This document shows positions 1 to 64,000 of a stretch of 64,000 nt of DNA, one piece after another. The translations under genes were made by a program, and so were the position numbers. The stretch lies in assembly GCA_017630405.1 (NCBI GenBank), contig JAGBVH010000024.1, forward strand, positions 31,638 to 95,637, written 5' to 3'. Source of the stretch: Alphaproteobacteria bacterium. Its GTDB lineage: Bacteria > Pseudomonadota > Alphaproteobacteria > Rs-D84. Under the pieces are notes generated by a model. The model saw nothing but the letters and a program-made list of their open reading frames with translations, was not told the DNA's origin and made no database searches. Every line of letters begins with the position of its first letter. Within the stretch, counting starts at the first letter, position 1.

Positions 1-732
1 GCCTGCGCGCGGTGGGTCCATTACAACACAATCGTATTGATTCAGCATACCGACCGTTAATGGGTTCTTGAAAAGGTCGCGCTTCATGCCAGTTCCAACG
101 ATATCAAATCCATCCGCGTTCAGTGCAAATGTGAAGTTGCCCAAACCACAGAATAAATCGGCCACGCGTTTTGCGCCACTTGCGTGTTTCAGTACAAGTT
201 GCCTTATGTTTTGTTCGCTTTCTTGTGTTGGTTGCAGGAAAGCGTTCGATGGATAGTCGATAATTTTGTCTTGAAATCTTATGGTTGGCTGTGCCGATTG
301 TTTAATAACTTTGTCGTTCCAGGTAATGCGTAATACGGGCAGTTTTTCAGCGGCCTGTTTAAATTCGGGTGTAAAGTAGGGAACACTTGAAGTTATTGCG
401 ATATCGATTCCGTTTTCGCAATCAGTGACCAGACACGAGCCCGCGCCACCCCAAGGTAATGCCGCCAGAGCAGGCAGTGTATTATTGATAGCCGGTGTCA
501 TATTTGGGCAATTGTGTACGGGGATGATATTTTTTGTGCCCGATTCGAATAAACCGAAATCGCGACCCGCAAAACAAAAGTCGCCACGACGACGCAATCC
601 AGCATTTGTCCATATGGCGGAATCTGTTGGTGTGTGGCCGCGCAATAATGATAATTTTTTTTCTTGATAATCAGGGGCGGTAAAATCAAATTTACAACCG
701 CCACATTTACCAAAGAAAGGACATGTTTTCAT
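1..732 (-). CDS. Class I SAM-dependent RNA (uracil-5)-methyltransferase, RlmD/RumA/TrmA family. N-terminus complete, C-terminus beyond window start.
   Basis: Manual minus-strand translation from ATG at 732 gives MKTCPFFGKCGGCKFDF... (Cys-cluster N-terminus typical of RumA-type MTases). SAM-binding-like VADLFCGLGNFTFAL and DCVVMDPPRAG follow. The ORF runs off the window edge, so it is absent from the ORF track. Its start lies 13 nt downstream of the OMP gene stop. Confidence 0.55.
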   Translation of the reverse strand, partial: MKTCPFFGKCGGCKFDFTAPDYQEKKLSLLRGHTPTDSAIWTNAGLRRRGDFCFAGRDFGLFESGTKNIIPVHNCPNMTPAINNTLPALAALPWGGAGSCLVTDCENGIDIAITSSVPYFTPEFKQAAEKLPVLRITWNDKVIKQSAQPTIRFQDKIIDYPSNAFLQPTQESEQNIRQLVLKHASGAKRVADLFCGLGNFTFALNADGFDIVGTGMKRDLFKNPLTVGMLNQYDCVVMDPPRAG

Positions 733-744
733 ATGTTATTAGCC

Positions 745-1398
745 CTAGAAACTTATGCGTGCACCTGCGCGAAACTGATGTGATGTTGGATTCAGGTCCG
801 CAACAATATCTGTGTCAGGATTAAACATATAAAAATATCTGTATCCAAAATCAAGTGCGAAGTGTGAATTAAATTCAATCCCAATACCCGCCAATGCTGC
901 AGCCACAGGTGTTATTTTTTTGTCCAGATGCACGCCATCATCGGCCGAGTTCCATGATAACCCACCGCCCAATCCAATATATGGAACAATCATTTGAGTG
1001 CGGAAAAGTCGATACATGCTGTCAATGCGAGCATCAAAGATAGCGTTAATAAATACTGTGTCGCCAGTAAATGACAATGCATTCCACTGTGCCTTGGTGT
1101 TCAGATAATTTGCTTCTAGTCTGAAAGTGTCATACACGCGGATGCCGGCCATAACTTCGAAACTGGATGTGTTTTTGCCGTTGATTGAAATGTCGTTTTT
1201 GTCTGTATAGTTCTGCCACATGGCAAAATTATATGCACCACCAATATAAAATCTGTGGTCGCGTGCCAAGGCTTCGTTATCATTGCCAGTTGGCAGTTCT
1301 GGTACGGGCAGTTTCATTAATTCTACGCGATATGGCAAACCCGCATTTGCGGCGATTGGTAAGATGCATAATGCTGTTAGTAATAATTTTGCTTTCAT
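745..1398 (-). CDS. Outer-membrane beta-barrel protein (OmpA-like/Omp25-type surface antigen family)
   Basis: Signal peptide MKAKLLLTALCILPIAANA. Alternating amphipathic beta-strand pattern. C-terminal ...GARISF with terminal Phe typical of OMPs. Paralogous to 1416..2198, 5953..6504 and 57405..58526. Confidence 0.7.
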   Translation of the reverse strand: MKAKLLLTALCILPIAANAGLPYRVELMKLPVPELPTGNDNEALARDHRFYIGGAYNFAMWQNYTDKNDISINGKNTSSFEVMAGIRVYDTFRLEANYLNTKAQWNALSFTGDTVFINAIFDARIDSMYRLFRTQMIVPYIGLGGGLSWNSADDGVHLDKKITPVAAALAGIGIEFNSHFALDFGYRYFYMFNPDTDIVADLNPTSHQFRAGARISF

Positions 1399-1415
1399 TT
1401 TTTTTATGTCCCTAA

Positions 1416-2198
1416 TTAAAAGTTTACACGCAATGTGGCCATGATGTTGCTGATGTTATCAACCCCGCCCGAGCGTACGCCCCAGCCAAAGCCGTTGCCA
1501 ATCATCATCTGGTACTGATACGCGATGTCAATGCCGATTAAGTCCGAAAACATAACATTAAATCCAAATGACGCGCGTGGTGCAGCGATGACCAGACCAT
1601 CTGAACCTGATGTTCCTTCGAATTCATATGTGCCAAGTCCAACACCGATGCCCATATATGGAACAAATGTGCGGCGGCGTGTGACATCGCCAGTTTGTAC
1701 ATAGCGGCGTGCAAAATCAAAATAAAGTGTTCCACCAATTGTTTGATATGTTGCTTGATGATTATCTAAATCCGAGAATTTCAGGGTTATTTGTTGGAAG
1801 TCAATTTCTGTGCGTACATATGATGACAGGTTCCAGCCAAGTCCGATTTGTGTGGTATATCCGCCGGATGCTTCGTGTTCTTGGTCCATGTATTGTGCTT
1901 TGTCCGTTGCAAAGCCCAGATTTAATCCGCCGCCCATACGCATATACATAGTTGTTGGGACAAATACGCGCATGTCATCCGATGATATGGAGCCTGCAAC
2001 CTCGTACACTTCCAGTCCCAGTTCGCCATCGGCGCGTGTCGGCGTTGTGTCGATTGTTTCGCGCGCGCTGATAAGGTCAAGGCCGGTTAAAACCTCGTCC
2101 TGAAAGCGGGTAGGGGTATAGTTTGCGTTTGCCTGACACATACATAGTGTCATGGATAAAATTCCAAAAAATGATATTTTCTTCATGTTGTTGTCCAT
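1416..2198 (-). CDS. Outer-membrane beta-barrel protein, paralog of the adjacent OMP
   Basis: Signal peptide MKKISFFGILSMTLCMCQANA. Gly/aromatic-rich beta-strand pattern. C-terminal ATLRVNF. Confidence 0.7.
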   Translation of the reverse strand: MDNNMKKISFFGILSMTLCMCQANANYTPTRFQDEVLTGLDLISARETIDTTPTRADGELGLEVYEVAGSISSDDMRVFVPTTMYMRMGGGLNLGFATDKAQYMDQEHEASGGYTTQIGLGWNLSSYVRTEIDFQQITLKFSDLDNHQATYQTIGGTLYFDFARRYVQTGDVTRRRTFVPYMGIGVGLGTYEFEGTSGSDGLVIAAPRASFGFNVMFSDLIGIDIAYQYQMMIGNGFGWGVRSGGVDNISNIMATLRVNF

Positions 2199-2268
2199 TT
2201 AAGTTCTGTTAAATTTTATCATAAATTGAAACTTGATTCCAGTCCGTTTTATGCGTACCCTTATAGGT

Positions 2269-3096
2269 ATGAGAAAAAAAATTACAGATAATAAAATTGC
2301 ATTGATTGCCGGCGCGCTGGATTTGCCGTTCTTTACGCGTGATGCGCTTAAGCGTGCGGGTTGGGATGTGTTTGTTGTGGGACTTAAGAATTTTTATAAT
2401 CCTAAATTGAATCCTGATTTAGTGGTACGGATTGGGGGTTCTGGGCGCGCGATACGCGAATTTAAGCGTCGTGGTATTCGTAAACTTACATTTGTTGGTG
2501 CGTTGGGACACCCAAATTTATCTGATATTCGTCCAGATTGGTGGACTTTTTGGACTTTGCTTAAAATTTTAAAAAATCAACGGGGGTATGATTCTATGGC
2601 AGTTGCATTGAATGGCGTTCTTGAAAAACAGGGCTTTGAAATTGTTGCCGCACAGGATTTGGCACCAGAATTAGCGTTCGAAAATGCTGGTGTGCAGACA
2701 CGCGTAAAGCCAACTGCGGCAGATAAAAAGAATATAGAACGTGCTATCGAGGTATCGCATACGATTGGTGCGGCTGATATTGGGGCATCTGTTGTGGTTG
2801 ATAAACAGGTTATTGCAGTTGAAGCCGCCGAAGGAACCGCAAAAATGTTAGAGCGAGTTGTTGCGATGCGCGCATCGAAACGCAGGGCCAGCGGTGTTTT
2901 TGCCAAAATGACAAAGCCAGGGCAGGATTTGCGTATCGATATTCCTGCGATTGGTGTTGACACAGTCAATGCGGTGGCGGATGCGAACCTTAAAGGTATT
3001 GTTGTTAATTCCAAGACTTGCTTTGTTGTTAACAAGCCGGCGGTTATTAAACAGGCGGACAAACGCGGAATCTTTATTTTGGCATTGGATGAATAA
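2269..3096 (+). CDS. lpxI: UDP-2,3-diacylglucosamine hydrolase LpxI (DUF1009)
   Basis: KIALIAGALDLP..., DIGASVVVDKQVIAVEAAEGTAKMLERV, RIDIPAIGVDTVNAVADANLKGIV and C-terminal RGIFILALDE align along the whole length with Caulobacter LpxI. The ORF could start at 2233, 2251 or 2269; 2269 (MRKKITDNKIALIAG) was chosen. Confidence 0.75.
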   Translation: MRKKITDNKIALIAGALDLPFFTRDALKRAGWDVFVVGLKNFYNPKLNPDLVVRIGGSGRAIREFKRRGIRKLTFVGALGHPNLSDIRPDWWTFWTLLKILKNQRGYDSMAVALNGVLEKQGFEIVAAQDLAPELAFENAGVQTRVKPTAADKKNIERAIEVSHTIGAADIGASVVVDKQVIAVEAAEGTAKMLERVVAMRASKRRASGVFAKMTKPGQDLRIDIPAIGVDTVNAVADANLKGIVVNSKTCFVVNKPAVIKQADKRGIFILALDE

Positions 3097-3121
3097 GAAA
3101 AGACCGCCGTTTGGCGGTTTT

Positions 3122-5896
3122 TTATTTGCCCCATGCGGGCCCGATTACATATTCTGCAACCAATGGTACGGACAGTTTTACTATGTGTTCCATGGCGTAC
3201 TTAATTTTTTCGGCAAATTGTTGCGCGCAGTCTGTGTCGCATTCGAATACGATTTCATCATGTACCTGCATAATCATTTTGATTTTATCTTGGTTTGGTA
3301 TTATCAGGTCACGATGGATTTCGATAATCGCACGTCGCATAAGGTCCGCTTCAAATCCTTGAATTGGGGCGTTAATCGCGGCACGCATCGCATATGCGCG
3401 CAGACGCGGATTTTTTGCTTCGGGTAATTCTATGCGGCGGCCCCAAGGTGTGTAAACACACGCGTTTTCCATCGCAAACTTTTTAGTGTTTTCAATATAT
3501 TCTTTAATTTCGGGTAGGCCAGCCATATAGGAATTGATTATGGATTGTGCCTGTTGTCTGGATACGCCCAGCTGGCCGGACAGTCCAAATGAAGATATTC
3601 CATATATAATGGAAAAGTTCACCGTTTTTGCTGCGCGGCGCAGTTCTTTGGGAACGGGTGCATCCGCAGGGATATCAAATATTTTTCGAGCGGTTTGTTC
3701 GTGAATGTCCGTGCCGCTGTTAAATGTATCGCGGAATGTTGTGATGCCTGCAACATCTGCCAACAGACGCAATTGTATCTGGGAATAATCGACCGATATC
3801 AATGTGCGGTTTAGGGGCGCGACAAAACATTTTCTGATTTCTTCGCCCAGTTCTGTTTTAATGGGAATGTTTTGCAGGTTTGGATCGCGACTGGACAGGC
3901 GACCTGTGTTTGTACTTGTTTGTAAATATGTGGTATGAATACGGCTGTCATTGGCAATTTGGCGCGGCAACGCGTCCGCGTAAGTGCCTGCTAGTTTTGC
4001 GATAGAACGCCAGTTAAGTATCTTTTCGATTATTTCGTGATGGTCGATTAAATCGGTCAATGTGTCTGCATCTGTTGAACGCTTTTTATTTTCTGGCAGG
4101 TGCAGTTCATCGAATAAAACTACGCCCAGTTGCTTTGGGCTGGCGATGTTAAATTCGTGCCCCGCCAATTGCCAAATTTCTTGTTCCAGTTTATGAAGCT
4201 GGTCGTGGAATACTGTGGACAGTTGTAATAATTTTTGGCGATCGGCCATAACGCCTGTGCGTTCAATCTGTAACAGCACCGGCATCAGGGGCAGGTCGCA
4301 TGTTTCGTACAGATTTCGTAGTGTTTCGTTGCTATCCAATTCTGGGCGCATTAAATCATAAAGTGCGCGCGATATACAGGCATCTTCGGCGGCGTATGTG
4401 CAGGCCGATTGGATTGATAATGTATCAAAATGCATATCTGTATCGCGGGTTTTTGGAGGAAACAGCGAAGCAAATTTGATGTTTTCGTGATTTAAATATT
4501 TAAGCGCCAATTCGTCAAGACCATGACCGTGCAGGCTGCCGTGTAATATGTATGACAGCAGCATTGTATCATCAAAAGGTCTGATTTTTGTGGTGTCCCA
4601 GCCTTCGTTTTCCATTATATGAAAATCATATTTAAGGTTGTGCCCGATTTTTATGATTTCTGGATTTGTCAGAATTGGCCATAATTTTTTATATGCGGTT
4701 TGAATGTCCAGTTGGTTGGGGGCGATTGTGTCGCCTCCAAAAAGGTCGGTTGCAGGGGCGCGATGACGAATTGGAATATATGCGCCATGCGTGGAATCCG
4801 TTGCCAATGATATGCCAACTATTTTATCTGATATTTGGTTAAGGCCGGTGGTTTCTGTGTCAATTGCCAGAATCTTGTCGATTTTTGATAGGAATTTATC
4901 CAGCGCATCGGCCGTTGTGATGGTTTCGCAATTGATTTCTAACTTTTTTGTTTCTGTGGGGGTGGGGCTGGATGTGCTTGGTACTTCGCATGCGTTGCCC
5001 GCGAATTCAAATATATTTTGGGGCAGGGCGACAGATTCTGGTACAGGAAATGTTTTTTCGATTTTAGCAAGCAATGAATTGCTTTCCAGTTTGTTGCGAA
5101 CAAAATCCAGCGCACCGCGTGTGTTAAATACAAAAGGTGTGATGACCAGACCTGTTAAATCCACATCGTCTTTTAGTGTGACAAGTTGTTTGGATATATA
5201 TGCCATTTCACGATTGTCACGCAGTAAATTACGTGTGCGTTCGTTTTTTATATCGTCCAGATTCGCGTAAAGATTGTCCAATGTGCCAAACTGGTTGATA
5301 AGTTCAGCGGCCTTTTTAGGACCAATGCCAGGGACCCCTGGGACATTATCTGACGAGTCGCCCATTAGTGATTGTACATCTATAACTTGATCGGGGCGTA
5401 CACCGAATTTTTCTAGAACCTGGGGTTCGTGAATGTCGCGTTGCTTCATACCGTCATACAGATATGTGCAGTCGTTGACCAGTTGCATCAGGTCTTTGTC
5501 ACTGGTTATGATGCGCGTTGTGTCCGTTCCGCTGCAGTTTTGTCGTGCCAGTGTCGCGATAACATCGTCTGCTTCGACATTTGGAACACACAGTACAGGC
5601 ATTCCCATTGCGGCCAGCGCTTCGCGGACCAGTATGCCCTGGGATATCAGGTCGGCCGGTGTTTCGCTGCGGTTCATTTTGTATTGTGGGTATATGTCCT
5701 GACGAAATGTGATGCGAGACGAGTCAAATACGCAAACAAAGCAATCTGATTGTTTGGCCGCAGCCAATATAGGTAAAATCATATTAAGAAAACCATAAAC
5801 GGCGCCAGTTGGGGTGCCGTCGCTGCGTGTCAGGCGGCTGTGCACACCATAATATGCACGAAATAACAAAGAATTCCCGTCAATTAGTGTCAGCAT
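3122..5896 (-). CDS. polA: DNA polymerase I
   Basis: 924 aa. 5'-3' exonuclease N-terminus MLTLIDGNSLLFRAYYG, 3'-5' exonuclease region, and polymerase motifs RRAAKTVNFSIIYGISSFGL and QVHDEIVFEC. Confidence 0.95.
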   Translation of the reverse strand: MLTLIDGNSLLFRAYYGVHSRLTRSDGTPTGAVYGFLNMILPILAAAKQSDCFVCVFDSSRITFRQDIYPQYKMNRSETPADLISQGILVREALAAMGMPVLCVPNVEADDVIATLARQNCSGTDTTRIITSDKDLMQLVNDCTYLYDGMKQRDIHEPQVLEKFGVRPDQVIDVQSLMGDSSDNVPGVPGIGPKKAAELINQFGTLDNLYANLDDIKNERTRNLLRDNREMAYISKQLVTLKDDVDLTGLVITPFVFNTRGALDFVRNKLESNSLLAKIEKTFPVPESVALPQNIFEFAGNACEVPSTSSPTPTETKKLEINCETITTADALDKFLSKIDKILAIDTETTGLNQISDKIVGISLATDSTHGAYIPIRHRAPATDLFGGDTIAPNQLDIQTAYKKLWPILTNPEIIKIGHNLKYDFHIMENEGWDTTKIRPFDDTMLLSYILHGSLHGHGLDELALKYLNHENIKFASLFPPKTRDTDMHFDTLSIQSACTYAAEDACISRALYDLMRPELDSNETLRNLYETCDLPLMPVLLQIERTGVMADRQKLLQLSTVFHDQLHKLEQEIWQLAGHEFNIASPKQLGVVLFDELHLPENKKRSTDADTLTDLIDHHEIIEKILNWRSIAKLAGTYADALPRQIANDSRIHTTYLQTSTNTGRLSSRDPNLQNIPIKTELGEEIRKCFVAPLNRTLISVDYSQIQLRLLADVAGITTFRDTFNSGTDIHEQTARKIFDIPADAPVPKELRRAAKTVNFSIIYGISSFGLSGQLGVSRQQAQSIINSYMAGLPEIKEYIENTKKFAMENACVYTPWGRRIELPEAKNPRLRAYAMRAAINAPIQGFEADLMRRAIIEIHRDLIIPNQDKIKMIMQVHDEIVFECDTDCAQQFAEKIKYAMEHIVKLSVPLVAEYVIGPAWGK

Positions 5897-5952
5897 ATGA
5901 TTTTATCCCCGTTGGTTTAATTCGGGGGCACGTGGCCCCCGTGTTTTAGTCT

Positions 5953-6504
5953 TTAGAACACATAGCGTAATTTTACGCGACCTTCGTATTGTAAAAAGTC
6001 TGCATCTTCATCGATGACTTTATATATGTCTTGGGCATATACTACGCGGCCTTCGATGTCGAATTTGACCGGCAGTACCGGCAAATCCAGCGTTACGCCC
6101 AGCATACCCTGATAGGCAGTTGTGTCTTCGATATCGATTGTTGTAATTTCGTTTGGTTCGTATTTGCTGTCAAATGTCATACCAATACCAACACCGATAT
6201 ATGGCTTTACCACAGGGGTTGGCAATTTAAAGTATGCATTTACCATACCGAGATTCATTGTCAGTGCATCGCCATTGATATAGTTGTATTCACCTTCTAG
6301 TCTGAACAAAGGCAGATCGATACCCAGTACGCCGCCATAAGACTGGCTTGATTTAGAAATCTTGGCATCGTCAATAAAGATTGTATTGCCGCCAACACCG
6401 AATGTGCCACCAGCATAAATATCAAACAAGAGATTTGCATCAGCAGCACCCGCCATTAACATAACAGAAGCCGCAGTTAATATGCTTAATGATTTTATTT
6501 TCAT
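5953..6504 (-). CDS. Small outer-membrane beta-barrel protein (OmpW/OmpA-like, 8-strand type)
   Basis: Signal peptide MKIKSLSILTAASVMLMAGAADA, beta-strand pattern, C-terminal KLRYVF. Confidence 0.65.
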   Translation of the reverse strand: MKIKSLSILTAASVMLMAGAADANLLFDIYAGGTFGVGGNTIFIDDAKISKSSQSYGGVLGIDLPLFRLEGEYNYINGDALTMNLGMVNAYFKLPTPVVKPYIGVGIGMTFDSKYEPNEITTIDIEDTTAYQGMLGVTLDLPVLPVKFDIEGRVVYAQDIYKVIDEDADFLQYEGRVKLRYVF

Positions 6505-6550
6505 ATTTTTCTCCTTTATATGATATCATAGTAAAAAAAGAGTGATAGAT

Positions 6551-7075
6551 ATGCAAGAAAATAAACCTTTGTTAGTTGTTGGATTGGGCAATCCTGGAAC
6601 GGAATATCGGACCACGCGTCATAATGTTGGATTTATGGCGGTGGATGCGCTGGCCGGTGATGGGGTGGTGTGGAAGTCTGAAAAAAATGCGCTGGTGGCA
6701 CGTGGTGATATTGATGGCCACAAGGTGATTTTTGTAAAGCCACAGACATTTATGAATAACAGTGGTGTTGCGGTTCAGGCATTGATGACATTTTATAAGA
6801 TACCGTTGGAAAATCTGGTTGTAATTCATGATGATATGGATTTGCCGGTTGCGGATTGCCGCACTAAAATTGGTGGTGGCAGTGCTGGACACAATGGTAT
6901 TCGTTCCATCGATGCGCATGTCGGGCGTGATTATACGCGTATCAGAATTGGTATTGGACACCCACGTGATTTTGATTTGCCGATGAATCCGGCGGATTGG
7001 GTGCTGGGGCGATTTGGGCCCGTTCAATTGGATTTGATACGCGCCACAATTGGCAATATTAAATTATTTGATTAA
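6551..7075 (+). CDS. pth: Peptidyl-tRNA hydrolase
   Basis: LVVGLGNPGTEYRTTRHNVGFMAVDALA near the N-terminus. The ORF begins at 6542; ATG 6551 (MQENKPLLVVGLGNPG) matches the canonical Pth N-terminus. Confidence 0.9.
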   Translation: MQENKPLLVVGLGNPGTEYRTTRHNVGFMAVDALAGDGVVWKSEKNALVARGDIDGHKVIFVKPQTFMNNSGVAVQALMTFYKIPLENLVVIHDDMDLPVADCRTKIGGGSAGHNGIRSIDAHVGRDYTRIRIGIGHPRDFDLPMNPADWVLGRFGPVQLDLIRATIGNIKLFD

Positions 7076-10000
7076 GGGTTTTCCGATTCTTCTGTGTCAG
7101 ATATTACCGTGGCATTACCCGATATGCATGGGTCGGAAAACGTTACCTGATAGTTGTTTATGATGTTTTCGTATGCGGTGTCTTCGGCGCCACACTTTTT
7201 GAATACAGGATTAGGGTTAGGTTCGTTTGTCACCCGATAGTAATATGTATCGTCCTTGTTGGTTCTGTAAAACAAATACATGTTTTCATGTGTTGTGGCC
7301 AGGTATTTGGTCTTTGAAGTTGCTGTGTCTTGCTGGACAAGCAACCAATCGCCATCGCATTCAATTGTGGTTCCGTTAGGGAAGGCTTCTGTATCAGTTT
7401 CACCTGTCGGTTGAACTGTGTCGCCGATACATATCATGAATTGTGTGGTGGTGGCAATTCCAGCCGCAGCATATGGTATTGCTGAGCCTGCTGGACCACA
7501 TAATGGACCGTATTTATAATCTGTTAGTTGTGTGGGATAATTGCTCCACATAAACTGTCCCGAAGGTGTTATGCTTGTTACGCAGCAATTGCCGGATTGA
7601 TCTTTGCTACCATCGCAGCAGTTAGTTATATTGCTTGATATGTTTATGTGGCCGGATTCGCAGTATTGACCCGCGGAATCAAAACCATTGGATGGTTTGC
7701 AAGAGCAAATGCTTTGTTGGTAGCAGTTGCCTTGTTGGTTGCAGTTGACTTGTTGGGTGCAGTAATTGATAAAACCAACGCCACATGTTGTATCGCGACA
7801 GCTGTCTGGCATATCGGCAGTGCCAGTATTTTTTGCAAACCATGCCAACAATGTATCTGTATCGCCAGTGTGCGGTATTTTTATCATGTTATGTTCGTCT
7901 GATGCCAGAACTGTTTGTGGCGCATTTTCGCAGTTGCCCCAAATGCGTTCGGCAAAGCGACAGATATAGCATTCTTCGGTGTTGTCACTGCTGCACTCAC
8001 TTGCACATATGTTATATATGCAGTTTTTGCTTGGAATGTTTGTTAATTGGTCCCCGTTTTCTTTAAAGTTTATACAGTCTGTATTTTGCCCGTTGTGAAT
8101 AATATCGATCCAGCTTTTGTTGCCACCGTAAAGTTTGTTGTAATCGAATGAAAAATATTCTTTGTCCCCAATGGTTGTTTTTGCCAGCGGATATTCTTCG
8201 CGAATATTGGCCAGTGATGTCGTGCCGGCATCGCGGATGCATTGAACAACCTCGTTCCAGCAGGCGGTGCGATTGATAATGGATTTGCGGTTAATGGATG
8301 TGTCAATGTTTTCGCAAAGACCAAAGTTACCAGAAATTGACTTGCAAGCCTGAATGATGCACGAACGTCCAACCTCGGTACAGGTTTGCAGGATTGTGTC
8401 ATATGTTTTGTTTGTGGCGATGCCGGTCATACCTGTTGACCAGTCTGTGTCTGCGTCTGGTGCGCTTTCTAACAGGGCCGTACAGGCGTTGCGTACATCA
8501 GAACACATTTCATTTACTGTTTTATCCGCCAATACGCCAAAGGTGGACAGGGCGCGCGCATCAAAATCCTCGATGGATTCGGCGGTGTCTGCCAAACATT
8601 GTGTGGTCAGTGTTGTGCAGGATTGGCGCACTTCTTCCAATTTTTTATCCTGGGCCAGTTTGATTTGTGCCAGCGCATCATCAATAAAGTTTGCCCAAAC
8701 TGTATCTGCAATATCCTGACATTTTTCCATCGCGGGTTCCAAGAATTTCTTTTTAGTGTTCAGGTATGATACGAATTTTTCGTTCCCTGGAACCTTGGAC
8801 CATGCGGTTTCGTCACTTGGGCGTATAATTAATTTGCCCAAATCAACAAGGTTTACAGTTAAAAATGCTTCACCTGTTGACGGGTCGATATAACGGCCGG
8901 TTGTATCAAGGCACTTGGATAGGTTGTCGCCGCATACGGTTGTGTCGGTCAACATATCAATCATTTTTGATTTACAGGTTAGTATGTCGTCTGAATTGCG
9001 TTTCTGGTGGATGTCAAGGCGGGACATATCAAGCAGCGCGCTGCTTTCCAGAACCTGCTCACGTGCCTGATCTGTCTGGGTTTGATACGATTTTGCAACC
9101 GTATTACAATCCTGTTCAATTGCCATTTGGTATCCGCTTTCGGCAACGGCTAAATCTTCGGCCGAGCAAACCTCCATCGCCATTTCACGACATACGGGCA
9201 GGGCAGCGGAATAAAGGGCGGTGCCTGATTTAGTCGTGGTGGATGCGCCGGCCAGTGAGTCAATATTATCAAATGCTGCATCCATGTTCAGGGATAATGA
9301 TATTGCACTAAGATCCTGATTAAAGTTGCTGTCGCTGAAACTGGTATTAAGTTTTTTTGCGATACTGTCCAACATTTTCTTGGATTCAGATTGGTCTTTG
9401 GTATCAAATGCTGTTTCGCCCTCGGTCGCGGTGTTGATGGCGGCCGCATCTTCTTTATCAAGATTTACAGTCAGCAAGCGTTGGTTAAATTCCAGCAGTT
9501 TATCTTCGACCTTGGCCAATTGTTTTTTTGTAGAATCAAATTCGTTAACGCGAACAGAGCAGGCACAACGTTTTAGTTGTGCATCCTTGTTAGCGCAGAA
9601 TTCATCCATACAATCATAGTAAACAGTGCGACATTTGCTAAAGTCGCGGGACATAATTTGGTCGCGCAGGTTCGTGTCAGTTGTGTTTCGTGCGATATTT
9701 GCAGCACGCGAACGGGACGCTGTATTAGTCGCAGGTAAGCGGGTGGTGGCCGCTGTGCGGGCAACCGTTGGGGTGCGTGTCGCAGGCTTGGTGCTGCGTG
9801 GTTGAACAGTTGTTGCCGCAGGCTTTGCGGATGTGGCGCGGGGCATAACATTTGATGTGGTGCGTGCCGATACGGTCCGGTTTTCATTCAACGCAGTGCG
9901 GCCGGTATTTTTAACGGTTGTGTCACCGCGTGGGCCCGTTGTTGTGCCGCGTTCGCCCGAGTTTGTTGATTTGGATGTGCCGCTGGCGCGTGAATTGCTG

Positions 10001-10155
10001 GTCTTATTAGTGGTGTTTTTTCGTGCAGAAGATATATTTTGGGACGAGGTACGACGAACAGCGGCGCGCGCCGAGTCCGCACCATCATCAGCCACCGCCC
10101 CCTGAAACACAAGCGGTGCAAGCAATACAGCCAAAAGTAGTCTAATTCCCTTCAT
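7072..10155 (-). CDS. Large secreted protein: signal peptide, Thr/Ser/Arg-rich low-complexity (mucin-like) N-terminal region, coiled-coil middle, cysteine-rich C-terminal half
   Basis: 1027 aa. Signal peptide MKGIRLLLAVLLAPLVFQGAVA. About 170 aa of T/S/R/A/N-rich low complexity, then long helical segments. The C-terminal ~450 aa contains more than 40 Cys in CxxC/CC clusters. No recognisable enzymatic motif. Confidence 0.6.
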   Translation of the reverse strand: MKGIRLLLAVLLAPLVFQGAVADDGADSARAAVRRTSSQNISSARKNTTNKTSNSRASGTSKSTNSGERGTTTGPRGDTTVKNTGRTALNENRTVSARTTSNVMPRATSAKPAATTVQPRSTKPATRTPTVARTAATTRLPATNTASRSRAANIARNTTDTNLRDQIMSRDFSKCRTVYYDCMDEFCANKDAQLKRCACSVRVNEFDSTKKQLAKVEDKLLEFNQRLLTVNLDKEDAAAINTATEGETAFDTKDQSESKKMLDSIAKKLNTSFSDSNFNQDLSAISLSLNMDAAFDNIDSLAGASTTTKSGTALYSAALPVCREMAMEVCSAEDLAVAESGYQMAIEQDCNTVAKSYQTQTDQAREQVLESSALLDMSRLDIHQKRNSDDILTCKSKMIDMLTDTTVCGDNLSKCLDTTGRYIDPSTGEAFLTVNLVDLGKLIIRPSDETAWSKVPGNEKFVSYLNTKKKFLEPAMEKCQDIADTVWANFIDDALAQIKLAQDKKLEEVRQSCTTLTTQCLADTAESIEDFDARALSTFGVLADKTVNEMCSDVRNACTALLESAPDADTDWSTGMTGIATNKTYDTILQTCTEVGRSCIIQACKSISGNFGLCENIDTSINRKSIINRTACWNEVVQCIRDAGTTSLANIREEYPLAKTTIGDKEYFSFDYNKLYGGNKSWIDIIHNGQNTDCINFKENGDQLTNIPSKNCIYNICASECSSDNTEECYICRFAERIWGNCENAPQTVLASDEHNMIKIPHTGDTDTLLAWFAKNTGTADMPDSCRDTTCGVGFINYCTQQVNCNQQGNCYQQSICSCKPSNGFDSAGQYCESGHINISSNITNCCDGSKDQSGNCCVTSITPSGQFMWSNYPTQLTDYKYGPLCGPAGSAIPYAAAGIATTTQFMICIGDTVQPTGETDTEAFPNGTTIECDGDWLLVQQDTATSKTKYLATTHENMYLFYRTNKDDTYYYRVTNEPNPNPVFKKCGAEDTAYENIINNYQVTFSDPCISGNATVISDTEESENP

Positions 10156-10388
10156 CCTTTGTATGTCAATGTTAGCAAATTTATAAATTTTTGGGCAAGC
10201 ACAAAATGTCAGGAATTTATATAAAATATATTATATATAATTTTACTTGATTTTTTGTGATGATTTCGCTATTATCGGGGCACGCACCAAGTGCGAATAA
10301 CACAGCCGCGCTGTAAAATTTCTGTCCGAATTGAAAGATTTGGTCTGGCACACGCGGTGAGGATAACAACAGAAAAAAGGATAAAATC

Positions 10389-11240
10389 ATGGCATTGCCA
10401 ACATTTACAATGAAACAGTTGATGGAAGCTGGTGTTCATTTTGGTCACCATACACGTCGCTGGAATCCTCTGATGACACCATATGTTTATGGCGTTAAGG
10501 ATAAAATTCACATTATTAACTTGAACAAAACTGCACCTTTGTTGCATCGTTCTTTGGTTGCATTGGAAGCTATTGCAGCCGCTGGTGGTAAAGTGTTGTT
10601 TGTTGCAACAAAACATCAGGCAAAAGATATCGTTAAAGATGCTGCTGAACGTTGCGGTCAGTACTATGTTAATAATCGTTGGTTGGGTGGTATGTTGACA
10701 AACTGGACTACAGTTTCTCAGTCTATCCGTCGTTTGAAAAAGATGGAAGCAGATATCGCCAATGCTGACAAATTGGGCTTGACCAAGAAAGAAGTCGGCG
10801 TTATGACCAAAGAAGTTGAAAAATTGCGTGGCATTTTCGGTGGTATTATGGAAATGCACGGCACACCTCAGGCAATGGTGGTTATCGATGTTCCACGTGA
10901 AATGAACGCTGTTCGTGAAGCGAAAAACTTGGATATCCCAACAATCGCAATTTGCGATACAAACGCAAACCCAGAAATTGTTGACTATCCAGTCCCAGGT
11001 AATGACGACGCAGCACGCGCAACACAGTTGTACTGTGACTTGTTCGTAGATGCGATTTTGTCTGGTATCGAAAAACGCTTGGGTGGCGCAGCGGGCAAAA
11101 AAGTTGAATCTGATATGAAAGCAGATGCAGCAGATGAATTGGAAGAAGAAGTTAAAGCAAAAGAAGCTAAAATCAAATCCAAAACATCAGAAGCACGTGC
11201 AGAACGCCGTGGCAAATTGGCCGAAAAAGCAGATAAATAA
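10389..11240 (+). CDS. rpsB: 30S ribosomal protein S2
   Basis: MALPTFTMKQLMEAGVHFGHHTRRWNP... Acidic Lys/Glu-rich C-terminal tail. Confidence 0.95.
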   Translation: MALPTFTMKQLMEAGVHFGHHTRRWNPLMTPYVYGVKDKIHIINLNKTAPLLHRSLVALEAIAAAGGKVLFVATKHQAKDIVKDAAERCGQYYVNNRWLGGMLTNWTTVSQSIRRLKKMEADIANADKLGLTKKEVGVMTKEVEKLRGIFGGIMEMHGTPQAMVVIDVPREMNAVREAKNLDIPTIAICDTNANPEIVDYPVPGNDDAARATQLYCDLFVDAILSGIEKRLGGAAGKKVESDMKADAADELEEEVKAKEAKIKSKTSEARAERRGKLAEKADK

Positions 11241-11311
11241 TATCTGATACACAAAATAAACACGCAGGGGGCAACCCCTGCGTACATCAAGAATTTATAT
11301 GGGAGAAAACA

Positions 11312-12181
11312 ATGGCAGAAATTACAGCAAAATTAATTCAAGAACTGCGCGAAAAAACCGCTGCGGGTATGATGGATTGTAAAAAAGCCCTGATGGAAAA
11401 CGATGGCGATATTCAGGCTGCCGCTGATTGGTTACGCCAGAAAGGTATTGTTAAAGCAGCATCCAAGGCTGGTCGTGTTGCCGCATCTGGTTTGGTCACA
11501 GTTGTAAAATGTGACGGTATGGGCTGTGTTGTTGAATTGAATGCAGAAACAGACTTTGTTGCGAAAAATGACAAGTTCCAGAAATTGGTTGCCGATGTTG
11601 CAGACAAAGCGATGGAATTCAAGGGTGACTTTGAAGCAACTATGAATGCAGTAAAAGATGATATCGCAGCAACAATCGCGACAATCGGTGAAAATATGAA
11701 TCTGCGCCGTATCGCAACTGTTAATGGTGATAAAATCTTTACATACATCCACAATGCTTTGGTCCCAGGTATGGGTCAGATTGGTGTTGCAGTTGCTATC
11801 AACGGAACAGATGAAAAAATCAATGAAATTGGTTCCAAGGTTGCAATGCACATCGCAGCTAATAAACCTGAATTTATGACAATTGCTGATGTTGATCCAG
11901 TTGCAGTTGAACGCGAAAAGAAAGTGTTCATTGAATCTGGCGCAACAGCGGGTAAACCTGAAAACATCGTTGAAAAGATGGTAGAAGGTCGTATTAAAAA
12001 ATACTATGGTGAAAGCGTTCTGGAAGAACAGGCATTCGTCATGGACCCAAGCAAGACAGTAAAAGAAGTTATCGCAGAAGTTGGTGGTAAATTGGCTGGC
12101 TTTGCATGCTTCGTTTTGGGTGAAGGTATCGAAAAACGCGAAGACAATTTGGCTGATGAAGTTGCCAAAATGTTGGCCTAG
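11312..12181 (+). CDS. tsf: Elongation factor Ts
   Basis: MAEITAKLIQELREKTAAGMMDCKKAL... and ETDFVAKNDKFQ. Immediately downstream of rpsB, as in the conserved operon. Confidence 0.95.
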   Translation: MAEITAKLIQELREKTAAGMMDCKKALMENDGDIQAAADWLRQKGIVKAASKAGRVAASGLVTVVKCDGMGCVVELNAETDFVAKNDKFQKLVADVADKAMEFKGDFEATMNAVKDDIAATIATIGENMNLRRIATVNGDKIFTYIHNALVPGMGQIGVAVAINGTDEKINEIGSKVAMHIAANKPEFMTIADVDPVAVEREKKVFIESGATAGKPENIVEKMVEGRIKKYYGESVLEEQAFVMDPSKTVKEVIAEVGGKLAGFACFVLGEGIEKREDNLADEVAKMLA

Positions 12182-12201
12182 GTTTTTTAGAAAAAATATA
12201 G

Positions 12202-12230
12202 AAAGTCCTGCCGTTTGGTGGGACTTTTTG
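12202..12230 (+). terminator. Rho-independent terminator after tsf
   Basis: AAAGTCC tgccgtttggtg GGACTTTTTG hairpin plus T-tract. Confidence 0.6.
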
Positions 12231-12260
12231 TTTGACAAAAATCCTTTTTGCGATAAGATG
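12231..12260 (+). promoter_or_regulatory. Sigma70-like promoter for the radical-SAM cassette
   Basis: TTGACA-N17-TAAGAT immediately upstream of ATG 12263. The very short leader may mean the true start is further downstream. Confidence 0.4.
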
Positions 12261-12262
12261 TC

Positions 12263-13330
12263 GTGGCTATGGAATATATTGACATTGCGGTTAATGCTTT
12301 TGCAGATGAGGTGTCGGACATCCTGTGTGATTTTCGCAATTACGAGGTCGAGGCTGTATTTTATTTGACCGAGCATTGTAATCTGGCGTGCCCTGGTTGC
12401 TATATGCAGGCATCCCCAAATAAGTCCAAGGACGTATTGCCGACTATGGATATAGAATTTTATTTGTATGAGTTAAAAAAATTACCAAATTTTGTTAATA
12501 CTGTCGTCTTTTCTGGGGGCGAGATTTTTACCACACCATTGGAGTATATAAAACGTAATGCCCAGCAGGTTTTGGACAATGGGTGTGCGTTGCAGCTTAA
12601 AACAAACGGTTCGTGGGCTAATAATCCAGCCCAGCGCAATCAAGTTTTGTCTATGTTGCGCCAATTGCGGCCATGGTATGGCAGGATGCAGTACGAGTAT
12701 TCGATTAACGATGTTTTTAATAATGTGCCGAATTGGTTAAACAAGGCCTTGGGGCGTTTATATTGGAATAGGCTTGTCAGGGTGCCGGCATTGGATATGG
12801 CAATTTCGGTCGATAATATTTTACATCCGGAAAAGTCTGCTGATTGGTTCTGTGATATTGTGAATGCGGTGACCGAGGACAAGGAATTGGCACGCAAAAT
12901 CAATCTTAAAAGTTTTAGTTTCTTTCAGGCAGGCAGCCATTTCCGCGATAAAGTGATTAATAACGAAAAATTAAAGATGACGCATTTTTCGGTGCACAGT
13001 CGTATCCCTGTATGTAAATATCGCGTTAATGGTCATCGCGTGGAATCTTATCTGGGGAATTATGTTAATGTTGCTAATATAGATATGTATGAAAAGTTAA
13101 GCAATATTGTATTGTGTCCAATCGGTAATGTGACCGGACGATTGGTTTACTGTTTTTACCCAGACGAAACGGTTGGATTGGATTGTCTGCATTTGGAATC
13201 GGTGGGGCGTGTACCATATATTGATGAAAATGGTGAATATAAAAGTATCAGCAGAATCACCAAGGATATACATGATAAACTGGTTGCGGATTATCGTGCT
13301 GAGTTGCTAAAGAGAACAAAGGTGAAATGA
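12263..13330 (+). CDS. Radical SAM domain protein, function unknown
   Basis: CNLACPGC (CX3CX2C) at 12377..12400, with a downstream SGGE glycine-rich SAM-binding motif. Six more Cys in the C-terminal third but no clean SPASM pattern. AT-rich codon usage relative to neighbours. Confidence 0.65.
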   Translation: MAMEYIDIAVNAFADEVSDILCDFRNYEVEAVFYLTEHCNLACPGCYMQASPNKSKDVLPTMDIEFYLYELKKLPNFVNTVVFSGGEIFTTPLEYIKRNAQQVLDNGCALQLKTNGSWANNPAQRNQVLSMLRQLRPWYGRMQYEYSINDVFNNVPNWLNKALGRLYWNRLVRVPALDMAISVDNILHPEKSADWFCDIVNAVTEDKELARKINLKSFSFFQAGSHFRDKVINNEKLKMTHFSVHSRIPVCKYRVNGHRVESYLGNYVNVANIDMYEKLSNIVLCPIGNVTGRLVYCFYPDETVGLDCLHLESVGRVPYIDENGEYKSISRITKDIHDKLVADYRAELLKRTKVK

Positions 13331-13938
13331 TGGCAAAATATTCGGTGACACAAGAAGAATATAATATTCTGTTGCGCGAGTACAAGCGTTTGGGGCTGAT
13401 GTTGGAAAATGTAGAGATTGTTAAGAAGCCAATCCCGCTTGAGCCGCATATGATTGATATGTTTGGTCAGTTGGATGCGGGTACAATGCAGCGCCTGTTT
13501 GGAAAAAATGCTGATAATATTTGGTACTATAATTTTGATGCTGGTAAGTGGTGTGCGAACGGGTTGCTGGAAAATGGTTTTTTTCATGCTCGCTATAACA
13601 CAACAAATGTAAAAGTGTTTAAGCGTGTGATCGAAGAGGAAAATAAGAATATCGAGGTTGCGGCCTGTGTTGTAATGCCGGTCGAAGGCGATGGTTCTGC
13701 GATTGAAACAGGGGCTATTGTAGAAAAGCCAAGGTTCTGTTTTGGCGGATTGGGGGCGGTTGCAACACTGGTGTGTCGTGATAAGGCAACCAAGCAGTTT
13801 ATGAAACCTTTTGATTGGATTTGGGTGGACTTGTATTCTTCGAAATACCAATGTATGCAGGCCGCGATGTCAAGATTTGCAGTCGAAGGGGCGCGTAATT
13901 ATTATTTTCGTCAGGCACTGCTTGGAAAGCGCAGATAA
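13327..13938 (+). CDS. Hypothetical protein, translationally coupled to the radical SAM gene (ATGA overlap)
   Basis: 203-aa ORF whose start overlaps the rSAM stop by 4 nt. No recognisable motifs and no P-loop. Confidence 0.45.
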   Translation: MMAKYSVTQEEYNILLREYKRLGLMLENVEIVKKPIPLEPHMIDMFGQLDAGTMQRLFGKNADNIWYYNFDAGKWCANGLLENGFFHARYNTTNVKVFKRVIEEENKNIEVAACVVMPVEGDGSAIETGAIVEKPRFCFGGLGAVATLVCRDKATKQFMKPFDWIWVDLYSSKYQCMQAAMSRFAVEGARNYYFRQALLGKRR

Positions 13939-14002
13939 TAATTTGTATGTTTCCTTGCGTGTGGCGTAAAAGAGTGATATTATCTGTCTTGATATAAAGG
14001 AA

Positions 14003-15223
14003 ATGGCGATGCAAAATGAGTTGTTAAAAGAATTAGAAGCGCGTGGTTTTATTAATCAGACTTCAAATATGGATGGCTTAAATGCGGCATTGAACGCCGG
14101 TAAAATCACAGCGTATTTGGGCTCTGACCCTACGGCGGACAGTTTACATGTTGGACACTTGGTGCCGGTTATGATGATGCGCTGGCTGCAGAAGTATGGT
14201 CATCGTCCGATTGCGTTGGTTGGTGGGGCAACAGGGCGCATTGGCGATCCGTCGGGTCGTGATTCTGGTCGTCCTATGATGACTGAAGAAGTTCTGGCAA
14301 AAAATGTTGCTGGATTAAAGAAGTCTTTTTCCAAGTTTTTGCGGTTTGGCGAAAATGATAATGATGCGCTGATGGTGGATAATTATGATTGGATGAAGCA
14401 GTACAGCCATTTGGATTTTTTGCGCGATTTTGGAACTGATTTTACTGTGCCAAGAATGTTGTCTATGGATTCTGTGAAACGCCGTTTGGATAATGGTATG
14501 ACTTTCTTGGAATTTAATTACATGACATTTCAGGCAGTTGACTTTTTGACATTGTATCGTGAACATAATTGCGTTCTGCAGACTTGTGGTGCTGACCAAT
14601 GGGGAAATGCGATTATGGGTATCGAACTGGTGCGTAAAAAACTGGGTAAAGAAGTTTTTGTTTTGTCGACTTCGTTGATTACAGATGCCAATGGTAATAA
14701 AATTGGTAAGTCTGCTGGTAATGCGGTTTGGGTAAATGAAGATAAAACTTCGCCATATGAATATTATCAGTATTTCCGTAATATATCGGATGATTTGGTT
14801 GAAAAGTTCCTGAAGATATTTACAGAAATTCCATTGGATGAGATTGCGCGTCTGTCTGCCTTGCGGGGCGCGGAATTAAATGAAGCCAAAAAAGTTTTGG
14901 CGTTTGCTGCAACCGAAATTGCACATGGACGTGAAGCTGCGGAAAAGGCTGCTGAAGCGGCGGCGGCGTTGTTCGGTGGCGGTGCAGATATGAGTAATGT
15001 TCCATCCAAGGAAATTGAAATGGTTGATGAAATGCCAATTTTGGATTTCTTGGTTATGACAGGTTTGTTCCCGTCTAAGTCCGAAGCGCGCCGTATGGTC
15101 GAGCAGGGCGGTGTTCAAATTGATGGTGTGAAAATCACAGATATCAAATATATTGTATCGCCGGCGGATGAATTGATGGTTCAAAAAGGGAAAAAGACTT
15201 TCTTGAAAGTTATCAAGAAATAA
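14003..15223 (+). CDS. tyrS: Tyrosyl-tRNA synthetase
   Basis: HIGH motif (DPTADSLHVGHLVPV), KMSKS-like KIGKSAGNAVW, and a C-terminal S4-like domain. ATG 14009 is an alternative start. Confidence 0.9.
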   Translation: MAMQNELLKELEARGFINQTSNMDGLNAALNAGKITAYLGSDPTADSLHVGHLVPVMMMRWLQKYGHRPIALVGGATGRIGDPSGRDSGRPMMTEEVLAKNVAGLKKSFSKFLRFGENDNDALMVDNYDWMKQYSHLDFLRDFGTDFTVPRMLSMDSVKRRLDNGMTFLEFNYMTFQAVDFLTLYREHNCVLQTCGADQWGNAIMGIELVRKKLGKEVFVLSTSLITDANGNKIGKSAGNAVWVNEDKTSPYEYYQYFRNISDDLVEKFLKIFTEIPLDEIARLSALRGAELNEAKKVLAFAATEIAHGREAAEKAAEAAAALFGGGADMSNVPSKEIEMVDEMPILDFLVMTGLFPSKSEARRMVEQGGVQIDGVKITDIKYIVSPADELMVQKGKKTFLKVIKK

Positions 15224-15250
15224 AAAACGGGGGAAACCCCGTTTTTTATT
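15222..15250. terminator. Bidirectional rho-independent terminator between tyrS (+) and the 15246..15764 (-) gene
   Basis: AAAAAACGGGGG aaa CCCCGTTTTTTATTT. Confidence 0.7.
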
Positions 15251-15764
15251 TGTTCATATACTCAACCAATGTTTGCAGATATTCGTGATATGCAGAATAT
15301 ACTGTTTCGTTTTCTGAATCAATAACGCCTGGGGCGGATTGCAGATAGTTGAAAGCAGCCTCGGCTGAATCAAAAATCAAGATGTCAGAATCCAAAGGGT
15401 TTTTGTTCATATGTTTTTTTGTTTCCGCATAGGATGCGCCGATTGTACCCTTTGGTGTGTCTGTTGGGTCAATCAAAATTGCGTTGATATGTAATGTTGT
15501 GGCATCCAATGTTTCTGCGACTAACTGTTTAATCTGGCGCATTGTTTTCAGCATAGCGGTGCTGGAAATCCCCTGGGCAGCAACCCATAATGTTTCGGCC
15601 GAATCATCATGTGCCAATGTGAAAACTGTTGAGTTTTTTCCGCTTTTTACAACGATTGGTGTTTCAATTGGTGTGAAATTTGCAGAACTAAAAATATATC
15701 CAAAACAATGAAAAATAGACAGATTGTGTATGAAATCTTGGTGTGTTGTATCTTGTTTAGCCAT
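15246..15764 (-). CDS. Hypothetical protein
   Basis: 172-aa ORF with its own terminator and a divergent promoter region. No recognisable motif. Confidence 0.4.
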   Translation of the reverse strand: MAKQDTTHQDFIHNLSIFHCFGYIFSSANFTPIETPIVVKSGKNSTVFTLAHDDSAETLWVAAQGISSTAMLKTMRQIKQLVAETLDATTLHINAILIDPTDTPKGTIGASYAETKKHMNKNPLDSDILIFDSAEAAFNYLQSAPGVIDSENETVYSAYHEYLQTLVEYMNK

Positions 15765-15845
15765 TGTATTTTCTCCCTTCTGAGAATTATTATATCATAA
15801 AAATCGATGCGTTGCAATTTGAATAAGTTTTGATATAATGTCGGC

Positions 15846-16919
15846 ATGCGTTTATTTATTATAATCTTTGCTTTTTTTGTTTCGTTTTCGGATTGTGGCT
15901 ATGCTGCATCTGAATTGTCAAAAATAAAAGCTGAAATTAAACAGACCGAGCAACAGAATAAAAAACTGGAGCAACAGGTTAAGACTTCTGAACGCGATGT
16001 GGCAAAAACCAAAAAGGATTTGGTCAAGGCCGCGGACAAGGTCAGCAGTCTGGAAGAACAGCGCAGTGCCATGGCGAAAAAGATTGCGGAATTGGATGCA
16101 CAACGCGATAAAATATCACGGGATATGTATAATAATCGTGAACGGGTTGCCGATGCTGCGGCCAGTATTTTGTTTGTTGCATCAAACCCAAGTTTCGATA
16201 CGGATAATATGCGTGAATATGTTTTGACATCTGCGGTTTTGTCTGGGGTGGCAAATGAACTGGATGTCGAGATAGAAAAGGCGGCTAAACAAATTGCAGA
16301 ACTGGAAGAAATCAGAAGCAAGCGTGCAATCGAAAAGGAAAAATTGGATCGTACGGCCAAGAAATATGCGACCGAAAAGAAGCAGTTGGATAAATTGCTG
16401 AAAACACGTAGCGCACAAAATGAAAAACTTAAAAATCAGCATTCGGCATTAAAAAAGAAATTGCGTGACCTGTCGGCACGCGCAAAAAGTATTTCTGAAT
16501 TGTCGGCCGGGGTTGGCAGTTCTGAGATGTCCGAGGATTCAAGATTTTCAAGACGAAAATTAAATTTGCCGGTACGCGGTCGTGTGGTCGTTAAGTTTGG
16601 GGAAAAGACGGCGCTGGGCCTGAAGTCTGATGGATGGCGTGTGCGTACGCGTGGCGAGTCGTTGGTTATGGCACCAGCAGATGGTGTGGTTAAGTTTGCG
16701 GACAGTTTCCGTGGCTTTGGCAAGGTGGTGATTATGTCACATAAAAATGGTTATAATACTGTTATGACAAATCTTGGGAATATCGATGTTATGTTGGAAC
16801 AGGAAGTGCTGGCGGGCGAACCGATTGGGCGCATGAATCCAGACAAGCCTGAAATGTATTTGGAAGTGCGGCGTGGTAACAAGGCGGTTGACCCTGCGCG
16901 ATTGTTCAAGGCTGAATAA
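15846..16919 (+). CDS. EnvC/NlpD-like murein hydrolase activator (coiled-coil plus degenerate LytM/M23 domain)
   Basis: Signal peptide. About 200 aa of Lys/Glu/Gln-rich coiled coil. C-terminal M23-type domain: GLKSDGWRVRTRGESLVMAPADGVVKFAD...GKVVIMSHKNGYNTVMTNL. Confidence 0.75.
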   Translation: MRLFIIIFAFFVSFSDCGYAASELSKIKAEIKQTEQQNKKLEQQVKTSERDVAKTKKDLVKAADKVSSLEEQRSAMAKKIAELDAQRDKISRDMYNNRERVADAAASILFVASNPSFDTDNMREYVLTSAVLSGVANELDVEIEKAAKQIAELEEIRSKRAIEKEKLDRTAKKYATEKKQLDKLLKTRSAQNEKLKNQHSALKKKLRDLSARAKSISELSAGVGSSEMSEDSRFSRRKLNLPVRGRVVVKFGEKTALGLKSDGWRVRTRGESLVMAPADGVVKFADSFRGFGKVVIMSHKNGYNTVMTNLGNIDVMLEQEVLAGEPIGRMNPDKPEMYLEVRRGNKAVDPARLFKAE

Positions 16920-16949
16920 AAAAACGCCCCAAGTGGGGCGAATTTTTTT
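16917..16949. terminator. Bidirectional terminator between the envC-like (+) and Fic/Doc-like (-) genes
   Basis: AAAAAACGCCCC aagt GGGGCG aaTTTTTTT. Confidence 0.65.
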
Positions 16950-17661
16950 AGATTGAGTGGTAATTTAATTTTTCTATGAATAAATCTTGTGTTCTGGACA
17001 TGCATTTGTACATATAATTATAATATGATTTTTTGTCACCACGCATGCCAAGGCGCAGGGCGTTCATATAATCTTGGTTGTCTGAAATCGCATTAAATGC
17101 GATTGGACGATAGCCACGATTGATTAAGAACCAATTCATCAACATACGCGCTGTGCGTTTGTTAAAATCTGTGAAAGGCTGCAGCATGATAATGTCATAA
17201 TGCACATCAAATGCGCGTTGCAGTATGCTGGCGTTGCCGCTGTTAAGGCGATATAAGATATCATCTAGCTTTTGGCGAACAACTTCTTGGCTTGCAGGTG
17301 CTTCGATAATTGTTTGTAGGTTGCATACGCTTTTTATGCGGATTTCCCCCGGTATAACATCTGTTTCTTGGGCCAGACTGCGATGAATATCAAATACTTC
17401 CCTGATGGTAAAGTTAGCGATATTTGTTCTTGATACAATCATATCCCATGTTTGTCCAATATTGTGAATGCTTTCGCTGCTTGTTTCATGACGAATATGC
17501 GCATCGTGACATTGGTTTAATACAAGTGTTTCTTTGATAAAGGCGCTTTTAATCCATGCGATATCATCAAGGTGTTTAGCCTTGCTGTGAAGTAATTGTG
17601 TAATAGTTTCGCGTTTTTCTTCTATTGCGCGTTTGATATCATATACTTGTTTTTTAGTCAT
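16948..17661 (-). CDS. Fic/Doc-family protein with non-canonical active-site motif
   Basis: The segment LQPFTDFNKRTARMLMNW (nt 17146..17181) aligns with the Fic HPFx(D/E)GNGR and Doc HxFx(D/N)(A/G)NKR motifs. Here His is replaced by Gln and Gly-Asn-Gly by Phe-Asn-Lys. Confidence 0.55.
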   Translation of the reverse strand: MTKKQVYDIKRAIEEKRETITQLLHSKAKHLDDIAWIKSAFIKETLVLNQCHDAHIRHETSSESIHNIGQTWDMIVSRTNIANFTIREVFDIHRSLAQETDVIPGEIRIKSVCNLQTIIEAPASQEVVRQKLDDILYRLNSGNASILQRAFDVHYDIIMLQPFTDFNKRTARMLMNWFLINRGYRPIAFNAISDNQDYMNALRLGMRGDKKSYYNYMYKCMSRTQDLFIEKLNYHSI

Positions 17662-17807
17662 GATACAACCTCTTGCTTTCTATAAATATAGCACAGAATA
17701 CGGATTTGTCAATATTTTGATTCAAAAGAGTTTTTTGTGGAAATTTGGGGTTGAATGCTGGATTTTTTTGCTTTATGCTGTTGGTACTGAACGAAAGGAA
17801 TTTATAT

Positions 17808-19211
17808 ATGTTTAAGAAGCTGCTGGTTTTATTGTTGGTGTTGATACCTATGGTTGCGGATGCCGCGCCAAAGAAAAATAAGAAAAAAGAAGAACCTGTG
17901 GTTCATTTGACTGACGAGCAGATATATCAGGAATTGAAAAAGTTGGCGCTTATCTTTGAAACAGCGCGTGCGAACTTTGTGGAAGAGGCTGATGAAAAAA
18001 AGATGTTAGAGGCCGCTATGAACGGTATGTTGGGCGCGTTGGACCCTCATTCTTCGTATCTGTCGTTGGACGATTTCAAGGAATTTAGCGAAAAGTCACA
18101 TGGTGAATTTGGTGGTTTGGGTATTCAAATTACCAGTGATCGTGGGGCGGTGCGCGTAATTTCGCCAATCGATGATACACCTGCGGACAAGGCTGGTATC
18201 AAAGCAGGGGACTATATTACCCATATTGATGGTGAACAAGTGTTTGATTTAACTTTGAATCAGGCGGTTAAAAAGATGAAAGGTCGCCCAGGGACCAAGG
18301 TTAAGTTAACCATTGTTTCTGATGATGGCGAATCCAAGACTCTGACGTTGAAACGTGATATTATCAAGGTTAAGTCCGTTAAGTATGAAGAAAAGATGCT
18401 GGCAGATGCTGATAAGGAAGACGAAGAGACGCCAAAAGTTGGGTATGTTCGTATTTCGGATTTCGGTGCAACCACCGCCAAAGATTTGAAGGCTGCATTG
18501 AAGGACTTGGAAAAGAAGGATGTGGTTGGGTATGTGTTGGATGTACGTAATAATCCAGGGGGCTATTTAACCGCAGCGATAGAGGTTTCGGATGCGTTTC
18601 TTGATTCCGGAGAGATTGTTTCAACGCGCGGCAAAGAGAAGACGGATATTGAACGCAGTTTTGCGACCAAAGGTGATTTGGTCAATGGTAAACCAGTGGT
18701 TGTTTTGATAAATCATGGTTCGGCATCTGCGTCTGAAATTGTGGCCGGTGCGTTACAGGATAATGGACGTGCATTGGTTATGGGGTCGCAGTCATTTGGC
18801 AAGGGCAGCGTTCAACAGCAAAAGCCACTTGGCGATGGTACGGCAATCCATATAACAATTGCGCGTTATTATACGCCATCTGGACGGTCTATCCAGAACG
18901 AAGGTATTACACCAGATGTTGAGGTTCTGCATAGTAAAGTGGAAGTGATAGAGAAAAAAGAAAGTATGTATTCCGAGGCTTCTTTTAAAAATTCTTTGAA
19001 AAATGACAAGTCGTCTAAAAAGAAGGATGATAAAAAATCGGATGATGACGAAGATGAAAAAGAAGATTTGACCGATGAAGAAAAGGATGCTTTGGATTAT
19101 CAATTACAACGTGCGATGGATATGGTGATTGCTATGGGCAAGATGCAGGCGCGCCAATCTGATAAAGTTGTGACGGACAATGAGGAAGAAAAGTCCGAAA
19201 AGAAGAAATAA
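17808..19211 (+). CDS. ctpA: Carboxy-terminal processing protease (S41 peptidase with PDZ domain)
   Basis: Signal peptide MFKKLLVLLLVLIPMVADA. PDZ segment GLGIQITSDRGAVRVISPIDDTPADKAGIKAGDYI. S41 catalytic region NHGSASASEIVAGALQDNGRALVMGSQSFGKGSVQ. Unusual ~70-aa Lys/Asp/Glu-rich C-terminal tail. Confidence 0.9.
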   Translation: MFKKLLVLLLVLIPMVADAAPKKNKKKEEPVVHLTDEQIYQELKKLALIFETARANFVEEADEKKMLEAAMNGMLGALDPHSSYLSLDDFKEFSEKSHGEFGGLGIQITSDRGAVRVISPIDDTPADKAGIKAGDYITHIDGEQVFDLTLNQAVKKMKGRPGTKVKLTIVSDDGESKTLTLKRDIIKVKSVKYEEKMLADADKEDEETPKVGYVRISDFGATTAKDLKAALKDLEKKDVVGYVLDVRNNPGGYLTAAIEVSDAFLDSGEIVSTRGKEKTDIERSFATKGDLVNGKPVVVLINHGSASASEIVAGALQDNGRALVMGSQSFGKGSVQQQKPLGDGTAIHITIARYYTPSGRSIQNEGITPDVEVLHSKVEVIEKKESMYSEASFKNSLKNDKSSKKKDDKKSDDDEDEKEDLTDEEKDALDYQLQRAMDMVIAMGKMQARQSDKVVTDNEEEKSEKKK

Positions 19212-19240
19212 AAAACTGGGGAAATCCCCAGTTTTTTATT
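19211..19240. terminator. Bidirectional terminator between ctpA (+) and the 19236..19796 (-) gene
   Basis: AAAAAACTGGGG aaat CCCCAGTTTTTTATT. Confidence 0.7.
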
Positions 19241-19796
19241 CCTTCAGCAAATCCGAAAGTCTCATCATAAGAATTTGCAGTTCTTTGTCCTTGGGATACG
19301 GATCACTTTTTTGTGTTTGGAAGGGGTTATTTTCAAGTTCTGGCATTTGTGCTGCTTTCATTATTTCTTCCAGCAGTGTGGCCCATTTGGAATCTTTTGC
19401 CCCGAGGTTTTTTACTTCGATTATCATACCGTTGCGTGCAACCTTGTATAATGTTTCGATTACATCCTGCATACGCTCGTCAATAAATTCATCCGGACAG
19501 TTTACATGAAATGTTAACTTTGGTTTATTTGAATTTGGTGCAGGTTCCCAATCAAGTGGAACAAGATCATCTTTGTCGTCAAGGGTTGTTTTATATGCTT
19601 GCATTATTGCCGCATTTACTCTGAGGCGAAAAGCAGCGATTTTGTGATTGCTTTTTCCTTTGAACGAATCCAACAAATAAACATCTGAACCTTTTGTGAA
19701 AAGATCTTTTCTTTTTAATGGGTCTTTGACTGGGATGACAACTGATGGCCCCAGTTCAAGTTCAAAGTCTTCCATAAAATTCGGTTTGTTTGCCAT
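19236..19796 (-). CDS. Hypothetical protein
   Basis: 186-aa ORF bounded by a terminator and a divergent promoter region. No recognisable motif. Confidence 0.4.
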   Translation of the reverse strand: MANKPNFMEDFELELGPSVVIPVKDPLKRKDLFTKGSDVYLLDSFKGKSNHKIAAFRLRVNAAIMQAYKTTLDDKDDLVPLDWEPAPNSNKPKLTFHVNCPDEFIDERMQDVIETLYKVARNGMIIEVKNLGAKDSKWATLLEEIMKAAQMPELENNPFQTQKSDPYPKDKELQILMMRLSDLLKE

Positions 19797-19940
19797 TTTC
19801 CTTTCCTTTTTTATGTTTTATCATTGTACAGTGTAGCACAAAATGTGATATTTGACAACAAAAAATATTTCGATAAATCTTGCCTTAATTTGAAAATAGG
19901 AGTATCATTTAGCCAGACAAAAAAGTTTAAGGAAGTGCAA

Positions 19941-22900
19941 ATGTCGAAATTAATTGTTGATGGAAACTGGGCAGCGGCTGATGTTGCGTACAGATGTGTT
20001 GATTTTGCGGCGATTTATCCAATTACGCCAAGTAGTACAATGGGTGAATTAGCGGATGAATGGTCGTTCCAGCATAAAAAGAATATTTGGGGCGCAATCC
20101 CACAAATTATAGAAATGCAGTCCGAAGCCGGTGCGGCGGGTGCTATGCATGGTGCGTTGCAGATGGGAAGTTTGGCAACCACATTTACCGCATCACAGGG
20201 ATTGCTGTTGATGATTCCTAATATGTATAAAATTGCGGGTGAACAAACGCCATTTGTTATGCATGTGGCGGCGCGTGCGTTGGCGACCCATGCGTTGTCT
20301 ATTTTTGGCGATCACAGTGACGTTATGTCTGTGCGTTCGACTGGTTTTGCGATGCTGTCTTCGCATAATGTGCAGCAGGCCCACGATATGGCGGCAATTG
20401 CTCATGCAGCCACATTGCGTACACGTGTGCCGTTCTTGCACTTCTTTGATGGGTTCCGTACCAGTCATGAAGAATCGCGTTTGACCCGTATTGATGATGC
20501 GGTGCTAAAGGAAATGTTGCCTGATTCATTGGTGCTGGAAAACAGGGCGCGTGGTATGACACCTGATAATCCAACAATTCGTGGTACTGCACAAAATCCC
20601 GATGTCTATTTCCAAGGACGCGAGGCGGCAAATCCTTTATACGATAATGCGCCGGCTGTTGTTCAGGAAATGATGGATAAATTCGCTGAATTGACAGGTC
20701 GTAAGTATAATCTGGTTGATTATGTTGGTGGTAAAAATGCCGAACATGTAATTGTTGCTATGGGCAGCGCATGTGAAACAATCGAAGAAACCTTGCCACA
20801 TTTGCCAGCGGGATTGGGGCTGTTAAAAGTACACTTGTATCGTCCTTTCCCAGTTGCCGCGTTCCGTAACGCATTGCCGCGGTCGGTTAAGTCGATTGCT
20901 GTTCTGGACAGAACCAAAGAACCAGGCAGTATTGGCGAGCCGTTGTTCCAAGATGTTCGTTCCGTTGTTGGGGATGATATCGCGGTGTTTGGCGGTCGAT
21001 ATGGTTTGGGTTCCAAGGAATTTAAACCAAGAGATGTCAAGGCAATTTATGAAAATATGATGCTGGGAACATTAAAGCATAACTTTACAGTTGGTATTGA
21101 TGATGATTTGACCAACTTGTCCTTGAAAACAGACCCAGCATTTGCGGTTGAAGATCCTAATTTCAAGACCGCGATTTTGTATGGTATCGGCAGTGATGGT
21201 ACAGTTGGTGCGGTTAAAAATATTGTAAAAATTGTTGGGGAAAATTCTGATTTGTATCCACAATCCTATGCGGTGTACGATTCCAAGAAGTCGGGCGGAC
21301 TGACCGCATCGCACATCAGATTTTCTGATGCGCCGATTAAAAGTCAGTATTTGGTTGAAGTTGCTGATTTTATTAGTGTTTCAAACTTTATGATTGCCCA
21401 GCGATTTGATGTGTTCCGCGGATTGCGTGCGGGTGGTACTGTTATGATTAATACATCAATGGCACCTGATGTTGCGTTTGCGAATTTGCCACGCGATACC
21501 CAGGAACATTTGATAAGAATTCGCGCAAATGTTTATTTCTTGGATGCGAATCGTGCGGCAGCAGAATTGGGACTTGGGAATCGTATCAACACATTTATTA
21601 TGTTGAACTTCTTTAATTTGACCCAGGTTATTGATCCAGCGGTTGCAGCGGAAAGCGCCAAGGTTGCGATTGAAAAAACATACAAGAAAAAGGGTATGGA
21701 AGTTGTTCAGGCCAACTGGCGTGCGGTTGATACTGCAGCACAATATTTAAAGCAGTATAAGTTGCCATCGTCTGTATCAAGTTTTGCGCCTGATTTTGTG
21801 CCTGCGATGACATTGGATACACCGGCGGAAATCGCGGGAACTTTGGGTGAAATGGCGGCACAACGTGGTGATGCGTTGCCTGTATCACGTTTCCGTGTTG
21901 ATGGCGAATTTGGTGGCGGTCAGTATCCGGTTGGTACATCCAAGTATGAAAAGCGCGCTATATCGGACAAGGTTGCGACAGTTGATATTGAAAAATGTAT
22001 CCAGTGTGGCAAGTGTTCTATGTTGTGTCCACATGCGGCAATTCGTATCAAGGCATTGACAGAAGAGCAGGCGGAAGAACTGCGTGCCAAGGGTGTGACA
22101 GTTGTTCCTATGAAGACGCCAGAGTTGGGGCCAAATATGTATTTCACAATCAATATTTCACCAGCAGATTGTACAGGGTGTAATGTTTGTGTAAAGAATT
22201 GTCCTGTGGGTGCATTGGCGATGAAGCCGGCAAGTGAAGTAATGGCAGATAATCAAGCCGCATTTAATGCTGCTGAAAAAATGCCTGATATTCCACGCGA
22301 AAAGTTGAATTTGAACATTCCAAAGCATGTGGAACTGTTGCCTCATTACTTTGAATTCCCAGGGGCATGTGCAGGTTGTGGCGAAACCCCATATGTAAAG
22401 TTGCTGTCGCACTTGTTTGGGGACCGCATGGTTGTTGCGAATGCAACAGGTTGTTCTTCTATTTATGGTGCGAATTTGCCAACAACACCATGGACCAAGG
22501 ATGCGGCGGGACGTGGCCCAGCGTGGTCTAATTCCTTGTTCGAAGACAATGCTGAATATGGATTGGGGATGCGCTTGGCATTAAACCAAAAGCGTGATAA
22601 TTTAAAGGCTTTGTTGTTTGAATTGGGTGTTGAAAATGTCGAAGGTTTGTTTGATGAAACGGATGCAGTAAAGCAGCGTCAAATCGAGGCAGACTTGCGC
22701 AAGCAGTTGGCGCAGATTGATGGCCCGCGTGCCAGATTGGCGGAAAGTTTGGTCGGCGAAATCGTGGGCAAGTCCGTATGGATTATCGGTGGTGACGGCT
22801 GGGCGTATGATATTGGGTATGGTGGTGTTGACCATATTTTACACAGTGGTGAAAATGTGAATATCTTGGTGCTTGATACCGAAGGATACTCTAATACCGG

Positions 22901-23450
22901 TGGTCAGCAGTCAAAATCTACACCATTTGGTGCCAGTATGAAGTTTGCGATTGGTGGTAAAGAACATGCGAAAAAAGATTTGGGTATGATTGCGATGATG
23001 AGTGGTGCATATGTTGCCCAGATTTCGTTGGGTGCAAATCAGGCCCAGGCAATTCGCGCGTTCCGCGAAGCGGAAAGCTTTAACGGCCCATCAATTATAT
23101 TAGCGTATGCACCATGTATTGCACATGGATTTGCGCTGCAAAATGGGGTTGAGCATCAGATGCAAATGGTTCAGACAGGTTCTTGGCCACTGTATAGATT
23201 TGATCCGCGTTTGATTGCAGATGGGCATAATCCTTTGACCATGGATTCAAGTGTTGATAATCCGTTGCCATTGGAAGAGTTTTTGAAAACTGAATCTAGA
23301 TTTGCGGCAGCACGTGCGGCAAATCCACAGTTTAATAAACTGGTTGATATGGCCAAGGCTAATAATAAGTATAAAAGCGAATTGAAAAAGCATATCGCGC
23401 ATTTTGCGATGCTTAATCAGCCTGAAGTAAAAGAAAACGGGGAAGGATAA
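19941..23450 (+). CDS. Pyruvate:ferredoxin (flavodoxin) oxidoreductase, single-polypeptide NifJ/PorA type
   Basis: MSKLIVDGNWAAADVAYRCVDFAAIYPITPSS... Two ferredoxin-like CxxCxxCxxxCP motifs (CIQCGKCSMLCP and CTGCNVCVKNCP). TPP-binding GGDGWAYDIGYGG. The ORF in the track starts at 19824, but ATG 19941 has an AGGAAG Shine-Dalgarno and matches the PFOR N-terminus. Confidence 0.95.
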   Translation: MSKLIVDGNWAAADVAYRCVDFAAIYPITPSSTMGELADEWSFQHKKNIWGAIPQIIEMQSEAGAAGAMHGALQMGSLATTFTASQGLLLMIPNMYKIAGEQTPFVMHVAARALATHALSIFGDHSDVMSVRSTGFAMLSSHNVQQAHDMAAIAHAATLRTRVPFLHFFDGFRTSHEESRLTRIDDAVLKEMLPDSLVLENRARGMTPDNPTIRGTAQNPDVYFQGREAANPLYDNAPAVVQEMMDKFAELTGRKYNLVDYVGGKNAEHVIVAMGSACETIEETLPHLPAGLGLLKVHLYRPFPVAAFRNALPRSVKSIAVLDRTKEPGSIGEPLFQDVRSVVGDDIAVFGGRYGLGSKEFKPRDVKAIYENMMLGTLKHNFTVGIDDDLTNLSLKTDPAFAVEDPNFKTAILYGIGSDGTVGAVKNIVKIVGENSDLYPQSYAVYDSKKSGGLTASHIRFSDAPIKSQYLVEVADFISVSNFMIAQRFDVFRGLRAGGTVMINTSMAPDVAFANLPRDTQEHLIRIRANVYFLDANRAAAELGLGNRINTFIMLNFFNLTQVIDPAVAAESAKVAIEKTYKKKGMEVVQANWRAVDTAAQYLKQYKLPSSVSSFAPDFVPAMTLDTPAEIAGTLGEMAAQRGDALPVSRFRVDGEFGGGQYPVGTSKYEKRAISDKVATVDIEKCIQCGKCSMLCPHAAIRIKALTEEQAEELRAKGVTVVPMKTPELGPNMYFTINISPADCTGCNVCVKNCPVGALAMKPASEVMADNQAAFNAAEKMPDIPREKLNLNIPKHVELLPHYFEFPGACAGCGETPYVKLLSHLFGDRMVVANATGCSSIYGANLPTTPWTKDAAGRGPAWSNSLFEDNAEYGLGMRLALNQKRDNLKALLFELGVENVEGLFDETDAVKQRQIEADLRKQLAQIDGPRARLAESLVGEIVGKSVWIIGGDGWAYDIGYGGVDHILHSGENVNILVLDTEGYSNTGGQQSKSTPFGASMKFAIGGKEHAKKDLGMIAMMSGAYVAQISLGANQAQAIRAFREAESFNGPSIILAYAPCIAHGFALQNGVEHQMQMVQTGSWPLYRFDPRLIADGHNPLTMDSSVDNPLPLEEFLKTESRFAAARAANPQFNKLVDMAKANNKYKSELKKHIAHFAMLNQPEVKENGEG

Positions 23451-23452
23451 AT

Positions 23453-23485
23453 AAAAAAAACCGGCATTTGCCGGTTTTTTTATTT
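23453..23485. terminator. Bidirectional terminator after the PFOR gene
   Basis: AAAAAAAACCGGCA ttt GCCGGTTTTTTTATTT. Confidence 0.7.
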
Positions 23486-23998
23486 CTGGTTTTGTTGTTC
23501 TAAGATTTTAAGAAACGCTTTATGGGCTTCGTTGTATTGACCGATACCGCTTAAATACAAAGAGGTCTTGATTAAATCTTGACGGTCCAATACGGAACGC
23601 GCATAGGAACGATTTACCTGTGCAGTGCGTTTTTTCAAGTTGTTGTACATATCGCCAAATGCCTGTTCCGCGGAGAAATAGTGAATTTTTGGTTTTACCG
23701 TAAATACACCGTTTTGAGTGTTGCCCATCCAGTACATGGGAACACCGTTTACCTTGTGTGTGCCTGTTGCGGTTAATTTTGCGTAATCCTGTGTGCGTTC
23801 TATTTCATAGAAACAGATGTTGCCACCAACAGAAACAGCCAGTTCAGACAGGTCCTTGATGGCTACGCATGGTTGGCCCATTGTTTTTATTACTGTAATT
23901 TGTTTGTCGTTATCTGTTGTAAATTCATCGATACGCGCAACCTGTAATTCTACGCCGAATTCGTGTGCCATTTCGATACGTTTTGTAAATTTTGCCAT
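23480..23998 (-). CDS. Hypothetical protein
   Basis: The ORF extends to 24034, but ATG at 23998 (MAKFTKRIEMAHEF...) has an AGGAAA Shine-Dalgarno. No recognisable motif. Confidence 0.4.
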   Translation of the reverse strand: MAKFTKRIEMAHEFGVELQVARIDEFTTDNDKQITVIKTMGQPCVAIKDLSELAVSVGGNICFYEIERTQDYAKLTATGTHKVNGVPMYWMGNTQNGVFTVKPKIHYFSAEQAFGDMYNNLKKRTAQVNRSYARSVLDRQDLIKTSLYLSGIGQYNEAHKAFLKILEQQNQK

Positions 23999-24118
23999 TA
24001 TATATTTCCTTTTTTTCAAAGTAGGGACACCCATAGTATGTGATATAAGATAAAAGTCAAATCAAAAAAATACTTTTTTTGTTGATTTTTTGGCGGATTT
24101 ATAGTACTTTTATGGACC

Positions 24119-24547
24119 ATGAAGAGAATTGTTTTGTTTTTATTGGTGGTGTTATCCGCCTGTACTTTCCAGACCAAACATCGTGGTTATGTTTTCCCTG
24201 TGGATGTTGAGACCAAGGTCGCGAATGTTAAAACAACTGAACAGTTAATTGATATTGTTGGCGTGCCCCAGGTCAAGACTGTGTATGGCGATAATGTCTG
24301 GATTTATTATGGTGCGGATGAAAATTATCGTGGACCACTGGCACCGACATTTACAAATGAAACCGTTTTGCTGGCGTGGGTGCGTGGCAATCGTGTGGTT
24401 CGGACCGCTGTTTTACATGACGCGGATTTGCCGGACGTTGTTGTGGCTGATGGCGAAACGGAAATTCCAGCAGCGATTGAGCTAAATGCACTGGAAGAAT
24501 TGTTTAATAATATAGGCAGATTTAGTCCGGCAGGATTGGGACAATAA
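24119..24547 (+). CDS. bamE: Outer-membrane protein assembly factor BamE (SmpA/OmlA lipoprotein)
   Basis: Lipobox LLVVLSAC. RGYVF...TTEQLIDIVGVPQVKTVYGDNVWIYYG pattern matches the SmpA/OmlA fold. Size and GC are typical of core genes. Confidence 0.6.
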   Translation: MKRIVLFLLVVLSACTFQTKHRGYVFPVDVETKVANVKTTEQLIDIVGVPQVKTVYGDNVWIYYGADENYRGPLAPTFTNETVLLAWVRGNRVVRTAVLHDADLPDVVVADGETEIPAAIELNALEELFNNIGRFSPAGLGQ

Positions 24548-24575
24548 AAACACCCCATGGCGGGGTGTTTTTTTG
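24545..24575 (+). terminator. Rho-independent terminator after bamE
   Basis: AAAAACACCCC atgg CGGGGTGTTTTTTTG. It has the same ACACCCCG/CGGGGTGT stem family as the terminators at 27079 and 28320. Confidence 0.7.
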
Positions 24576-24628
24576 CTTGTGCTGGTTATGTGTTTTTTTC
24601 TATCATATTAATATTAATAGGGAAGGAC

Positions 24629-25417
24629 GTGGGAAAAATAACCAGATTTTTGCGGTTTTTAACGGTTTTTGCGATGCTGCCTTTGGGCATGGATGCGTTT
24701 GCTGTGGGTTATGTGTGTGAATCGGTACGCGTTTATACATCCTGTATGGAAGGTTACTATTTATCTGATTGTGGTGGGACTGAAACGGATTGGGATGGTC
24801 GAACATTGGGCGAAGCGGAATTTGTGGCAGGTAACTACTGTGCATCATGTCCAGAAGGATATGACTGTGAAGGTGGTATGAAGTGTCCTTATAATCCAAA
24901 TTCTGTTGTTGAGGGTGGATTTGTTTGCGAAGAAGCATATTTCACATGTGAGGCAGGATATTATTTGTCCGATTGTGGTTCGAATAGTGCGAATTGGTCG
25001 GGCCAGGAACTGACACAAACGGATGTGACAGCGGGTAATTCGTGTGCCATTTGTCCTGTGGGGTATGACTGTGCGGGTGGTATGAAATGTCCGCTTAGAG
25101 TAACAATAAAATGTGAGGCGGGTCAGTATTTGCCTGCAAATTCGGAAGAATGTAAGATATGTTCGATGGGGTCTTATTGTCCTGGTGGTGATTTGGCGCC
25201 TGGTGATAAGGACGCGGGAATTGTTCCTTGTGGTGATGGGACATATGCAGATGAAGAGGGATTGGCGGCATGTAAAAGTTGTGAACCTTTCCATGGCGCA
25301 TCAATAAAGTCTGATGGGGAACGTGACAGTCGTTTGAATTGTTATGTGCCAGCGGACGAACAAGTGACTGATGAAACAGGCAGTTTCACGTATGTGATGG
25401 ATTGTTTTTATGAATAA
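24629..25417 (+). CDS. Secreted cysteine-rich repeat protein, paralog 1 of a tandem family
   Basis: The ATG at 24557 of the track ORF lies inside the bamE terminator hairpin. GTG 24629, preceded by GGAAGGAC, gives a signal peptide (KITRFLRFLTVFAMLPLGMDAFA) that matches paralog 4. Two ~47-aa YYLSDCG...AGNSC.xCPxGYDCEGGMKCP repeats. C-terminal module CYVPADEQVTDETGSFTYVMDCFYE is shared with paralogs 2-4. Confidence 0.65.
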   Translation: MGKITRFLRFLTVFAMLPLGMDAFAVGYVCESVRVYTSCMEGYYLSDCGGTETDWDGRTLGEAEFVAGNYCASCPEGYDCEGGMKCPYNPNSVVEGGFVCEEAYFTCEAGYYLSDCGSNSANWSGQELTQTDVTAGNSCAICPVGYDCAGGMKCPLRVTIKCEAGQYLPANSEECKICSMGSYCPGGDLAPGDKDAGIVPCGDGTYADEEGLAACKSCEPFHGASIKSDGERDSRLNCYVPADEQVTDETGSFTYVMDCFYE

Positions 25418-25436
25418 AAATCATAAGAGTAAACCA

Positions 25437-25513
25437 TCAGGAAGTTTTTTTGCTTGCCTTGCTTGTGGAAAAATTTCTAGAATTTATTTGTAAGGAATAA
25501 AAAGGAGAAAAAA
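25437..25513 (+). promoter_or_regulatory. Conserved promoter/5'UTR cassette of the Cys-rich family (copy 1)
   Basis: TTGCTTGTGGAAAAATTTCTAGAATTTATTTGTAAGGAATAAAAAGGAG is near-identical to 27113..27189. It contains a TAGAAT -10-like element and an AGGAG Shine-Dalgarno. Confidence 0.5.
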
Positions 25514-27061
25514 GTGTCAAAAAGTTCACGTTTTTATGTGGCTTCTTTGGCGGTATTGCTGTCATATAACGCATATGGTGCGGGGTATGTTTGCGATTCG
25601 CTGATGCAGTATAATAGCTGTAAGGAAGGCTTGTATATGGTGTATGGTCAGACAAACAAATATGACCCTGTGCCATCTACTACTAATGATTGTAGACAAT
25701 GTCCAACGAATGCGGCATACTGCGCAGGTGGTGTAGAAGCGCCTTTGTATGCGGTTACATTGGATCCAAATGGCGGTACTGCGGGCGCTATGAATACATT
25801 TTATGTTGCGCAGAGTAAGGCCGATACAAACACCGTGACATACTGTATGGCGGATGCGGAATCTTTGGATACATGTGCAACAAATACTTCGAATCAGTTG
25901 CCACAGGCTGCGATGCCAACTTATGACAGATATCATAGTTTTGTGGGTTTCTTTACCGAGGCAGAAGGTGGCACAATGTTGTCGAATAGTTCGCTTTTGC
26001 TGGGTTATCCCCTATCGGGTGGTTTGACAGGTACAGCGCCTGCGACATTGTATGCTCAGTGGGAGCAGATTCTTTGTTATCCTGGTGAATATATGACGGA
26101 TGATGGGTGTAAGACTTGTCCGGTTACGGCTATGGCTGGCCCAGCATACTGTGAAGGTGATCTGTACAACCCACTGTACACAGTTACCTTAAAGCCAGCA
26201 GGTGGTACGGTTCAGGCCGATCATTTCTGGATTGGTCAAAGCAACAGTGATCAAACATATTACTGCGATGCAAGTGATGATACCAAAAAGTCCGAGTGCG
26301 TGACGAATGCTGGAGGTTCGGTTGCGTTGACGTTCCCATTGGACAGCAAGTATATCCCAACGCGTGATAAACATGCGTTCCTTGGTTGGTCATTGACACC
26401 ACAAATGGATGGCCAGACTGCTAATTATGTAATTGATGCGAATGGTGCTTTGATTGGTACGATTCCATCAGACACCAGTCCACTCTTGTATGCATGGTGG
26501 GAAACAACATCTTGCGAACCAGGTCAGTATCTGGATGAAAGCAAGACATGTCAGTCATGTCCAGAAAACTATAAGGACAGCTCGGGTGCGGGTACAAACG
26601 GCATTGGCGAATGTTACCTGATTACAAAGCCAGGTTATATGGTTGGCTTCGAGGGTCAGGGCGAAATGGATTGCCAAGGCGGATTCTGGTGCCCAGGTAG
26701 TGTCACAGTTTACTATGACAAGACAGGTGGTATGAATCAGTGTCCAGGTAATTATCGTTCCGGTGGTAATAACTTGTCCGCAGAAGCAGAGTGTGCTTGG
26801 AACGTTCCAGGTGGATCTTATGTCAAGAACGCTAAGGACGTTGCGGCAACTGCTTGTGAGTCCGGTGAATGGAAGGCGGCACATACAGTTAAGTATGGCG
26901 AAACCTCCGCGCCACAGACTTGTGCGGGCTTGGATGGCCAGAAGGGTGAATCTGCAGAGCCACGTGACGCAGTAACAACCTGCTTCATCCCAGCGGAACA
27001 GTCGCTGACAAATACCAAGGGTGACTACGTCTTTACAGAAGATTGTAAGTGGACGGAATAA
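25514..27061 (+). CDS. Secreted cysteine-rich repeat protein, paralog 2
   Basis: GTG start, with signal peptide MSKSSRFYVASLAVLLSYNAYGAGYVCDS. Multiple CxxCP...YC / CxxCPENYKDSSG modules. Conserved C-terminal module CFIPAEQSLTNTKGDYVFTEDCKWTE. Confidence 0.7.
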   Translation: MSKSSRFYVASLAVLLSYNAYGAGYVCDSLMQYNSCKEGLYMVYGQTNKYDPVPSTTNDCRQCPTNAAYCAGGVEAPLYAVTLDPNGGTAGAMNTFYVAQSKADTNTVTYCMADAESLDTCATNTSNQLPQAAMPTYDRYHSFVGFFTEAEGGTMLSNSSLLLGYPLSGGLTGTAPATLYAQWEQILCYPGEYMTDDGCKTCPVTAMAGPAYCEGDLYNPLYTVTLKPAGGTVQADHFWIGQSNSDQTYYCDASDDTKKSECVTNAGGSVALTFPLDSKYIPTRDKHAFLGWSLTPQMDGQTANYVIDANGALIGTIPSDTSPLLYAWWETTSCEPGQYLDESKTCQSCPENYKDSSGAGTNGIGECYLITKPGYMVGFEGQGEMDCQGGFWCPGSVTVYYDKTGGMNQCPGNYRSGGNNLSAEAECAWNVPGGSYVKNAKDVAATACESGEWKAAHTVKYGETSAPQTCAGLDGQKGESAEPRDAVTTCFIPAEQSLTNTKGDYVFTEDCKWTE

Positions 27062-27078
27062 TCCTGAGGTTAGCACTA

Positions 27079-27112
27079 AAAAGACACCCCGTTCCCGGGG
27101 TGTTTTTTTTTG
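27079..27112 (+). terminator. Rho-independent terminator after paralog 2
   Basis: AAAAAGACACCCCG ttc CCGGGGTGTTTTTTTTT. Confidence 0.7.
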
Positions 27113-27189
27113 AAGTTCTGCTTTTTTCTCTTGCGTCGATTGTGGAAATTTTTCTAGAATTTGTCTGTAAGGAATAAAAGGAGAAGAAA
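27113..27189 (+). promoter_or_regulatory. Conserved promoter/5'UTR cassette of the Cys-rich family (copy 2)
   Basis: TTGTGGAAATTTTTCTAGAATTTGTCTGTAAGGAATAAAAGGAG aligns with 25437..25513. Confidence 0.5.
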
Positions 27190-28302
27190 TTGTCAAAATA
27201 TTCACGTTTTTATGTAGGGACTCTGGCGGTATTGCTGTCATACAATGCATATGGTGCAGGGTTCGTCTGCGATTCGATTAAGCAGTATGATAGCTGTGAT
27301 ACAGGATACTATTTGTATGGCACAAATGGACTGGGTTCAGTTAATCCTGGAAATGAGTGTAAGACGTGTCCTGATTTACAGGCATTCTGTCCTGGTGGCG
27401 TCAATGGTCCATTGTATCAGACAAAGTTTGGTGTGCAAAACAACGAAGGTGTTGTATTGCGTGACACTCTTATGATTGGTGAAAAATCAGATGGCAGTTT
27501 GTATTGGTGTGATGCTACATTGGACGATCACATTGCAATAGAAGACTGTGTTGAAGCCGGTGGGAATAGTTTTGAAAGTGGAATCGCATCGGACTTTATA
27601 CCGACGCGTCCGCAGTATGCGTTTAGAGGTTGGGCGAATAGTGATGATCTGAGTACTTTGCTTTTTGACAGTCGTGGTAAGATTGCTAATCAGGAAGAGG
27701 TGTCTAGTAGATTGGGTACTATGCAACTGGTTGCAATTTGGGAAAGAACATCATGTAATGCCAATGAATATCTTGAGAATGCGGCATGTAAGCCTTGCCC
27801 AACAGAATTCCCGAACAGCGATGGATCGGGCGGCATCAATACATGTTATGTAGATGTTCAGCCAGGTAAGTATGTATATGGCTTTGCACAGTCCGGCAAG
27901 GGTCAGGAAGACTGCCCAGCTGGTCATTACTGTGAAGGTGGTATGAGAGCGTACTATAATGATCAAGAGATTGGTGCGACACAGTGTCCAGAGAACTATA
28001 GAAATGGTGGCGCTGGATATACTTCAATCACTCAGTGTGTTGCAACAGTTCAGGGTGGTTATCGTATCGAAACAGAGAACAGTGCACCAGCTGTCTGTGC
28101 AAGTGGCACATGGAGCCTTGAACACTCGGTCACATATGGTCAGACATCCACATGTGAATCCTGTGGTACATTGGATGGTGTTGCAGCCTCGTCTAAGGAA
28201 CCACGTAATTCCAAGACAAGTTGCTATATCGCTCCAAATCAGGGAACTAAGGACGATAGAGGTAACTATACCTTTACACAAGACTGCGTATGGACAGAAT
28301 AA
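27190..28302 (+). CDS. Secreted cysteine-rich repeat protein, paralog 3
   Basis: TTG start, with signal peptide MSKYSRFYVGTLAVLLSYNAYGAGFVCDS. The N-terminus is near-identical to paralog 2. Conserved C-terminal module CYIAPNQGTKDDRGNYTFTQDCVWTE. Confidence 0.7.
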   Translation: MSKYSRFYVGTLAVLLSYNAYGAGFVCDSIKQYDSCDTGYYLYGTNGLGSVNPGNECKTCPDLQAFCPGGVNGPLYQTKFGVQNNEGVVLRDTLMIGEKSDGSLYWCDATLDDHIAIEDCVEAGGNSFESGIASDFIPTRPQYAFRGWANSDDLSTLLFDSRGKIANQEEVSSRLGTMQLVAIWERTSCNANEYLENAACKPCPTEFPNSDGSGGINTCYVDVQPGKYVYGFAQSGKGQEDCPAGHYCEGGMRAYYNDQEIGATQCPENYRNGGAGYTSITQCVATVQGGYRIETENSAPAVCASGTWSLEHSVTYGQTSTCESCGTLDGVAASSKEPRNSKTSCYIAPNQGTKDDRGNYTFTQDCVWTE

Positions 28303-28319
28303 TCTTGTTCGTATTGGTC

Positions 28320-28352
28320 AAAAAAACACCCCGATTGCGGGGTGTTTTTTTG
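28320..28352 (+). terminator. Rho-independent terminator after paralog 3
   Basis: AAAAAAACACCCCG attg CGGGGTGTTTTTTTG. Confidence 0.7.
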
Positions 28353-28432
28353 TGAATTTTTGCTTTTTTGGCTTGCGTCAATTTGGCTAATTTTATACCA
28401 TTAGATATAAAGGGATAAGGAAAGATATTCAT

Positions 28433-31400
28433 ATGTTTAGATTTCTGCGTTTTTTAGCAGTTTTTGTAGCGTTATTTGTTAGTGCAAATGCGTTAGCTGT
28501 TGGTTTTGTTTGCGAATCGGAACGTACTTATACATCGTGTGTAAGCGGGTATTATTTGTCCGATTGTGGCAGTTATTCCGATGGCCGCACATTGACCGAA
28601 TCGGATTTGTCGGCTGGAAATTCGTGCGTTCTATGCCCAGATGGTTATGACTGTGAAGGTGGTATGAAGTGTCCCTATGATCCGAATGCGGATGAAGATG
28701 ATGGTTTTGTCTGTGATGAAGCGTATTTCTCGTGTGAGTCTGGTTATTATCTGTCTGACTGTGGTGATACAGAGTATGCTTGGGATGGGCGCACTTTGAC
28801 CAAAGATGAAGTTACATTTGGCAACTCTTGTGAAGCCTGTCCAGAAGGTTATGATTGTGAAGGTGGTATGACATGTCCAGCAGGTAGTAATAAGCCGATA
28901 ACCAGCTGTCCAGCCGATCAGTTTTTATCTGATTGTAATAATCTTTCTTCTTGGACAGGCCAGACACTGGATAGTAGTAATTTAAGTGCAAATAATAGTT
29001 GTGTGTCTTGTCCCGATGAATATTCTTGTTCTGGTGGTTTGAGTTGTCCTGCTAGAATAACTGGTGAGTCTGGATTTACTTGTGATTATAAAATATTTAC
29101 GGGGTGTGGAGAAGGGCGTTTCTTGTCCGATTGTGGTGCTTCATCTAATTGGATTGGGCAGACATTGGAAAGAGATGAACTTGAAGCTGGTAATAGTTGT
29201 CTTGCTTGTCCAGATGGTTATGACTGTGAAGGTGGGACGACATGTCCGATTAATATGAATCTGGAGTATTTGTTTGAGGTTATAACTACGTCTGGAACGA
29301 CAAGCTTTAAGTTTAATATCAACGCATCTGGTAATTACTGGGTTGATTGGGGTGATGGCAAGGTTGAAATGAGGAAGTCTGTAGAGTCAACAACCTTTGA
29401 CCATACGTATGCTAGCGCTGGTGCTTATACAATTAAGATTGGTGGTGTGTCTGGATCCTATCCATATGCGGAAGATGATACGCCAGCGATGACATTTTAC
29501 AACAAGACCAATGTTGCGGCTTTGGATGGTAGCCTTGGTAAATTGTTCCCTGTATTAAAGGATTCTGGGGTAAATCCATACTTTGGGTATATGTTCTCGG
29601 GCGCGACTAATTTGAAGCAAATTCCATCGACTCTGTTTTTGGGAATTGGTGATACAGATCGTCCAGCTATGTTTGAAGGTATGTTTGCGAATTCTGGTTT
29701 GACTTCGATTCCTGTCGGTCTGTTCAACAGTATAACTCAACCTGCGGATGGATTGTTTAGTGATATGTTCTTGGGAATTAAAGCGTTAACCAGTTTGCCA
29801 GAAGGTTTGTTTGCTCATATTGATGCGGCCGCGGGCGAAGCAGAATATATGTTCAGCTATACATTTAGTGGTACTGGGCTGACAAGTTTGCCGGATTCGC
29901 TGTTTGGTGAGTTGGAAGCATCTGATGGATTGTTCTCTAATACCTTTTCGAATACACCATTGGAGCAGATTCCTGCGGATTTGTTTAGCGGTGTAACAGG
30001 TGTGGCGCCTGCTATGTATCAGGCTACGTTTGATACTGCTGATGTAAGATCTATACCTGTTGGCTTGTTTGATGGCTTGTATGGTCAGGATAGTATACCG
30101 GATACAATGTTTGAGGGCACGTTTAGTGCGTGTACATCTTTGTCTGGTCCTGCGGCGCGATTCTCGGATAATTTGGGTGGCAAGTTCCTGCACGAGGTTT
30201 GGCCGATGTTGGAAGCCGATATGGGTACATATGCCGATACAAATATTGATAATTTGAAGTATATCCCAACATCTTGGGGTGGTGGTGGCCTTGTAAAGTG
30301 TGCGGCTGGTACATATTTGCCAGAAAATGCATATGTTTGCGAAACCTGTCCAGCTGGCTCATATTGCCCAGGTGTTGATGAGTTGTTTATTGATTCTGTT
30401 GAGCAGGGACGGGTATCTTGTCCTGCGGGTTATACAAGCAATGCAACTGGTAATACCAGTGGTGTAGATTGCTTTGGTGGGTACAAGTTCACAATCGAGA
30501 CTCTGCCTATGACTGGTGCGTTTGAATTGTCTCTGGTATCTGTTAAGGGTAATTATTGGATTGATTGGGGTGATGATACACCGGTGGAATATATACCAGT
30601 AACCGATTTTGCCAACAAAACCGTTCCACACACATATGAAGGTTCTGCTGAGGCGCGCACGATTAAGATTGGCGGTTTGACAACGGAGTATAATCAAGAT
30701 ATGGCGGCATGGAGTTCTGGTGTATTCAAAATCAATGGGAATCAGTATGTGTCGAAGGTTTCGGGCAGTTTGGGTGCCATATTCCCAACAATGTCAGACG
30801 GAACACAGCCTGGATTCTTTAATTTGTTTATGAGCTGTCCAAATCTGACTGAAATTCCATCGACATTGTTTGATGGTGTCCATGGTCAGCCACGTGTCCA
30901 GATGTTCTTTAATTCCTTTGCTGGAACAGGTTTGACATCAATCCCAGAAGGCTTGTTTGCTGGATTGGATGGCGCGCCAACCGAAATGTTGTTTGCAAAT
31001 ACTTTTGCGGGCACCAAAACTACATCGATACCGGATGGACTGTTTGATGGGCTGGACACATCGGCACCAGGTGCAGAAAATATGTTTGCGCAGACATTTT
31101 ATAATTGCACGTCTTTGACTGGTCCTGCGGCGAAAATGTCCGCGGCCAATGGTGGTCAGTATCTGCATAAAATCTGGCCGATGAGTGGTGCGACTATGCA
31201 GACTTATACCGGCACAAATATTGATGGGCTGCGTGCTATCCCAGTGTCTTGGGGTGGCGAGGGTGTCTTGGATTGTGTCGCTGGTACATATCAGTCTGCG
31301 GACGAAACAGAGTGTTTGACATGTGCTTTGGGTGCTTTCTGTGTTGGTGGATTAGCACCACAGGAAACATGCGCTGATGGTACTTATGCTGACGAAACTG

Positions 31401-31558
31401 GCTTGGCAGAATGTAAAGCGTGTGATAAGTTGTATGGAGTTGGCGCTTCGTCGTCCTTGCCTCGTACTTCAATAAATAATTGCTATATTCCAAAGGATGT
31501 GGGGTTAAGTGATGGTAAGGGTAATTTCTCATTTATAGAGAATTGCCAGTATCAGTAA
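28433..31558 (+). CDS. Large secreted cysteine-rich protein, paralog 4, with four N-terminal Cys repeats and an internally duplicated beta-sandwich plus BspA-like leucine-rich repeat module
   Basis: 1041 aa. Signal peptide MFRFLRFLAVFVALFVSANALA. Four ~47-aa CPxGYDCEGG repeats (nt ~28520..29248). Two ~300-aa modules (nt ~29261..30292 and ~30485..31267), each with GNYW(V/I)DWGD, followed by ...LTSIP.GLF... repeats and ...YLH.(V/I)WPM...IP.SWGG. Family C-terminal module ...CYIPKDVGLSDGKGNFSFIENCQYQ. Confidence 0.75.
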   Translation: MFRFLRFLAVFVALFVSANALAVGFVCESERTYTSCVSGYYLSDCGSYSDGRTLTESDLSAGNSCVLCPDGYDCEGGMKCPYDPNADEDDGFVCDEAYFSCESGYYLSDCGDTEYAWDGRTLTKDEVTFGNSCEACPEGYDCEGGMTCPAGSNKPITSCPADQFLSDCNNLSSWTGQTLDSSNLSANNSCVSCPDEYSCSGGLSCPARITGESGFTCDYKIFTGCGEGRFLSDCGASSNWIGQTLERDELEAGNSCLACPDGYDCEGGTTCPINMNLEYLFEVITTSGTTSFKFNINASGNYWVDWGDGKVEMRKSVESTTFDHTYASAGAYTIKIGGVSGSYPYAEDDTPAMTFYNKTNVAALDGSLGKLFPVLKDSGVNPYFGYMFSGATNLKQIPSTLFLGIGDTDRPAMFEGMFANSGLTSIPVGLFNSITQPADGLFSDMFLGIKALTSLPEGLFAHIDAAAGEAEYMFSYTFSGTGLTSLPDSLFGELEASDGLFSNTFSNTPLEQIPADLFSGVTGVAPAMYQATFDTADVRSIPVGLFDGLYGQDSIPDTMFEGTFSACTSLSGPAARFSDNLGGKFLHEVWPMLEADMGTYADTNIDNLKYIPTSWGGGGLVKCAAGTYLPENAYVCETCPAGSYCPGVDELFIDSVEQGRVSCPAGYTSNATGNTSGVDCFGGYKFTIETLPMTGAFELSLVSVKGNYWIDWGDDTPVEYIPVTDFANKTVPHTYEGSAEARTIKIGGLTTEYNQDMAAWSSGVFKINGNQYVSKVSGSLGAIFPTMSDGTQPGFFNLFMSCPNLTEIPSTLFDGVHGQPRVQMFFNSFAGTGLTSIPEGLFAGLDGAPTEMLFANTFAGTKTTSIPDGLFDGLDTSAPGAENMFAQTFYNCTSLTGPAAKMSAANGGQYLHKIWPMSGATMQTYTGTNIDGLRAIPVSWGGEGVLDCVAGTYQSADETECLTCALGAFCVGGLAPQETCADGTYADETGLAECKACDKLYGVGASSSLPRTSINNCYIPKDVGLSDGKGNFSFIENCQYQ

Positions 31559-31618
31559 AAAAAATTGCGTTTGTAAAGTGCAGTCAAAAAGTGTAAAATA
31601 AGGTAAAGCGAGAAAAAT

Positions 31619-32152
31619 ATGGTAAAAAAGATTTTGTTTTCGATTCTGGTTTTATTTTGTGCTGTGCCAATGGCAATGGCTGACTTTTCTTGTGGGGCAG
31701 GATATGTTCTGGCTAAACATAAGGATATAGACGGTATTCCTGCGATGGAATGTCAGAAGTTGTGGTGTCGTGACTTGGAAACGGGCAAGGTTATGGGCAA
31801 GGGAAATACCGCAAATACTGGTTATCAGGCAACAAGCGCGCCGGTTCAGGTTTGTGATGCCAAGGATAATTGTATAGAATGTTGGGGGCAGCGCAGATGG
31901 TGTGCTGGTAATGTGCGTGGGGATTGGAATCCTGAATATGGTGCATATACACGCGGTGGTGACAGTGTGACATATAAATCTTATCAAAAGGGTGGCTGTT
32001 TTGCGTGGCGTTTGCAAAAGGCGGACTGCCCAGATGGTCAGGCGGCCGTTTTGCAGGGTGATGAATGGGTTTGTGTGGTGTCGTCGGGCGGTTCCAGTGC
32101 ACAACGCGCACCGGCTATTCGTAGAACTGGCGCGATTCGAGCCACAAAATAG
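31619..32152 (+). CDS. Small secreted cysteine-rich protein
   Basis: Signal peptide MVKKILFSILVLFCAVPMAMA. 14 Cys in 155 mature residues. No separate terminator from paralog 4, so possibly co-transcribed. Terminator hairpin at 32159..32190. Confidence 0.55.
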   Translation: MVKKILFSILVLFCAVPMAMADFSCGAGYVLAKHKDIDGIPAMECQKLWCRDLETGKVMGKGNTANTGYQATSAPVQVCDAKDNCIECWGQRRWCAGNVRGDWNPEYGAYTRGGDSVTYKSYQKGGCFAWRLQKADCPDGQAAVLQGDEWVCVVSSGGSSAQRAPAIRRTGAIRATK

Positions 32153-32272
32153 TGCTTTTAAGGTCCGAGGTTTCGGACCTTTTATTTTTTTTGTCCATTT
32201 ATTTGTTTTTTTGACTTTTTTGTGATATACTGTTCTGGACAGAGAGAATGACAACCGGATAAAGGTAGTCTT

Positions 32273-32833
32273 ATGCCAAGTAAGAAATTAGATTTTAAAG
32301 CAGGACAGTATGTCGTTTACCCAACACAAGGTGTGGGTAAGTTGTTGCGTATAGAAGAGCAAACAATCGCAGGTCAAAAAATTAAATTGATGGTTATTGA
32401 TTTCGAAAGAAATCATATGACTTTGCGTGTGCCATTGGAACGGGCCGAGATTTCAGGATTGCGTCCTTTGACCAGTGCCAAGAAAATGGACGAAGCAATT
32501 GCGTCAGCCAAGGGCAAGGCGGGTGCCAAGCGTATGATTTGGGCGCGTCGTGCCGCGCAGTATGAAGAAAATATTAACTCGGGCGATCCTATGAAGTTGG
32601 CCGAGGTTGTGCGTGATTTACAGCGCCGTACCGCCGCTGATACGATGACATTTTCTGCACGCCAGTTGTATTTGCGTGCGTTAGAGCGTATGGCCCAAGA
32701 GTTTGCAGTTTTACATAAAATTGATTTGGATTCTGCATCTGAAAAAATTGAAGATATTTTGGGGATTCCAAAAGAAATCGATTTGAATGCTGCGGATGTG
32801 GACGAAGAAGAGATAGAGGAAGAAGATTCCTAG
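32273..32833 (+). CDS. CarD/CdnL-family RNA polymerase-binding transcription factor
   Basis: DFKAGQYVVYPTQGVGKLLRIEEQTIAGQKIKLMVIDFERNHMTLRVPLERAE matches the CarD_CdnL_TRCF N-terminal domain. Acidic C-terminal tail. Confidence 0.8.
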   Translation: MPSKKLDFKAGQYVVYPTQGVGKLLRIEEQTIAGQKIKLMVIDFERNHMTLRVPLERAEISGLRPLTSAKKMDEAIASAKGKAGAKRMIWARRAAQYEENINSGDPMKLAEVVRDLQRRTAADTMTFSARQLYLRALERMAQEFAVLHKIDLDSASEKIEDILGIPKEIDLNAADVDEEEIEEEDS

Positions 32834-32835
32834 AA

Positions 32836-32872
32836 TAAAAAATCCTGCCGATGGCAGGTTTTTTATTTTTTT
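32836..32872. terminator. Bidirectional terminator after the carD-like gene
   Basis: AAAAAATCCTGCC gat GGCAGGTTTTTTATTTTTTTG. Confidence 0.7.
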
Positions 32873-33069
32873 GTTGCCCAAAATAATGCCCAAAGCCAAG
32901 CCAGACCAGACCAACCAAAAAGCCAGCTGCCTAGACGCACAGCGTGCATTGCGGGTTTGCCTTTGCCGTTTTGGCGTGCAACCCATGCGGGGGCTAAAAC
33001 AATCGCGATGATAATAGTTATGCCGGCGGCATATTTTATAATCTGTGAAATAATATTTGCATCTATCAT
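32863..33069 (-). CDS. Small hydrophobic membrane protein (68 aa)
   Basis: Two predicted TM helices (ITIIIAIVLAPAWVA and LGSWLFGWSGLAWLWALFWA). Function unknown. Confidence 0.35.
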   Translation of the reverse strand: MIDANIISQIIKYAAGITIIIAIVLAPAWVARQNGKGKPAMHAVRLGSWLFGWSGLAWLWALFWATKK

Positions 33070-33121
33070 CTTAATAAATTAAGGGGGCTTTTTTATGCCC
33101 CCCATTTCCATTCCGTTTGGA

Positions 33122-34399
<1,278 letters not shown>

Positions 34400-34478
34400 C
34401 TAGTGAATTTCGTCTTGCCTTGATAAAACGAATTGTGCCATAATATAATCACAAATAGGATTGGAAGAAAATAAAAAA

Positions 34479-37400
34479 ATGATGAAAAAGTTAATTTCCT
34501 TGATTTGCTGCTTGTTGCCAATGGGTGCGGTGGCTGGTGTTTCGTATATTTCGCCAAGTGAAACTGGTGGTGCGGTTTCGACTGAACAGGCTGATTGGCC
34601 TGCGGGTTCGAACAATACCGTTGTGGTACAGGAGGCCAGTGGAATTAATGCGCCTGGCGGTTTGTCGTTTCGTGAAATGTATGCGGGGCAGGCGACTGAC
34701 AGTGGCAGTGCGTTGGCTACAGAAGGCGTATTGTATGTGAACCAGTTGTCTGGCGAGGGACCTTTTACGGTTTCTTCTGGTGGTGCTGTATCGCTGAACG
34801 CATTGTTGAGTGTTTTAAATAATAATGAGCTTGCTTTTATTGGTGCTGATAATGGTGCGTATGATTTTACCGTTGGAAATATGGATGTTGCACAGTCGGG
34901 GGCGGTTAATGTGGCGGCAGGTTCTTCTTTGACAGTGAAAAATGCTGATGATTTTGCTGTCTATGGGACTGTTACAAATTCAGGAAATGTCGAGGTTGTT
35001 GCGAATTCCGTTGTTGCCGGTAAATTAGAAGCCGCAGATGGCGATATGGGACTTAGCGCGGCAAATGGTGTGTTTGTTGCTGGTGTTGGTACTGACGCTG
35101 ATGCAAGTGTTACGATTTCGGCAAGTGGCGAAAGTCAGCAAAATATATCTGGTACTGATATTGAGGGCGGAATCATTTCATATGGTACCGTTCAGAATAA
35201 TGGTACGGGCAGCGTAAATCTTAATTCGGCATCTGGTATATATGTTCTTGATGGTGATGCGGATGATGATACAGGGAACCTTGAAAACAATAATGTAGAT
35301 GGTACTTTGACTGTGGCGGGTGCTGATGGTACTGGGGCTGCGGGCGCTTTGATTGTTGATGGAACTATTAACAATTCTGGAAATATGAACGTGAGTGCCG
35401 ATTCGTTGTTGGTCAAAGGCGGTGATAGTGCGACCGGTTCTATTCAAAATACTGGTGATTTAGTTGTCGCTGTGACAAATGAAGCCAATGTTGGTTATGG
35501 TGTTAATTTGTCTGGTATGTCTGCTGATAAAAAGTTTGATTTTACTGCAGGTAGTTTGGCGTTTGGTCAGGATGCGAGCGCAGATATGATTCAGGGGATG
35601 TTTTCAAATGACTTGAATTCATATAATTTGTCTGTTGGCGGTGCGCTGGATTTAAGTCAATCAGATGTTGATATTGTTAACAACTCGGGAAATATGTCTG
35701 TAGGTGCTGGTAATGTCAGTGTTAATAATGTTTCAAATGCGGGACAAGAATTGAAGGTTGTTGCATCTGGTGAGGCTGGCGGTAATGTTGAAGTTGAAGG
35801 ACAAGTTGTAGGTTCGGCTGGTTCTGTGACTAATGTTACGGCAGAAAATGAGTTGAGTGTGGCTGATGCGGTTTCCAATCAAGGAACGATGACATTAAGC
35901 GGTACTACAGTTAAATTAACTTCTGTTTCTAATAGTGGTGCGGATTCTGATTTGACTGTTTCTTCTTCAACTGAAGGTGGGGCTGTTCTGGTTAGTGGTG
36001 AAGTTACAAATGCCGATGGTAATATGTTGGTTCAGGCCGAAGATATTACATTTGGCGCGATGGTGACAAATAATAGTGGTACTATGACAGTAAAGGGTTC
36101 GGATAGTGATAATGGTGCTGTTGCATTCGAGTCTATTGATGTTGCGGGGGGGACAGTTAATATTGATGCACTTGGTGGTGCGGTTTCGTTTGGTGGTAAT
36201 GCGCCATCGCCGGTAGCAGAAGGGGCACAGGCTGATTCTCAGGTTGCGATTAATGTTTCTGGTGGTGTGTTGAATTTTGGAACAAATGTTCGTGATGTTC
36301 AGTCCGCAGAAAATGTAAATATTGATGGCGGATTGTATGCTCGTGAAAATCTGATGACAGAAGCGGGCAGTGTGAATGTTCAATCAACGATGGCTGGTGG
36401 TGCGTCTGCATTTACTTTGGATGCTGGGTCGAATGATGTTGTTTTGGGCAAGGTTGTTGCTGATGGCTCGATTTCCGGCGGTGATATTATAATTGATGAT
36501 GCAACGGTAAAGCGCGGGGTGACTATCTCCGCGGATGGTTTGCATGCGATGGGGGATGTGACTGTTGCGAATTCTGGCAGTATGTTGTCTTTGACAGCGA
36601 ATTCGCTGGATATTGATGGATTGTTGACTGTTGGTGAAGGCAATTCGTTAAATCTTACTGCAGCGCAGGTTTATACCGGTTCGGTTGAATCGCATGGTAA
36701 AATTATGGCAGCAACATCCTTGATTACTGCTGACAATGGCAATGTGTTGTTTGATGGTAATTTATATATGGGTGTGACCGATAGTTATGCTGCTGCTGGT
36801 TTGTTTGCAAATGGTAATACTTTAACCATAACAACTACTGGGACTGATGGTTATGATATCAGTTTTGGTGGTGCACAGATTGCCAATGGTAATACTTTGA
36901 CAGTCAGCGCAAGCGGTGATGTTTCATTTGGTACAGAAATGAATAATGCTGGTGTTGTGACAATGAACGCTGATAATGCTTCGTTTGCGGCTGTCACGAA
37001 TTCAGGAACAACTACAGTGATTGTGACCGAAGATATTACAGCAACTGGCACAATTGATAATGACAAGAATTTGATTATGACAGCGGCTGATTTTAATTTG
37101 GCCAATGTTGATAATAGCGATACTTTGAATATCAATTCATTGGCAGGAACTGTGACGATGGCGGATGTGGATAACACAAGTTCTATGGTTGTTGCTGGTG
37201 CCAAGGCGATTGTAGCTGGCGATATTGAAAATAATGCTGGTGTTATGAATCTTAATGCCACAGAAAGCATCAACGGACAAAGTTTGGCGATTTCTGGTAC
37301 TGGTGCTAAGGCGACATTGAATACGGCAAAGGCTGAGTTTGCAAATGCTGTTAGTGTTGCTGGCGATATGGTCCAGGGCGCAACAAGTGGCGCGTTGAAT

Positions 37401-39815
37401 AATTTGGCAGCAACCTTTAAGGCCGGCTCGTTGGATATCACAAATGGTGGCGATTTGAAGTTTGTTGCGGGTGGTGCAGAATATAATATTGCCCAGAATG
37501 TTAATGTTGCTGGTGATATTATTATGAGCGGTGACGCATTGACGGTTGTTAATGCCGGTGGTATTCTGACAGCAGCAGGCCTTGAAAATAATAATGTTTT
37601 GACCATTGATGCAACTGGCGGCATGAGTTTGGGCAGTGTTGTTAATAATTTTGGTACTTTGACACTGGATTCAAATGATAATTGGACTGCTTTGTCGGAT
37701 TTAACTGTTAATGCGGGCGCGGTGGCTTTGTATGGGGCTGGTATCCGTGGCGCAGAGGCAATCGATACAGATTTTGCATTGACACAAGGTACATCTGGTG
37801 TGCTGGCAAATGGTGTTAATGTTCGTGCCGAGGACTTTGTTATAGAGACTAATAACTTGGTTGTAGGTGAAGTTAATCAGAAATCTGGTTCAATGATAGT
37901 CAAGGCCACGAATGTTGATGTCGGTGGCAGTATTATGGCCCAGGATTTGACATTTGCGGTACCAAATCAGACCAATTGGATGAGTGTAAATGTCGGTGGT
38001 GATGTTTCTGGTGGAGTTGGATTCTTGGGTGTTGGCACAATGGGTGTTGGTGGTAACTATATCTTTGATTCTGGCAGTCAATTAAGCGCTGTTGTTTTAC
38101 CATACGCAGAGGGTGATGGAACGGGTGTTAACAACTATTGGTCAACAATCAGCCTTAACGAAGATGATACTTTGGGACAGATTACCAATGCCGAAGGCGG
38201 TAGTGCCTTGATTAGTATAGAGGGCACATTCAAGGGTGGTTCGGATTATACTGGTGCATCCGTTGTAAATGGTGCCGCTTTGGGTGAATCCCAGATTGGT
38301 ATTACATTAAAGGATGCGGTAAATCAGGGTACTGCAATTTGGTTGTTACATGCCAATGGCGGGGTTGAAAACTTTAGCGATTTGGAATTGTTGCGTAATT
38401 TGGATGTGCGCTATTGCAACGCAGATGGTTCTATTTGCTATGATTATTTGACTTCTTTGGATGATAAGAATTCTTCAGATGAGGATTTGCCAGCATATGT
38501 TTCTGTGCGTGATAATGATTTGGATGGGACTACGGACAGTTTGTATGTTGTGTTTGATCCAAGATTTGGCGGCCCAGTATTGGTTGAAAATATGAAGTTG
38601 CAGCCAATTGTTGCGCGTCAGCCAGATTCTACGGATGGCGAATATGTTTCCGCAGGTGCTTTGGATGCTTTGATTGCGGGGCAGTTGCAGGACAAGAAGT
38701 TCTATAACAAAACACCAATCGAAGTGATTCCATTGGCGTTTGAGGGTTCGGTAATGTCAAATGCAGCAAACGAACTGTATAATCGTATGGAATATTATGT
38801 TGAAACAGCGGATGGTGCACCTTTGGCGAACTTTAGCCATTTGTTCCAAGTGTATGAGGCTGAACAGGTCGCTGGTGTAATGTCCTTGAATGAACATACC
38901 GCGTTCCGTTCGTTTGAAGATCGTATGATGGATGAGTTTATCTGGCATCGCAATCGTAATCTGCGCAAGGCATGGTTGGATGTGGACTATGGTATGTCGT
39001 ATCAGAATATAAGCACCGGTACACATGCTGATGGTCATCGCTTTAGTGTTTCGGGTGGTTTTGACTGGCAGGATTCAGATACTGTTATTCTGGGATTGAC
39101 AGGGCGTGTATCACGTACGTCATCCAAGGCTTCTGATTCTGTAGATTTGAGTTATAGCACAAATGTTTTGGCGGGCCACAGCAGTGTTGAAGTGACCGAT
39201 ACGAATGTTGGATTGGGTGGTTATATGATGAAGACATTGGGTGATAAGACACGTCTTTATGGAAATGCGTTCTTGGATCTGCATATGTTTGATATCAATC
39301 GTGAACAGAACTTTGTGACCCCAATCGATGGTTCTGGGTCTGCGTTCAGTTTGATTTCCGAATGGGGATTGATGCATGATATCTTGAATCAGTATGTTGT
39401 TGGTAATATCTATGCGCGTGCTGGTTATAACTTTGGTTTTGATATAACCGAAGAAGTGACAGGTGGCGATTATATGCAACTTGAATCTGATGGCTATTTC
39501 GTTTTGACACCAGGTTATACTTTGATGGCGCAGAAGCGTATCTATCCATCAGCATGGTTCCAGATTCGTCCATATATGGCTTTGGGCGTTGAATATGATG
39601 TTATTGGTGGTCCAGACAAGGCAAGATATAAATTCGATGCCGCCAAGCATTATACAAACTATGATGTAGCTATTGATCCATTGTGGGCAAATATCGGTGG
39701 TGGTGTGGAATTCTTGTCAGCACATGGATTCCAGTTGGGTGTTGATTACCGTTATCAATACAACTCGGATATTCAGTTGCACAATATCAAGGTTTCTGGT
39801 TCATACAGATTCTGA
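34479..39815 (+). CDS. Type Va autotransporter adhesin with a very large passenger domain
   Basis: Signal peptide MMKKLISLICCLLPMGAVAG. About 1450 aa of Gly/Ser/Asn/Thr/Ala/Val-rich beta-helix-like passenger sequence. A C-terminal ~280-aa beta-barrel translocator ends ...NIKVSGSYRF. The track ORF starts at TTG 34461; ATG 34479 was preferred. Confidence 0.85.
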   Translation: MMKKLISLICCLLPMGAVAGVSYISPSETGGAVSTEQADWPAGSNNTVVVQEASGINAPGGLSFREMYAGQATDSGSALATEGVLYVNQLSGEGPFTVSSGGAVSLNALLSVLNNNELAFIGADNGAYDFTVGNMDVAQSGAVNVAAGSSLTVKNADDFAVYGTVTNSGNVEVVANSVVAGKLEAADGDMGLSAANGVFVAGVGTDADASVTISASGESQQNISGTDIEGGIISYGTVQNNGTGSVNLNSASGIYVLDGDADDDTGNLENNNVDGTLTVAGADGTGAAGALIVDGTINNSGNMNVSADSLLVKGGDSATGSIQNTGDLVVAVTNEANVGYGVNLSGMSADKKFDFTAGSLAFGQDASADMIQGMFSNDLNSYNLSVGGALDLSQSDVDIVNNSGNMSVGAGNVSVNNVSNAGQELKVVASGEAGGNVEVEGQVVGSAGSVTNVTAENELSVADAVSNQGTMTLSGTTVKLTSVSNSGADSDLTVSSSTEGGAVLVSGEVTNADGNMLVQAEDITFGAMVTNNSGTMTVKGSDSDNGAVAFESIDVAGGTVNIDALGGAVSFGGNAPSPVAEGAQADSQVAINVSGGVLNFGTNVRDVQSAENVNIDGGLYARENLMTEAGSVNVQSTMAGGASAFTLDAGSNDVVLGKVVADGSISGGDIIIDDATVKRGVTISADGLHAMGDVTVANSGSMLSLTANSLDIDGLLTVGEGNSLNLTAAQVYTGSVESHGKIMAATSLITADNGNVLFDGNLYMGVTDSYAAAGLFANGNTLTITTTGTDGYDISFGGAQIANGNTLTVSASGDVSFGTEMNNAGVVTMNADNASFAAVTNSGTTTVIVTEDITATGTIDNDKNLIMTAADFNLANVDNSDTLNINSLAGTVTMADVDNTSSMVVAGAKAIVAGDIENNAGVMNLNATESINGQSLAISGTGAKATLNTAKAEFANAVSVAGDMVQGATSGALNNLAATFKAGSLDITNGGDLKFVAGGAEYNIAQNVNVAGDIIMSGDALTVVNAGGILTAAGLENNNVLTIDATGGMSLGSVVNNFGTLTLDSNDNWTALSDLTVNAGAVALYGAGIRGAEAIDTDFALTQGTSGVLANGVNVRAEDFVIETNNLVVGEVNQKSGSMIVKATNVDVGGSIMAQDLTFAVPNQTNWMSVNVGGDVSGGVGFLGVGTMGVGGNYIFDSGSQLSAVVLPYAEGDGTGVNNYWSTISLNEDDTLGQITNAEGGSALISIEGTFKGGSDYTGASVVNGAALGESQIGITLKDAVNQGTAIWLLHANGGVENFSDLELLRNLDVRYCNADGSICYDYLTSLDDKNSSDEDLPAYVSVRDNDLDGTTDSLYVVFDPRFGGPVLVENMKLQPIVARQPDSTDGEYVSAGALDALIAGQLQDKKFYNKTPIEVIPLAFEGSVMSNAANELYNRMEYYVETADGAPLANFSHLFQVYEAEQVAGVMSLNEHTAFRSFEDRMMDEFIWHRNRNLRKAWLDVDYGMSYQNISTGTHADGHRFSVSGGFDWQDSDTVILGLTGRVSRTSSKASDSVDLSYSTNVLAGHSSVEVTDTNVGLGGYMMKTLGDKTRLYGNAFLDLHMFDINREQNFVTPIDGSGSAFSLISEWGLMHDILNQYVVGNIYARAGYNFGFDITEEVTGGDYMQLESDGYFVLTPGYTLMAQKRIYPSAWFQIRPYMALGVEYDVIGGPDKARYKFDAAKHYTNYDVAIDPLWANIGGGVEFLSAHGFQLGVDYRYQYNSDIQLHNIKVSGSYRF

Positions 39816-39817
39816 TA

Positions 39818-39850
39818 ATAGCCCCGCCGAAATGGCGGGGCTTTGTTTGG
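39818..39850 (+). terminator. Rho-independent terminator after the autotransporter gene
   Basis: ATAGCCCCGCC gaaat GGCGGGGCTTTGTTTGG. Confidence 0.65.
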
Positions 39851-39926
39851 GGTAAATTTTTCCTAGACAAATTGTATTCTTCATATGATATAATTTTTTT
39901 AGAAAACGAAAATAAAGGAGATGCAA

Positions 39927-40313
39927 ATGAAAAAGATTTCTTTGGTCGCATTGATGGGCGTGTTGTCTGTTGGCGCAGCATTGGCTGAGTTTCAGGCCCC
40001 AGCACCGATGGTTGCAACACATACAAATACCAAAGGCGGATTTGTCAGTGGTGATGAAGTTATCGTGACAGTAAAACAAGTTAATGAAATGCGTGATGAT
40101 GTGCCGGTTGTTGTCAAGGGACATATTGTTCAGCGTATGGGTGATGAAAAATATTTGTTTGAAGATTCTACTGGTTCTATTACTGTTGAAATCGATGATG
40201 AAGACTGGCGCGGTCAGACGATTACATCAACAGATACTGTAAAATTGACAGGTGAAGTTGATCGTGGTATTTTCAAAACAGAAATCGAAGTAGATTATGT
40301 TGAAAAAATCTAG
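39927..40313 (+). CDS. YgiW/YdeI (BOF, bacterial OB-fold) periplasmic stress protein
   Basis: Signal peptide. VKGHIVQRMGDEKYLFEDSTGSITVEIDDEDW...VKLTGEVDRGIFKTEIEVDYVEKI matches the YgiW OB-fold family. AAGGAG Shine-Dalgarno sits 6 nt upstream of ATG 39927. Confidence 0.7.
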   Translation: MKKISLVALMGVLSVGAALAEFQAPAPMVATHTNTKGGFVSGDEVIVTVKQVNEMRDDVPVVVKGHIVQRMGDEKYLFEDSTGSITVEIDDEDWRGQTITSTDTVKLTGEVDRGIFKTEIEVDYVEKI

Positions 40314-40412
40314 AATTTAATCGCCCGTTTGGGCGATTTTTTTAAGAATAGATACCAATACATATTGCGCGGTATATTGATAAAATAGATATGGTAAAAA
40401 TAGGAGAGAGAT

Positions 40413-41006
40413 ATGCCAAGCAAACAAACTATTAAAAACGCAAATGCGGCTTATACCAAGCGCATTTATGATAAAAGCATACCATTGCTAATTTTTGAAT
40501 CCATCGTATTGATTTTTGTCGCTGCATTTATGCTGATAAAGCCTATGGTGGCATTGGGGGCGATTACAGTGGTTTTTGGACTGACATTGGTCTTTATCGG
40601 ACTCTATAGAACGGTGGTAGGTTTTATAATATCTGGTATGCGTGGAGGGGGATGGTTGGATTTGTCCTTTGGTGTATTGGATGTCTTGGTCGGTATTTTG
40701 TTTTTGGTCTATCCAGTGGCAACTGCGGTTGGATTGGCCTATATATTTATCATATGGTTTTTTCTTAAGGCATTACAGGCGGTTATTTTTTCGATTAATA
40801 TGTGGCGTGCCAGAATAGGGCATTATGTGATTAATTTTATTGTGTCGGCGTTTTTATTGTTTTTGGCCGTAATGCTGCTGTTTTATCCGGCGGTTGGTGC
40901 GCTGTCGCTGGTGTATTATATGGCTGTAATGTTGCTGTTTTTTGCGGTGGCGGATCTGTATATGTACCTTGAATTTCGGCGTTTGCGTGGCTTTGACGCG
41001 GACTAG
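40413..41006 (+). CDS. HdeD-like (DUF308) integral membrane protein
   Basis: Six predicted TM helices with internally repeated short segments. Adjacent to the ygiW-like stress gene. Confidence 0.45.
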   Translation: MPSKQTIKNANAAYTKRIYDKSIPLLIFESIVLIFVAAFMLIKPMVALGAITVVFGLTLVFIGLYRTVVGFIISGMRGGGWLDLSFGVLDVLVGILFLVYPVATAVGLAYIFIIWFFLKALQAVIFSINMWRARIGHYVINFIVSAFLLFLAVMLLFYPAVGALSLVYYMAVMLLFFAVADLYMYLEFRRLRGFDAD

Positions 41007-41069
41007 GGTGGATAAAAAAGTAACACGGGCTTGAAATTTAGATATTTTTAATATAAAATACATGGCGTT

Positions 41070-41146
41070 GCGCCCTTAGCTCAGCTGGATAGAGCATCAG
41101 ATTTCTAATCTGCAGGTCACAGGTTCGAATCCTGTAGGGCGTGCCA
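41070..41146 (+). tRNA. tRNA-Arg (anticodon TCT), CCA encoded
   Basis: Cloverleaf: acceptor GCGCCCT/AGGGCGT, D-arm GCTC-AGCTGGATA-GAGC, anticodon loop TTTCTAA (U33, anticodon TCT, A37), T-arm ACAGG-TTCGAAT-CCTGT, discriminator G plus CCA. One mismatch at the top of the anticodon stem. Confidence 0.8.
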
Positions 41147-41329
41147 AGAATTCAACCGTCGCGAATGCGGCGGTTTAATTTTTGTTGTCACGACCTTGGA
41201 TGAGAACCTGTAGGTTCGAGCCGAAGGCGAAAGGGGCCCATAAAGCGTAAGCGTGTATGGGAATTTACAATCCTGTAGGGCGTGCCAGGAATTCAACCGT
41301 CGCGAATGCGGCGGTTTAATTTTTGTTGT
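41127..41329 (+). repeat. Two 61-62 nt direct repeats (41127..41188 and 41269..41329, 1 mismatch), each consisting of the tRNA-Arg 3' end plus ~42 nt of downstream sequence
   Basis: The sequence aatcctgtagggcgtgcca(a/g)gaattcaaccgtcgcgaatgcggcggtttaatttttgttgt occurs twice, separated by 80 nt. It resembles an att-site duplication at a tRNA integration target. Confidence 0.7.
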
Positions 41330-41422
41330 GGCGGAGCCTAATAGGAAAAAATACTTTATATGTTGGCTTTTTAGGAATTTATATGTTATGTTGATAGCGC
41401 AAACGATTATAAAAGGTCGATT

Positions 41423-42850
41423 ATGAAACTTGATTTAAATTGGAAATTTAATAAAAAAGTTCTGTGGGTTTGGTTGGTATTCCTTATTGTCTTATTGTTG
41501 GAATGTGCAATGAAGTGGACCTATGGCCAGTTTAAGCGAATAAATCTTGATGAAGTTGCTTTGGTGATACAGGTTGGTACGGGTGGCGTTGATGATAAAA
41601 TGCTGTGGGGTTTTATTAAACGTGTGATATTCCGTGCGGGTGGCTGGTCTGTTGCGTTGACAGCAATATACCAGATTTTTTATAACTATAAATTTGTAAG
41701 ATGTACTTTGTTTGCAATTGTATTTGGGATATTGGGAATGCGTTTCGCAACAACAAATGTTCAGTTGGGCAGTTTCTTTAATCGTACAACATCTGATTTT
41801 TATGAACGCGAGTATGTGAATCCGGAAAGCGTGAATATATCGTTCCCAAAGAAACGCAATGTGTTGATGATTGCATTGGAAAGTATTGAAAAATCGTACG
41901 GCGATACCAAGATGTTTGGCAAAAAGGGACTGACACCACATATTTCCAAATTACAAAAAAATCATGTGTCATTTGAACAATATGAAGAGTTGTCAGGGCT
42001 GACACATACTATTGCTGCTATTACTGGTATGACAACAGGACTGCCTATGTTTTACACCAGTTATAAAAATATAGAAAAAATGGTGGGGGCACATGGTATT
42101 GGTAGAATATTCAAGAAAAATGGATATCAAACTTATTCTTTCTTTCCTGCCAGTGGTAAATTTTCGTTAAAGGAAAACTTCCTTAGACGAATGGGCTTCG
42201 ATACGATTTATGATGGTGAAAAGTTATTATCCATGTTGGATTATGAATTGGATGTCAAGCCATTTGATGGAATCGATGATGGAACACTCTTTCGTATGAC
42301 TAAGCCGATGATAAAGGATATTATCAATGACAAAAAACCTTACTTTATCTTGATGGAAACGATTAATGTTCATTCCGAAGGTTATTTTACACAGGCCTGT
42401 CGTGATTTAGGTTTTAAGCAGGAAACATTAGAGGATATTATTAAATGTGAAGACAAAATTATTGCGGATTTTGTTAAATGGTTCCGTGCTCAGGATCCAA
42501 GTGCTGTTGTGATTTTGATTAATGATCATACTGCGCATTTGGCTATTGGCAGTTTGGAACAATTGGAAGGTCTTAAATCGCGTCCATTGGCAAATGCCTT
42601 TATTAATACAAATGTTTTTTACGGGACAAATGTAAAGCGACCTGTGGCGGCGTTTGACTTTTTTCCAACGATTATAGAGGCTGCGGGCGGAAAAATTGCC
42701 GGCTGTCGTTTGGGATTGGGGACTTCGTTGACTGCGTGGTGTAAAGGTGTCAAAACTTTGCGCGAGAAGTATGGTGATAAAGAGTTAGAGCGTTTGATGG
42801 AACAGAAAAACGATTTGTATTATAAACTTGCAACAGGAAAGGGTAAGTAA
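41423..42850 (+). CDS. Sulfatase-family membrane transferase (LTA synthase / phosphoethanolamine or phosphoglycerol transferase-like)
   Basis: N-terminal TM helices followed by NVLMIALESIEKSY (alkaline-phosphatase-superfamily metal-binding region). Markedly AT-rich codon usage. Immediately followed, with an ATG/TAA overlap, by dgkA; this is the eptA-dgkA-type arrangement. Confidence 0.6.
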   Translation: MKLDLNWKFNKKVLWVWLVFLIVLLLECAMKWTYGQFKRINLDEVALVIQVGTGGVDDKMLWGFIKRVIFRAGGWSVALTAIYQIFYNYKFVRCTLFAIVFGILGMRFATTNVQLGSFFNRTTSDFYEREYVNPESVNISFPKKRNVLMIALESIEKSYGDTKMFGKKGLTPHISKLQKNHVSFEQYEELSGLTHTIAAITGMTTGLPMFYTSYKNIEKMVGAHGIGRIFKKNGYQTYSFFPASGKFSLKENFLRRMGFDTIYDGEKLLSMLDYELDVKPFDGIDDGTLFRMTKPMIKDIINDKKPYFILMETINVHSEGYFTQACRDLGFKQETLEDIIKCEDKIIADFVKWFRAQDPSAVVILINDHTAHLAIGSLEQLEGLKSRPLANAFINTNVFYGTNVKRPVAAFDFFPTIIEAAGGKIAGCRLGLGTSLTAWCKGVKTLREKYGDKELERLMEQKNDLYYKLATGKGK

Positions 42851-43200
42851 TGAGGGTATTAAAAAGGCTTTATAAGGCGACATTGTATTCAATGGCTGGT
42901 TTGCGTACAGTCTTTCGCGATGAGGTTGCGTTTAAACAGGAATTATTGTTGCTTGCCTTGGGGTTTGGGGTGCTGCCGTTTTTAAATGTAGAAGCACTGA
43001 CAAAAGTATTATTGGGTTTTTCATTGGTGTCAATATTGATTGCGGAATTGATAAATACTGCAATTGAAAATGTCGTGGATAGAATTGGAACGGAATATCA
43101 CGAGTTATCTAAAAAGGCCAAGGATATTGGCAGTGCGTTGGTGTTTTTAACCATAGTTTGTGTCGCGATATTTTGGTGCCTTTTAATTTTGTATGTGTAA
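42850..43200 (+). CDS. dgkA: Diacylglycerol kinase
   Basis: MRVLKRLYKATLYSMAGLRTVFRDEVAFKQE...ELINTAIENVVDRIGTEYHELSKKAKDIGSALV aligns with E. coli DgkA along its length. Confidence 0.85.
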   Translation: MRVLKRLYKATLYSMAGLRTVFRDEVAFKQELLLLALGFGVLPFLNVEALTKVLLGFSLVSILIAELINTAIENVVDRIGTEYHELSKKAKDIGSALVFLTIVCVAIFWCLLILYV

Positions 43201-43202
43201 AA

Positions 43203-43240
43203 TAAAAATCCCCAAACTGGGGATTTTTATTTTACTTTTT
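43203..43240. terminator. Bidirectional terminator after dgkA
   Basis: AAAAATCCCCA aact GGGGATTTTTATTTTACTTTTTG. Confidence 0.65.
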
Positions 43241-43661
43241 GTTTTGACATTGTTGCTTTTATTTTTGCCTTTTGATGCTGGTATGATGTGTTGCGCAGAT
43301 GAATCAATGATGGAAAGGTTAACAATGTTTCTCCATTTGTCATAGGTACAAATTGATTTGTACGAACCATGGTGCCTGTTTTTTCAAATTCTGCTGCGAA
43401 ATCTGGTTCTACAAACAAGAATACGCAATCTGTGCCCCAGGACCAGCAATAGATGCCATTTTCATATGTTAAAACTGGTATGTTTAATTCTGTTGATAAT
43501 TTTGCTGCATTTATTACATCTTCGTGGGTTATGTGTTTGGCGGTACGGTTGCCCATTGCGTCAAAGCCAGATATATATGGCGTTCCAGCCTTGAAAGGGA
43601 TGTATTGGAAAACCTGTGGATTTAATTTTGCTACTTTTAAAAATGCTTCTTCTTTTTTCAT
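43227..43661 (-). CDS. Hypothetical protein
   Basis: 144-aa ORF ending in the bidirectional terminator. No recognisable motif. Confidence 0.4.
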   Translation of the reverse strand: MKKEEAFLKVAKLNPQVFQYIPFKAGTPYISGFDAMGNRTAKHITHEDVINAAKLSTELNIPVLTYENGIYCWSWGTDCVFLFVEPDFAAEFEKTGTMVRTNQFVPMTNGETLLTFPSLIHLRNTSYQHQKAKIKATMSKQKVK

Positions 43662-43788
43662 AACTTCTCCTTAAAGCATATATTTTGTAGCCCATTTTGT
43701 ACCGCTTTGTCAAGACTAGAAAAAGGTTCCTAGGGCAGAATAGATGTGAAAGTGATATTATTGTGTTTAAAGGAAAAAAGGAGATGAA

Positions 43789-44262
43789 ATGAAGAAGTTT
43801 TGGTTGTTTGTCTTGGCAATGGTAATTGCTTTTGTGCCGGGGATATTTGGGGTGTTCTTTACACCGGAAAATAGCGGGGATTTGTGGTATAATGCGTTGA
43901 ATAAGTCTGTGCTGACTCCAGTGGGCTGGGTCTTTGGTGTGGCGTGGACTATATTGTATGCGCTGTTGGGTATAGCGCTTTATTTGGTTATGCGTGCAGG
44001 TAAGGCGCGTCAATCCAAAGCTACTGCATATTTTTTATTTACATCTCAGATGTTTCTTAATTTGCTGTGGTCCTATTTGTTCTTTGGTGTACAACAGGTT
44101 GCAGCCGCGTTATTAGTTTTGGTGTTGCTGATAGGAATATCTGTATGGATGGCCAAAAGTTTCCGTGCGTTTAGCAAGGGGGCATCTTATATGGTGTGGC
44201 CATATATTATCTGGATGTGTTTTGCGTTATATTTAAATGGGACGATTTTGGTTTTGAATTAA
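43789..44262 (+). CDS. tspO: TspO/MBR (tryptophan-rich sensory protein) family membrane protein
   Basis: WYNALNKSVLTPVGWVFGVAWTILYALLGIALYLV, with five predicted TM helices and conserved Trp positions. Confidence 0.75.
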   Translation: MKKFWLFVLAMVIAFVPGIFGVFFTPENSGDLWYNALNKSVLTPVGWVFGVAWTILYALLGIALYLVMRAGKARQSKATAYFLFTSQMFLNLLWSYLFFGVQQVAAALLVLVLLIGISVWMAKSFRAFSKGASYMVWPYIIWMCFALYLNGTILVLN

Positions 44263-44594
44263 ATCTTTAATATTTTAGCCTTGGGGTCGCCAACATTAAG
44301 GTATTTTAGGCCAAGTTCTTCGATATAATCGGGACTTTGCGTTTGTAAAAGCTTAATATGTCGTTCAAGACTGTTAAGCTTTTTCTGTTCTTCGGCCAGA
44401 TGTGACTGTTCGTTTTCAAGTCGCCAAATGTTTACAATGAATCTTTGAATATTTACATCGCCGAAAAACATGCGGATAAACATAAATGCCGCAAACAGTG
44501 CAAACAAAATACCAAGTTTGCCATTGGCGCCGCCAGACCAAGCGCGCCCGATAAAGCCAAAGAAATTTTTGATTTTTTCCCTCATCGATGGCAT
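44259..44594 (-). CDS. FtsB/DivIC-like septum formation initiator
   Basis: Single TM helix, then a coiled coil (EQSHLAEEQKKLNSLERHIKLLQ), then SPDYIEELGLKYLNVGDP, resembling the FtsB C-terminus. Confidence 0.5.
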   Translation of the reverse strand: MPSMREKIKNFFGFIGRAWSGGANGKLGILFALFAAFMFIRMFFGDVNIQRFIVNIWRLENEQSHLAEEQKKLNSLERHIKLLQTQSPDYIEELGLKYLNVGDPKAKILKI

Positions 44595-44604
44595 TATATC
44601 ATAA

Positions 44605-45516
44605 ATGTTTAGTCAGAATCAAATTTTTGCTGCACCCCTTGCTGGGATTACAGATAAACCTTTTAGGCGACTGATTCGTCAGTTTTCGCCACATGCACCA
44701 ATGGTGACTGAAATGATTTCTTGTCATTCTTTGGTAGGGGCGCATAAAAATTGTTTACGGAATTTTGATAACTATGCTGATGAAGGTAATATTGGTGCCC
44801 AGATATTTGGTGCGGATGTCAGATTAATGGCCGAAGCCGCTAAAATCCTTGAAAATCAAGGCGCACAGTGGATTGATATTAATATGGGATGTCCTGTGCC
44901 AAAGGTTGCAACAAGGGCAGGTGCTGGTGCGCATTTGATGCGCGATCACAAGTTGGCGGGACAGATTATGTCCGCGGTTGTTGGGGCTGTAAAGATACCT
45001 GTTTCTATTAAGACAAGACTTGGCTGGGATGAACAACACAAGGATTGGCAGAACTTGATTCATATTGCGGCGGATAATGGTGTCCGATTCGCTGCGTTGC
45101 ATGGTCGCACGCGTGCGCAGTTGTATGTGGGACCTGCGGTATTGCCAGATGTACATGATGCACCAATTCCAATTATTGCCAATGGCGATATAAAAACAGC
45201 GGATGATTTGCTGCGTGTGGAACGGTTGGGTTTTTCTGGTGCTATGATTGGTCGCGGGTTGCTGGGGCGACCATGGGCATTGGCAGAAGCGCTGGGTGAT
45301 GTGACACAGAAAAACATAGGCGAAATCGTGTTGCAACATTTAGAGTATGCTTTGGAATATTATGGTGAAAAAACAGCGATCCCAATGTTTCGAAAACATG
45401 CGGCGTGGTACAGTGCGGGAATGCCTAATTCTGCGGAGTTCAGAATCAAAGTTAATCAGATAACAGATGCAGATGTCTTAAAGGTTGCAATTCGCGAATT
45501 TTGGGGTATCATTTAG
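44605..45516 (+). CDS. tRNA-dihydrouridine synthase
   Basis: FAAPLAGITDKPFRRLIRQFS... and IDINMGCPVPKV (catalytic Cys) in a TIM-barrel Dus signature. Confidence 0.85.
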   Translation: MFSQNQIFAAPLAGITDKPFRRLIRQFSPHAPMVTEMISCHSLVGAHKNCLRNFDNYADEGNIGAQIFGADVRLMAEAAKILENQGAQWIDINMGCPVPKVATRAGAGAHLMRDHKLAGQIMSAVVGAVKIPVSIKTRLGWDEQHKDWQNLIHIAADNGVRFAALHGRTRAQLYVGPAVLPDVHDAPIPIIANGDIKTADDLLRVERLGFSGAMIGRGLLGRPWALAEALGDVTQKNIGEIVLQHLEYALEYYGEKTAIPMFRKHAAWYSAGMPNSAEFRIKVNQITDADVLKVAIREFWGII

Positions 45517-45546
45517 GACAAATTATATAACAGGGGACGGTAAAAT

Positions 45547-46395
45547 ATGACAGAAAATATTGAAAATAGTGAAGTTGTTGTTGAAACACCTGTGGAATTG
45601 ACTGCGGGCGAGATGTTGCGTGCCGCGCGTACAACAGGTCGTCGTAAACGCGAAATTCCAACAATTTCAAAACAACTGTGTATTCGCGAAGAATTTTTAA
45701 CGGCATTGGAAGAAGGCAATTATTCTGTTATCCCAGAACCGGTTTATATCCTTGGGTTTGCGCGTAATTATGCGATGGAATTGGGGCTGAATCCTGATGA
45801 AATCGTTGCAAAGATTAAAAAGGAAATGGGTTTGGTTTCTGATTGTGCAGCTGATGACGATGAAGATGTTACTGCATGCGCGATGCCAAGCATCAAAGAA
45901 GAACACTGGGCCAAGATTTGGTTTGTAAAGGCGTATCAGTTTGTTTATCAGAATTGGATTTGGTTCTTGGGCGGATTGTTGGTTCTGATTTTTGCGATTG
46001 TTATGATTGTAAGTTTTTCTGGGGCAGGCGAATCTGATGCTAAAACAGAAGATGTAGTTGTTGTCGAAGAAACAATCAAAGAACCAGAATATAAAATCGC
46101 AGTTCGTGAACGTTTCGGAACAAATAATCGTGAAAAAGCAGATGTTATATTACAGGCAGTACAGGAATCTTGGGTGAAAATAGAAGATGCACGTGGCAAT
46201 ACTGTATTTAGTCGTGTATTGGTCCCAGGTGATGTTTATTATGTGCCTGCGGGTGATAAGTACAAGGCTACATTTGGTAATGCGGGTGGTATCGATATTT
46301 GGGTTAATGGTGTTTTGGCTCCAGATGCTGGGCCGGACCACACCAGAAAAACTGGTATATCCATGTCGCCGGATAGTTTGATGGCCAATAAGTAA
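45547..46395 (+). CDS. RodZ-like cytoskeleton protein (XRE-type HTH, TM segment, C-terminal DUF4115)
   Basis: N-terminal HTH (GEMLRAARTTGRRKREIPTISKQLCIREEFLTALEEGNY). One TM helix (WFLGGLLVLIFAIVMIV). C-terminal beta-rich domain. Confidence 0.6.
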   Translation: MTENIENSEVVVETPVELTAGEMLRAARTTGRRKREIPTISKQLCIREEFLTALEEGNYSVIPEPVYILGFARNYAMELGLNPDEIVAKIKKEMGLVSDCAADDDEDVTACAMPSIKEEHWAKIWFVKAYQFVYQNWIWFLGGLLVLIFAIVMIVSFSGAGESDAKTEDVVVVEETIKEPEYKIAVRERFGTNNREKADVILQAVQESWVKIEDARGNTVFSRVLVPGDVYYVPAGDKYKATFGNAGGIDIWVNGVLAPDAGPDHTRKTGISMSPDSLMANK

Positions 46396-46475
46396 AATGA
46401 AAATTACGAGGGGCGAAAGGAATCTTCGCCCCTTGTCTTGAAAAAGCAAATATTTAATCTATATTTTATCTTGCT

Positions 46476-49310
46476 ATGACAGGTGTAATAAAAATTCGCG
46501 GTGCGCGCGAAAATAATCTTAAAAATATCGATTTGGATCTGCCAAAAAATAAATTGGTGGTCTTTACTGGCGTGTCCGGATCGGGTAAGTCGTCATTGGC
46601 ATTTAATACAATTTACGCCGAAGGCCAGCGCAGATATGTGGAATCATTGTCCAGTTATGCGCGTCAGTTTTTGGATATGCAAAAAAAACCAGATGTTGAC
46701 TTTATAGAAGGACTTTCGCCTGCAATTTCAATCGAACAAAAAACAACATCAAAAAATCCGCGTTCAACTGTTGGTACTGTGACGGAAATTTATGATTATT
46801 TAAGATTGTTGTGGGCACGTATTGGGGTGCCGCATTCGCCTGTGACAGGATTGCCGATTAAATCACAAACGATTGCGGAAATGGTCGATTGGACTATGAA
46901 AATTCCAAGTGGAACCAAGATATTTATTATGGCCCCACTTGTGCGCGAGCGTAAGGGTGAATATCGCAAGGAATTGGCGTTCTTGATAAAACAGGGGTAT
47001 CAGCGCGCGATTATTGATGGGGAATTGGTCGATTTGTTCGCAGTTGGTACACTGGACAAGAATAAAAAACACAATATCTTTGTTATTGTGGATCGTTTGC
47101 AGATGCCAGCGGAGGGTAGTGATGATGAAGAATTTCGTTCGCGCCTTTATTCATCGTTCGAAGGCTCGTTGCGATTGGTGCCTGGGGCCGTGTTGGTGCG
47201 CAGACTGGATACAAATGAAGATACATTATATTCACAAAGCTATGCCTGTCCGGTCAGTGGGTTTACTGTGCCAAAGATAGAGCCAAGATTGTTTTCTTTT
47301 AATGCTCCAATGGGCGCGTGCCAAAATTGTGATGGTTTAGGTGTGCAGTTAAATATGTCACCTGATTTGGTGGTGCCAGATCCTTCTAAATCTATATTGG
47401 GTGGTGCGATTGCACCTTGGTCACGTGGTGGGATGTTAAGCCAGTTTGAACATCTGTTGGATGCATTACATAAAAAATTCAAGATTCCTTTGTCCAAGCC
47501 TTGGCATACATTGACCCAGGAACAAAAAGATTTGATTTTGTATGGCAGTGGTGATGAAACTATTAAAATTAACTGGAATGGTTTTGTGTATGAAAAACCA
47601 TACGAAGGCGTTATCCCAAATATCGAGCGTCGCTGGCGCGAATCGGAATCAGAAGCGATGCGTGCGGAATTGGCGAAATATCAATCTGAAAAGCCTTGCC
47701 CCGTTTGTCACGGCAAGCGTTTGAATATTCATGCGCTGTGTGTTCGTATCAATGGTGCGGATATTATGGATGTGTGTGATATGGCTGTTGATGACAGTTT
47801 AAAATGGTTCAAAGATTTGCCGAATCATTTGTCACAGAAAGAAAACGATATCGCGCGAATTGTTCTGCGTGAAATTACAGACAGATTATACTTTTTACAA
47901 AATGTTGGATTGGGGTATTTGACCCTTTCGCGTATGGCGGGAACTTTGTCCGGTGGTGAAGCACAACGAATCAGACTTGCATCACAAATTGGCAGTGGGT
48001 TGTCTGGTGTTTTATATGTTTTGGACGAGCCTTCGATTGGTTTGCATCAGTGTGATAATGATAAATTGCTGGATACTTTGAAGATGTTGCGCGATAAAGA
48101 CAATACTGTGATTGTTGTCGAACATGATGAAGATGCGATGCGTGCCGCGGACTATTTAGTTGATATTGGTCGTGGTGCGGGTGTTAACGGTGGTAATGTT
48201 GTAGCACATGGAACTCCAGCGCAGGTTATCAAGAACAAGGATTCTATTACTGGTCAATATTTATCAGGGAAAAGAAAAATCGAAGTTCCTAAAAAACGGC
48301 GCGCGGGTAATGGCAAAGTAATCAGCGTTATGGGCGCACATGGTAATAATCTAAAGAACATAAATGTTGATTTCCCGTTGGGTAAGTTTGTTGCCTTGAC
48401 TGGTGTTTCGGGGTCTGGCAAATCAACTTTGTTGTTGAATACGCTTTATCCTGCCTTGATGCGTGCACTTTATAATTCCAAGATGGAAACTGCGCCGCAC
48501 GATATCATTCGTGGCATGGAAAATGTGGACAAGGTTGTCGATATAGACCAGTCGCCAATTGGGCGCACGCCACGCAGTAATCCTGCGACATATACTGGTG
48601 TGTTTGGCGATATTCGAGATTTCTTTGCAGGCCTGCCCGAGGCGAAGGCGCGTGGATACACTTCTGGGCGTTTTTCGTTTAATGTCAAAGGCGGTCGATG
48701 CGAAGCCTGTCAGGGCGATGGTCAGATTAAGATTGAAATGAATTTCTTGGCTGATGTTTATGTTCAATGTGACTGTTGTCATGGAACACGATATAACGAA
48801 GAAACATTGGCGGTTAAGTATAAGGGTAAATCAATCGCTGATGTGTTGGATATGACCGTTGATGAAGCGTACAGATTCTTTATCAATGTGCCAAAAATTG
48901 CGCGCAAGTTGGAATTGTTAAAGCGTGTTGGATTGGATTATATCAAATTGGGGCAAAGTTCACTTGATTTATCCGGTGGTGAGGCCCAGCGTATAAAGTT
49001 GTCCAAGGAATTGGCGGCACGCAGTACAGGACAAACGATTTATATTTTGGACGAGCCAACAACAGGGTTGCATTTCGAAGATATAAAAATGCTGCTGTCT
49101 GTATTACATGAATTGGTCGAGCAGGGCAATACTGTAATCGTTATCGAACACAATCTGGAAGTAATTAAAACAGCGGATTGGATTATTGATTTGGGACCAA
49201 CCGGTGGTGCGGGCGGTGGTCAGTTAATCGCGTATGGTACCCCAGAGGACATCGTAAAAGTTCCAGAATCCAAGACAGGAAAATATTTACAAAAGTATCT
49301 GGACAAATAG
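46476..49310 (+). CDS. uvrA: Excinuclease ABC subunit A
   Basis: 944 aa. Two ABC ATPase modules with Walker [10 protein letters not shown] / GVSGSGKST. Zinc-finger Cys pairs. LSGGEAQRI signature twice. Confidence 0.95.
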
Positions 49311-49348
49311 GCTTAATGACAATAAAATCATAGAAAAGGAGTGAAAAA

Positions 49349-49873
49349 ATGTTTGGTTTCGGTAAAAAGAAAGAAAAAAAAGTAGTTGATAATTCTGTTC
49401 AAAATGATGCGGCAGCGGTTGAAAAAGAATTGGAAGCAAAAATGCCTAGCGGTATGAAGGAAACTGCCCAGCGTATGATGTCTGGTCAATTTGATATGAA
49501 CGATATGTTGGCCCAGTTAAAGCAGATTAAAAAGATGAGCAATTTTAGCGGACTGTTGAAAATGGTGCCTGGGATGAGTGGTGCTGTGTCTGCGATGAAG
49601 GAAAAGATTAAAGACGGCAGCGTTGATGCCCAGATTAAAATCTTGGAAGCGATGACTGTTGCGGAACGCGCAGAACCAGAAAAAGTTTTCGCAAATGCCA
49701 AGGCGCGTATCGCTGAAACAGCGGGTTGCACTGTGCGCGAAGTTGAACATATTATTAAGCAGTATACCAAGATGAAACAGCAGATGGCTATGATTCAGCG
49801 TATGGGTGGAATGGAAGCGATTATGGCAAAAATGCAACAGCAGCCAGGACCAAAACCTCAGGGAGTTAAATAA
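49349..49873 (+). CDS. Stand-alone SRP54/Ffh M-domain homolog (no NG GTPase domain)
   Basis: SGQFDMNDMLAQLKQIKKMSNFSGLLKMVPGM and AMTVAERAEPEKVFANAKARIAETAGCTVREVEHIIKQYTKMKQQMAMIQRMGGM align with the Ffh linker and M domain (E. coli GDGFDLNDFLEQLRQMKNMGGMASLMGKLPGM ... [48 protein letters not shown]). Confidence 0.7.
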   Translation: MFGFGKKKEKKVVDNSVQNDAAAVEKELEAKMPSGMKETAQRMMSGQFDMNDMLAQLKQIKKMSNFSGLLKMVPGMSGAVSAMKEKIKDGSVDAQIKILEAMTVAERAEPEKVFANAKARIAETAGCTVREVEHIIKQYTKMKQQMAMIQRMGGMEAIMAKMQQQPGPKPQGVK

Positions 49874-49875
49874 TA

Positions 49876-50151
49876 ATGTTGCTTGATAAGGTTGTGATGG
49901 GTGTTGCTAAAAGGTTTCAAAGAACGCCTGTGCATGTTGTGCCTCCTGTGGTGGTTTATCGTGAATATCGTGATGCAGGGCGAACATTGGTTGGTGTTCG
50001 TGTGACAGTACGGTATGTCGAATGTGGTATAGTTGAACATTGGTTTACGTCTGATGAAGATAATTTGTGTATTGTGTCTGCAGACAAGGCACATGAAAAC
50101 GCAATCGCCTTTTATCAAAAGGTGGCAAGCAGATTGTATAGGCAAAGATAA
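49876..50151 (+). CDS. Hypothetical small protein
   Basis: 91-aa ORF starting 3 nt after the M-domain gene stop. No motifs. Confidence 0.3.
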   Translation: MLLDKVVMGVAKRFQRTPVHVVPPVVVYREYRDAGRTLVGVRVTVRYVECGIVEHWFTSDEDNLCIVSADKAHENAIAFYQKVASRLYRQR

Positions 50152-50162
50152 AGGATAATATC

Positions 50163-50426
50163 ATGAAGATAGATTGGAAACATTTGTTTAATTGGGAAAT
50201 TTCCAAAGTTTATCGTCCGGTTAAGGCGGTGCAATCTGGTGTGCATGGCTATATGGTTGCCGTAGAGTACAAGTTTCATGGTAAGGAAGAGCTTTTCTTT
50301 TCGGTAGAAGATGAGCGTATGTACACAACATATGTTAATCCTGAAACAGCAGCACATGAATGCTATGAGGCTTATGTGAAGCATCAAGAAAGACAAATGG
50401 GGCGTAATGTTGCGCGGGTGCGTTAA
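50163..50426 (+). CDS. Hypothetical small protein
   Basis: 87-aa ORF tightly packed between the previous ORF and rlmE. No motifs. Confidence 0.3.
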   Translation: MKIDWKHLFNWEISKVYRPVKAVQSGVHGYMVAVEYKFHGKEELFFSVEDERMYTTYVNPETAAHECYEAYVKHQERQMGRNVARVR

Positions 50427-50432
50427 TTTGAT

Positions 50433-51098
50433 ATGAAAATAACGAATAAAAAAATTGCATCAAGAAAATCATCGGTCGCGTGGCTGCAGCGTCAGGCGAA
50501 TGATCCTTATGTGGCGCGTGCGCATAAAGATGGATATCGTGCGCGTGCGGCATATAAATTGATTGAAATGGATGAAAAGTTTCATTTCCTGCGCAATGGT
50601 CAGGTCGTGGTTGATTTAGGGGCTGCACCTGGGTCTTGGTCGCAATATATCGCGCGTACATATCCAAAATCCAAAATTTTTGCTATGGATTTGTTGGAAA
50701 TATCACCAATTGTAGGCGTGGAAACATATCAAGGGGACTTTACCAGTGACGAAGCGTTGCGCTGGCTAGAGGATAAACTGGGCTTGCCTGCGGAAGAATA
50801 TGGCGCAGGGACGGCTGATGTGGTTGTTTCTGATATGGCGCCAAATACGGTTGGACATAAAAAGACAGATCATATTCGTCAAATGGTTTTGTTGGAATAT
50901 GCGCTGGATTTTGCGTTGCGTGCGCTAAAGGTCGGCGGAACATTTGTTGTAAAATCTTTTACGGGTGGGTCAACTGGCGAATTAGTTAAACAGATTAAAG
51001 AAAATTTTGAAACAGTGCATCATATTAAGCCACCTTCGTCACGCAAGGATAGCGTGGAAATGTTTATCGTTGCACTTGGATTCAAGGGTATAAAATAA
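50433..51098 (+). CDS. rlmE: 23S rRNA (uridine-2'-O)-methyltransferase RlmE/FtsJ
   Basis: SRKSSVAWLQRQANDPYVARAHKDGYRARAAYKLIEMDEKF...VVDLGAAPGSWSQYI, with conserved K-D-K-E residues. Confidence 0.9.
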   Translation: MKITNKKIASRKSSVAWLQRQANDPYVARAHKDGYRARAAYKLIEMDEKFHFLRNGQVVVDLGAAPGSWSQYIARTYPKSKIFAMDLLEISPIVGVETYQGDFTSDEALRWLEDKLGLPAEEYGAGTADVVVSDMAPNTVGHKKTDHIRQMVLLEYALDFALRALKVGGTFVVKSFTGGSTGELVKQIKENFETVHHIKPPSSRKDSVEMFIVALGFKGIK

Positions 51099-51173
51099 AA
51101 CGGCATTATTGTCGTTTTATTTTTTTATAAATTTATGATATAATACACAGGTCAGATAATAAGGAGAGATCTT

Positions 51174-51638
51174 ATGGCAAAACAAAAAATGGTGCCGTTT
51201 CATGTGGCAGTTAAAAACTTTTTTACGCGTTATTTTGAATTTTCCGGAACCACCACGCGCAGTGAGTATTGGTTTGCGATACTGTTTTTGTGGCTGATGG
51301 GGATGGTATTGGCGTTGATAGGGGTTGGTCTGTTGGATAATATATGGTCGTTGGCTATATTTATTCCACAGTTGGCGATGGGTGCTCGTCGTTTCCATGA
51401 CGCTGGATATTCAACCAAAAGATTCTTTGGTTTGGTGGGTACGATTTTTGTCTTATATATTTTTATGGCCGCTTTGACATTGTTGGGCGAGGCAGGGTAT
51501 GAGATGGCCTGGGGCTGGGCGGAAATACCTGCTATGCTTTCTGTTTTTGCTGTTTTGGGATTGACAATTTATACAATCTATATCATGTGCAAACCAACAA
51601 AAGTAATATCAAAGACAAAAAGAGCCAAAAAGAAATAA
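51174..51638 (+). CDS. DUF805 (YhaH-like) inner-membrane protein
   Basis: RSEYWFAILFLWLMGM... and GARRFHDAGYS, characteristic of DUF805. Confidence 0.65.
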   Translation: MAKQKMVPFHVAVKNFFTRYFEFSGTTTRSEYWFAILFLWLMGMVLALIGVGLLDNIWSLAIFIPQLAMGARRFHDAGYSTKRFFGLVGTIFVLYIFMAALTLLGEAGYEMAWGWAEIPAMLSVFAVLGLTIYTIYIMCKPTKVISKTKRAKKK

Positions 51639-51672
51639 AAGAATTCCCGCGTTTGCGGGATTTTTTTTATTG
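51637..51672. terminator. Bidirectional terminator between the DUF805 gene (+) and rnhA (-)
   Basis: AAAGAATTCCCGC gttt GCGGGATTTTTTTTATTG. Confidence 0.7.
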
Positions 51673-51682
51673 TTGTTGTATG

Positions 51683-52111
51683 TTATTTTAATTTTTCGGC
51701 GGCGGTGCGGGCCAATGTATCAACGCGTTCGTTCATTTCTTCGCCGGCGTGTCCTTTGACCCAATGCCAATGAATTTTTTTAGTAGATGCCAATTCGTCC
51801 AACTGCATCCACAAGTCCTGATTTTTAACAGGTTTCTTGTCCGCGGTGCGCCAATTATTTTTTTTCCAATTTTTTACCCAGGATTGCATTCCGTTTTTTA
51901 CATACTGGCTGTCGGTGTGAATTTCCAACTCGTCATGACGGCTGGCCGCCGTCAGGGCCCGGATAACCGCCATTAATTCCATGCGATTGTTTGTTGTGTT
52001 TTGTTCGCCACCGCTGCGTTCTGCGATGTTTTTCCCATCAGTTGCAACAAATCCCCAGCCCCCTGGGCCAGGATTTCCAAGACAACTGCCATCAGTCCAA
52101 ATTTTTAACAT
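51683..52111 (-). CDS. rnhA: Ribonuclease HI
   Basis: MLKIWTDGSCLGNPGPGGWGFV... and TNNRMELMAVIRAL...HWHWVKGHAGEEMNERVDTLA, with the conserved DEDD/His residues. Confidence 0.9.
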   Translation of the reverse strand: MLKIWTDGSCLGNPGPGGWGFVATDGKNIAERSGGEQNTTNNRMELMAVIRALTAASRHDELEIHTDSQYVKNGMQSWVKNWKKNNWRTADKKPVKNQDLWMQLDELASTKKIHWHWVKGHAGEEMNERVDTLARTAAEKLK

Positions 52112-52147
52112 TTTTTATTCACCTGTTTTGTGGTATAATACCATAAA

Positions 52148-53929
52148 ATGAAGTTCGATGCCAAACAATTAAAAGATATGTCAAATGCCGTCCGCGCTTG
52201 GGCGGTGCATGCTGTGCGTATGGCGCGCAGTGGGCATGTTGGCATTGTTTTGGGGGCGGCCGATGTTGTGACAACGGTTTTTGCAAATTTTATGCGATTT
52301 GGCCGTGACCGATTCGTTATGTCTGCGGGGCATGGCAGTGCGCTGTTGTATTCTGTCCTAAAAATGTGCGGATATGATGTCGGTGATTTAAATGCTTTTC
52401 GTAAAATTGGTGGGCCGGCAGGGCATCCTGAATATGGTACGCCCGGCGTTGATGCGACAACTGGTCCTTTGGGGCAGGGTGTTGGTAATGCCGTTGGGTT
52501 GGCGTTGGCGGAAAAAATTAACAAGACCGATGCGCGCGTTTATTGTCTTTGTTCTGATGGCGATTTGATGGAGGGTGTGGCCCAGGAATCAATCGCGTTT
52601 GCAGGACGATATGGGTTAAATAATCTGGTGTTGCTGTGGGATGATAATGGTATATCTATTGATGGTGCGGCGATGACGGATGTTGATGTGGCTGCGCGTA
52701 TGGCGGCGGCGGGATTCCATGTGCTGCGTGTGGCGGGTGATGACTTTGCCAAGATAAATCGTGCGTTGACGGCAGCGCAAAAGTCCAGCAGCGCGCCTGT
52801 GTTTATTCAATGTTGTACCCAGATTGGACGCGGGTCCAGTTTGGCAGGCAAAAGCAAGGCGCATGGTAACGCATTAAGCGATTCGGAAATGATGCAGTTG
52901 GTTGAAAAATATCTGTGTCCGCGTGGTGAAAGTTTATGGGCCAAGGTTGCTGCCGATAAGAAAGATGTATTTCGTGCGGCGGCGATTGAGAATATTCCAA
53001 ATGTTTCGTTGCCACCGGTGGGGGAATATGTTTCTACGCGTGAATTGTCGGGAATGTATTTAAATGGTCTGTTGAAAACTGGGTTGCGATTGATTGGCGG
53101 CAGTGCGGATTTGGGTGGCAGTACCAATGTTAGGGTTGAAAACTCGCGCGAGATTACAGCCGATGATTTTACCGGTAATTATATAAACTATGGCGTTCGT
53201 GAACATGCGATGGGTGCGATAATGAACGGCCTTTCCATTGCTGGATTACATCCGTATGGTTCGACTTTCTTGGTGTTTAGTGACTATATGCGTCCAAGTA
53301 TTCGTTTGGCTGCTTTGTCGGGGTTGTCGGTCATATATGTGTTTACGCATGACAGTATTGCGGTTGGCGAAGATGGTCCAACGCATCAACCGATTGAGCA
53401 GTTGCCATCGTTGCGACTGATTCCTGGTTTAAATGTATTTCGACCATGTAATGGGCTAGAGGTTGCATATGCGTGGCGGCGTGCATTGGCAGATATATCA
53501 CATCCGTCCGCGATTATTTTGTCGCGTCAGGCATTTAAGCAGATTCCTACACCGCTGGATGTGGAAATAGGGCGCGGTGCGTATATTATTCATCCTGCGC
53601 GCGCACGACGCGTTCGTGCGACTATTTTGGCCACAGGCAGTGAAGTGCCGCTGGCGGTTGAAGTTGCAGCGCGTTTAGGTGATGCGGTTCAGGTTGTGTC
53701 TGTGCCGTCTGTGGCTGATTTTCGCGCACAGGATTCAGAATATAAAAATAAAATGTTGGCGGGATTTGTGGTCGCGATTGAGGCGGCAGCATCCGCGCCT
53801 TGGTTTGAATTTGCAGATGCCGTTGTTGGTATCGATAACTTCGGTGTTTCGGGGCCTGGGGCCGAAGTGTATGCGCGTATGGGATTTGATGCCGATATAA
53901 TCGCGCGTGATATAAAGGCCAAGATGTGA
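52148..53929 (+). CDS. tkt: Transketolase (compact, 593 aa)
   Basis: SGHVGIVLGAADVVTTVF, SAGHGSALLYSVLKMCGYD, and the TPP motif CSDGDLMEGV. Pyrimidine-binding and C-terminal domains present. Confidence 0.85.
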   Translation: MKFDAKQLKDMSNAVRAWAVHAVRMARSGHVGIVLGAADVVTTVFANFMRFGRDRFVMSAGHGSALLYSVLKMCGYDVGDLNAFRKIGGPAGHPEYGTPGVDATTGPLGQGVGNAVGLALAEKINKTDARVYCLCSDGDLMEGVAQESIAFAGRYGLNNLVLLWDDNGISIDGAAMTDVDVAARMAAAGFHVLRVAGDDFAKINRALTAAQKSSSAPVFIQCCTQIGRGSSLAGKSKAHGNALSDSEMMQLVEKYLCPRGESLWAKVAADKKDVFRAAAIENIPNVSLPPVGEYVSTRELSGMYLNGLLKTGLRLIGGSADLGGSTNVRVENSREITADDFTGNYINYGVREHAMGAIMNGLSIAGLHPYGSTFLVFSDYMRPSIRLAALSGLSVIYVFTHDSIAVGEDGPTHQPIEQLPSLRLIPGLNVFRPCNGLEVAYAWRRALADISHPSAIILSRQAFKQIPTPLDVEIGRGAYIIHPARARRVRATILATGSEVPLAVEVAARLGDAVQVVSVPSVADFRAQDSEYKNKMLAGFVVAIEAAASAPWFEFADAVVGIDNFGVSGPGAEVYARMGFDADIIARDIKAKM

Positions 53930-53932
53930 TTT

Positions 53933-54640
53933 ATGGCGGAATATGTTTTTGTTTTGTCGGATGATTCCCAAGTTCCTGTTGTGATTAACAGTCGTCGTGG
54001 TTTGCGTAATATAACAATTCGGCCAAAGTTTGCGCCGGTGCGGGAAATTCATATATCTAAACCTTGGCTGGTGTCGGACAGGGCGGCAATTAAGTTTCTG
54101 GAATCAAAACAGCGATGGGTTGAGTCTGTGTTTGCAAAATGTCCTGAAAAGCAGGCTATTTATCCGAATATGGAATTGGAATTTTTGGGGCGGCGGGTGT
54201 TGCTGGTACATGATTCAACGCGTCATTCGAATAAATTTCAAATTTTGGATGATGGGACGGCCCAACTGATTGTTGGGGGCGATATTTCTATGTTCCCGCG
54301 GCGCGTTCGTGACTTTATCAAAGCTGAATTTTTGCGCGAATTAAAGAATATGATTCATAGCGCGCCACGCGAATTTTGGCCAGCACGAATTGCTGTGCGC
54401 GATACGACGAGTCGTTGGGGCAGTTGTTCCAGTACAGGAACAATGTCTTTTTCTTGGCGGTTGGCTTTTGCGCCAACAGATGTGATGCGATATGTCGTAA
54501 TGCATGAATTAGCACATAAAAAACATATGGATCATTCGCCAGAATTTTGGGCCGAAGTTCGTGGCTTGTATGGATTTGGCGTGGAACGCGCAAAACGCTG
54601 GCTGGCGCAAAATGGTGCAGGGCTGCATGCGTTATTTTAA
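53933..54640 (+). CDS. YgjP-like metal-dependent hydrolase (DUF45/WLM family, HExxH)
   Basis: VVMHELAHKKHMDHSPEFWAEV contains HExxH plus a downstream E, typical of DUF45. Confidence 0.6.
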   Translation: MAEYVFVLSDDSQVPVVINSRRGLRNITIRPKFAPVREIHISKPWLVSDRAAIKFLESKQRWVESVFAKCPEKQAIYPNMELEFLGRRVLLVHDSTRHSNKFQILDDGTAQLIVGGDISMFPRRVRDFIKAEFLRELKNMIHSAPREFWPARIAVRDTTSRWGSCSSTGTMSFSWRLAFAPTDVMRYVVMHELAHKKHMDHSPEFWAEVRGLYGFGVERAKRWLAQNGAGLHALF

Positions 54641-54972
54641 GGCGGAATATGTGCCTGTGGCGAATTAATCTAATTTTTTGTATCATATATATTGTCGTGG
54701 GGCGTATCAGAACGATAAAAACACAGATGTTATAAGTAAGTTTAATCTTTTCTTTCGTCATTTGTGTGTTTTGTGCGTCCCCGACACTTGTTTTTACTTG
54801 AAAAATGAAAAAAATGCCCTAGAATTATAGGGAAATGATAGAAAATAAGTTCATTTTTGTTGTTTTTCATCACGCCCACGCGGGCGAATATTAGCATATT
54901 GACTTTTTATATGATATAATTGGCATTAATAGTGTCACAGGTTTCCATACAAAAACAATAGGAATAAATAAA

Positions 54973-56274
54973 ATGGATTTGAAACCAACAAAACCCTTGT
55001 CGGGATTTATAGAATTATTACCAGCCGAGCAGCGTTGCTTTGATTTTTGTGCTGCGCGTATGCTGGATGTGTTGAAAAACTCTGGTTTTAACCAGTTGGA
55101 TTTGCCGGCCATTGAACGAGCCGAAGTTTTAACGGACAAAGATAACTGGGATGAAATTGAAACCCAGATGTTCTTGTTCCAAAAAGGCGATACAAAAATG
55201 GGTTTGCGTTATGATGGGACTGTTGGATTGTCGCGCTATGTTGCGGGGCATCTTAATAATTTGACGTTTCCGTTCCGCGCAAGTCAGTTTTCTAAGCGTT
55301 ATCGTGGTGAACGCGCGCAGCGTGGTCGCTATCGCGAATTTTATCAGATGGATATGGATATAATGGGTGTTAATTCATTGTCCACGAATTATGATGCTGA
55401 AATTATTTCTGTGATTCAGCGTACATTGAATTCTGTGTCCGAATTTATTGGTGAAAACGAAGTGCGTGTAGGTTCTCGTCCATTCTGGGATGCATTGTTT
55501 GACTATCTGGAAATGACAGACGGCCAGAAAAAAGATGTGTTCGTTTTAATCGATAAAAAAGATAAAATGGGCGATGAAGACTTTGCCGAGGGGCTGCGTG
55601 ATACATTAAATGATGCCGAAAAAGAAAGTCAAATCAAATCAGTATTTACAAATGGTTATTCTGGGTTCTTGAACAAGTCTGACAAGTTGGATGCAGCGGT
55701 CGCGGAACTGAATAATTTTATGAATACGCTGGAATTGTTTGGTGTAAAAAATGCGACAATAGATTTATCTATTACACGTGGTTTGGCATATTATACGGGC
55801 TTGGTGTTTGAATTTAAGTTGTTAAGTCATCCGGAACTGGGTACCGCGGCCGGTGGTGGTCGTTATGCGGACTTGGCGGGTAAATTTAGCAAGACTAAAA
55901 TTATTGGTGTTGGTGCCGCGATTGGTTTTTCGCGTATATTTGTTGCGCTGATGGAAGCAGGCGCGATTGATTTGACACAATTTGAGTCGCCGGTAGAAGT
56001 TTCTGTACTGTGTATGGGGGCGGATAATTTGGCGTATGCTGTATCTGTTTTGAATGCTCTGCGTGATGAAGATATTGCCGCAGTTGCGTATTTGGATGCG
56101 GATAAAAAGTTTAAAAATCAAATTGAATATTCTGATAAAATCAAGGCTAAATACAGTATAATAATTGGTGAAGATGAAGCAAAAAATCAAGCTGTTGCAT
56201 TGAAAGATATGACTTCGGGACAGCAACAAACATTGACTTTGTCGGATGCTGTAAAATTGTTAAAGGTTGCGTAA
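54973..56274 (+). CDS. hisS: Histidyl-tRNA synthetase (class II)
   Basis: Class II motif region [33 protein letters not shown]-terminal alpha/beta anticodon-binding domain ([11 protein letters not shown]...[18 protein letters not shown]). Divergent N-terminus. Confidence 0.7.
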
Positions 56275-57340
56275 TATGATTATAGAACAAAAGTTAAAAG
56301 ATATTCAGGCGCGTGCAGCAGCTATCGAGGCGCAGATGAATTCGGGCGAGGTTGCTGGTGATGATTTGGCTAAATTGTCCAAGGAATATTCTCGCCTTAA
56401 TGAAATACTGCCGCTGATTAACGAATATTTTCAAACTACGGCTGGTATCGCGGATGCAGAAGCGATGCAGGCTGATCCTGAATGGCGCGATTTAGCGACA
56501 GAGCAGTTGATTGAATTGAATCATGCGCTGCCTGATATTGAAAAAAAGTTGCAAATTGCGTTGTTGCCACGTGATGATGCGGATGACAATAGTGTGATTA
56601 TGGAAATTCGTGCTGGCGTTGGTGGTGAAGAATCTGCGCTTTTTGCGGGCGATTTGTATAATCAGTACAAATCTTATGCGTTGCGTCAGGGCTGGAAGGT
56701 TGAAGTTATTGAAGAAAACGCAACTTCGTTGCGCGGGTACAAGGAAATTGTATTCAAAATTGATGGCGCGGGCGCGTATGGTCGTATGAAATTTGAATCA
56801 GGTATTCATCGCGTTCAGCGTGTGCCAGAAACAGAGGCGGGCGGTCGTATTCATACCAGTGCAGCATCTGTGGCTGTTATGCCTGAAGCAAAAGAAATTG
56901 ATGTTGTTATCGAAGATAAAGATATCCGAATTGATGTGTTTCGTGCGTCTGGTGCAGGCGGTCAGCACGTTAATAAAACAGATAGCGCTATTCGTATTAC
57001 GCATTTCCCAACAGGGATTGTTGTCACATGTCAAAATGAACGCAGTCAGTTCCAGAACAAAGCTGCGGCGATGGCGGTGTTGCGTTCTAAACTGTATGAA
57101 AAGCAACGCAACGAACAGGTTGGGGCAAGTAATGATGCGCGTAAAAGCATGGTTGGCTCGGGCGATCGCAGTGAAAAGATTCGTACATATAATTTTCCAG
57201 AACAACGTGTCACAGATCATCGTATTAAGTTGACATTGTACAAATTAGATGATATCCTATCTGGTGGAGCAGGGTTAGATGAAATGATTGATGCGCTGAT
57301 TGCTGCTGACCAGTTGGAACAACTGGCAAATATGGAATAA
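56267..57340 (+). CDS. prfA: Peptide chain release factor 1
   Basis: RF1-type ...[14 protein letters not shown] and the GGQ motif ([20 protein letters not shown]). Overlaps hisS by 8 nt. Confidence 0.9.
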
Positions 57341-57359
57341 AAAAGTTTCTTTCTTGTCT

Positions 57360-57392
57360 AAAAATCCCGCGATTGCGGGATTTTTAATTTTT
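57360..57392. terminator. Bidirectional terminator between prfA (+) and an OMP gene (-)
   Basis: AAAAATCCCGC gatt GCGGGATTTTTAATTTTTG. Confidence 0.7.
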
Positions 57393-57404
57393 GTTTTCAA
57401 AGTT

Positions 57405-58526
57405 TTAGAATATGTATTTCAAATTAAGTCCGCCGACCCAGCCGGTGTGTCCGCCATCGCGACGGCCAACATTGGCTGTGATATTGAATCTGTCGATTGT
57501 TTTTTCAAGTGCCAGACCGTATTCTGTAAAGTGATCGGATTCCAATGTGCTTAATTCTGTTCCGTTAACTTTGGTTTCGCCGCCGTTGTCGAAAATCATA
57601 ACGTATTTTGCGTGCATTGCGCCAAACCATCCGTTGCCAATGTGTTTGATAAAGCGGATTGCTGGACTGATTTCAAACATATGGAAATCCTTGTTTTTGA
57701 TAACATCGCCTGATGAGGTTGTGTAGTTATCGGACTTAATCCATGTATAGCCCGCATAAATAGATGGGCGGAATATGAAACTGTCGTCCATTGGGATAGT
57801 GTAAGCAGCGCTAAAGCCGCCACCTGCCCAGATGTTGGTAAAATCATCGGTTAGTGCGGTCTTGTCAGATGCGATTGCATCGATATTGTTGCTTAATACG
57901 CCGCTGTTTAATGCGAAAGATATAGCGGCGCGACCCGCGGTCAGTTTCTTGTATGCGCCGAAATATCCGCCGTCTTCGTTGATTGTCAGGTTTTGTTGTG
58001 TTTGGTCGCCGCCGATATATCCGGTGAAAAGACCCCATTCGCTCATGCCGTATTCTGTTTGTAGTTTGTCACCGGCCAATCCGATCATTGCTAGTTCCAA
58101 ATCGGATTCCAGAACATGGATGTCTTGGAATTTTGTGTCGTTACCAAAATGTTGCCATGCGAACCATGCGTGTCCAAGTGTTGGCGCGTTGTCGCCACCG
58201 TTGCGGCCAATCGATCCGTCATCGTTGTATTCGCCATACATCGGTGCGGTGCCGTACATAGGTGCGCGGCCATATATGGATGCCGGATCAACTTTTTGTT
58301 GTGTTTTTTTTGCAGCGTGTTGTTTGAAAATTTCTTCTGGTCGAAGTACTGATGCGGCCATGCGGTCGCTTGCGCCCATTGCGGTGCTGATAATAGAGTG
58401 TTGCATTACGGCAATATTGTTTGCAGTGATTGCGTTTGCGTAATGGTATGGTGTGGCAGCCCAAGCATCAGGCAGGGCGGCACCCAAAATAATCAGAGAT
58501 GATGTTATTATTAGGTTTTGTTTCAT
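57405..58526 (-). CDS. Outer-membrane beta-barrel protein (larger paralog, 373 aa)
   Basis: Signal peptide MKQNLIITSSLIILGAALPDAWA. Beta-strand pattern. C-terminal GLNLKYIF. Confidence 0.65.
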   Translation of the reverse strand: MKQNLIITSSLIILGAALPDAWAATPYHYANAITANNIAVMQHSIISTAMGASDRMAASVLRPEEIFKQHAAKKTQQKVDPASIYGRAPMYGTAPMYGEYNDDGSIGRNGGDNAPTLGHAWFAWQHFGNDTKFQDIHVLESDLELAMIGLAGDKLQTEYGMSEWGLFTGYIGGDQTQQNLTINEDGGYFGAYKKLTAGRAAISFALNSGVLSNNIDAIASDKTALTDDFTNIWAGGGFSAAYTIPMDDSFIFRPSIYAGYTWIKSDNYTTSSGDVIKNKDFHMFEISPAIRFIKHIGNGWFGAMHAKYVMIFDNGGETKVNGTELSTLESDHFTEYGLALEKTIDRFNITANVGRRDGGHTGWVGGLNLKYIF

Positions 58527-58635
58527 GTTTATTCTCTCTTATATAGTATATGTGAATTATAGCATATTTTGGATTTATAACAAACAACAAAAATGCGTCT
58601 GGGAATTTTTTATTGTTTGTTGCTGATTTTTTGGT

Positions 58636-59235
58636 ATGATATCTAGCATTATGAATAACGAGTTTGAAGGATTGATTGATAAGCCAATCGTTATGGTTGG
58701 GTTAATGGGTGCGGGTAAAACCAGTGTGGGGCGTGCGTTGGCGCGCAAACTTGGTATCCCGTTTGTTGATTCTGATAAAGAAATCGAAGCAGCTGCGGGT
58801 TGTAGTGTGGTTGATATATTTTCCTTGTACGGCGAGGCTGAATTTCGGCGCGTAGAACAGCGTGTAATTGCGCGTTTGTTGGATACGCCACCTGCGCTAA
58901 AGGTGATTTCGACGGGCGAGGGTGCTTTTATCACGCCTGCAGTGCGCGAGATGGCTCTTAAACGCGCGTTGACTATATGGTTGCGTGCGGATTTGGATTT
59001 GCTGGTCAAGCGTACTGGTGCACGCGATACGCGTCCGCAGCTGTTGAATGCGGATAGTCGCAAAATTTTAGGGCAGTTAATTGACGAAAGATACAAGACT
59101 TATGCGTTGGCTGATATAACGGTTCAGACGTGTGATGAAAGTCTTAGAAAAACGCTGGGCAAGGTTGTTAAAGCCGTCCAGGAACATGCGAAACAAAAAA
59201 CAAAAAACAAAGGAGAAAACAATGGCAAAAACTAA
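58636..59235 (+). CDS. aroK: Shikimate kinase
   Basis: IVMVGLMGAGKTSVGRALARKLGIPFVDSD (Walker A plus shikimate-binding). Confidence 0.85.
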   Translation: MISSIMNNEFEGLIDKPIVMVGLMGAGKTSVGRALARKLGIPFVDSDKEIEAAAGCSVVDIFSLYGEAEFRRVEQRVIARLLDTPPALKVISTGEGAFITPAVREMALKRALTIWLRADLDLLVKRTGARDTRPQLLNADSRKILGQLIDERYKTYALADITVQTCDESLRKTLGKVVKAVQEHAKQKTKNKGENNGKN

Positions 59236-59791
59236 TTTATTAAAGGAATTTGGGAACTTTATTCAGCGTGGTAATGCTATCGATATGGCGGTCGGTATCA
59301 TTGTTGGTAGTGTGATGACCGGGGTGGTTAATTCTTTGGTAAAAGATGTTATGATGCCGCCGATTGGATTGCTGGTTGGTGGGGTTGATTTCTCGCAATG
59401 GTTCTTTGTTTTGGGCGGTGGTGAACCGGGCGCGACATATGAAACAATTGCACAGGCACAGGCTGCTGGGGCAACTACTTTGAATATGGGGTTGTTCTTG
59501 AATTCTATTGTAAGTTTCTTGATAACAATGTTTGCTATATTCTTGTTTGTGCGCACAGTAAATAAGATGCGCGATAAAAAGCCTGCGAACACTCATTCGT
59601 GTCCATATTGTAAGTCGAACATCAATAATGCGGCTACAAAATGTCCGTTTTGTTGCTCGAAAGTAGAGCCAGTAGAAACTGTAGCGGTTCAGGAAAGTGA
59701 TTTGAAAAAGAGCCTTAAGGGTATTAAGAAAATGGCGTCCGGGGTTGCAAATGAAGGTTTGTCTAAAATCAAAAAAATAACAAAGCGTTAA
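59222..59791 (+). CDS. mscL: Large-conductance mechanosensitive channel with C-terminal zinc-ribbon extension
   Basis: MAKTNLLKEFGNFIQRGNAIDMAVGIIVGS...MPPIGLLVGGVDF is the canonical MscL sequence. It is followed by HSCPYCKSNINNAATKCPFCCS (nt ~59624..59689) and a Lys-rich tail. The track ORF starts at 59132 inside aroK. ATG 59222 has an AGGAGAAAA Shine-Dalgarno and the MscL N-terminus. Confidence 0.85.
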   Translation: MAKTNLLKEFGNFIQRGNAIDMAVGIIVGSVMTGVVNSLVKDVMMPPIGLLVGGVDFSQWFFVLGGGEPGATYETIAQAQAAGATTLNMGLFLNSIVSFLITMFAIFLFVRTVNKMRDKKPANTHSCPYCKSNINNAATKCPFCCSKVEPVETVAVQESDLKKSLKGIKKMASGVANEGLSKIKKITKR

Positions 59792-59819
59792 TTATTGAAT
59801 TTAACAAATTACATTATGT

Positions 59820-59852
59820 GTTGGGTTGGTGTCACACCAGCCCAATTTTTTT
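59820..59852 (+). terminator. Rho-independent terminator after mscL
   Basis: GTTGGGTTGGTGTCACACCAGCCCAATTTTTTTTG. Confidence 0.65.
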
Positions 59853-60262
59853 TGTTCCTGGGTTGTGTTTAATGGCGGGTTATGTATAGTTTTTTTGGCT
59901 AAAATTGGCAAAAATACGGTAAAAGGGCAAAAAAATAGCAAAAAAATGGCGGATTTCTGCGGGTTGCGGCGGTTTTTTTTGCGGGGTGGGGTGGTGTTTG
60001 TGGGGTTTTAAGTGTCGTTATGGGCAAAATGTTGAAAAGTGGGTTCGGCTGATGGAGAGTTTGTTTGTGGATTGGGTGCATGTTGTATGGTTGTGGAATA
60101 AACGGTGGCGAAAAAAATGCGGGTGTGGGGTGTGTTGGTGCTGAATAATTTTATTTGTGAAAAATATTGTCTGGTGTGCGTGAAAGAAAAGTCCAAGAAA
60201 AAGCGCGGGGCGCAGCGTTTTTAGGCGATTGCAGAAAGGCGCATAATGTATATTATGTATAG

Positions 60263-60410
60263 TTTGATATTGCTTCGCGCATCAAACGTATACATAATAT
60301 GGATATTTCTTTTGATATTGTTTCGCGCATCAAACGTATGCATAATATGGATATTTCTTAGGTTTTGTGTTCTGGGCTCGTTGTTTGATATTGCTTTGCG
60401 TATTTAAATG
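60263..60410. repeat. Two perfect-register 48-bp tandem repeats (60263..60310, 60311..60358) plus a partial third (60385..60410), each containing the inverted repeat TTTGAT-N12-ATCAAA
   Basis: TTTGATATTG(C/T)TTCGCGCATCAAACGTAT(A/G)CATAATATGGATATTTCT occurs twice in tandem. The flanking ATATTATGTA / TACATAATAT pair forms a second palindrome. Confidence 0.7.
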
Positions 60411-61169
60411 CTTGTGTGTTGATTGTGCACATGTTGTCTTATGGTGTTGTGCTGTTGTATGTGTGGCCTTTTTTGTGGTGGCTGGTTTTTGTGCTCACTG
60501 TTTTTTCTGGCTGAAAATCTTTGTTTGTTTATTTTTATGGATAATTTGTTTGTTGTGTTCTATGGGTGGTGCGTGTAGTTGATATTTTGTGTTAAAAGTT
60601 GTTTTTATCATTTTGATTATAGTTTTATAAATTGTGTTATGTTGTTGTGTGGTTTTGTTGGCAAAAATGGGCTTTCTTGTTGTGTAAAATGGTAAAAAAT
60701 TGGGTTTTGTGCCCTATTCTGACCGGTAAAATTATAAAAAATGGCGGATTTCTGCGGGTTTGCGGGTAAAAAATGCACAATGGGGCGGTTTTTGGTGGTA
60801 TTTTTGCCCCGGGGTGGGTGATAATATATAAAAATTAAAAAAGTTCTTTAATTTATATGAATAATAATTTGTTATTACAAATAATTATGTTTGTTAACAT
60901 TTTTATAAAATATGTGCTTCTTTATAAAAAAAACGCCCAAGTGGGCGGTGTAATTTTTATTTTGAGTTCATTTTATGATTTGCGCATTCTAGTGATATTT
61001 GTTGGGCACGCATGAATGCTTCTTCGGCCGTTTTTGATGGTTGAACATGGACTATCATACTTGTCTCCAATTCATATATGTTTTTATTATGTTATGGTCA
61101 ATGGTTGGCATATAGTATGCTGTATAGATTCCAGATGAATATGGATTTTGGATCTGAGCCGACTATTCT

Positions 61170-61451
61170 TTATTTTTGTTTTTGGATTTTGCGAATTTGT
61201 TTGCGATGCCACATGGCCTGTTGTTTGGCGCTGTGTGATATGCGCAGGCACATTGTGCCAAGCAAAACCTCAACTATAGCAATTGGGGCCAAATTCATAG
61301 TTGAATCACTGTCCTTTTGAAAAAAACAGGCAACGATTGTTGCAACGCCAGCGCAAGTGGTCAGCAAACCAATAGCCTTGGTTGCTACCGCTGTTTTGGA
61401 GTTGGATTCTTTCTGTTCAGTGTGAAACTTGATTTTGTTGCTTTTATTCAT
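61170..61451 (-). CDS. Hypothetical small membrane protein
   Basis: 93-aa ORF with one hydrophobic helix (AIGLLTTCAGVATIVACFF) and a basic C-terminus. Confidence 0.3.
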   Translation of the reverse strand: MNKSNKIKFHTEQKESNSKTAVATKAIGLLTTCAGVATIVACFFQKDSDSTMNLAPIAIVEVLLGTMCLRISHSAKQQAMWHRKQIRKIQKQK

Positions 61452-61465
61452 CGTATGGCGCCCTA

Positions 61466-61783
61466 TTATTTCGCGTTCTGGCTGTGGTTACAACAGAATG
61501 TTGAAATATGCTTCGCCAATTCTTGCGCTTCTTGAGCTGTTTTGCACAAAGGTGTTGTGTGCTTTTTGCCATTGTTGTCATAATAAGCGGCGATAATGGT
61601 ATTTCCCAATGCTGGGATGTAATATGGTTGTTCGATATCAATCGAGTATTCGTTTGTGATGGGCGCAGAGTTAAAAGTGCAACGTCTTTTGCAGCCTGTA
61701 CATATTTCTAATGTCATTTTTTTAAATCCTTGTTCTTTGTTTAAAGTGGGTACCCAGTATAGCCAAAAAATAAAACTTGGCAA
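61466..61783 (-). CDS. Hypothetical protein
   Basis: 105-aa ORF upstream of and co-oriented with 61170..61451. Contains CTGCKRRC. Confidence 0.3.
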   Translation of the reverse strand: MPSFIFWLYWVPTLNKEQGFKKMTLEICTGCKRRCTFNSAPITNEYSIDIEQPYYIPALGNTIIAAYYDNNGKKHTTPLCKTAQEAQELAKHISTFCCNHSQNAK

Positions 61784-61812
61784 GTCTTTTCTTAATTGCT
61801 AGGATGAAGGTC

Positions 61813-62526
61813 ATGAGATTAGATTTGGCTCTTATTCAGCGGGGATTGTATCCAACGCGTGCACGCGCGGTGGCGGCTATTCGTACGGGACTGGTGATGA
61901 TTAATGGGGCACCGGCCAAGAAACCCAGTCAGGATATTGTGGAATCGGATGTGATTGTGGCGGGCGATTTGCCCTATTCTGTTGGTCGTGGCAGTTTGAA
62001 ACTGGCGCATGCGTTGGAGTGTTTTAATATCAATCCGGATGGTATGTTTTGCTTGGATATCGGTGCTAGTACTGGTGGTTTTACAGATGTGCTGTTAAAG
62101 CGTGGAGCACAGCGCGTGTATGCGGTGGATGTTGGGACTAATCAACTGGCGGATGAATTGCGCGAAAATCCACGTGTGATTTCTATGGAACAGACTGATA
62201 TTCGTGATGTTGTGCCCAGCGAAAACGTTGATTTGGTTGTGATTGATGTTTCTTTTATTTCGCTGACGAATATTGTGGCGGCCCTGCCCCAATGGAATCC
62301 AAAATATATTGTCGCGCTGATTAAGCCCCAGTTCGAGGTTCCGCGTGAAATTGCCGCTAAATCGAACGGTGTGATACGCGCGCAACAATGGCATGATTTT
62401 TCCAAAGAAAAAGTTGTAACAAGTTTTTCTGATTCTGGTTTTCGATTGTGTGGAATCACGGATTCGCCAATTCACGGTGGCAGCGGTAATACCGAGTTCT
62501 TGGCGTGTTTTGAAAAAAATGATTAA
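61813..62526 (+). CDS. tlyA: TlyA-family rRNA 2'-O-methyltransferase (S4 domain plus FtsJ-like MTase)
   Basis: MRLDLALIQRGLYPTRARAVAAIRTGLVMING (S4-like), then DIGASTGGFTDVLLKRGAQRVYAVDVG (SAM-binding). AAGG sits 4 nt upstream of ATG 61813. Confidence 0.85.
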   Translation: MRLDLALIQRGLYPTRARAVAAIRTGLVMINGAPAKKPSQDIVESDVIVAGDLPYSVGRGSLKLAHALECFNINPDGMFCLDIGASTGGFTDVLLKRGAQRVYAVDVGTNQLADELRENPRVISMEQTDIRDVVPSENVDLVVIDVSFISLTNIVAALPQWNPKYIVALIKPQFEVPREIAAKSNGVIRAQQWHDFSKEKVVTSFSDSGFRLCGITDSPIHGGSGNTEFLACFEKND

Positions 62527-62594
62527 AGCCCTTGAATTTATTAGGGTTTGCGTATAAAATTTACCTGGTTTACAGAAAAAAATAGGATGAAGAT

Positions 62595-64000
62595 ATGGCT
62601 GATGATATCAAAAAGATTCATGACCGTGAATCAAAGTGGCAGAAAAAATGGATGGACACACGTGCATTTGTGCCGAAAAATGATGGTTCCAAACCAAAAT
62701 ATTATAACTTGATTGAATTTCCGTTCCCAAGTGGTTCTGGTTTGCATGTTGGTCATATGTTGCCTTATACCGGTATGGATGTAATGGCGCGCTTTCGTCG
62801 CAAGCGTGGATATGATGTATTGTTCCCTATTGGATATGATTCCATGGGTATTTCATCCGAAAATTATGCGACCAAGATTGGTAAGCACCCAAGTGAATCT
62901 GTGGCTGAGTTGATTAAGATTTTTGAACGCGATATTTCGATAATGGGACTTTCTTTTGACCCAGAATCCAAGGTCGCAACATCGGATCCTGAATTTATCA
63001 AGTGGACCCAGTGGATGTTTATTCAGTTCTTTAAGGCGGGTTTGGCGTATAAGTCTGAATTGCCGATGAACTGGTGCCCTGCGTGTAAAACTAATCTGAC
63101 CAATGAAGAATTGGAAGATGGTTGCTGTGAACGCTGCCATGGGCCGGTTGAAAAGAAAATGAAGTTGCAGTGGAATCTGGCGATTACCAAGTACGCAGAC
63201 CGTCTGATTGATGATTTGGTACATGTTGATTATCCAGAACGCGTAAAAACAGAACAGATTAACTGGATTGGGCGTTCGTATGGTGCGGATGTGGACTTTA
63301 TGGTCGGTGATGACAAGATGACCGTTTATACTACACGCGTTGATACTATATTTGGTGTGACTTTCTGTGTTATTGCACCAGAACATGCGTTGGTTAAAAA
63401 ATGGATTGATGAAGGCAAGATTAAAAATGTGGCCGAAGTTAATGAATATATAGCCGCTGCACGTGCGAAATCTGAATTTGAACGCACCGATGTAACCAAA
63501 GATAAAACAGGTGTCCGTTTGGATGGCGTGATGGCCAAGAATCCGTTTAACGGTCGCGAAATTCCAATCTTTATTTCGGACTATGTATTGGCGGATTATG
63601 GATTTGGTGCGATTATGGCGGTGCCGGCACATGATGGTCGTGACTGGGATTTTGCCAAGAAATTCGGGTTGGAAATTATTCCAGTGTTGGCCGGTGGTGA
63701 ACCTGATAAGGTATGGGAAGGTGATGGCGCGCATATCAATTCATCTTTCTTGGATGGTATGGGCAAAGAAGAAGCCATCGCGGCCGCTATTAAGTATGGT
63801 ACAGAACATGGGTTTGCGCGTGGTACCAAAAAGTACAAGTTAAAGGATTGGGGTTTTTCGCGCCAGATGTACTGGGGTGAACCTATTCCATTGGTATATT
63901 GTGAAAAATGTGGCTGGGTGCCGGTTCCTGAATCCGAACTGCCATTAATGCAGCCATATATGTCCGACTATAAACCAACTGATGATGGCGAAGGCCCATT
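62595..64000 (+). CDS. leuS: Leucyl-tRNA synthetase, N-terminal part (continues beyond window end)
   Basis: MADDIKKIHDRESKWQKKWMD...FPFPSGSGLHVGHMLPYTGMDVMARFRRKRGYDVLFPIGYDSMG (HIGH motif), then editing-domain sequence. Absent from the ORF track because it runs off the window edge. The listed minus-strand ORF 62853..63734 lies antisense to it. Confidence 0.85.
   Translation, partial: MADDIKKIHDRESKWQKKWMDTRAFVPKNDGSKPKYYNLIEFPFPSGSGLHVGHMLPYTGMDVMARFRRKRGYDVLFPIGYDSMGISSENYATKIGKHPSESVAELIKIFERDISIMGLSFDPESKVATSDPEFIKWTQWMFIQFFKAGLAYKSELPMNWCPACKTNLTNEELEDGCCERCHGPVEKKMKLQWNLAITKYADRLIDDLVHVDYPERVKTEQINWIGRSYGADVDFMVGDDKMTVYTTRVDTIFGVTFCVIAPEHALVKKWIDEGKIKNVAEVNEYIAAARAKSEFERTDVTKDKTGVRLDGVMAKNPFNGREIPIFISDYVLADYGFGAIMAVPAHDGRDWDFAKKFGLEIIPVLAGGEPDKVWEGDGAHINSSFLDGMGKEEAIAAAIKYGTEHGFARGTKKYKLKDWGFSRQMYWGEPIPLVYCEKCGWVPVPESELPLMQPYMSDYKPTDDGEGP

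What the first reader, a model, noticed from the sequence alone, without database searches (positions are those of the whole stretch)
7072..10155. 1027-aa secreted protein with a mucin-like disordered N-terminus, coiled coil and a >40-Cys C-terminal half
The signal peptide is followed by ~170 aa of Thr/Ser/Arg/Ala/Asn-rich low complexity (TTNKTSNSRASGTSKSTNSGERGTTTGPRGDTTVKNTGRT...). Next come long helical Glu/Lys/Asp-rich segments, then a dense cysteine-rich region (CxxC and CC pairs). The gene is wedged between pth and rpsB, with its own divergent promoter region at 10156..10388. The architecture is atypical for free-living alphaproteobacteria and resembles secreted effectors or adhesins of intracellular bacteria.
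Basis: seen in the sequence. Interest (0 to 1): 0.6.

Follow-up and report, generated by a model that had tools for sequence, protein, structure and literature searches.

The report
Disulfide-stapled secreted protein of Enterousia
This is a real, strongly conserved gene for a large exported, cysteine-rich protein with no recognisable relatives outside one group of uncultured small-genome gut bacteria; it is probably a rigid envelope or surface protein used to interact with other cells, but its function is untested.

Summary
The 1027-aa ORF (7072..10155, minus strand) is real. It belongs to Candidatus Enterousia (order Rs-D84), uncultured gut Alphaproteobacteria with 0.7-1.0 Mb genomes. Orthologs occur across the lineage, usually next to pth-OMP-polA. 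No Pfam, NCBIfam, PHROG, PDB-sequence or Foldseek (PDB, viral) match exists.

It has four parts:
- a cleavable Sec signal peptide;
- a ~140-aa disordered tail that is Arg/Thr/Ser/Ala-rich and polycationic (+18), not mucin-like;
- a ~485-aa all-helical core with 22 invariant cysteines, including four C-x6-C helices about 40 aa apart;
- a ~375-aa acidic, variable alpha/beta C-terminal part with 24 more cysteines.

Cys counts are even in 90% of orthologs, which points to disulfides. dN/dS is about 0 in the core and 0.11-0.30 in the C-terminal part.

A paralogous family in the same lineage keeps the signal, tail and core. Its C-terminus is replaced by Cys-repeat modules that also occur as stand-alone secreted ORFs in this window.

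Best reading: a new lineage-restricted family built as cationic tether, disulfide-stapled stalk and exchangeable head, probably for envelope or surface interaction. Whether it reaches the surface or stays in the periplasm is unresolved.

The parts
10169..10199 (-). Putative promoter: CTTGCCC (-35-like, 10199..10193), an 18-nt spacer, then TGCTAACAT (extended -10-like, 10177..10169), ending 13 nt before the ATG
   Evidence: Invariant or nearly invariant in 12 orthologous loci whose surrounding sequence is otherwise diverged. It matches 8/12 of the sigma-70 consensus, below the threshold of the scan. Function is inferred, not shown.
10087..10155 (-). Signal peptide, residues 1-23 (MKGIRLLLAVLLAPLVFQGAVA), predicted SPase I cleavage after A-V-A; no lipobox Cys
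   Evidence: Read from the sequence. It is the only Kyte-Doolittle window above 1.6 in the protein and is conserved in the family. Cleavage site is inferred.
9661..10086 (-). Polycationic disordered tail, residues 24-165: a conserved mature N-terminus DDxxDxARAAxRR, then an Arg/Thr/Ser/Ala-rich stretch (20 Arg, net about +18)
   Evidence: pLDDT <50. Composition. Always present in relatives at 126-228 aa with net charge +10..+24. Several Arg positions are invariant (R34, R98, R133, R156). dN/dS 0.10-0.39.
8206..9660 (-). Conserved all-alpha Cys core, residues 166-650, with 22 Cys invariant in orthologs; 19 of them are also essentially invariant in the paralog family
   Evidence: Conservation. 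AlphaFold2 core model has mean pLDDT 75.9 and is all-helical. One variable site in 485 aa among strain-level relatives. dN/dS 0-0.05. No PDB fold match.
8239..8619 (-). Array of four C-x6-C helices (C513/520, C551/558, C592/599, C632/639) with a period of about 40 aa; inferred doubly stapled helical hairpins
   Evidence: Cys positions. The pairs are symmetric about residues 535.5 and 615.5, which fall in or next to modelled inter-helix loops.
7075..8205 (-). Variable, acidic, Cys-rich alpha/beta C-terminal part ('head'), residues 651-1027, 24 Cys
   Evidence: pLDDT about 90 for most of it. Low conservation and many indels. 26 variable columns in 377 among strain-level relatives. dN/dS 0.11-0.30 and 3-5x higher dS than the core. 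Net charge -25.
7720..7755 (-). 12-aa strain-variable insertion QQVNCNQQGNCY (residues 801-812) that carries two Cys, at the tip of the modelled beta-hairpin 795-805/811-821
   Evidence: Present in 3 of 8 strain-level sequences and absent in 5. Hairpin position.
7072..7075 (.). Convergent overlap of the stop codons of this gene (7072..7074, minus) and pth (7073..7075, plus)
   Evidence: The same arrangement occurs in L042-L044.

Best explanation
The gene encodes a genuine Sec-exported protein of about 105 kDa. It is the ortholog group of an undescribed superfamily restricted to Rs-D84 / Ca. Enterousia gut Alphaproteobacteria. After signal-peptide cleavage the protein has three functional blocks.

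1. A flexible polycationic Arg/Thr/Ser/Ala tail. I infer that it acts as an electrostatic tether to a polyanionic surface: the cell's own LPS or peptidoglycan, or a partner's glycans.
2. A nearly invariant all-helical core. I infer that about 11 disulfides make it rigid and protease-resistant, including C-x6-C staples across helical hairpins, so that it serves as a stalk or scaffold.
3. An acidic, disulfide-rich, fast-evolving alpha/beta C-terminal 'head', which I infer to be the specificity-determining interaction surface.

A paralog family keeps blocks 1 and 2 and swaps block 3 for other Cys-repeat modules. The core is therefore a carrier for exchangeable heads. The most likely role is an envelope or surface interaction (attachment) protein of a partner-dependent bacterium.

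Shown: gene reality, export signal, architecture, conservation pattern, modularity, Cys parity. Inferred: disulfide pairing, tether function, surface exposure, binding role.
For: Real and constrained: at least 872 homologs, 745 clusters, conserved synteny with pth-OMP-polA, dN/dS 0.10-0.14 overall and 0-0.05 in the core.

Export: a conserved signal peptide with AxA and no other hydrophobic segment.

Disulfides rather than cofactors: Cys counts are even in 128/142 orthologs (p 1.6e-24) and step by two (40/42/44/46). A strain-level indel adds or removes two Cys together. All 22 core Cys are invariant. By established knowledge, Sec exports unfolded chains, so cytoplasmically inserted Fe-S clusters are excluded.

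Stalk plus head: the core has 1 variable site in 485 aa against 26 variable columns in 377 aa in the C-terminal part among strains. Second-tier relatives match only the signal, tail and core and have different C-termini. Those C-termini share repeat modules with stand-alone secreted Cys-rich ORFs at 24557..31558 of this window (E down to 3e-25).

Tether: a cationic tail (+6..+23) and an acidic body (-15..-82) are conserved in all subfamilies.

Lifestyle: Rs-D84 genomes are below 1 Mb, lack a respiratory chain and standard transporters, and a partner-dependent lifestyle has been proposed (PMC12306168).

Novel fold and family: no hit in Pfam, NCBIfam, PHROGs, PDB sequences, PDB Foldseek or BFVD.
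Against: No route across, or anchor in, the outer membrane is evident. There is no beta-barrel, lipobox or known C-terminal sorting signal, and no secretion-system genes lie nearby. A folded, disulfide-rich 100-kDa protein cannot use a type V pathway, so by default it would stay in the periplasm.

Region-wide dN/dS below 1 in the head (0.11-0.30) gives no sign of the diversifying selection typical of exposed adhesins.

The lineage reportedly lacks a respiratory chain, so the usual DsbA/DsbB-quinone route for disulfide formation is questionable. No Dsb-like gene was seen in the DNA at hand (a small sample).

No binding domain of known specificity was found. The disulfide pairing could not be checked on coordinates.
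Confidence: 0.45

Rival explanations
1. Periplasmic envelope scaffold. The protein stays in the periplasm after Sec export. The cationic tail binds peptidoglycan or phospholipid head groups. The rigid disulfide-stapled helical body acts as a structural spacer or organiser of the envelope in a bacterium that has lost many standard envelope systems.
For: A Sec signal with no recognisable outer-membrane translocation or anchoring feature. Extreme conservation of the core fits a housekeeping structural role. The gene is embedded among housekeeping genes with conserved synteny. Its neighbours in other genomes are envelope proteins: a Pom-type porin, DUF3078, PBP1C and OmpA.
Against: A hypervariable C-terminal third with strain-level indels and exchangeable Cys-repeat heads is unusual for an internal scaffold. 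A genome-wide investment in signal-peptide Cys-rich repeat proteins looks more like a surface coat.
Confidence: 0.3
2. Released toxin or effector. The protein is secreted into the gut lumen or delivered to a partner or host cell. The Arg-rich tail mediates binding to or entry into the target cell, and the C-terminal part is the active moiety.
For: The family is lineage-restricted with a variable C-terminus. Arg-rich cationic segments can bind membranes (general knowledge).
Against: No toxin or enzymatic domain by Pfam, NCBIfam, PHROGs, PDB or Foldseek. No immunity-like or secretion-system partner gene is conserved nearby. It behaves as a single-copy core gene in conserved housekeeping synteny, not on an island. 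There is no link to plasmids, phages or viral contigs.
Confidence: 0.1
3. Metal-binding or redox-buffer protein. The many cysteines act as metal ligands or as a thiol/disulfide reservoir rather than as structural disulfides.
For: 46 Cys, all conserved ones invariant. The organism is an anaerobe without a respiratory chain, where disulfide formation is not trivially explained.
Against: Even-number parity and paired gain and loss of Cys. Only 6 His and a single CxxC. Sec rather than Tat export (sequence; established knowledge on cofactor-containing exported proteins). Cys sit on helices in i/i+7 pairs facing partner helices.
Confidence: 0.05

Closest known systems
Chlamydial cysteine-rich envelope protein OmcB (60-kDa CRP)
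   Same: A Sec-exported, Cys-rich (>20 Cys) envelope protein of a genome-reduced host-associated bacterium. It has a basic N-terminal segment, reported to bind glycosaminoglycans, ahead of a disulfide-cross-linked body (from general knowledge).
   Different: No sequence or fold relationship: no Chlam_OMP6/DUF11 Pfam hit and no Foldseek hit. OmcB is beta-rich, whereas this core is all-alpha. OmcB's basic motif is short, whereas here it is a ~140-aa polycationic disordered region.
Mycobacterial heparin-binding haemagglutinin (HBHA)
   Same: A combination of a helical domain and a low-complexity polycationic segment that binds sulfated glycans. This is a functional analogy for the tail (general knowledge).
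   Different: HBHA is small, Lys/Ala/Pro-rich and Cys-free, and its basic domain is C-terminal. There is no homology.
Twin-CX9C (CHCH) and twin-CX3C helical hairpins of the mitochondrial intermembrane space
   Same: Two Cys on one helix face paired with two Cys on the antiparallel helix, giving a doubly disulfide-stapled hairpin. The C-x6-C pairs here (513/520 with 551/558, and 592/599 with 632/639) are arranged symmetrically in the same way.
   Different: The spacing is x6 rather than x9 or x3. The motif is embedded in a 485-aa bacterial exported domain. No CHCH Pfam hit. The pairing is inferred, not observed.
Giardia variant-specific surface proteins and ephrin-receptor-like (GCC2_GCC3, PF07699) Cys repeats
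   Same: A Cys-rich extracytoplasmic coat in an anaerobic gut dweller. Relatives of this protein (P0226, P0232) and the paralog family carry ephrin-receptor-like or DUF7631 Cys repeats as their C-terminal heads.
   Different: The window protein itself has no such repeats and almost no CxxC. It has no C-terminal TM anchor. It is a bacterial Sec substrate.
F-type conjugation protein TraN (Cys-rich outer-membrane mating-pair stabiliser)
   Same: A large signal-peptide protein with about 22 conserved Cys that mediates cell-cell contact (general knowledge).
   Different: No PF06986 hit. No similarity to any plasmid-encoded sequence. No conjugation genes nearby.

Membership tests
   Pfam best hit is UAF_Rrn10, E 0.083, 13.6 bits against a cut-off of 20.8. 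NCBIfam gave 0 families. All listed homologs have '-' for precomputed Pfam.
Proteins with a solved structure | Sequence (phmmer/profile) or fold (Foldseek) similarity to a PDB chain | tested here: not met
Mucin-like (PTS) domain | Pro/Thr/Ser-dominated, roughly neutral or acidic low complexity, usually in tandem repeats | tested here: not met
   Thr+Ser is 33%, but Pro is only 4.6% and Arg is 13%, net about +19. There are no tandem repeats, only irregular Arg spacing of 4-14 residues.
Canonical coiled coil | Sustained heptad a/d hydrophobic periodicity in long helices; oligomeric supercoil | tested here: inconclusive
   Long helices are modelled, up to 72 residues. The a/d hydrophobic fraction of the three longest is only 0.47-0.67 against 0.31-0.43 elsewhere. 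No dedicated predictor or multimer model was available.
Chlamydial OmcB / Chlam_OMP6 | PF03504/DUF11 beta-rich repeats | tested here: not met
   No Pfam hit. The core is all-alpha.
Autotransporter / type V secreted adhesin | C-terminal beta-barrel translocator domain (PF03797) or a TPS domain | tested here: not met
   No Pfam hit. No barrel in the model. True autotransporters in the same window and lineage are detected by the same search (57405..58526; L039).
Lipoprotein | Lipobox [LVI][ASTVI][GAS]C at the end of the signal peptide | tested here: not met
   No Cys before residue 175.
Ephrin_rec_like / DUF7631 Cys-repeat proteins | Repeated C..C..G.Y...C modules (PF07699, PF24634) | tested here: not met
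   Absent from the window protein, and tblastn of the query against the window finds no paralog. The modules are present in relatives P0226, P0232 and P0269, in paralog C-termini, and in window ORFs 24557..31558.
New Rs-D84 'polycationic tail + Cys-helical core' superfamily (defined here) | Signal peptide; 100-230-aa Arg/Ser/Thr/Ala cationic tail; core beginning Y..C+..Y..CMDxFC....D...+RC.CS, with 19 Cys shared by both subfamilies plus C599 in the ~1,000-aa one | tested here: met
   The window protein has all of these features, and it is the first sequence of alignments A1 and A2.
Phage / plasmid / mobile-element protein | Similarity to phage, plasmid or viral-contig sequences; PHROG match | tested here: not met
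   No tblastn match in plasmids or phages. PHROG best E 0.041. No relative in viral contigs.

The most novel reading that the evidence does not exclude
The protein and its paralogs, together with the stand-alone Cys-repeat ORFs, form a previously undescribed disulfide-rich surface coat or attachment apparatus of Rs-D84 bacteria. A new all-alpha 'stapled stalk' fold would be tethered electrostatically by a polycationic tail and would display exchangeable heads that bind the partner or host. That would also imply an unconventional oxidative-folding and outer-membrane export route in an anaerobe that lacks a respiratory chain and, apparently, classical secretion systems.
Probability: 0.25. Interest if true: 0.7.

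Novelty: new variant of a known kind. Interest (0 to 1): 0.5.

Why it matters
Ca. Enterousia / Rs-D84 are widespread but uncultured gut bacteria of humans and livestock. Their genomes are below 1 Mb and they have no known means of acquiring nutrients, so a partner-dependent lifestyle has been proposed without any molecular candidate. This gene spends about 0.3% of such a genome on one protein. It is found throughout the sampled lineage, and its core is almost frozen in sequence. Sequence and Foldseek comparison give it no known fold.

It offers a concrete handle for three things: raising antibodies or probes to localise the cells and their partners, studying how an anaerobe without a respiratory chain makes heavily disulfide-bonded exported proteins, and defining a new protein family or domain for annotation. 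If it turns out to be only a periplasmic scaffold, it still defines a lineage marker and a new disulfide-stapled helical domain.

Tried and rejected
1. Homology to known families gave nothing: Pfam, NCBIfam, PHROGs, and PDB by sequence and by profile.
3. Mobile-element origin is rejected: no plasmid, phage or viral-contig relatives.
4. Internal duplication of the core was suggested by the C-x6-C-x4-C-x9-C spacing occurring twice (175-197 and 592-614). hhalign between core segments gave no significant match (best P 0.025, probability 1.9%), so I do not claim it.
5. Positive selection on the head is not supported: dN/dS is 0.11-0.30.
6. There are no paralogs of the query inside the window.
7. 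A regex search for Dsb/thioredoxin-like active sites in the window and a few loci found nothing. This is too small a sample to conclude absence.
8. Operon partners: the neighbours differ between genomes apart from pth-OMP-polA, which are functionally unrelated housekeeping genes.
9. Literature: nothing on this family.
Full report
1. THE OBSERVATION

An ATG-initiated ORF of 1027 codons lies at 7072..10155 on the minus strand.

The N-terminus, MKGIRLLLAVLLAPLVFQGAVA|DD, has the features of a Sec/SPase I signal. It has basic residues (K2, R5), a 12-residue hydrophobic stretch and A-V-A at -3..-1. It has no lipobox, because there is no Cys before residue 175. It is the only hydrophobic segment in the protein.

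Residues 24-165 are Thr/Ser/Arg/Ala/Asn-rich.

The protein has 46 Cys (4.5%). Housekeeping ORFs of the same window have about 0-1.5%.

The flanking genes are confirmed: pth at 6542..7075 (PF01195, E 1e-58), rpsB at 10389..11240 (PF00318, E 2e-86) and tsf.

- The tail is polycationic: 13% Arg, 4.6% Pro, net about +18/+19. It is not mucin-like.
- The cysteines start at residue 175, and 22 of them lie within the helical region.
- There is only one CxxC and two CC. The recurrent motif is C-x6-C, with 6 copies against 2.4 expected by shuffling (p about 0.03).

2. WHOSE GENE IT IS, AND WHETHER IT IS REAL

A search of 5.8 billion proteins returned at least 872 relatives. The top 120 are full-length (945-1110 aa) at 49-98% identity. 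None has a Pfam domain, and the few that carry a name are called hypothetical.

In species-representative genomes, 38 loci were found. All are gut MAGs labelled Candidatus Enterousia, Alphaproteobacteria or Rickettsiales; a few are labelled Muribaculaceae, which is probably a binning error. The hosts include human, sheep, yak, horse, rabbit, deer and mouse. Two of the loci come from complete chromosomes of 716 kb and 958 kb.

Ca. Enterousia is the GTDB genus Rs-D84 in the order Rs-D84 (PMC8035907; NCBI taxonomy). The lineage has genomes below 1 Mb, no TCA cycle or respiratory chain and no standard transporters, and a partner-dependent lifestyle has been proposed for it (PMC12306168).

The window also encodes PFOR, LpxI, small OMP beta-barrels and an autotransporter. 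This points to an anaerobic diderm.

The gene order BIG-pth-small OMP-polA is conserved in most of the loci.

Four strain-level alleles give dN/dS of 0.10-0.14 across the gene. The gene is therefore real, expressed in evolutionary terms, and functionally constrained.

Upstream, CTTGCCC-N18-TGCTAACAT (10199..10169) is invariant in 12 orthologous loci whose flanks are otherwise diverged. It resembles a -35 box plus an extended -10 box. It matches only 8/12 of the consensus, so the promoter scan missed it.

3. ANATOMY

AlphaFold2 on a 70-sequence alignment gives the following.
- Residues 1-163 are disordered (pLDDT about 30).
- Residues 161-654 are entirely helical, with helices up to 72 residues.
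- Residues 655-1010 form a mixed alpha/beta region with pLDDT about 90.

A second model of residues 160-660 used a more diverse 78-sequence alignment. It reaches mean pLDDT 75.9, with long stretches above 90, and is again all-helical.

Conservation shows three patterns.
- The core, about residues 170-650, is 55-88% identical to the query column by column, and 22 Cys are invariant.
- The C-terminal third is 10-35% identical, with many indels.
- The tail varies in sequence but is always present. It is 126-228 aa long, with net charge +10..+24, 10-15% Arg and 22-45% Ser+Thr. Several Arg positions are invariant, and the mature N-terminus DDxxDxARAAxRR is conserved.

The folded body is acidic: the core is -24 and the head is -25. 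The arrangement of a cationic tail on an acidic body is conserved in every subfamily.

4. DISULFIDES

Four lines of evidence point to disulfides.
- Counting from the first core Cys, the number of Cys is even in 128 of 142 orthologs (p 1.6e-24), and it steps by two: 40, 42, 44, 46.
- Among strain-level relatives, a 12-aa insertion (residues 801-812, QQVNCNQQGNCY) adds two Cys at once. It sits at the tip of a modelled beta-hairpin.
- Four C-x6-C pairs, at 513/520, 551/558, 592/599 and 632/639, recur about every 40 residues on consecutive helices. Pairs 1 and 2 are symmetric about residue 535.5, which lies in a modelled loop. Pairs 3 and 4 are symmetric about residue 615.5. This is the geometry of doubly stapled antiparallel hairpins, as in twin-CX9C or twin-CX3C proteins. 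I infer this pairing but could not verify it, because model coordinates are not exposed.
- Sec export of an unfolded chain, few His (6) and a single CxxC all argue against metal clusters.

5. A WIDER MODULAR SUPERFAMILY

An exhaustive profile search of 1.84 billion representatives found 745 clusters at E <= 1e-3 and 323 at E <= 1e-30. Below the orthologs there is a second tier scoring 250-350 bits. It matches only profile positions of about 5-617, that is signal, tail and core. These proteins range from 600 to 1759 aa and have unrelated C-termini.

Searching with one second-tier member (P0263) showed a paralog family. It has a median length of 847 aa and 33 Cys, and it occurs in the same lineage, including Ca. 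Enterousia avicola. One member (P0340) has a longest contig of 288,148 bp, the same length as the contig that carries ortholog locus L017.

Nineteen of the core Cys are essentially invariant in both families (at least 97% of the sampled paralogs). The twentieth, C599, is invariant in orthologs and absent from paralogs. The paralogs mostly have odd Cys counts, which suggests one free or intermolecular Cys.

Some relatives end in ephrin-receptor-like or DUF7631 Cys repeats.

The window's five consecutive signal-peptide, Cys-rich ORFs at 24557..32152 have 4.3-8.7% Cys. Four of them share about 60-aa repeat modules with the C-terminal parts of the paralogs, with E-values down to 3e-25.

The invariant tail-plus-core therefore carries interchangeable heads drawn from a repertoire that also exists as independent secreted proteins.

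6. EVOLUTIONARY DYNAMICS

Among eight sequences at 90% identity or more, the core has 1 variable site in 485 aa. The head has 26 variable columns in 377 aa.

dN/dS is 0-0.05 in the core, 0.11-0.30 in the head and 0.10-0.39 in the tail. The head is therefore relaxed or fast-evolving, but it is not under region-wide positive selection.

dS is 3-5 times higher in the head than in the core (Fisher p 3.5e-4 for one pair). This hints at recombination that swaps head segments between strains.

7. COMPARISON WITH WHAT IS KNOWN

No search gave a significant match.
- Pfam: best E 0.083, below the cut-off.
- NCBIfam: none.
- PHROGs: best E 0.041.
- PDB: by sequence best E 0.37, and by profile best E 0.67.
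- Foldseek: full model against PDB best E 0.59, core model against PDB best E 3.6, and full model against BFVD best E 0.05 at probability 0.11.
- Plasmids, phages and viral contigs: none.

The resemblances that remain are functional analogies, not memberships.
- Chlamydial OmcB, a Cys-rich envelope protein with a basic N-terminal glycan-binding segment.
- Mycobacterial HBHA, a helical domain plus a polycationic low-complexity binder.
- CHCH and small-Tim stapled hairpins.
- Giardia VSP-like Cys-rich coats.
- TraN.

The details of these five come from general knowledge, and the lack of homology was tested here.

8. MECHANISM AND RIVALS

My best reading (confidence about 0.45) is an exported protein built as tether, stalk and head, working in envelope or surface interaction. 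The cationic tail would hold the acidic body on an anionic surface. The disulfide-stapled core would give a rigid scaffold that resists gut proteases. The variable head would provide specificity.

The main weakness is topology. No outer-membrane translocation or anchoring feature is visible, and a folded, disulfide-rich protein cannot use type V secretion. A periplasmic scaffold role is therefore a serious rival (0.3). A released toxin or effector (0.1) and a metal or redox role (0.05) are less likely.

How an anaerobe without a respiratory chain oxidises about 23 disulfides per molecule is an open problem. I could not address it without whole genomes. A motif search in the DNA at hand found no thioredoxin-like active site, but that sample is too small to be conclusive.

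9. VERDICT

The interpretation as a secreted effector or adhesin of intracellular bacteria is only partly supported.

What is really there is the ortholog group of an unannotated, lineage-restricted, modular Cys-rich protein superfamily with no detectable sequence or fold relatives. That makes it a new variant of the broad class of exported, disulfide-rich surface or envelope proteins.

Interest is moderate (0.5). It is a good candidate for the still unknown partner-interaction machinery of Rs-D84, and it defines a new domain for annotation, but there is no functional evidence yet.

Noticed in passing
window 24557..32152 (+): Five consecutive Cys-rich ORFs of 286, 515, 370, 1041 and 177 aa with 4.3-8.7% Cys; four have clear signal-peptide-like N-termini. 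Four of them (286, 515, 370 and 1041 aa) are built from about 60-aa 'C..C..G.YC.GG' ephrin-receptor-like/DUF7631 repeats and share a conserved C-terminal segment ending ...NCY(I/V)P...G.(F/Y).F...C.(Y/W).E. No hydrophobic anchor was found in any of them. The 286-, 515-, 370- and 1041-aa ORFs share modules with the C-termini of the paralog family (E down to 3e-25). Together with the studied gene, Cys-rich exported proteins take up a large share of this 64-kb window.
   Followed up: partly
window 34461..39815 (+): A 1784-aa ORF with a signal-peptide-like N-terminus, only 4 Cys and no Pfam hit. It is another very large uncharacterised exported protein.
   Followed up: no
L002 5852-5937, L016 5853-5937, L041 7846-7929: In most related genomes a tRNA-Leu with the anticodon AAG lies about 65 nt upstream of the ortholog on the same strand. 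An A34 anticodon is unusual for bacterial tRNAs other than Arg. It is absent upstream of the gene in this window and in L001 and L042, where rpsB is the neighbour, so there was a local rearrangement in this species group.
   Followed up: partly
window 7072..7075: The stop codons of the gene (minus strand) and of pth (plus strand) overlap convergently. This leaves no room for an intergenic terminator. The same arrangement occurs in strain-level relatives L042-L044.
   Followed up: partly
window 7075..8205 versus 8206..9660: Synonymous divergence between strain-level alleles is 3-5 times higher in the C-terminal part than in the core (Fisher p 3.5e-4 for one pair). This suggests intragenic recombination, or strong synonymous constraint in the core.
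   Followed up: partly
paralog family (P0263, P0291-P0408; e.g. L039 8001-10493): The ~850-aa paralogs mostly have an odd number of Cys (85 of 115) because they lack the counterpart of C599. This suggests one free or intermolecular cysteine. In Ca. Enterousia avicola the paralog lies among unknown 720- and 856-aa proteins, OmpA-domain proteins and a Chlam_PMP-like autotransporter.
   Followed up: no
window 5953..6504 (-): A small 183-aa OMP beta-barrel protein keeps its synteny with pth and polA across the lineage. If its signal peptide is cut after A-G-A, the mature N-terminus starts Ala-Asp. From memory, this resembles the alanyl-aspartyl motif by which Brucella OMPs are linked to peptidoglycan. 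This is a lead only.
   Followed up: no
L041 1-7762: In another Enterousia-lineage genome, the region upstream of the ortholog encodes an alpha-2-macroglobulin-like protein (1896 aa) next to a PBP1C-type transglycosylase/transpeptidase. It also encodes a porin related to Protochlamydia outer membrane proteins (PF17251, E 3e-11) and a DUF3078 protein.
   Followed up: no
window 16948..17661 (-) and 12263..13330 (+): A Fic/DOC-domain protein (E 3e-15) and a weak radical-SAM-like ORF (E 6e-6, below the Pfam cut-off), the latter followed by an unannotated 203-aa ORF. Neither was examined further.
   Followed up: no

What the first reader, a model, noticed from the sequence alone, without database searches (positions are those of the whole stretch)
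12231..13938. Radical SAM two-gene cassette inserted into the conserved rpsB-tsf neighbourhood
Between tsf and tyrS, where the rpsB-tsf neighbourhood in many bacteria continues into pyrH-frr, sits a promoter (TTGACA-N17-TAAGAT). It is followed by a 355-aa radical SAM protein (CNLACPGC at 12377..12400, plus SGGE), which is translationally coupled by a 4-nt overlap to a 203-aa protein with no recognisable motifs. The cassette has AT-richer codon usage than the flanking genes and is bracketed by the tsf terminator and the tyrS promoter region, consistent with horizontal acquisition. The rSAM protein lacks a clean SPASM/twitch pattern and does not resemble QueE, activases or typical viperin signatures. 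Together with its partner it may be an uncharacterised modification, biosynthetic or defence module.
Basis: partly seen in the sequence, partly recalled or inferred. Interest (0 to 1): 0.7.

Follow-up and report, generated by a model that had tools for sequence, protein, structure and literature searches.

The report
Orphan radical SAM gene in hotspot
An uncharacterised iron-sulfur (radical SAM) enzyme gene and an unrelated orphan gene sit in a highly variable slot between two housekeeping genes of a tiny-genome gut bacterium. They are real, expressed-looking accessory genes, but not a fixed two-gene system, and their function is unknown.

Summary
The two ORFs, the CNLACPGC/GGE motifs, the ATGA overlap, the tsf terminator and the promoters are all present. 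The claimed AT-rich codon bias is not.

The organism is a Candidatus Enterousia (order Rs-D84, genomes of about 0.75-1.0 Mb). The radical SAM (rSAM) protein belongs to a small unnamed family of about 27 clusters at 50% identity among 1.84 billion proteins. It has one CX3CX2C cluster, no auxiliary-cluster cysteines and a family-specific C-terminal half. Its closest solved relative is the peptide epimerase EpeE/YydG, but it fails that family's defining features.

In a sample anchored on tyrS, 48 loci have tsf upstream of tyrS. In 17 the gap is under 250 nt (empty). The other 31 gaps are longer; many hold unrelated orphan genes, and only 2 hold the rSAM. The partner also occurs without the rSAM, and the rSAM mostly occurs without the partner.

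So this is accessory cargo of an insertion hotspot, under purifying selection (dN/dS 0.09-0.33) and exchanged between species. It is not a coupled cassette. Substrate and role remain inferred. Moderate interest.

The parts
11312..12181 (+). tsf (EF-Ts), the conserved left flank of the variable slot
   Evidence: Pfam EF_TS on the identical gene in L001. It is 86-94% identical across related loci.
12198..12240 (+). Intrinsic terminator of tsf: a 15-bp hairpin at 12198-12231 followed by a U-run
   Evidence: strand folding gives dG -19.6 kcal/mol and z -4.95; 0 of 200 shuffles fold as well.
12232..12259 (+). Promoter of the rSAM gene: TTGACA, 16 nt, TAAGAT. Only 9 nt separate the -10 box from the ATG, so the mRNA would be nearly leaderless.
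   Evidence: It is the best promoter-like site in the scan, 10 of 12 matches. L009 has the same layout (TTGACA-16-TAGTAT-9 nt-ATG), and TTGACA promoters lie upstream of the rSAM in L006, L007, L016, L025, L027, L030 and L032.
12269..13330 (+). Radical SAM enzyme, 353 aa from ATG 12269 (an alternative GTG lies at 12263). It is a member of a small unnamed family specific to Ca. Enterousia and Rs-D84.
   Evidence: 60 homologs at 30-99% identity, all from uncultured gut Alphaproteobacteria. The full family is about 27 clusters with E<=1e-30 among 1.84e9 representatives. The AF2 model has pLDDT 90.6. dN/dS is 0.09-0.33.
12377..12400 (+). CX3CX2C motif (CNLACPGC), the ligands of the radical SAM [4Fe-4S] cluster
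   Evidence: C37, C41 and C44 are invariant in 34 of 34 family members. They are the only invariant cysteines.
12515..12523 (+). GGE motif (SAM binding)
   Evidence: G83, G84 and E85 are invariant in the family alignment. The sequence was read directly.
12770..13327 (+). Family-specific C-terminal half of the rSAM (approximately residues 168-353). It holds the invariant SVD, HP, PD-T and GR motifs and has no auxiliary-cluster cysteines.
   Evidence: Invariant residues are S180, V181, D182, P298, T301 and G313; H186, P187, D299 and R314 are nearly invariant. A profile of this half finds nothing in the PDB (best E 0.19). No Pfam or NCBIfam hit covers it.
13327..13938 (+). Orphan 203-aa 'partner' protein (type D). 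The first ATG overlaps the rSAM stop (ATGA); homologs start at 13330.
13955..13983 (+). tyrS promoter (TTGCGT, 17 nt, TATTAT), the right boundary of the slot
   Evidence: The -35 and -10 boxes are visibly conserved at the same distance from the tyrS start in most of the 19 aligned loci; L032 is less clear.
14003..15223 (+). tyrS (tyrosyl-tRNA synthetase), the conserved right flank
   Evidence: Pfam tRNA-synt_1b, SYY_C-terminal and S4 on the near-identical (98%) gene in L001. It is 75-92% identical across loci.

Best explanation
The region holds two independent accessory genes lodged in a hypervariable slot between tsf and tyrS of a reduced-genome gut alphaproteobacterium (Candidatus Enterousia, order Rs-D84).

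Gene 1 is a functional radical SAM enzyme with a single [4Fe-4S] cluster. It has its own promoter. It belongs to a small, fast-evolving, lineage-restricted family that is exchanged between species by recombination through the conserved flanks.

Inferred mechanism: the CX3CX2C cluster binds SAM and cleaves it reductively. The resulting 5'-deoxyadenosyl radical abstracts a hydrogen atom from a substrate. That substrate would be held by the family-specific, cysteine-free C-terminal domain, which carries invariant or nearly invariant polar and basic residues (K111, N113, D182, H186, R291, D299, R314, K325).

The enzyme has no auxiliary cluster, no peptide-recognition domain, no constant neighbour, and no protease or exporter nearby. 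I therefore favour a stand-alone enzyme acting on a diffusible, probably anionic (nucleotide- or sugar-nucleotide-like) small molecule, in the manner of viperin, BlsE or DesII. Its likely role is in inter-organism conflict or host interaction rather than housekeeping.

Gene 2, the 203-aa partner, is a separate orphan cargo gene. It is not an obligate subunit or substrate.

Shown: gene reality, family limits, motifs, fold class, slot variability, lack of coupling, purifying selection and allele exchange. Inferred: substrate class and biological role.
For: Gene reality and motifs.

Selection: dN/dS is 0.09-0.33 for the rSAM, against 0.02-0.07 for tyrS and the M23 peptidase gene.

Family size and restriction.

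No curated family is reached:
- Pfam Radical_SAM scores 26.9 bits (cut-off 29.5).
- The best NCBIfam hits score 28-32 bits against cut-offs of 131-300.
- PADLOC pVip scores 25.9 bits.

Cysteines: only three are invariant, so there is no auxiliary cluster.

Slot variability: of 48 tyrS-anchored loci with tsf upstream, 17 are empty, 18 have gaps of 250-700 nt, 13 have larger gaps, and the rSAM is present in 2.

Companions of the rSAM fall into at least 5 unrelated families, or are absent.

The partner occurs without an adjacent rSAM (L060; also no rSAM within the 180 nt visible upstream in L063).

Allele exchange: a 99%-identical tract in a background of about 80%.

Own promoter. tyrS has a separate conserved promoter.

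Relatives carry a canonical NrdG, so this gene is not the ribonucleotide reductase activase.

Reduced genomes of 0.75-1.0 Mb are described in PMC12306168.
Against: - About 17 of 26 rSAM loci do have some small orphan ORF directly adjacent, and some are translationally coupled.
- No known defence gene or mobile-element gene was found in any version of the slot.
- No nucleotide-binding signature could be tested.
- The role in conflict rests only on variability, evolutionary rate and allele exchange.
- Genomes lacking the rSAM at this slot may carry it elsewhere. In 6 of 26 loci it is not next to tyrS.
Confidence: 0.4

Rival explanations
1. Peptide or protein maturase. The rSAM abstracts a C-alpha or side-chain hydrogen from a ribosomally made protein, as EpeE/YydG or the auxiliary-cluster-free proteusin epimerases do. 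The adjacent small orphan proteins are its substrates. These include the 203-aa partner here, the 'MxKYK' 111-155-aa family (type C), the ~85-aa Cys-rich acidic protein and the 98-aa membrane protein found in other genomes.
For: - The next tier of unnamed rSAM relatives also hits the YydG model weakly.
- There are ATGA-type overlaps with the partner and with the 98-aa protein in L004, L026 and L028.
- Peptide epimerases without an auxiliary cluster exist (PoyD, OspD; PMC13012085).
- The partner and the type C family share an N-terminal MxKYK[VI] motif.
Against: - The YydG NCBIfam model scores 28.7 bits against a cut-off of 300.
- There are no auxiliary-cluster cysteines, and the candidate H-donor cysteine (C295) is present in only 22 of 34 members.
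- No leader-recognition domain, protease or exporter is present in any locus.
- The neighbouring proteins belong to at least 5 unrelated families, and several loci (L010, L019/L021, L025) have none.
- The partner and the type C proteins occur together without an rSAM.
- Type C proteins are common in slots that never hold an rSAM.
Confidence: 0.25
2. Function linked to tyrosyl-tRNA synthetase or tRNA(Tyr). The rSAM stays next to tyrS because it modifies tRNA or the synthetase, or because it makes a tyrosine-derived or synthetase-targeting antimetabolite against which the adjacent (sometimes duplicated) tyrS gives resistance.
For: - The rSAM lies immediately upstream of tyrS and on the same strand in 20 of 26 distinct rSAM loci. 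This holds down to 31% rSAM identity and despite rearranged upstream flanks.
- A second, divergent tyrS appears as slot cargo. It is in tandem with the normal one in L120 and is the only tyrS seen on the L060 contig, which also carries the partner homolog.
- A recombination patch lies inside tyrS between the window and L001.
Against: - tyrS has its own promoter, conserved across the aligned loci. It is present whether or not an rSAM lies upstream.
- tyrS loci overwhelmingly lack the rSAM (2 of 48).
- No Rfam element is found in the region.
- The adjacency is explained more simply: both genes border the same insertion slot.
Confidence: 0.08
3. Divergent copy of a housekeeping rSAM, such as an anaerobic ribonucleotide reductase or glycyl-radical activase, QueE, MoaA or a heme/cofactor maturase, that only looks novel because the lineage evolves fast.
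For: The best NCBIfam hit by E-value is NrdG2 (6.4e-8). The genomes are reduced and anaerobic. The gene is retained under purifying selection.
Against: - All curated models score far below their cut-offs (32 bits against 131 for NrdG2).
- A canonical nrdD-nrdG pair exists in a related locus (L064).
- The gene is absent from most related tsf-tyrS slots.
- It is 31-67% identical where its core-gene neighbours are 75-99% identical.
Confidence: 0.05

Closest known systems
EpeE / YydG radical SAM peptide epimerase (Bacillus subtilis; PDB 8AI1-8AI6; NCBIfam TIGR04078)
   Different: Identity is only 11-14%. The TIGR04078 score is 28.7 bits against a cut-off of 300. There are no cysteines for the auxiliary [4Fe-4S] cluster of the T-SPASM/twitch domain (feature from PMC13012085). 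There is no EpeX-like precursor, protease or ABC exporter nearby. The host is an alphaproteobacterium, whereas epipeptides are restricted to Bacillota.
Single-cluster small-molecule rSAM enzymes of the same structural neighbourhood: viperin/pVip (CTP dehydratase), BlsE (cytosylglucuronate decarboxylase), DesII
   Different: NF038283 viperin_w_prok scores 28.8 bits against a cut-off of 180, and PADLOC pVip scores 25.9 bits. The C-terminal half is unrelated in sequence to any solved structure. No kinase or nucleotide-metabolism neighbours are present. No activity is known.
Variable-gene hotspots (accessory or defence islands) flanked by conserved core genes
   Same: The flanks (tsf and tyrS) are conserved. 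Slot states range from empty to more than 3 kb. The cargo consists of many unrelated, fast-evolving orphan families. There is evidence of allele exchange by recombination.
   Different: No recognisable defence, toxin-antitoxin, integrase or transposase gene was seen in any version of the slot. No tRNA or direct repeats lie at the borders. The host genome is under 1 Mb.

Membership tests
Radical SAM superfamily | CX3CX2C motif providing three cysteine ligands to a [4Fe-4S] cluster | tested here: met
   CNLACPGC lies at 12377-12400. C37, C41 and C44 are invariant in 34 of 34 homologs.
Radical SAM superfamily | SAM-binding GGE motif and a partial (beta/alpha)6 TIM-barrel core | tested here: met
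Radical SAM superfamily | Pfam PF04055 gathering score (29.5 bits) | tested here: not met
   The score is 26.9 bits, E 6.1e-6, over residues 35-119 only. The family is divergent; membership rests on motifs and fold.
EpeE/YydG peptide epimerases | NCBIfam TIGR04078 equivalog cut-off (300 bits) | tested here: not met
   28.7 bits.
EpeE/YydG peptide epimerases | Auxiliary [4Fe-4S] cluster in an extended twitch (T-SPASM) domain | tested here: not met
   No conserved cysteine exists outside the CX3CX2C triad. The next most frequent are C295 (22 of 34) and C306 (15 of 34). The feature is taken from PMC13012085.
EpeE/YydG peptide epimerases | Gene cluster with a short precursor peptide, a protease and an ABC exporter (epeXEPAB) | tested here: not met
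   None of these is present in the window or in 26 related loci.
SPASM/twitch rSAM maturases | C-terminal cysteine-rich motif binding one or two auxiliary clusters | tested here: not met
   All SPASM-family NCBIfam models score 14-29 bits against cut-offs of 300-850.
Prokaryotic viperins (pVip) | Full-length match to the viperin models (NF038283 cut-off 180 bits; PADLOC pVip) | tested here: not met
   The scores are 28.8 bits and 25.9 bits, over the N-terminal ~90 residues only.
Prokaryotic viperins (pVip) | Conversion of NTPs to 3'-deoxy-3',4'-didehydro-NTP chain terminators | not testable with these tools
   Requires an enzyme assay.
Glycyl-radical / anaerobic RNR activases (NrdG) | TIGR02495 cut-off (131 bits); pairing with nrdD | tested here: not met
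   The score is 32.2 bits. The related locus L064 carries an nrdD-type gene fragment followed by a 233-aa rSAM scoring 66 bits on PF04055 (above the gathering cut-off), read here as canonical NrdG.
Obligate two-gene cassette (rSAM + 203-aa partner) | The two genes co-occur across relatives | tested here: not met
   The partner is found with the rSAM in only 3-4 close lineages. About 22 of 26 rSAM loci lack it. The partner lies next to tyrS without an rSAM in L060/L061; on L063 no rSAM is visible in the 180 nt upstream of the type C gene, where the contig ends.
Core-gene-flanked variable hotspot | Conserved flanks with empty and differently filled states among relatives | tested here: met
   Among 48 tyrS-anchored loci with tsf upstream, the gap is under 250 nt in 17, 250-700 in 18, 700-1500 in 8 and over 1500 in 5. 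At least 7 unrelated cargo families occur.
Defence island | Presence of known defence genes in the slot | tested here: not met
   PADLOC finds nothing significant on the rSAM, the partner or 10 other cargo proteins.

The most novel reading that the evidence does not exclude
The tsf|tyrS slot of these sub-megabase gut symbionts is a compact conflict locus, and the rSAM is a new kind of single-gene effector. It would be a single-cluster radical SAM enzyme with a novel substrate domain that makes a modified nucleotide or antimetabolite. The product might target tyrosyl-tRNA synthetase, which would explain the alternative tyrS copies that also appear as slot cargo. The orphan partner and the 'MxKYK' proteins would be further unrecognised conflict genes with new folds.
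Probability: 0.12. Interest if true: 0.75.

Novelty: new variant of a known kind. Interest (0 to 1): 0.4.

Why it matters
The rSAM defines a small, well-delimited and confidently modelled subfamily. It combines an EpeE-like core with a cysteine-free, sequence-unique C-terminal domain. That makes it a tractable target for finding new radical chemistry.

The broader point is that bacteria with genomes under 1 Mb, thought to be partner-dependent, still keep a recombination-driven variable slot next to essential translation genes. The slot is filled with orphan genes, at least one of which has no recognisable fold. This offers a handle on what such organisms vary in order to survive.

On its own, however, an unannotated rSAM plus an orphan is common in metagenomic genomes. 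No function is established here.

Tried and rejected
- Curated libraries. Pfam, NCBIfam, PADLOC and PHROGs on both proteins and on about 20 neighbouring orphan proteins gave no family assignment.
- C-terminal half of the rSAM against PDB sequences: nothing.
- Homology between the partner (type D) and the 'MxKYK' type C family. hhalign aligns only the first 8-24 residues, with probability of 5% or less, so this was rejected.
- An RNA element or T-box upstream of tyrS: no Rfam match.
- Mobile-element signatures. The only tRNA is at 41 kb, and no flanking direct repeats were found.
- Phage or plasmid origin. No full-length relatives were found.
- Compositional evidence for horizontal transfer: none.
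- The AFDB Foldseek library was unavailable.
- An early inference was overturned. From rSAM-anchored loci I first concluded that the rSAM is a conserved syntenic gene of the whole lineage. The tyrS-anchored sample showed this was a sampling bias.
- The Terasakiella/Rhodospirillales and methanogen hits of the genome scan are unrelated rSAM enzymes that share only the cluster region.
Full report
**1. What is in the sequence**

The region reads as follows:
- rpsB at 10389-11240 and tsf at 11312-12181.
- A strong hairpin at 12198-12231 followed by a U-run. It has dG -19.6 kcal/mol and z -4.95 against shuffles.
- A promoter-like site, TTGACA (12232-37), 16 nt, TAAGAT (12254-59).
- An ORF from GTG 12263 or ATG 12269 to 13330.
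- A second ORF at 13327-13938. Its ATG overlaps the first ORF's TGA (ATGA).
- tyrS starting at 14003 or 14009.

CNLACPGC lies at 12377-12400 and GGE at 12515-12523.

On composition, the rSAM has GC 0.408 and GC3 0.434, and the partner has GC 0.437 and GC3 0.448. The 45 long ORFs of the window have mean GC 0.435 (sd 0.026) and mean GC3 0.409 (sd 0.047). A codon-usage index is also within 1 sd. There is no AT-rich signature.

**2. The organism**

Near-identical contigs, and homologs at 30-73% identity, all come from uncultured gut Alphaproteobacteria. Those in GenBank are labelled Candidatus Enterousia. The literature places this genus in order Rs-D84. It describes genomes of 0.75-1.0 Mb with very limited metabolism and a presumed partner-dependent lifestyle (PMC12306168).

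**3. The rSAM protein**

No curated model reaches its threshold:
- Pfam Radical_SAM scores 26.9 bits against a cut-off of 29.5, covering residues 35-119 only.
- The best NCBIfam hits (NrdG2, viperin, YydG, AlbA and others) score 24-32 bits against cut-offs of 131-850.
- PADLOC pVip scores 25.9 bits.

A word-seeded search of 5.8 billion proteins found 60 full-length relatives. An exhaustive HMMER profile search of 1.84 billion representatives found only 27 clusters at E<=1e-30. Beyond these it found generic matches to the cluster region only. The next tier is also unnamed.

In an alignment of 34 members, the invariant residues include C37, C41, C44, GGE 83-85, KTN 111-113, W116, SVD 180-182, P298, T301 and G313. 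Nearly invariant residues include H186, P187, R291, D299, R314 and K325. The three cluster cysteines are the only invariant cysteines; the next are C295 (22 of 34) and C306 (15 of 34). There is therefore no SPASM, twitch or other auxiliary cluster.

AlphaFold2 with this alignment gives a confident model (pLDDT 90.6, pTM 0.87).
- Foldseek also puts EpeE first, at E 5e-10 and TM about 0.5 over nearly the full length. MoaA is next at 1.5e-6.
- A sequence profile against the PDB agrees: EpeE at E 3.4e-8 over residues 24-157.
- The C-terminal half alone finds nothing.

**4. The partner**

**5. Neighbourhoods anchored on the rSAM**

There are 26 distinct loci carrying a family member. In 20 of them the rSAM is followed directly by tyrS on the same strand. 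This holds even at 31-33% rSAM identity. The gene upstream varies: tsf, a BOF-domain gene, rplI and others.

What accompanies the rSAM also varies:
- The 203-213-aa partner lies downstream only in the window's closest relatives.
- An ~85-aa Cys-rich acidic protein lies upstream in 7 loci.
- A 98-aa membrane protein overlaps the rSAM start in 4 loci.
- A 'MxKYK' protein of 127-152 aa (type C) lies upstream or downstream in 2 loci.
- A 299-aa protein accompanies it in 1 locus.
- A distant paralogous rSAM accompanies it in 1 locus.
- Several loci have nothing.

These companions are unrelated to one another.

**6. Neighbourhoods anchored on tyrS (the control)**

Loci chosen through the rSAM cannot reveal genomes that lack it. 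I therefore fetched 80 metagenomic loci through tyrS.
- Forty-eight have tsf upstream on the same strand.
- The tsf-tyrS gap is under 250 nt in 17, 250-700 nt in 18, 700-1500 nt in 8 and over 1500 nt in 5.
- The rSAM family occurs in 2 of these 48.
- The commonest cargo is the type C family (17 members recovered by clustering).
- Other cargo includes a 184-355-aa family, the 299-aa family, a 162-192-aa family and, in L120, a second divergent tyrS.

On a tyrS tree, slots with the rSAM, with type C, and empty are interleaved.

The partner homolog P0062 (56% identical) lies in the order tsf, 93-aa ORF, type C, partner, tyrS, with no rSAM. P0063 lies in the order type C, partner, tyrS.

The ancestral order is therefore rpsB-tsf-tyrS. 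The intergenic slot is a hotspot, and the rSAM and the partner are two of many independent cargo genes. It refutes the idea of a coupled cassette.

**7. Evolutionary behaviour**

Against the window, the rSAM is 31-67% identical where tyrS is 75-92%, tsf 86-94%, rpsB 90-99% and the M23 peptidase 70-91% identical. In the nearest species (L009), other non-core genes are comparable: Fic 63%, a secreted 1027-aa protein 70% and a 172-aa protein 69%. The partner is faster still, at 41%.

Pairwise NG86 dN/dS is 0.09-0.33 for the rSAM and 0.02-0.07 for tyrS and the M23 gene. The rSAM is therefore functional but less constrained.

Between L019 and L021 the rSAM tract is 99% identical in a background of about 80% nucleotide identity. 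This indicates recent allele exchange through the conserved flanks.

No tRNA, direct repeats, integrase or transposase mark the slot. No phage or plasmid carries a full-length relative.

**8. Transcription**

The tyrS promoter is recognisable at the same distance from the tyrS start in most of the 19 aligned loci, whatever lies upstream (L032 is less clear). The adjacency of the rSAM to tyrS therefore does not imply co-regulation. No Rfam element is present.

The rSAM promoter recurs in L009 with the same geometry, including only 9 nt between the -10 box and the ATG. This suggests a nearly leaderless mRNA. TTGACA-type promoters precede the rSAM in many other loci.

**9. Interpretation**

These points are solid:
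- Both genes are real.
- The rSAM is a divergent member of the radical SAM superfamily with a single cluster. It belongs to an unnamed, narrowly distributed family.
- The partner is an orphan.
- Both are accessory cargo of a variable slot and are not obligately linked.

The following is inferred. The chemistry is the canonical reductive cleavage of SAM followed by hydrogen abstraction. I favour a diffusible, probably anionic small-molecule substrate and a role in conflict or host interaction. The reasons are the absence of an auxiliary cluster, a recognition domain, a constant neighbour, a protease or an exporter. The stand-alone promoter, the patchy distribution, the fast evolution and the allele exchange point the same way.

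The main rival is a peptide or protein maturase acting on neighbouring small proteins. It is kept alive by the consistent EpeE/YydG top hits and by the frequent presence of some adjacent small ORF. A link to tyrosyl-tRNA synthetase is possible but weakly supported. A housekeeping identity is unlikely.

**10. Membership**

The protein meets the structural definition of the radical SAM superfamily. It fails the defining features of EpeE/YydG, SPASM/twitch maturases, pVip, NrdG-type activases and QueE. Details are in the membership table.

**11. Verdict**

This is a genuine but unassigned accessory rSAM plus an orphan, best filed as a new variant within a known superfamily. It sits in an interesting hotspot of a reduced genome. 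Interest is moderate, at 0.4. The most novel reading not excluded is a new single-gene conflict effector, possibly linked to the synthetase. I give that about 12% probability.

Noticed in passing
L120:2149-3360 and L120:3451-4662; L060:2053-3264: A second, divergent tyrosyl-tRNA synthetase appears as cargo of the same slot. It is 75% identical between L060 and L120 and only 47% identical to the window's tyrS. In L120 it sits in tandem with the normal tyrS. In L060 it is the only tyrS on the contig, even though tsf there is 90% identical to the window's. Two TyrRS genes would be unusual in a genome under 1 Mb.
   Followed up: partly
L060:947-1357, L063:181-627, L006:5467-5874 and 7188-7571, L007:5471-5929, L073, L075, L078, L079, L081, L089, L091, L097, L122, L123, L125, L126, L128, L138: A fast-evolving family of 111-155-aa proteins is the commonest occupant of the tsf|tyrS slot. 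Members start with MxKYK[VI] and carry AYSY and P(S/T)xS..NL motifs. They have no hit in Pfam, PHROGs or PADLOC. The family is absent from the window.
   Followed up: partly
window 14800-15250: The window and the otherwise ~99%-identical contig L001 differ by 8-13% in a ~450-nt patch at the 3' end of tyrS (the S4-domain region). This looks like a short recombination tract.
   Followed up: no
L019:4877-6077 versus L021: The rSAM tract is 99% identical between two MAGs from different studies whose flanking genes are about 80% identical. This indicates recent inter-species exchange of the rSAM allele.
   Followed up: partly
window 13955-13983 and orthologous positions in L005, L017, L018, L020, L022, L024, L025, L029, L063: In many relatives the spacer of the conserved tyrS promoter holds a perfect palindrome, GCACGC-GTTT-GCGTGC, which could be an operator. 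The window's version is degenerate.
   Followed up: no
window 12254-12271; L009:4982-5003: Only 9 nt separate the -10 box of the rSAM promoter from the ATG in both the window and L009. This predicts a nearly leaderless mRNA with no Shine-Dalgarno sequence.
   Followed up: no
L015:5655-6842: A 395-aa distant paralog lies directly downstream of the family member in one genome, giving a tandem pair of divergent rSAM genes. It is 20% identical over 338 aa and has a CNENCSRC motif.
   Followed up: no
L005:5671-5931, L017:4656-4928, L018:4617-4877, L020:4620-4874, L022, L024, L029: An ~85-aa protein lies between a BOF-domain gene and the rSAM in 7 loci. It has a conserved Cys-rich N-terminus (CDMC...CTFSGNC), a variable acidic middle and a conserved C-terminus (NPFQRGNGCM). 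It resembles a precursor peptide in layout. In the window it is absent, and the BOF gene at 39921-40313 is followed by an unrelated ORF.
   Followed up: partly
L074:2640-2996, L091:2150-2482, L104:2678-3007, L107, L108, L112: Small orphan ORFs of 108-118 aa, from two families, are also inserted between rpsB and tsf in some relatives. This is a second variable slot in the same neighbourhood.
   Followed up: no
window 7072-10155 (-) and 34461-39815 (+): The window encodes a 1027-aa Cys-rich protein with an N-terminal hydrophobic, signal-like segment (70% identical in L009; no Pfam hit on record for its 1008-aa ortholog in L001) and a 1784-aa ORF. These are large, fast-evolving proteins in a genome under 1 Mb and may be surface or host-interaction factors.
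   Followed up: no

Follow-up and report, generated by a model that had tools for sequence, protein, structure and literature searches.

A tandem array of modular, cysteine-rich, putatively adhesin-like exported proteins in an uncultured Rs-D84 alphaproteobacterium

Cys-rich domains of the Ephrin_rec_like/TNFR type are almost exclusively eukaryotic according to the literature, where the bacterial cases of Ephrin_rec_like are viewed as horizontal transfer. Among the closest described proteins are those of the Ephrin_rec_like / GCC2_GCC3 group (PF07699: Mst1, ELAPOR1, Eph receptor), with the unit C-x-(A/D)G-x-Y...C-x2-C-x2-G-x-(Y/F)-C. The same unit recurs in a gene array within the 64,000-nt stretch of DNA analysed here (the window; contig JAGBVH010000024.1, assembly GCA_017630405.1), but its proteins are bacterial, carry Sec signal peptides, are without a transmembrane (TM) segment, kinase or polyproline region, and join the repeats to Flg_new-like and LRR-like domains and to lineage-specific end modules. 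Giardia VSPs and ciliate surface antigens resemble them as Cys-rich, CxxC-bearing, secreted, multi-copy families; however, the array proteins have neither the C-terminal TM helix nor the CRGKA tail of the VSPs, only 4–5 paralogs are seen in the genome, no sign of mutually exclusive expression was found, and the middles are distinct domains rather than variants of one repeat. A signal peptide combined with arrays of binding repeats is shared with InlB B-repeat and BspA-type LRR adhesins (Listeria internalins, Tannerella/Treponema BspA, TIGR02167 PARCEL-repeat proteins), whereas a C-terminal anchor of the LPXTG, GW, lipoprotein or type IX kind is absent from the array proteins, and the Cys content (4–9%) and the TNFR-like spacers are unusual for bacterial adhesins. 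As with the ankyrin and LRR eukaryote-like proteins of sponge symbionts, Legionella and Rickettsiales, a eukaryote-typical domain has been expanded in a reduced-genome, host-associated lineage, yet the domain class is a different one, the proteins appear to be Sec-exported and not type IV effectors, and members reach 4283 aa.

A first-pass annotation of the window had described five open reading frames on one strand, and these are borne out, coordinates included:

24629..25417, plus strand: g1, 262 aa
25514..27061, plus strand: g2, 515 aa
27190..28302, plus strand: g3, 370 aa
28433..31558, plus strand: g4, 1041 aa
31619..32152, plus strand: g5, 177 aa, a small protein predicted to be secreted

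The most likely start of g1 is GTG 24629, giving 262 aa, since ATG 24557 falls within the hairpin that terminates the upstream gene, and relatives begin MGKI.RFLRFL. A pseudogene or gene-call artefact was ruled out, as three strains have the ORFs intact, with dN/dS < 1. An Rfam search of the array returned no match. All five proteins begin with a signal peptide, as had been claimed (heuristic prediction: N-terminal K/R region, hydrophobic core and A-x-A-type site), beyond which a heuristic scan of g1–g5 found no TM-like stretch after residue 30 and no lipobox. The paralogs number four rather than the five originally counted, because g5 has no detectable similarity to g1–g4 (BLASTP); its mature part contains 10 Cys and it found no match among PDB sequences. 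The N-terminal and C-terminal modules ascribed to four of the genes do hold for g1–g4 in the MAFFT alignment, in BLASTP and in DNA direct repeats, all four carrying a signal peptide, a 7-Cys module at the N-terminus and a C-terminal module of ~62–68 aa, and the Cys motifs quoted in the annotation are present in the proteins. BLASTP gives 5e-68 for g1 with g4 and 2e-64 for g2 with g3; across the pairs the values lie at 1e-7 to 1e-12.

What had been called hypervariable middles are different domain sets, not variants of one sequence: those of g1–g4 differ in carrying extra N-modules, InlB-B-like repeats, or cassettes of a beta-sandwich plus ~24-residue repeats. The modules are placed as follows:

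24704-24892 and 24914-25099, plus strand: two N-modules of g1
25106-25282, plus strand: Ephrin_rec_like-type Cys repeats of g1
25229-25414, plus strand: C-module of g1
25580-25753, plus strand: 6-Cys N-module of g2, one copy
26855-27058, plus strand: C-module of g2
27256-27414, plus strand: N-module of g3
28096-28299, plus strand: C-module of g3
28499-29248, plus strand: four N-modules of g4
29261-30292 and 30479-31267, plus strand: two predicted beta-sandwich plus ~24-residue-repeat cassettes of g4, Cys repeats after each
31370-31555, plus strand: C-module of g4

The middle of g2 comprises two InlB-B/Flg_new-like repeats and that of g3 one InlB-B-like repeat, followed in both by Cys repeats; some relatives are annotated 'InlB B-repeat-containing protein'. 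The Flg_new (PF09479) match of g2 stays at 14.1 bits, under the 27-bit Pfam cut-off, while g3 aa 138–186 align repeatedly (best E 0.004, BLASTP) to the Flg_new repeats of a relative, P0066, which itself scores 372 bits, above the Pfam threshold. For this reason the g2/g3 repeats are labelled Flg_new-like on these alignments, family membership not being established. The g4 cassette gives a high-confidence AF2 model (pLDDT 90, pTM 0.90) in which a beta-sandwich is predicted; Foldseek searches of the PDB with this model and with that of g1, which is poor for residues 96–171, returned nothing below E 1e-3. Against PDB sequences g4 matches a designed LRR (4psj, E 2.6e-6) and VLRs (0.02; phmmer). 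All Pfam matches of the window's array proteins are sub-threshold save that of g4 to DUF7631 (PF24634; 28.1 bits, cut-off 27), which covers profile positions 3–21 of 50 only; a relative, P0051, reaches 57 bits for DUF7631. PKD domains (PF00801 / PF18911) scored 15.2 and 15.5 bits against thresholds of 23.5 and 27, and an NCBIfam search of the window's array proteins gave no useful match, TIGR02167 standing at 15.6 bits against a 30-bit cut-off. The LPMTG of g4 (aa 691–695) was not accepted as a sortase signal, since it lies inside the protein and no TM tail follows. A polymorphic toxin system was rejected too, the C-terminal modules being 50–70 aa Cys-rich units with no toxin-family match and the variable part being the middle, not the tip.

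The likeness of the Cys repeats to eukaryotic families, central to the first-pass annotation, holds in part. The window proteins themselves are sub-threshold: g1 scores 15.2 bits for Ephrin_rec_like (PF07699) against a gathering threshold of 23.1, g2–g4 have no match to it at E <= 1 (Pfam), and the furin-like resemblance falls away, none of the five proteins giving such a Pfam match at E <= 1. Searched alone against PDB sequences, g1 gave no match. The family profile, however, matches Chlamydomonas Mst1 among PDB sequences (E 7.6e-14, 55.3 bits, six repeat matches in all), a score that adds up weak repeat matches of biased composition with a best single repeat i-E of 5e-4, and ELAPOR1 at E 0.04; two relatives pass the PF07699 threshold of 23.1 (P0053, 25.8 bits; P0054, 23.2 bits). 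These profile matches support a relationship of the g1–g4 repeats to Ephrin_rec_like/TNFR-type Cys-rich domains. The supposed rarity of such repeats applies to bacteria at large, but not to the uncultured gut alphaproteobacterial lineage, where they are very abundant. To our knowledge this is by far the largest known bacterial expansion of a Cys-rich repeat to which a eukaryotic origin is ascribed.

In the PDB the putative fold class of the repeats is found only in eukaryotes and their viruses, and two probable eukaryotic proteins (P0049, P0089) are among the matches. Together with the published view of bacterial Ephrin_rec_like cases, this would suit mimics acquired from a eukaryote, namely secreted decoys or ligands for TNF/TNFR or Eph/ephrin-type receptors comparable to the poxvirus TNFR homologues. 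The array GC of 0.42–0.46 is in line with that of the window, however, and so gives no sign of recent transfer; the repeats sit among domains typical of bacteria (Flg_new, LRR-like), no eukaryotic counterpart of the N-module or of the C-terminal modules C1–C4 of the wider family is among the matches, and the likeness is that of generic spacer repeats rather than of ligand-binding sites. We consider such mimicry most improbable.

Our preferred reading, to which we assign a probability of about 0.6, is that g1–g4 encode Sec-exported, disulfide-stabilised modular paralogs that function in adhesin-like binding, either on the cell surface or beyond it, their location and ligand being what we infer from sequence. 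Each begins with a conserved signal peptide and carries at its mature N-terminus one to four copies of the N-module, a specialised Cys module. This is followed by variable binding-type domains (InlB-B-like in g2 and g3, beta-sandwich plus LRR-like cassettes in g4), between which the Ephrin_rec_like/TNFR-type Cys repeats may serve as rigid spacers. The C-module consists of one Ephrin_rec_like/TNFR-type repeat and a short beta-hairpin tail; the C-termini of the window proteins read DCFYE, CKWTE, CVWTE and NCQYQ. The conserved end modules would have a role in export, anchoring or assembly. A role of g1–g4 in host interaction is plausible, and a partner cell or host surface is the most likely target. 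No secretion-system genes are linked to the array. The array proteins have no Autotransporter match in Pfam, and their C-terminal 62–68 aa are a Cys module and not a beta-barrel; an Autotransporter (PF03797) match lies elsewhere in the window (57405-58526, minus strand). Type V secretion is ill-suited to folded, disulfide-rich proteins.

The wider family became visible in an exhaustive HMMER search, which gave 368 clusters at 50% identity, many members having 1000–4283 aa. In a word-indexed protein search g3 had matched itself only and g1 three relatives; the same kind of search with the C-module profile returned nothing, which says little. The N-module is present in 67 of 151 sequences (the 150 listed matches plus P0047), nearly always immediately after the signal peptide, and within the family four alternative C-terminal modules, C1–C4, occur together with it. 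One relative contains an F5/8 type C domain above the Pfam threshold (P0063, 31.6 bits), and another, of 4283 aa, six or more copies of the g4-type cassette. A scan of 185,579 species-representative genomes with the N-module alignment found 55 loci, all in uncultured gut Alphaproteobacteria, Ca. Enterousia among them; a metagenome scan gave 19 loci, and genomes of the lineage hold several family copies each. Housekeeping homologs widespread in free-living bacteria are not seen, the family being confined to uncultured gut Alphaproteobacteria. Neither a family model that fits it nor literature about it was found, and by these searches the family is large, undescribed and limited to this bacterial lineage. 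A phage tail-fibre origin was dropped because viral contigs hold no relative. The genomes of Ca. Enterousia and its gut-dwelling alphaproteobacterial relatives are below ~1 Mb, with most biosynthesis missing, and a partner-dependent lifestyle has been proposed for these bacteria. The organism studied here is a gut-associated, small-genome, probably partner-dependent alphaproteobacterium, not a demonstrated endosymbiont.

Several co-located paralogs with the same end modules, conserved at the ends and variable in the middle by the logic known from flagellin, might also serve as structural subunits from which a surface fibre or coat is built, in which the end modules mediate head-to-tail or lateral assembly and the variable middles are exposed. 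The best match in profile, and tentatively in fold, is to a filament protein, Mst1, the mastigoneme being made of the same repeat type, and the mature Cys counts of g1, g2 and g4 are odd, so intermolecular disulfides would be possible. Assembly or usher genes are nevertheless absent nearby, the end modules are of the same Cys repeat kind as the spacers, and the relatives of up to 4283 aa are rich in binding-type domains, which is more adhesin- than subunit-like. We judge subunits of this kind to be quite unlikely and retain the adhesin-like reading.

Each gene had also been credited with its own promoter cassette and terminator. Promoter-like cassettes are present, but for g1–g4 only, and terminators lie only after the upstream gene, g2, g3 and g5:

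24546..24572, plus strand: intrinsic terminator closing the lipoprotein gene upstream; of the repeated ACACCCCnnnnnGGGGTGT-T(n) hairpin, this is the first copy (terminator scan)
24577..24606, plus strand: g1 promoter-like cassette TTGTGC-18 nt-TATCAT (alignment, pattern scan)
25454..25483, plus strand: g2 promoter-like cassette TTGCCT-18 nt-TAGAAT (alignment, pattern scan; direct repeat D8)
27084..27112, plus strand: terminator after g2, hairpin and T9 run (terminator scan; alignment; direct repeats D6, D7)
27131..27160, plus strand: g3 promoter-like cassette TTGCGT-18 nt-TAGAAT (alignment, pattern scan, direct repeats)
28319..28352, plus strand: terminator after g3, 15-bp stem (terminator scan, direct repeats)
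28373..28401, plus strand: g4 promoter-like cassette TTGCGT-17 nt-TACCAT (alignment, pattern scan; D6)
32160..32181, plus strand: terminator after g5, end of the array (terminator scan)

The terminator hairpin forms the three-copy direct repeat D7, the g2 promoter copy of D8 is 84% identical to the g3 copy, and D6 at the g4 promoter is 81% identical over 75 nt. In the g1–g2 spacer the terminator is reduced to a degenerate remnant, and a terminator scan of the 60-nt g4–g5 spacer found none. The g1–g4 cassettes are sigma70-like, the pattern used in the scan having been built from these very sites, and each of g1–g4 is probably transcribed from its own promoter. The array would have arisen by tandem duplication of a unit made of terminator, promoter, ribosome-binding site and the region coding for signal peptide and N-module, with subsequent domain shuffling in the middles of g1–g4.

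A promoter for each tandem paralog also fits a reading in line with the recently expanded, possibly variably expressed family of the first-pass annotation, namely surface antigens under phase or antigenic variation. The dN/dS values are 0.27–0.58 for g1–g4 and 0–0.13 for flanking genes; selection on g1–g4 is purifying yet relaxed, and their evolution is faster than that of the flanking genes. The dS of g2 is elevated (0.145 versus about 0.02), which suggests recombination there, and in a relative (L006, whose gene A is P0053) two array genes do not differ in their promoter and first ~120 residues, a sign of recent duplication or gene conversion. Such features would accord with variation, yet three strains agree in the number, order and lengths of the genes, and the shared modules of g1–g4 are only 24–60% identical between paralogs, which marks these as old and gives no support to a recent expansion. 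Nor is there a sign of variable expression: spacers are 94–100% identical between strains, their sole indels being of one base within homopolymers, perhaps no more than assembly noise, and direct-repeat and between-strain comparison of the array spacers found no invertible elements and no long simple repeats. Variation of this kind is, in our view, very unlikely. In a related, more distant species the same locus holds a differently composed array with the same promoter cassette.

The reduced-genome gut lineage of Rs-D84 / Enterousia-like bacteria may have built a surface apparatus of its own from eukaryote-type Ephrin_rec_like repeats, in which giant and small family members, anchored or assembled via their end modules, would form fibres or a coat tethering the bacterium to the partner cell on which it depends; we offer this tentatively and think it unlikely as a whole. 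Export would be followed by anchoring or assembly through the signal-peptide/N-module region and one from a set of four or more exchangeable C-terminal modules, along an undescribed pathway, and the partner could be a protist, another microbe or epithelium. The combination of one N-module with four alternative C-terminal modules suggests undescribed sorting or assembly signals, and the lineage devotes much coding capacity to exported family proteins of up to 4283 aa. The array is a compact entry to a large family without a family model or literature, and its proteins are obvious candidates for finding the partner of uncultured bacteria of the Ca. Enterousia type and the way in which they attach.

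The array lies between a small lipoprotein gene and the gene of a CarD-family regulator, in a region of housekeeping genes (PFOR, enolase, PolA, UvrA, TyrRS and transketolase), and its GC content (0.42–0.46) equals that of the remainder of the window. Its proteins correspond to NCBI MBO5834125–MBO5834129, from a MAG labelled 'Alphaproteobacteria bacterium', and are all annotated as hypothetical.

24119–24547: lipoprotein gene
24629–25417 (+): g1, secreted Cys-rich protein
25514–27061 (+): g2, secreted Cys-rich protein
27190–28302 (+): g3, secreted Cys-rich protein
28433–31558 (+): g4, secreted Cys-rich protein
31619–32152 (+): g5, small secreted protein whose mature part has 10 Cys
32273–32833: CarD-family regulator gene

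As the first-pass annotation had claimed, all five products carry signal peptide features (a basic N-terminus, a hydrophobic core and an A-x-A-like site; 5/5 by heuristic), and a heuristic scan found no later TM-like stretch, lipobox or C-terminal LPXTG in any of them. Its count of five Cys-rich paralogs is reduced to four by a BLASTP comparison, in which g1 pairs with g4 (5e-68) and g2 with g3 (2e-64), while the two pairs are joined via the protein ends (1e-7 to 1e-12), upholding the proposed common termini. As g5 gave no BLASTP match to g1–g4, the array consists of four paralogs and an unrelated small secreted protein. The start of g1 should be GTG 24629 (262 aa), because ATG 24557 sits within the preceding gene's terminator and the N-terminus of relatives reads MGKI.RFLRFL; GTG 24629 also agrees with the ribosome-binding site and the homologs. 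Within the disputed span (24557–24703), the mechanical ORF (286 aa) starts in the upstream terminator and the public annotation (MBO5834125.1, 247 aa) in the signal peptide.

Immediately after the signal peptide, g1–g4 have in common an N-module of ~60 aa (GY.C....Y.SC..GYYLSDCG...W.G..L....GN.C..CP.GY.C.GG..CP), with seven Cys in g1/g4-type copies and six in those of g2 and g3; g1 has two copies, g4 four, and g2 and g3 one each. The C-module (62–68 aa; C..G.Y.....G...C..C....G......PR....CYIP.......G.Y.F...C.Y.E) closes each protein, and in the relative P0053 Pfam assigns the first part of this module to Ephrin_rec_like with a score above threshold. The middles, described earlier as hypervariable and of different lengths, do differ, but the difference is one of domain content. 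InlB-B/Flg_new-like repeats (two in g2, one in g3) are assigned from the motifs LY.V.L.P.GG ... PTR..Y.F.GW ... LYA.W, a sub-threshold Flg_new Pfam match and repeated BLASTP alignments to the Flg_new repeats of a related protein, P0066. The middle of g4 comprises two cassettes, each a beta-sandwich (YW.DWGDG...HTY...G.YTIKIGG) and then ~24-residue repeats (F..TF...T.LTSIP.GLF.G), with Cys repeats (C.AG.Y.....C..C..G.YCPG) after each cassette. The cassette resembles PDB LRR proteins by sequence (4psj, E 2.6e-6), and the AlphaFold2 model of the first is confident (pLDDT 90, pTM 0.90); a Foldseek search of this model against solved structures returned nothing below E 1e-3.

Whether the Cys repeats are eukaryote-like, as had been proposed, depends on the level of comparison. 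Ephrin_rec_like reaches 15.2 bits in g1 (Pfam cut-off 23.1), DUF7631 reaches 28.1 bits in g4 (cut-off 27) with partial coverage, and furin-like gave no Pfam match in the window proteins. By strict Pfam criteria these proteins fall outside Ephrin_rec_like. Relatives, however, score above Pfam thresholds (Ephrin_rec_like 25.8 and 23.2 bits; DUF7631 57 bits). Searched against PDB sequences, a profile of 63 family segments has one significant match, Chlamydomonas Mst1, at E 7.6e-14, a score summed over six repeat matches that are strongly biased in composition (best single match i-E 5e-4); ELAPOR1 is next (E 0.04). The AlphaFold2 model of g1 (mean pLDDT 70) exceeds 90 in the first N-module and lies at 80–90 in the Cys repeats, with residues 96–171 poor, and Foldseek with this model places the same proteins at the top of its ranking, at non-significant scores. 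Together the relatives' Pfam scores, the Mst1 match, the g1 model and the Foldseek ranking point to a resemblance that is real at the profile level and probable at the fold-class level. Mst1 is an Ephrin_rec_like-domain filament protein; that g1–g4 form a self-assembling fibre or coat is unlikely. The literature places the origin of PF07699 early in eukaryote evolution and puts its isolated occurrences in bacteria down to horizontal transfer (PMC6993872). We consider it very improbable that the family represents receptor mimics derived from eukaryotes.

The family was nearly overlooked by a word-indexed protein search. An exhaustive phmmer search of 1.84 billion cluster representatives, with g1 as the query, detected 368 proteins at E <= 1e-3, of which 113 reach E <= 1e-10; matches with a named source are all Alphaproteobacteria MAGs, one annotated 'InlB B-repeat-containing protein'. 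Among 151 sequences examined in detail (the 150 best listed matches plus the related protein P0047), many are 1000–4283 aa long, 67 have the N-module, nearly always right after the signal peptide, and at least four conserved C-terminal types can be told apart, which exclude one another. All four occur with the N-module; C1, C2 and C4 also occur without it, and C3 does not.

End-module types among the 151 sequences (type; consensus; occurrence)
C1; YLRS.K.TTPSLNV...YGNM...YSV.DDSM; terminal in 33 proteins
C2; GC.IASCMYQGELY.L..NEC..IC...DETGT..W...KKCE..C..GY..W; 15 proteins
C3; GCWC...SPA.G..WVYGTTN.SC..KCGY.CANNMKGT; 4 proteins
C4; the C-module of this array; 7 proteins

Further Cys-repeat proteins without the N-module or C1–C4 (P0055, P0060, P0061, P0075–P0077, P0092, P0107, P0117) have a common C-terminal motif, ..QCW......Y..C(V/M)FG.., pointing to a fifth type of end module. 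Elsewhere in the MAG that contains the window lies a fifth paralog, P0050 (at least 1681 aa). Scanning one genome per species (185,579 species) for the N-module pattern gave 55 confirmed loci. Every one belongs to an uncultured alphaproteobacterium of the gut, with Ca. Enterousia spp., 'uncultured Rickettsiales UMGS1304', roe-deer caecum, wild mouse and Hadza gut among the sources; there are usually several per genome, and at least four in one circular 958,618-bp genome. The supposed rarity of the repeats holds for bacteria in general, with a large expansion within this one group. No relatives were found on viral contigs.

The claim that each gene has its own promoter and terminator is sustained in part. 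By consensus matching, g1–g4 are each preceded by one kind of ~60-nt promoter-like element (T-run, TTG(C/T)N(T/C), 17–18 nt, TA..AT, AAGGAG-like ribosome-binding site); identity is 84% over 58 nt between the copies of g2 and g3, and 81% over 75 nt between the terminator plus promoter blocks upstream of g3 and g4. Its presence ahead of the array genes in a more distant relative, L006, argues that the element is functional. The predicted terminator hairpin ACACCCC-loop-GGGGTGT with its T-run, a three-copy direct repeat (D7), stands upstream of g1, after g2 and after g3; the g1–g2 spacer holds only a degenerate remnant, a terminator scan found none in the 60-nt g4–g5 spacer, and g5 has a different terminator.

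The locus is also present in two further assemblies from this species-level lineage: in L004 (GCA_045637345.1) all five genes keep their order and, except for g2 (517 vs 515 aa), their length, and L005 (an ENA contig) has g1–g3 in order, ending within the next gene. Spacers are 94–100% identical among strains, the sole indels being single bases in homopolymer runs. This constancy of content, order and spacers speaks against the suggested variable expression, and variably expressed surface antigens are a quite improbable reading. Resting on small substitution numbers, dN/dS is 0.27–0.58 for g1–g4 and 0–0.13 for the flanking PFOR, lipoprotein, CarD and enolase genes. Since g2 has a dS of 0.145 where the flanks have about 0.02 (0.14–0.15 against 0.02–0.06 in the comparison with L004 and L005), and a 2-codon length difference, allelic recombination at g2 alone is suggested. 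In L006, the same lipoprotein gene is followed at this position by an array of other composition: the first protein (826 aa) combines two N-modules and a single beta-sandwich/repeat cassette with an extra domain and the C-module, the second (373 aa) is g3-like, and the third has at least 578 aa. The first and third genes are identical in the promoter cassette and first ~120 codons (at 2700–3150 and 6650–7150) and different thereafter, a sign of very recent gene conversion or partial duplication. In another relative, L001, a protein with the C-module and no N-module adjoins one with the N-module. As L006 and L001 differ in composition while L004 and L005 match the window, duplication, gene conversion and the shuffling of domains turn the locus over between species, and it is stable within the sampled species. 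About 2 kb upstream of the two L001 family genes (6418–6996) lies a 192-aa Mtd_N-domain protein; Mtd_N is the N-terminus of the target protein of diversity-generating retroelements.

Other features of the window are as follows.

7072–10155 (-): 1027-aa ORF, second large orphan of the window, no Pfam family at E <= 1e-3
16948–17661 (-): Fic-domain protein gene (from precomputed Pfam calls on syntenic L004 and L005), between peptidase M23 and CtpB-like S41 protease genes
34461–39815 (+): 1784-aa ORF just downstream of enolase, with a signal peptide and a Gly/Ser/Asn/Val-rich repetitive body
49349–49873 (+): 174-aa ORF with only the SRP54 M domain (SRP_SPB), the N/GTPase domain being absent from the ORF; may be a split, truncated or unusual ffh
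57405–58526 (-): 373-aa protein, Pfam Autotransporter beta-domain (36.4 bits)

The 1784-aa product, conserved in L004, has no Pfam match at E <= 1e-3 and ends ...SGSYRF, resembling an outer-membrane beta-barrel; it is possibly a divergent surface protein of the autotransporter type. Every 2-kb bin of 1–64000 has a positive GC skew (0.01 to 0.32) and the + strand carries most large genes, and the window appears to lie entirely on the leading strand of one replichore.

The best-supported reading, to which we give a probability of roughly 60%, is that g1–g4 and their relatives are Sec-exported, disulfide-stabilised, adhesin-like binding proteins. The Autotransporter beta-domain protein marks the organism as a diderm with type V secretion, and the family proteins have no barrel domain of their own. 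Binding would fall to the InlB-B-like and beta-sandwich/LRR-like domains and, in relatives, to discoidin domains, with the Ephrin_rec_like-type repeats as rigid spacers; export, anchoring or assembly would use the conserved end modules as handles. Genomes of the Ca. Enterousia lineage, in GTDB order Rs-D84, are mostly <1 Mb, with little biosynthesis and neither TCA cycle nor respiration, and a partner-dependent lifestyle has been proposed (PMC12306168). The domain classes are already known and surface repeat proteins are of a familiar kind. The system of N-module and C1–C4 end modules, for which we found no Pfam or NCBIfam model and nothing in the literature by limited keyword search, is new or undescribed, as are the scale of the expansion of eukaryote-type Cys repeats within one bacterial lineage and its concentration in genomes of ~1 Mb.
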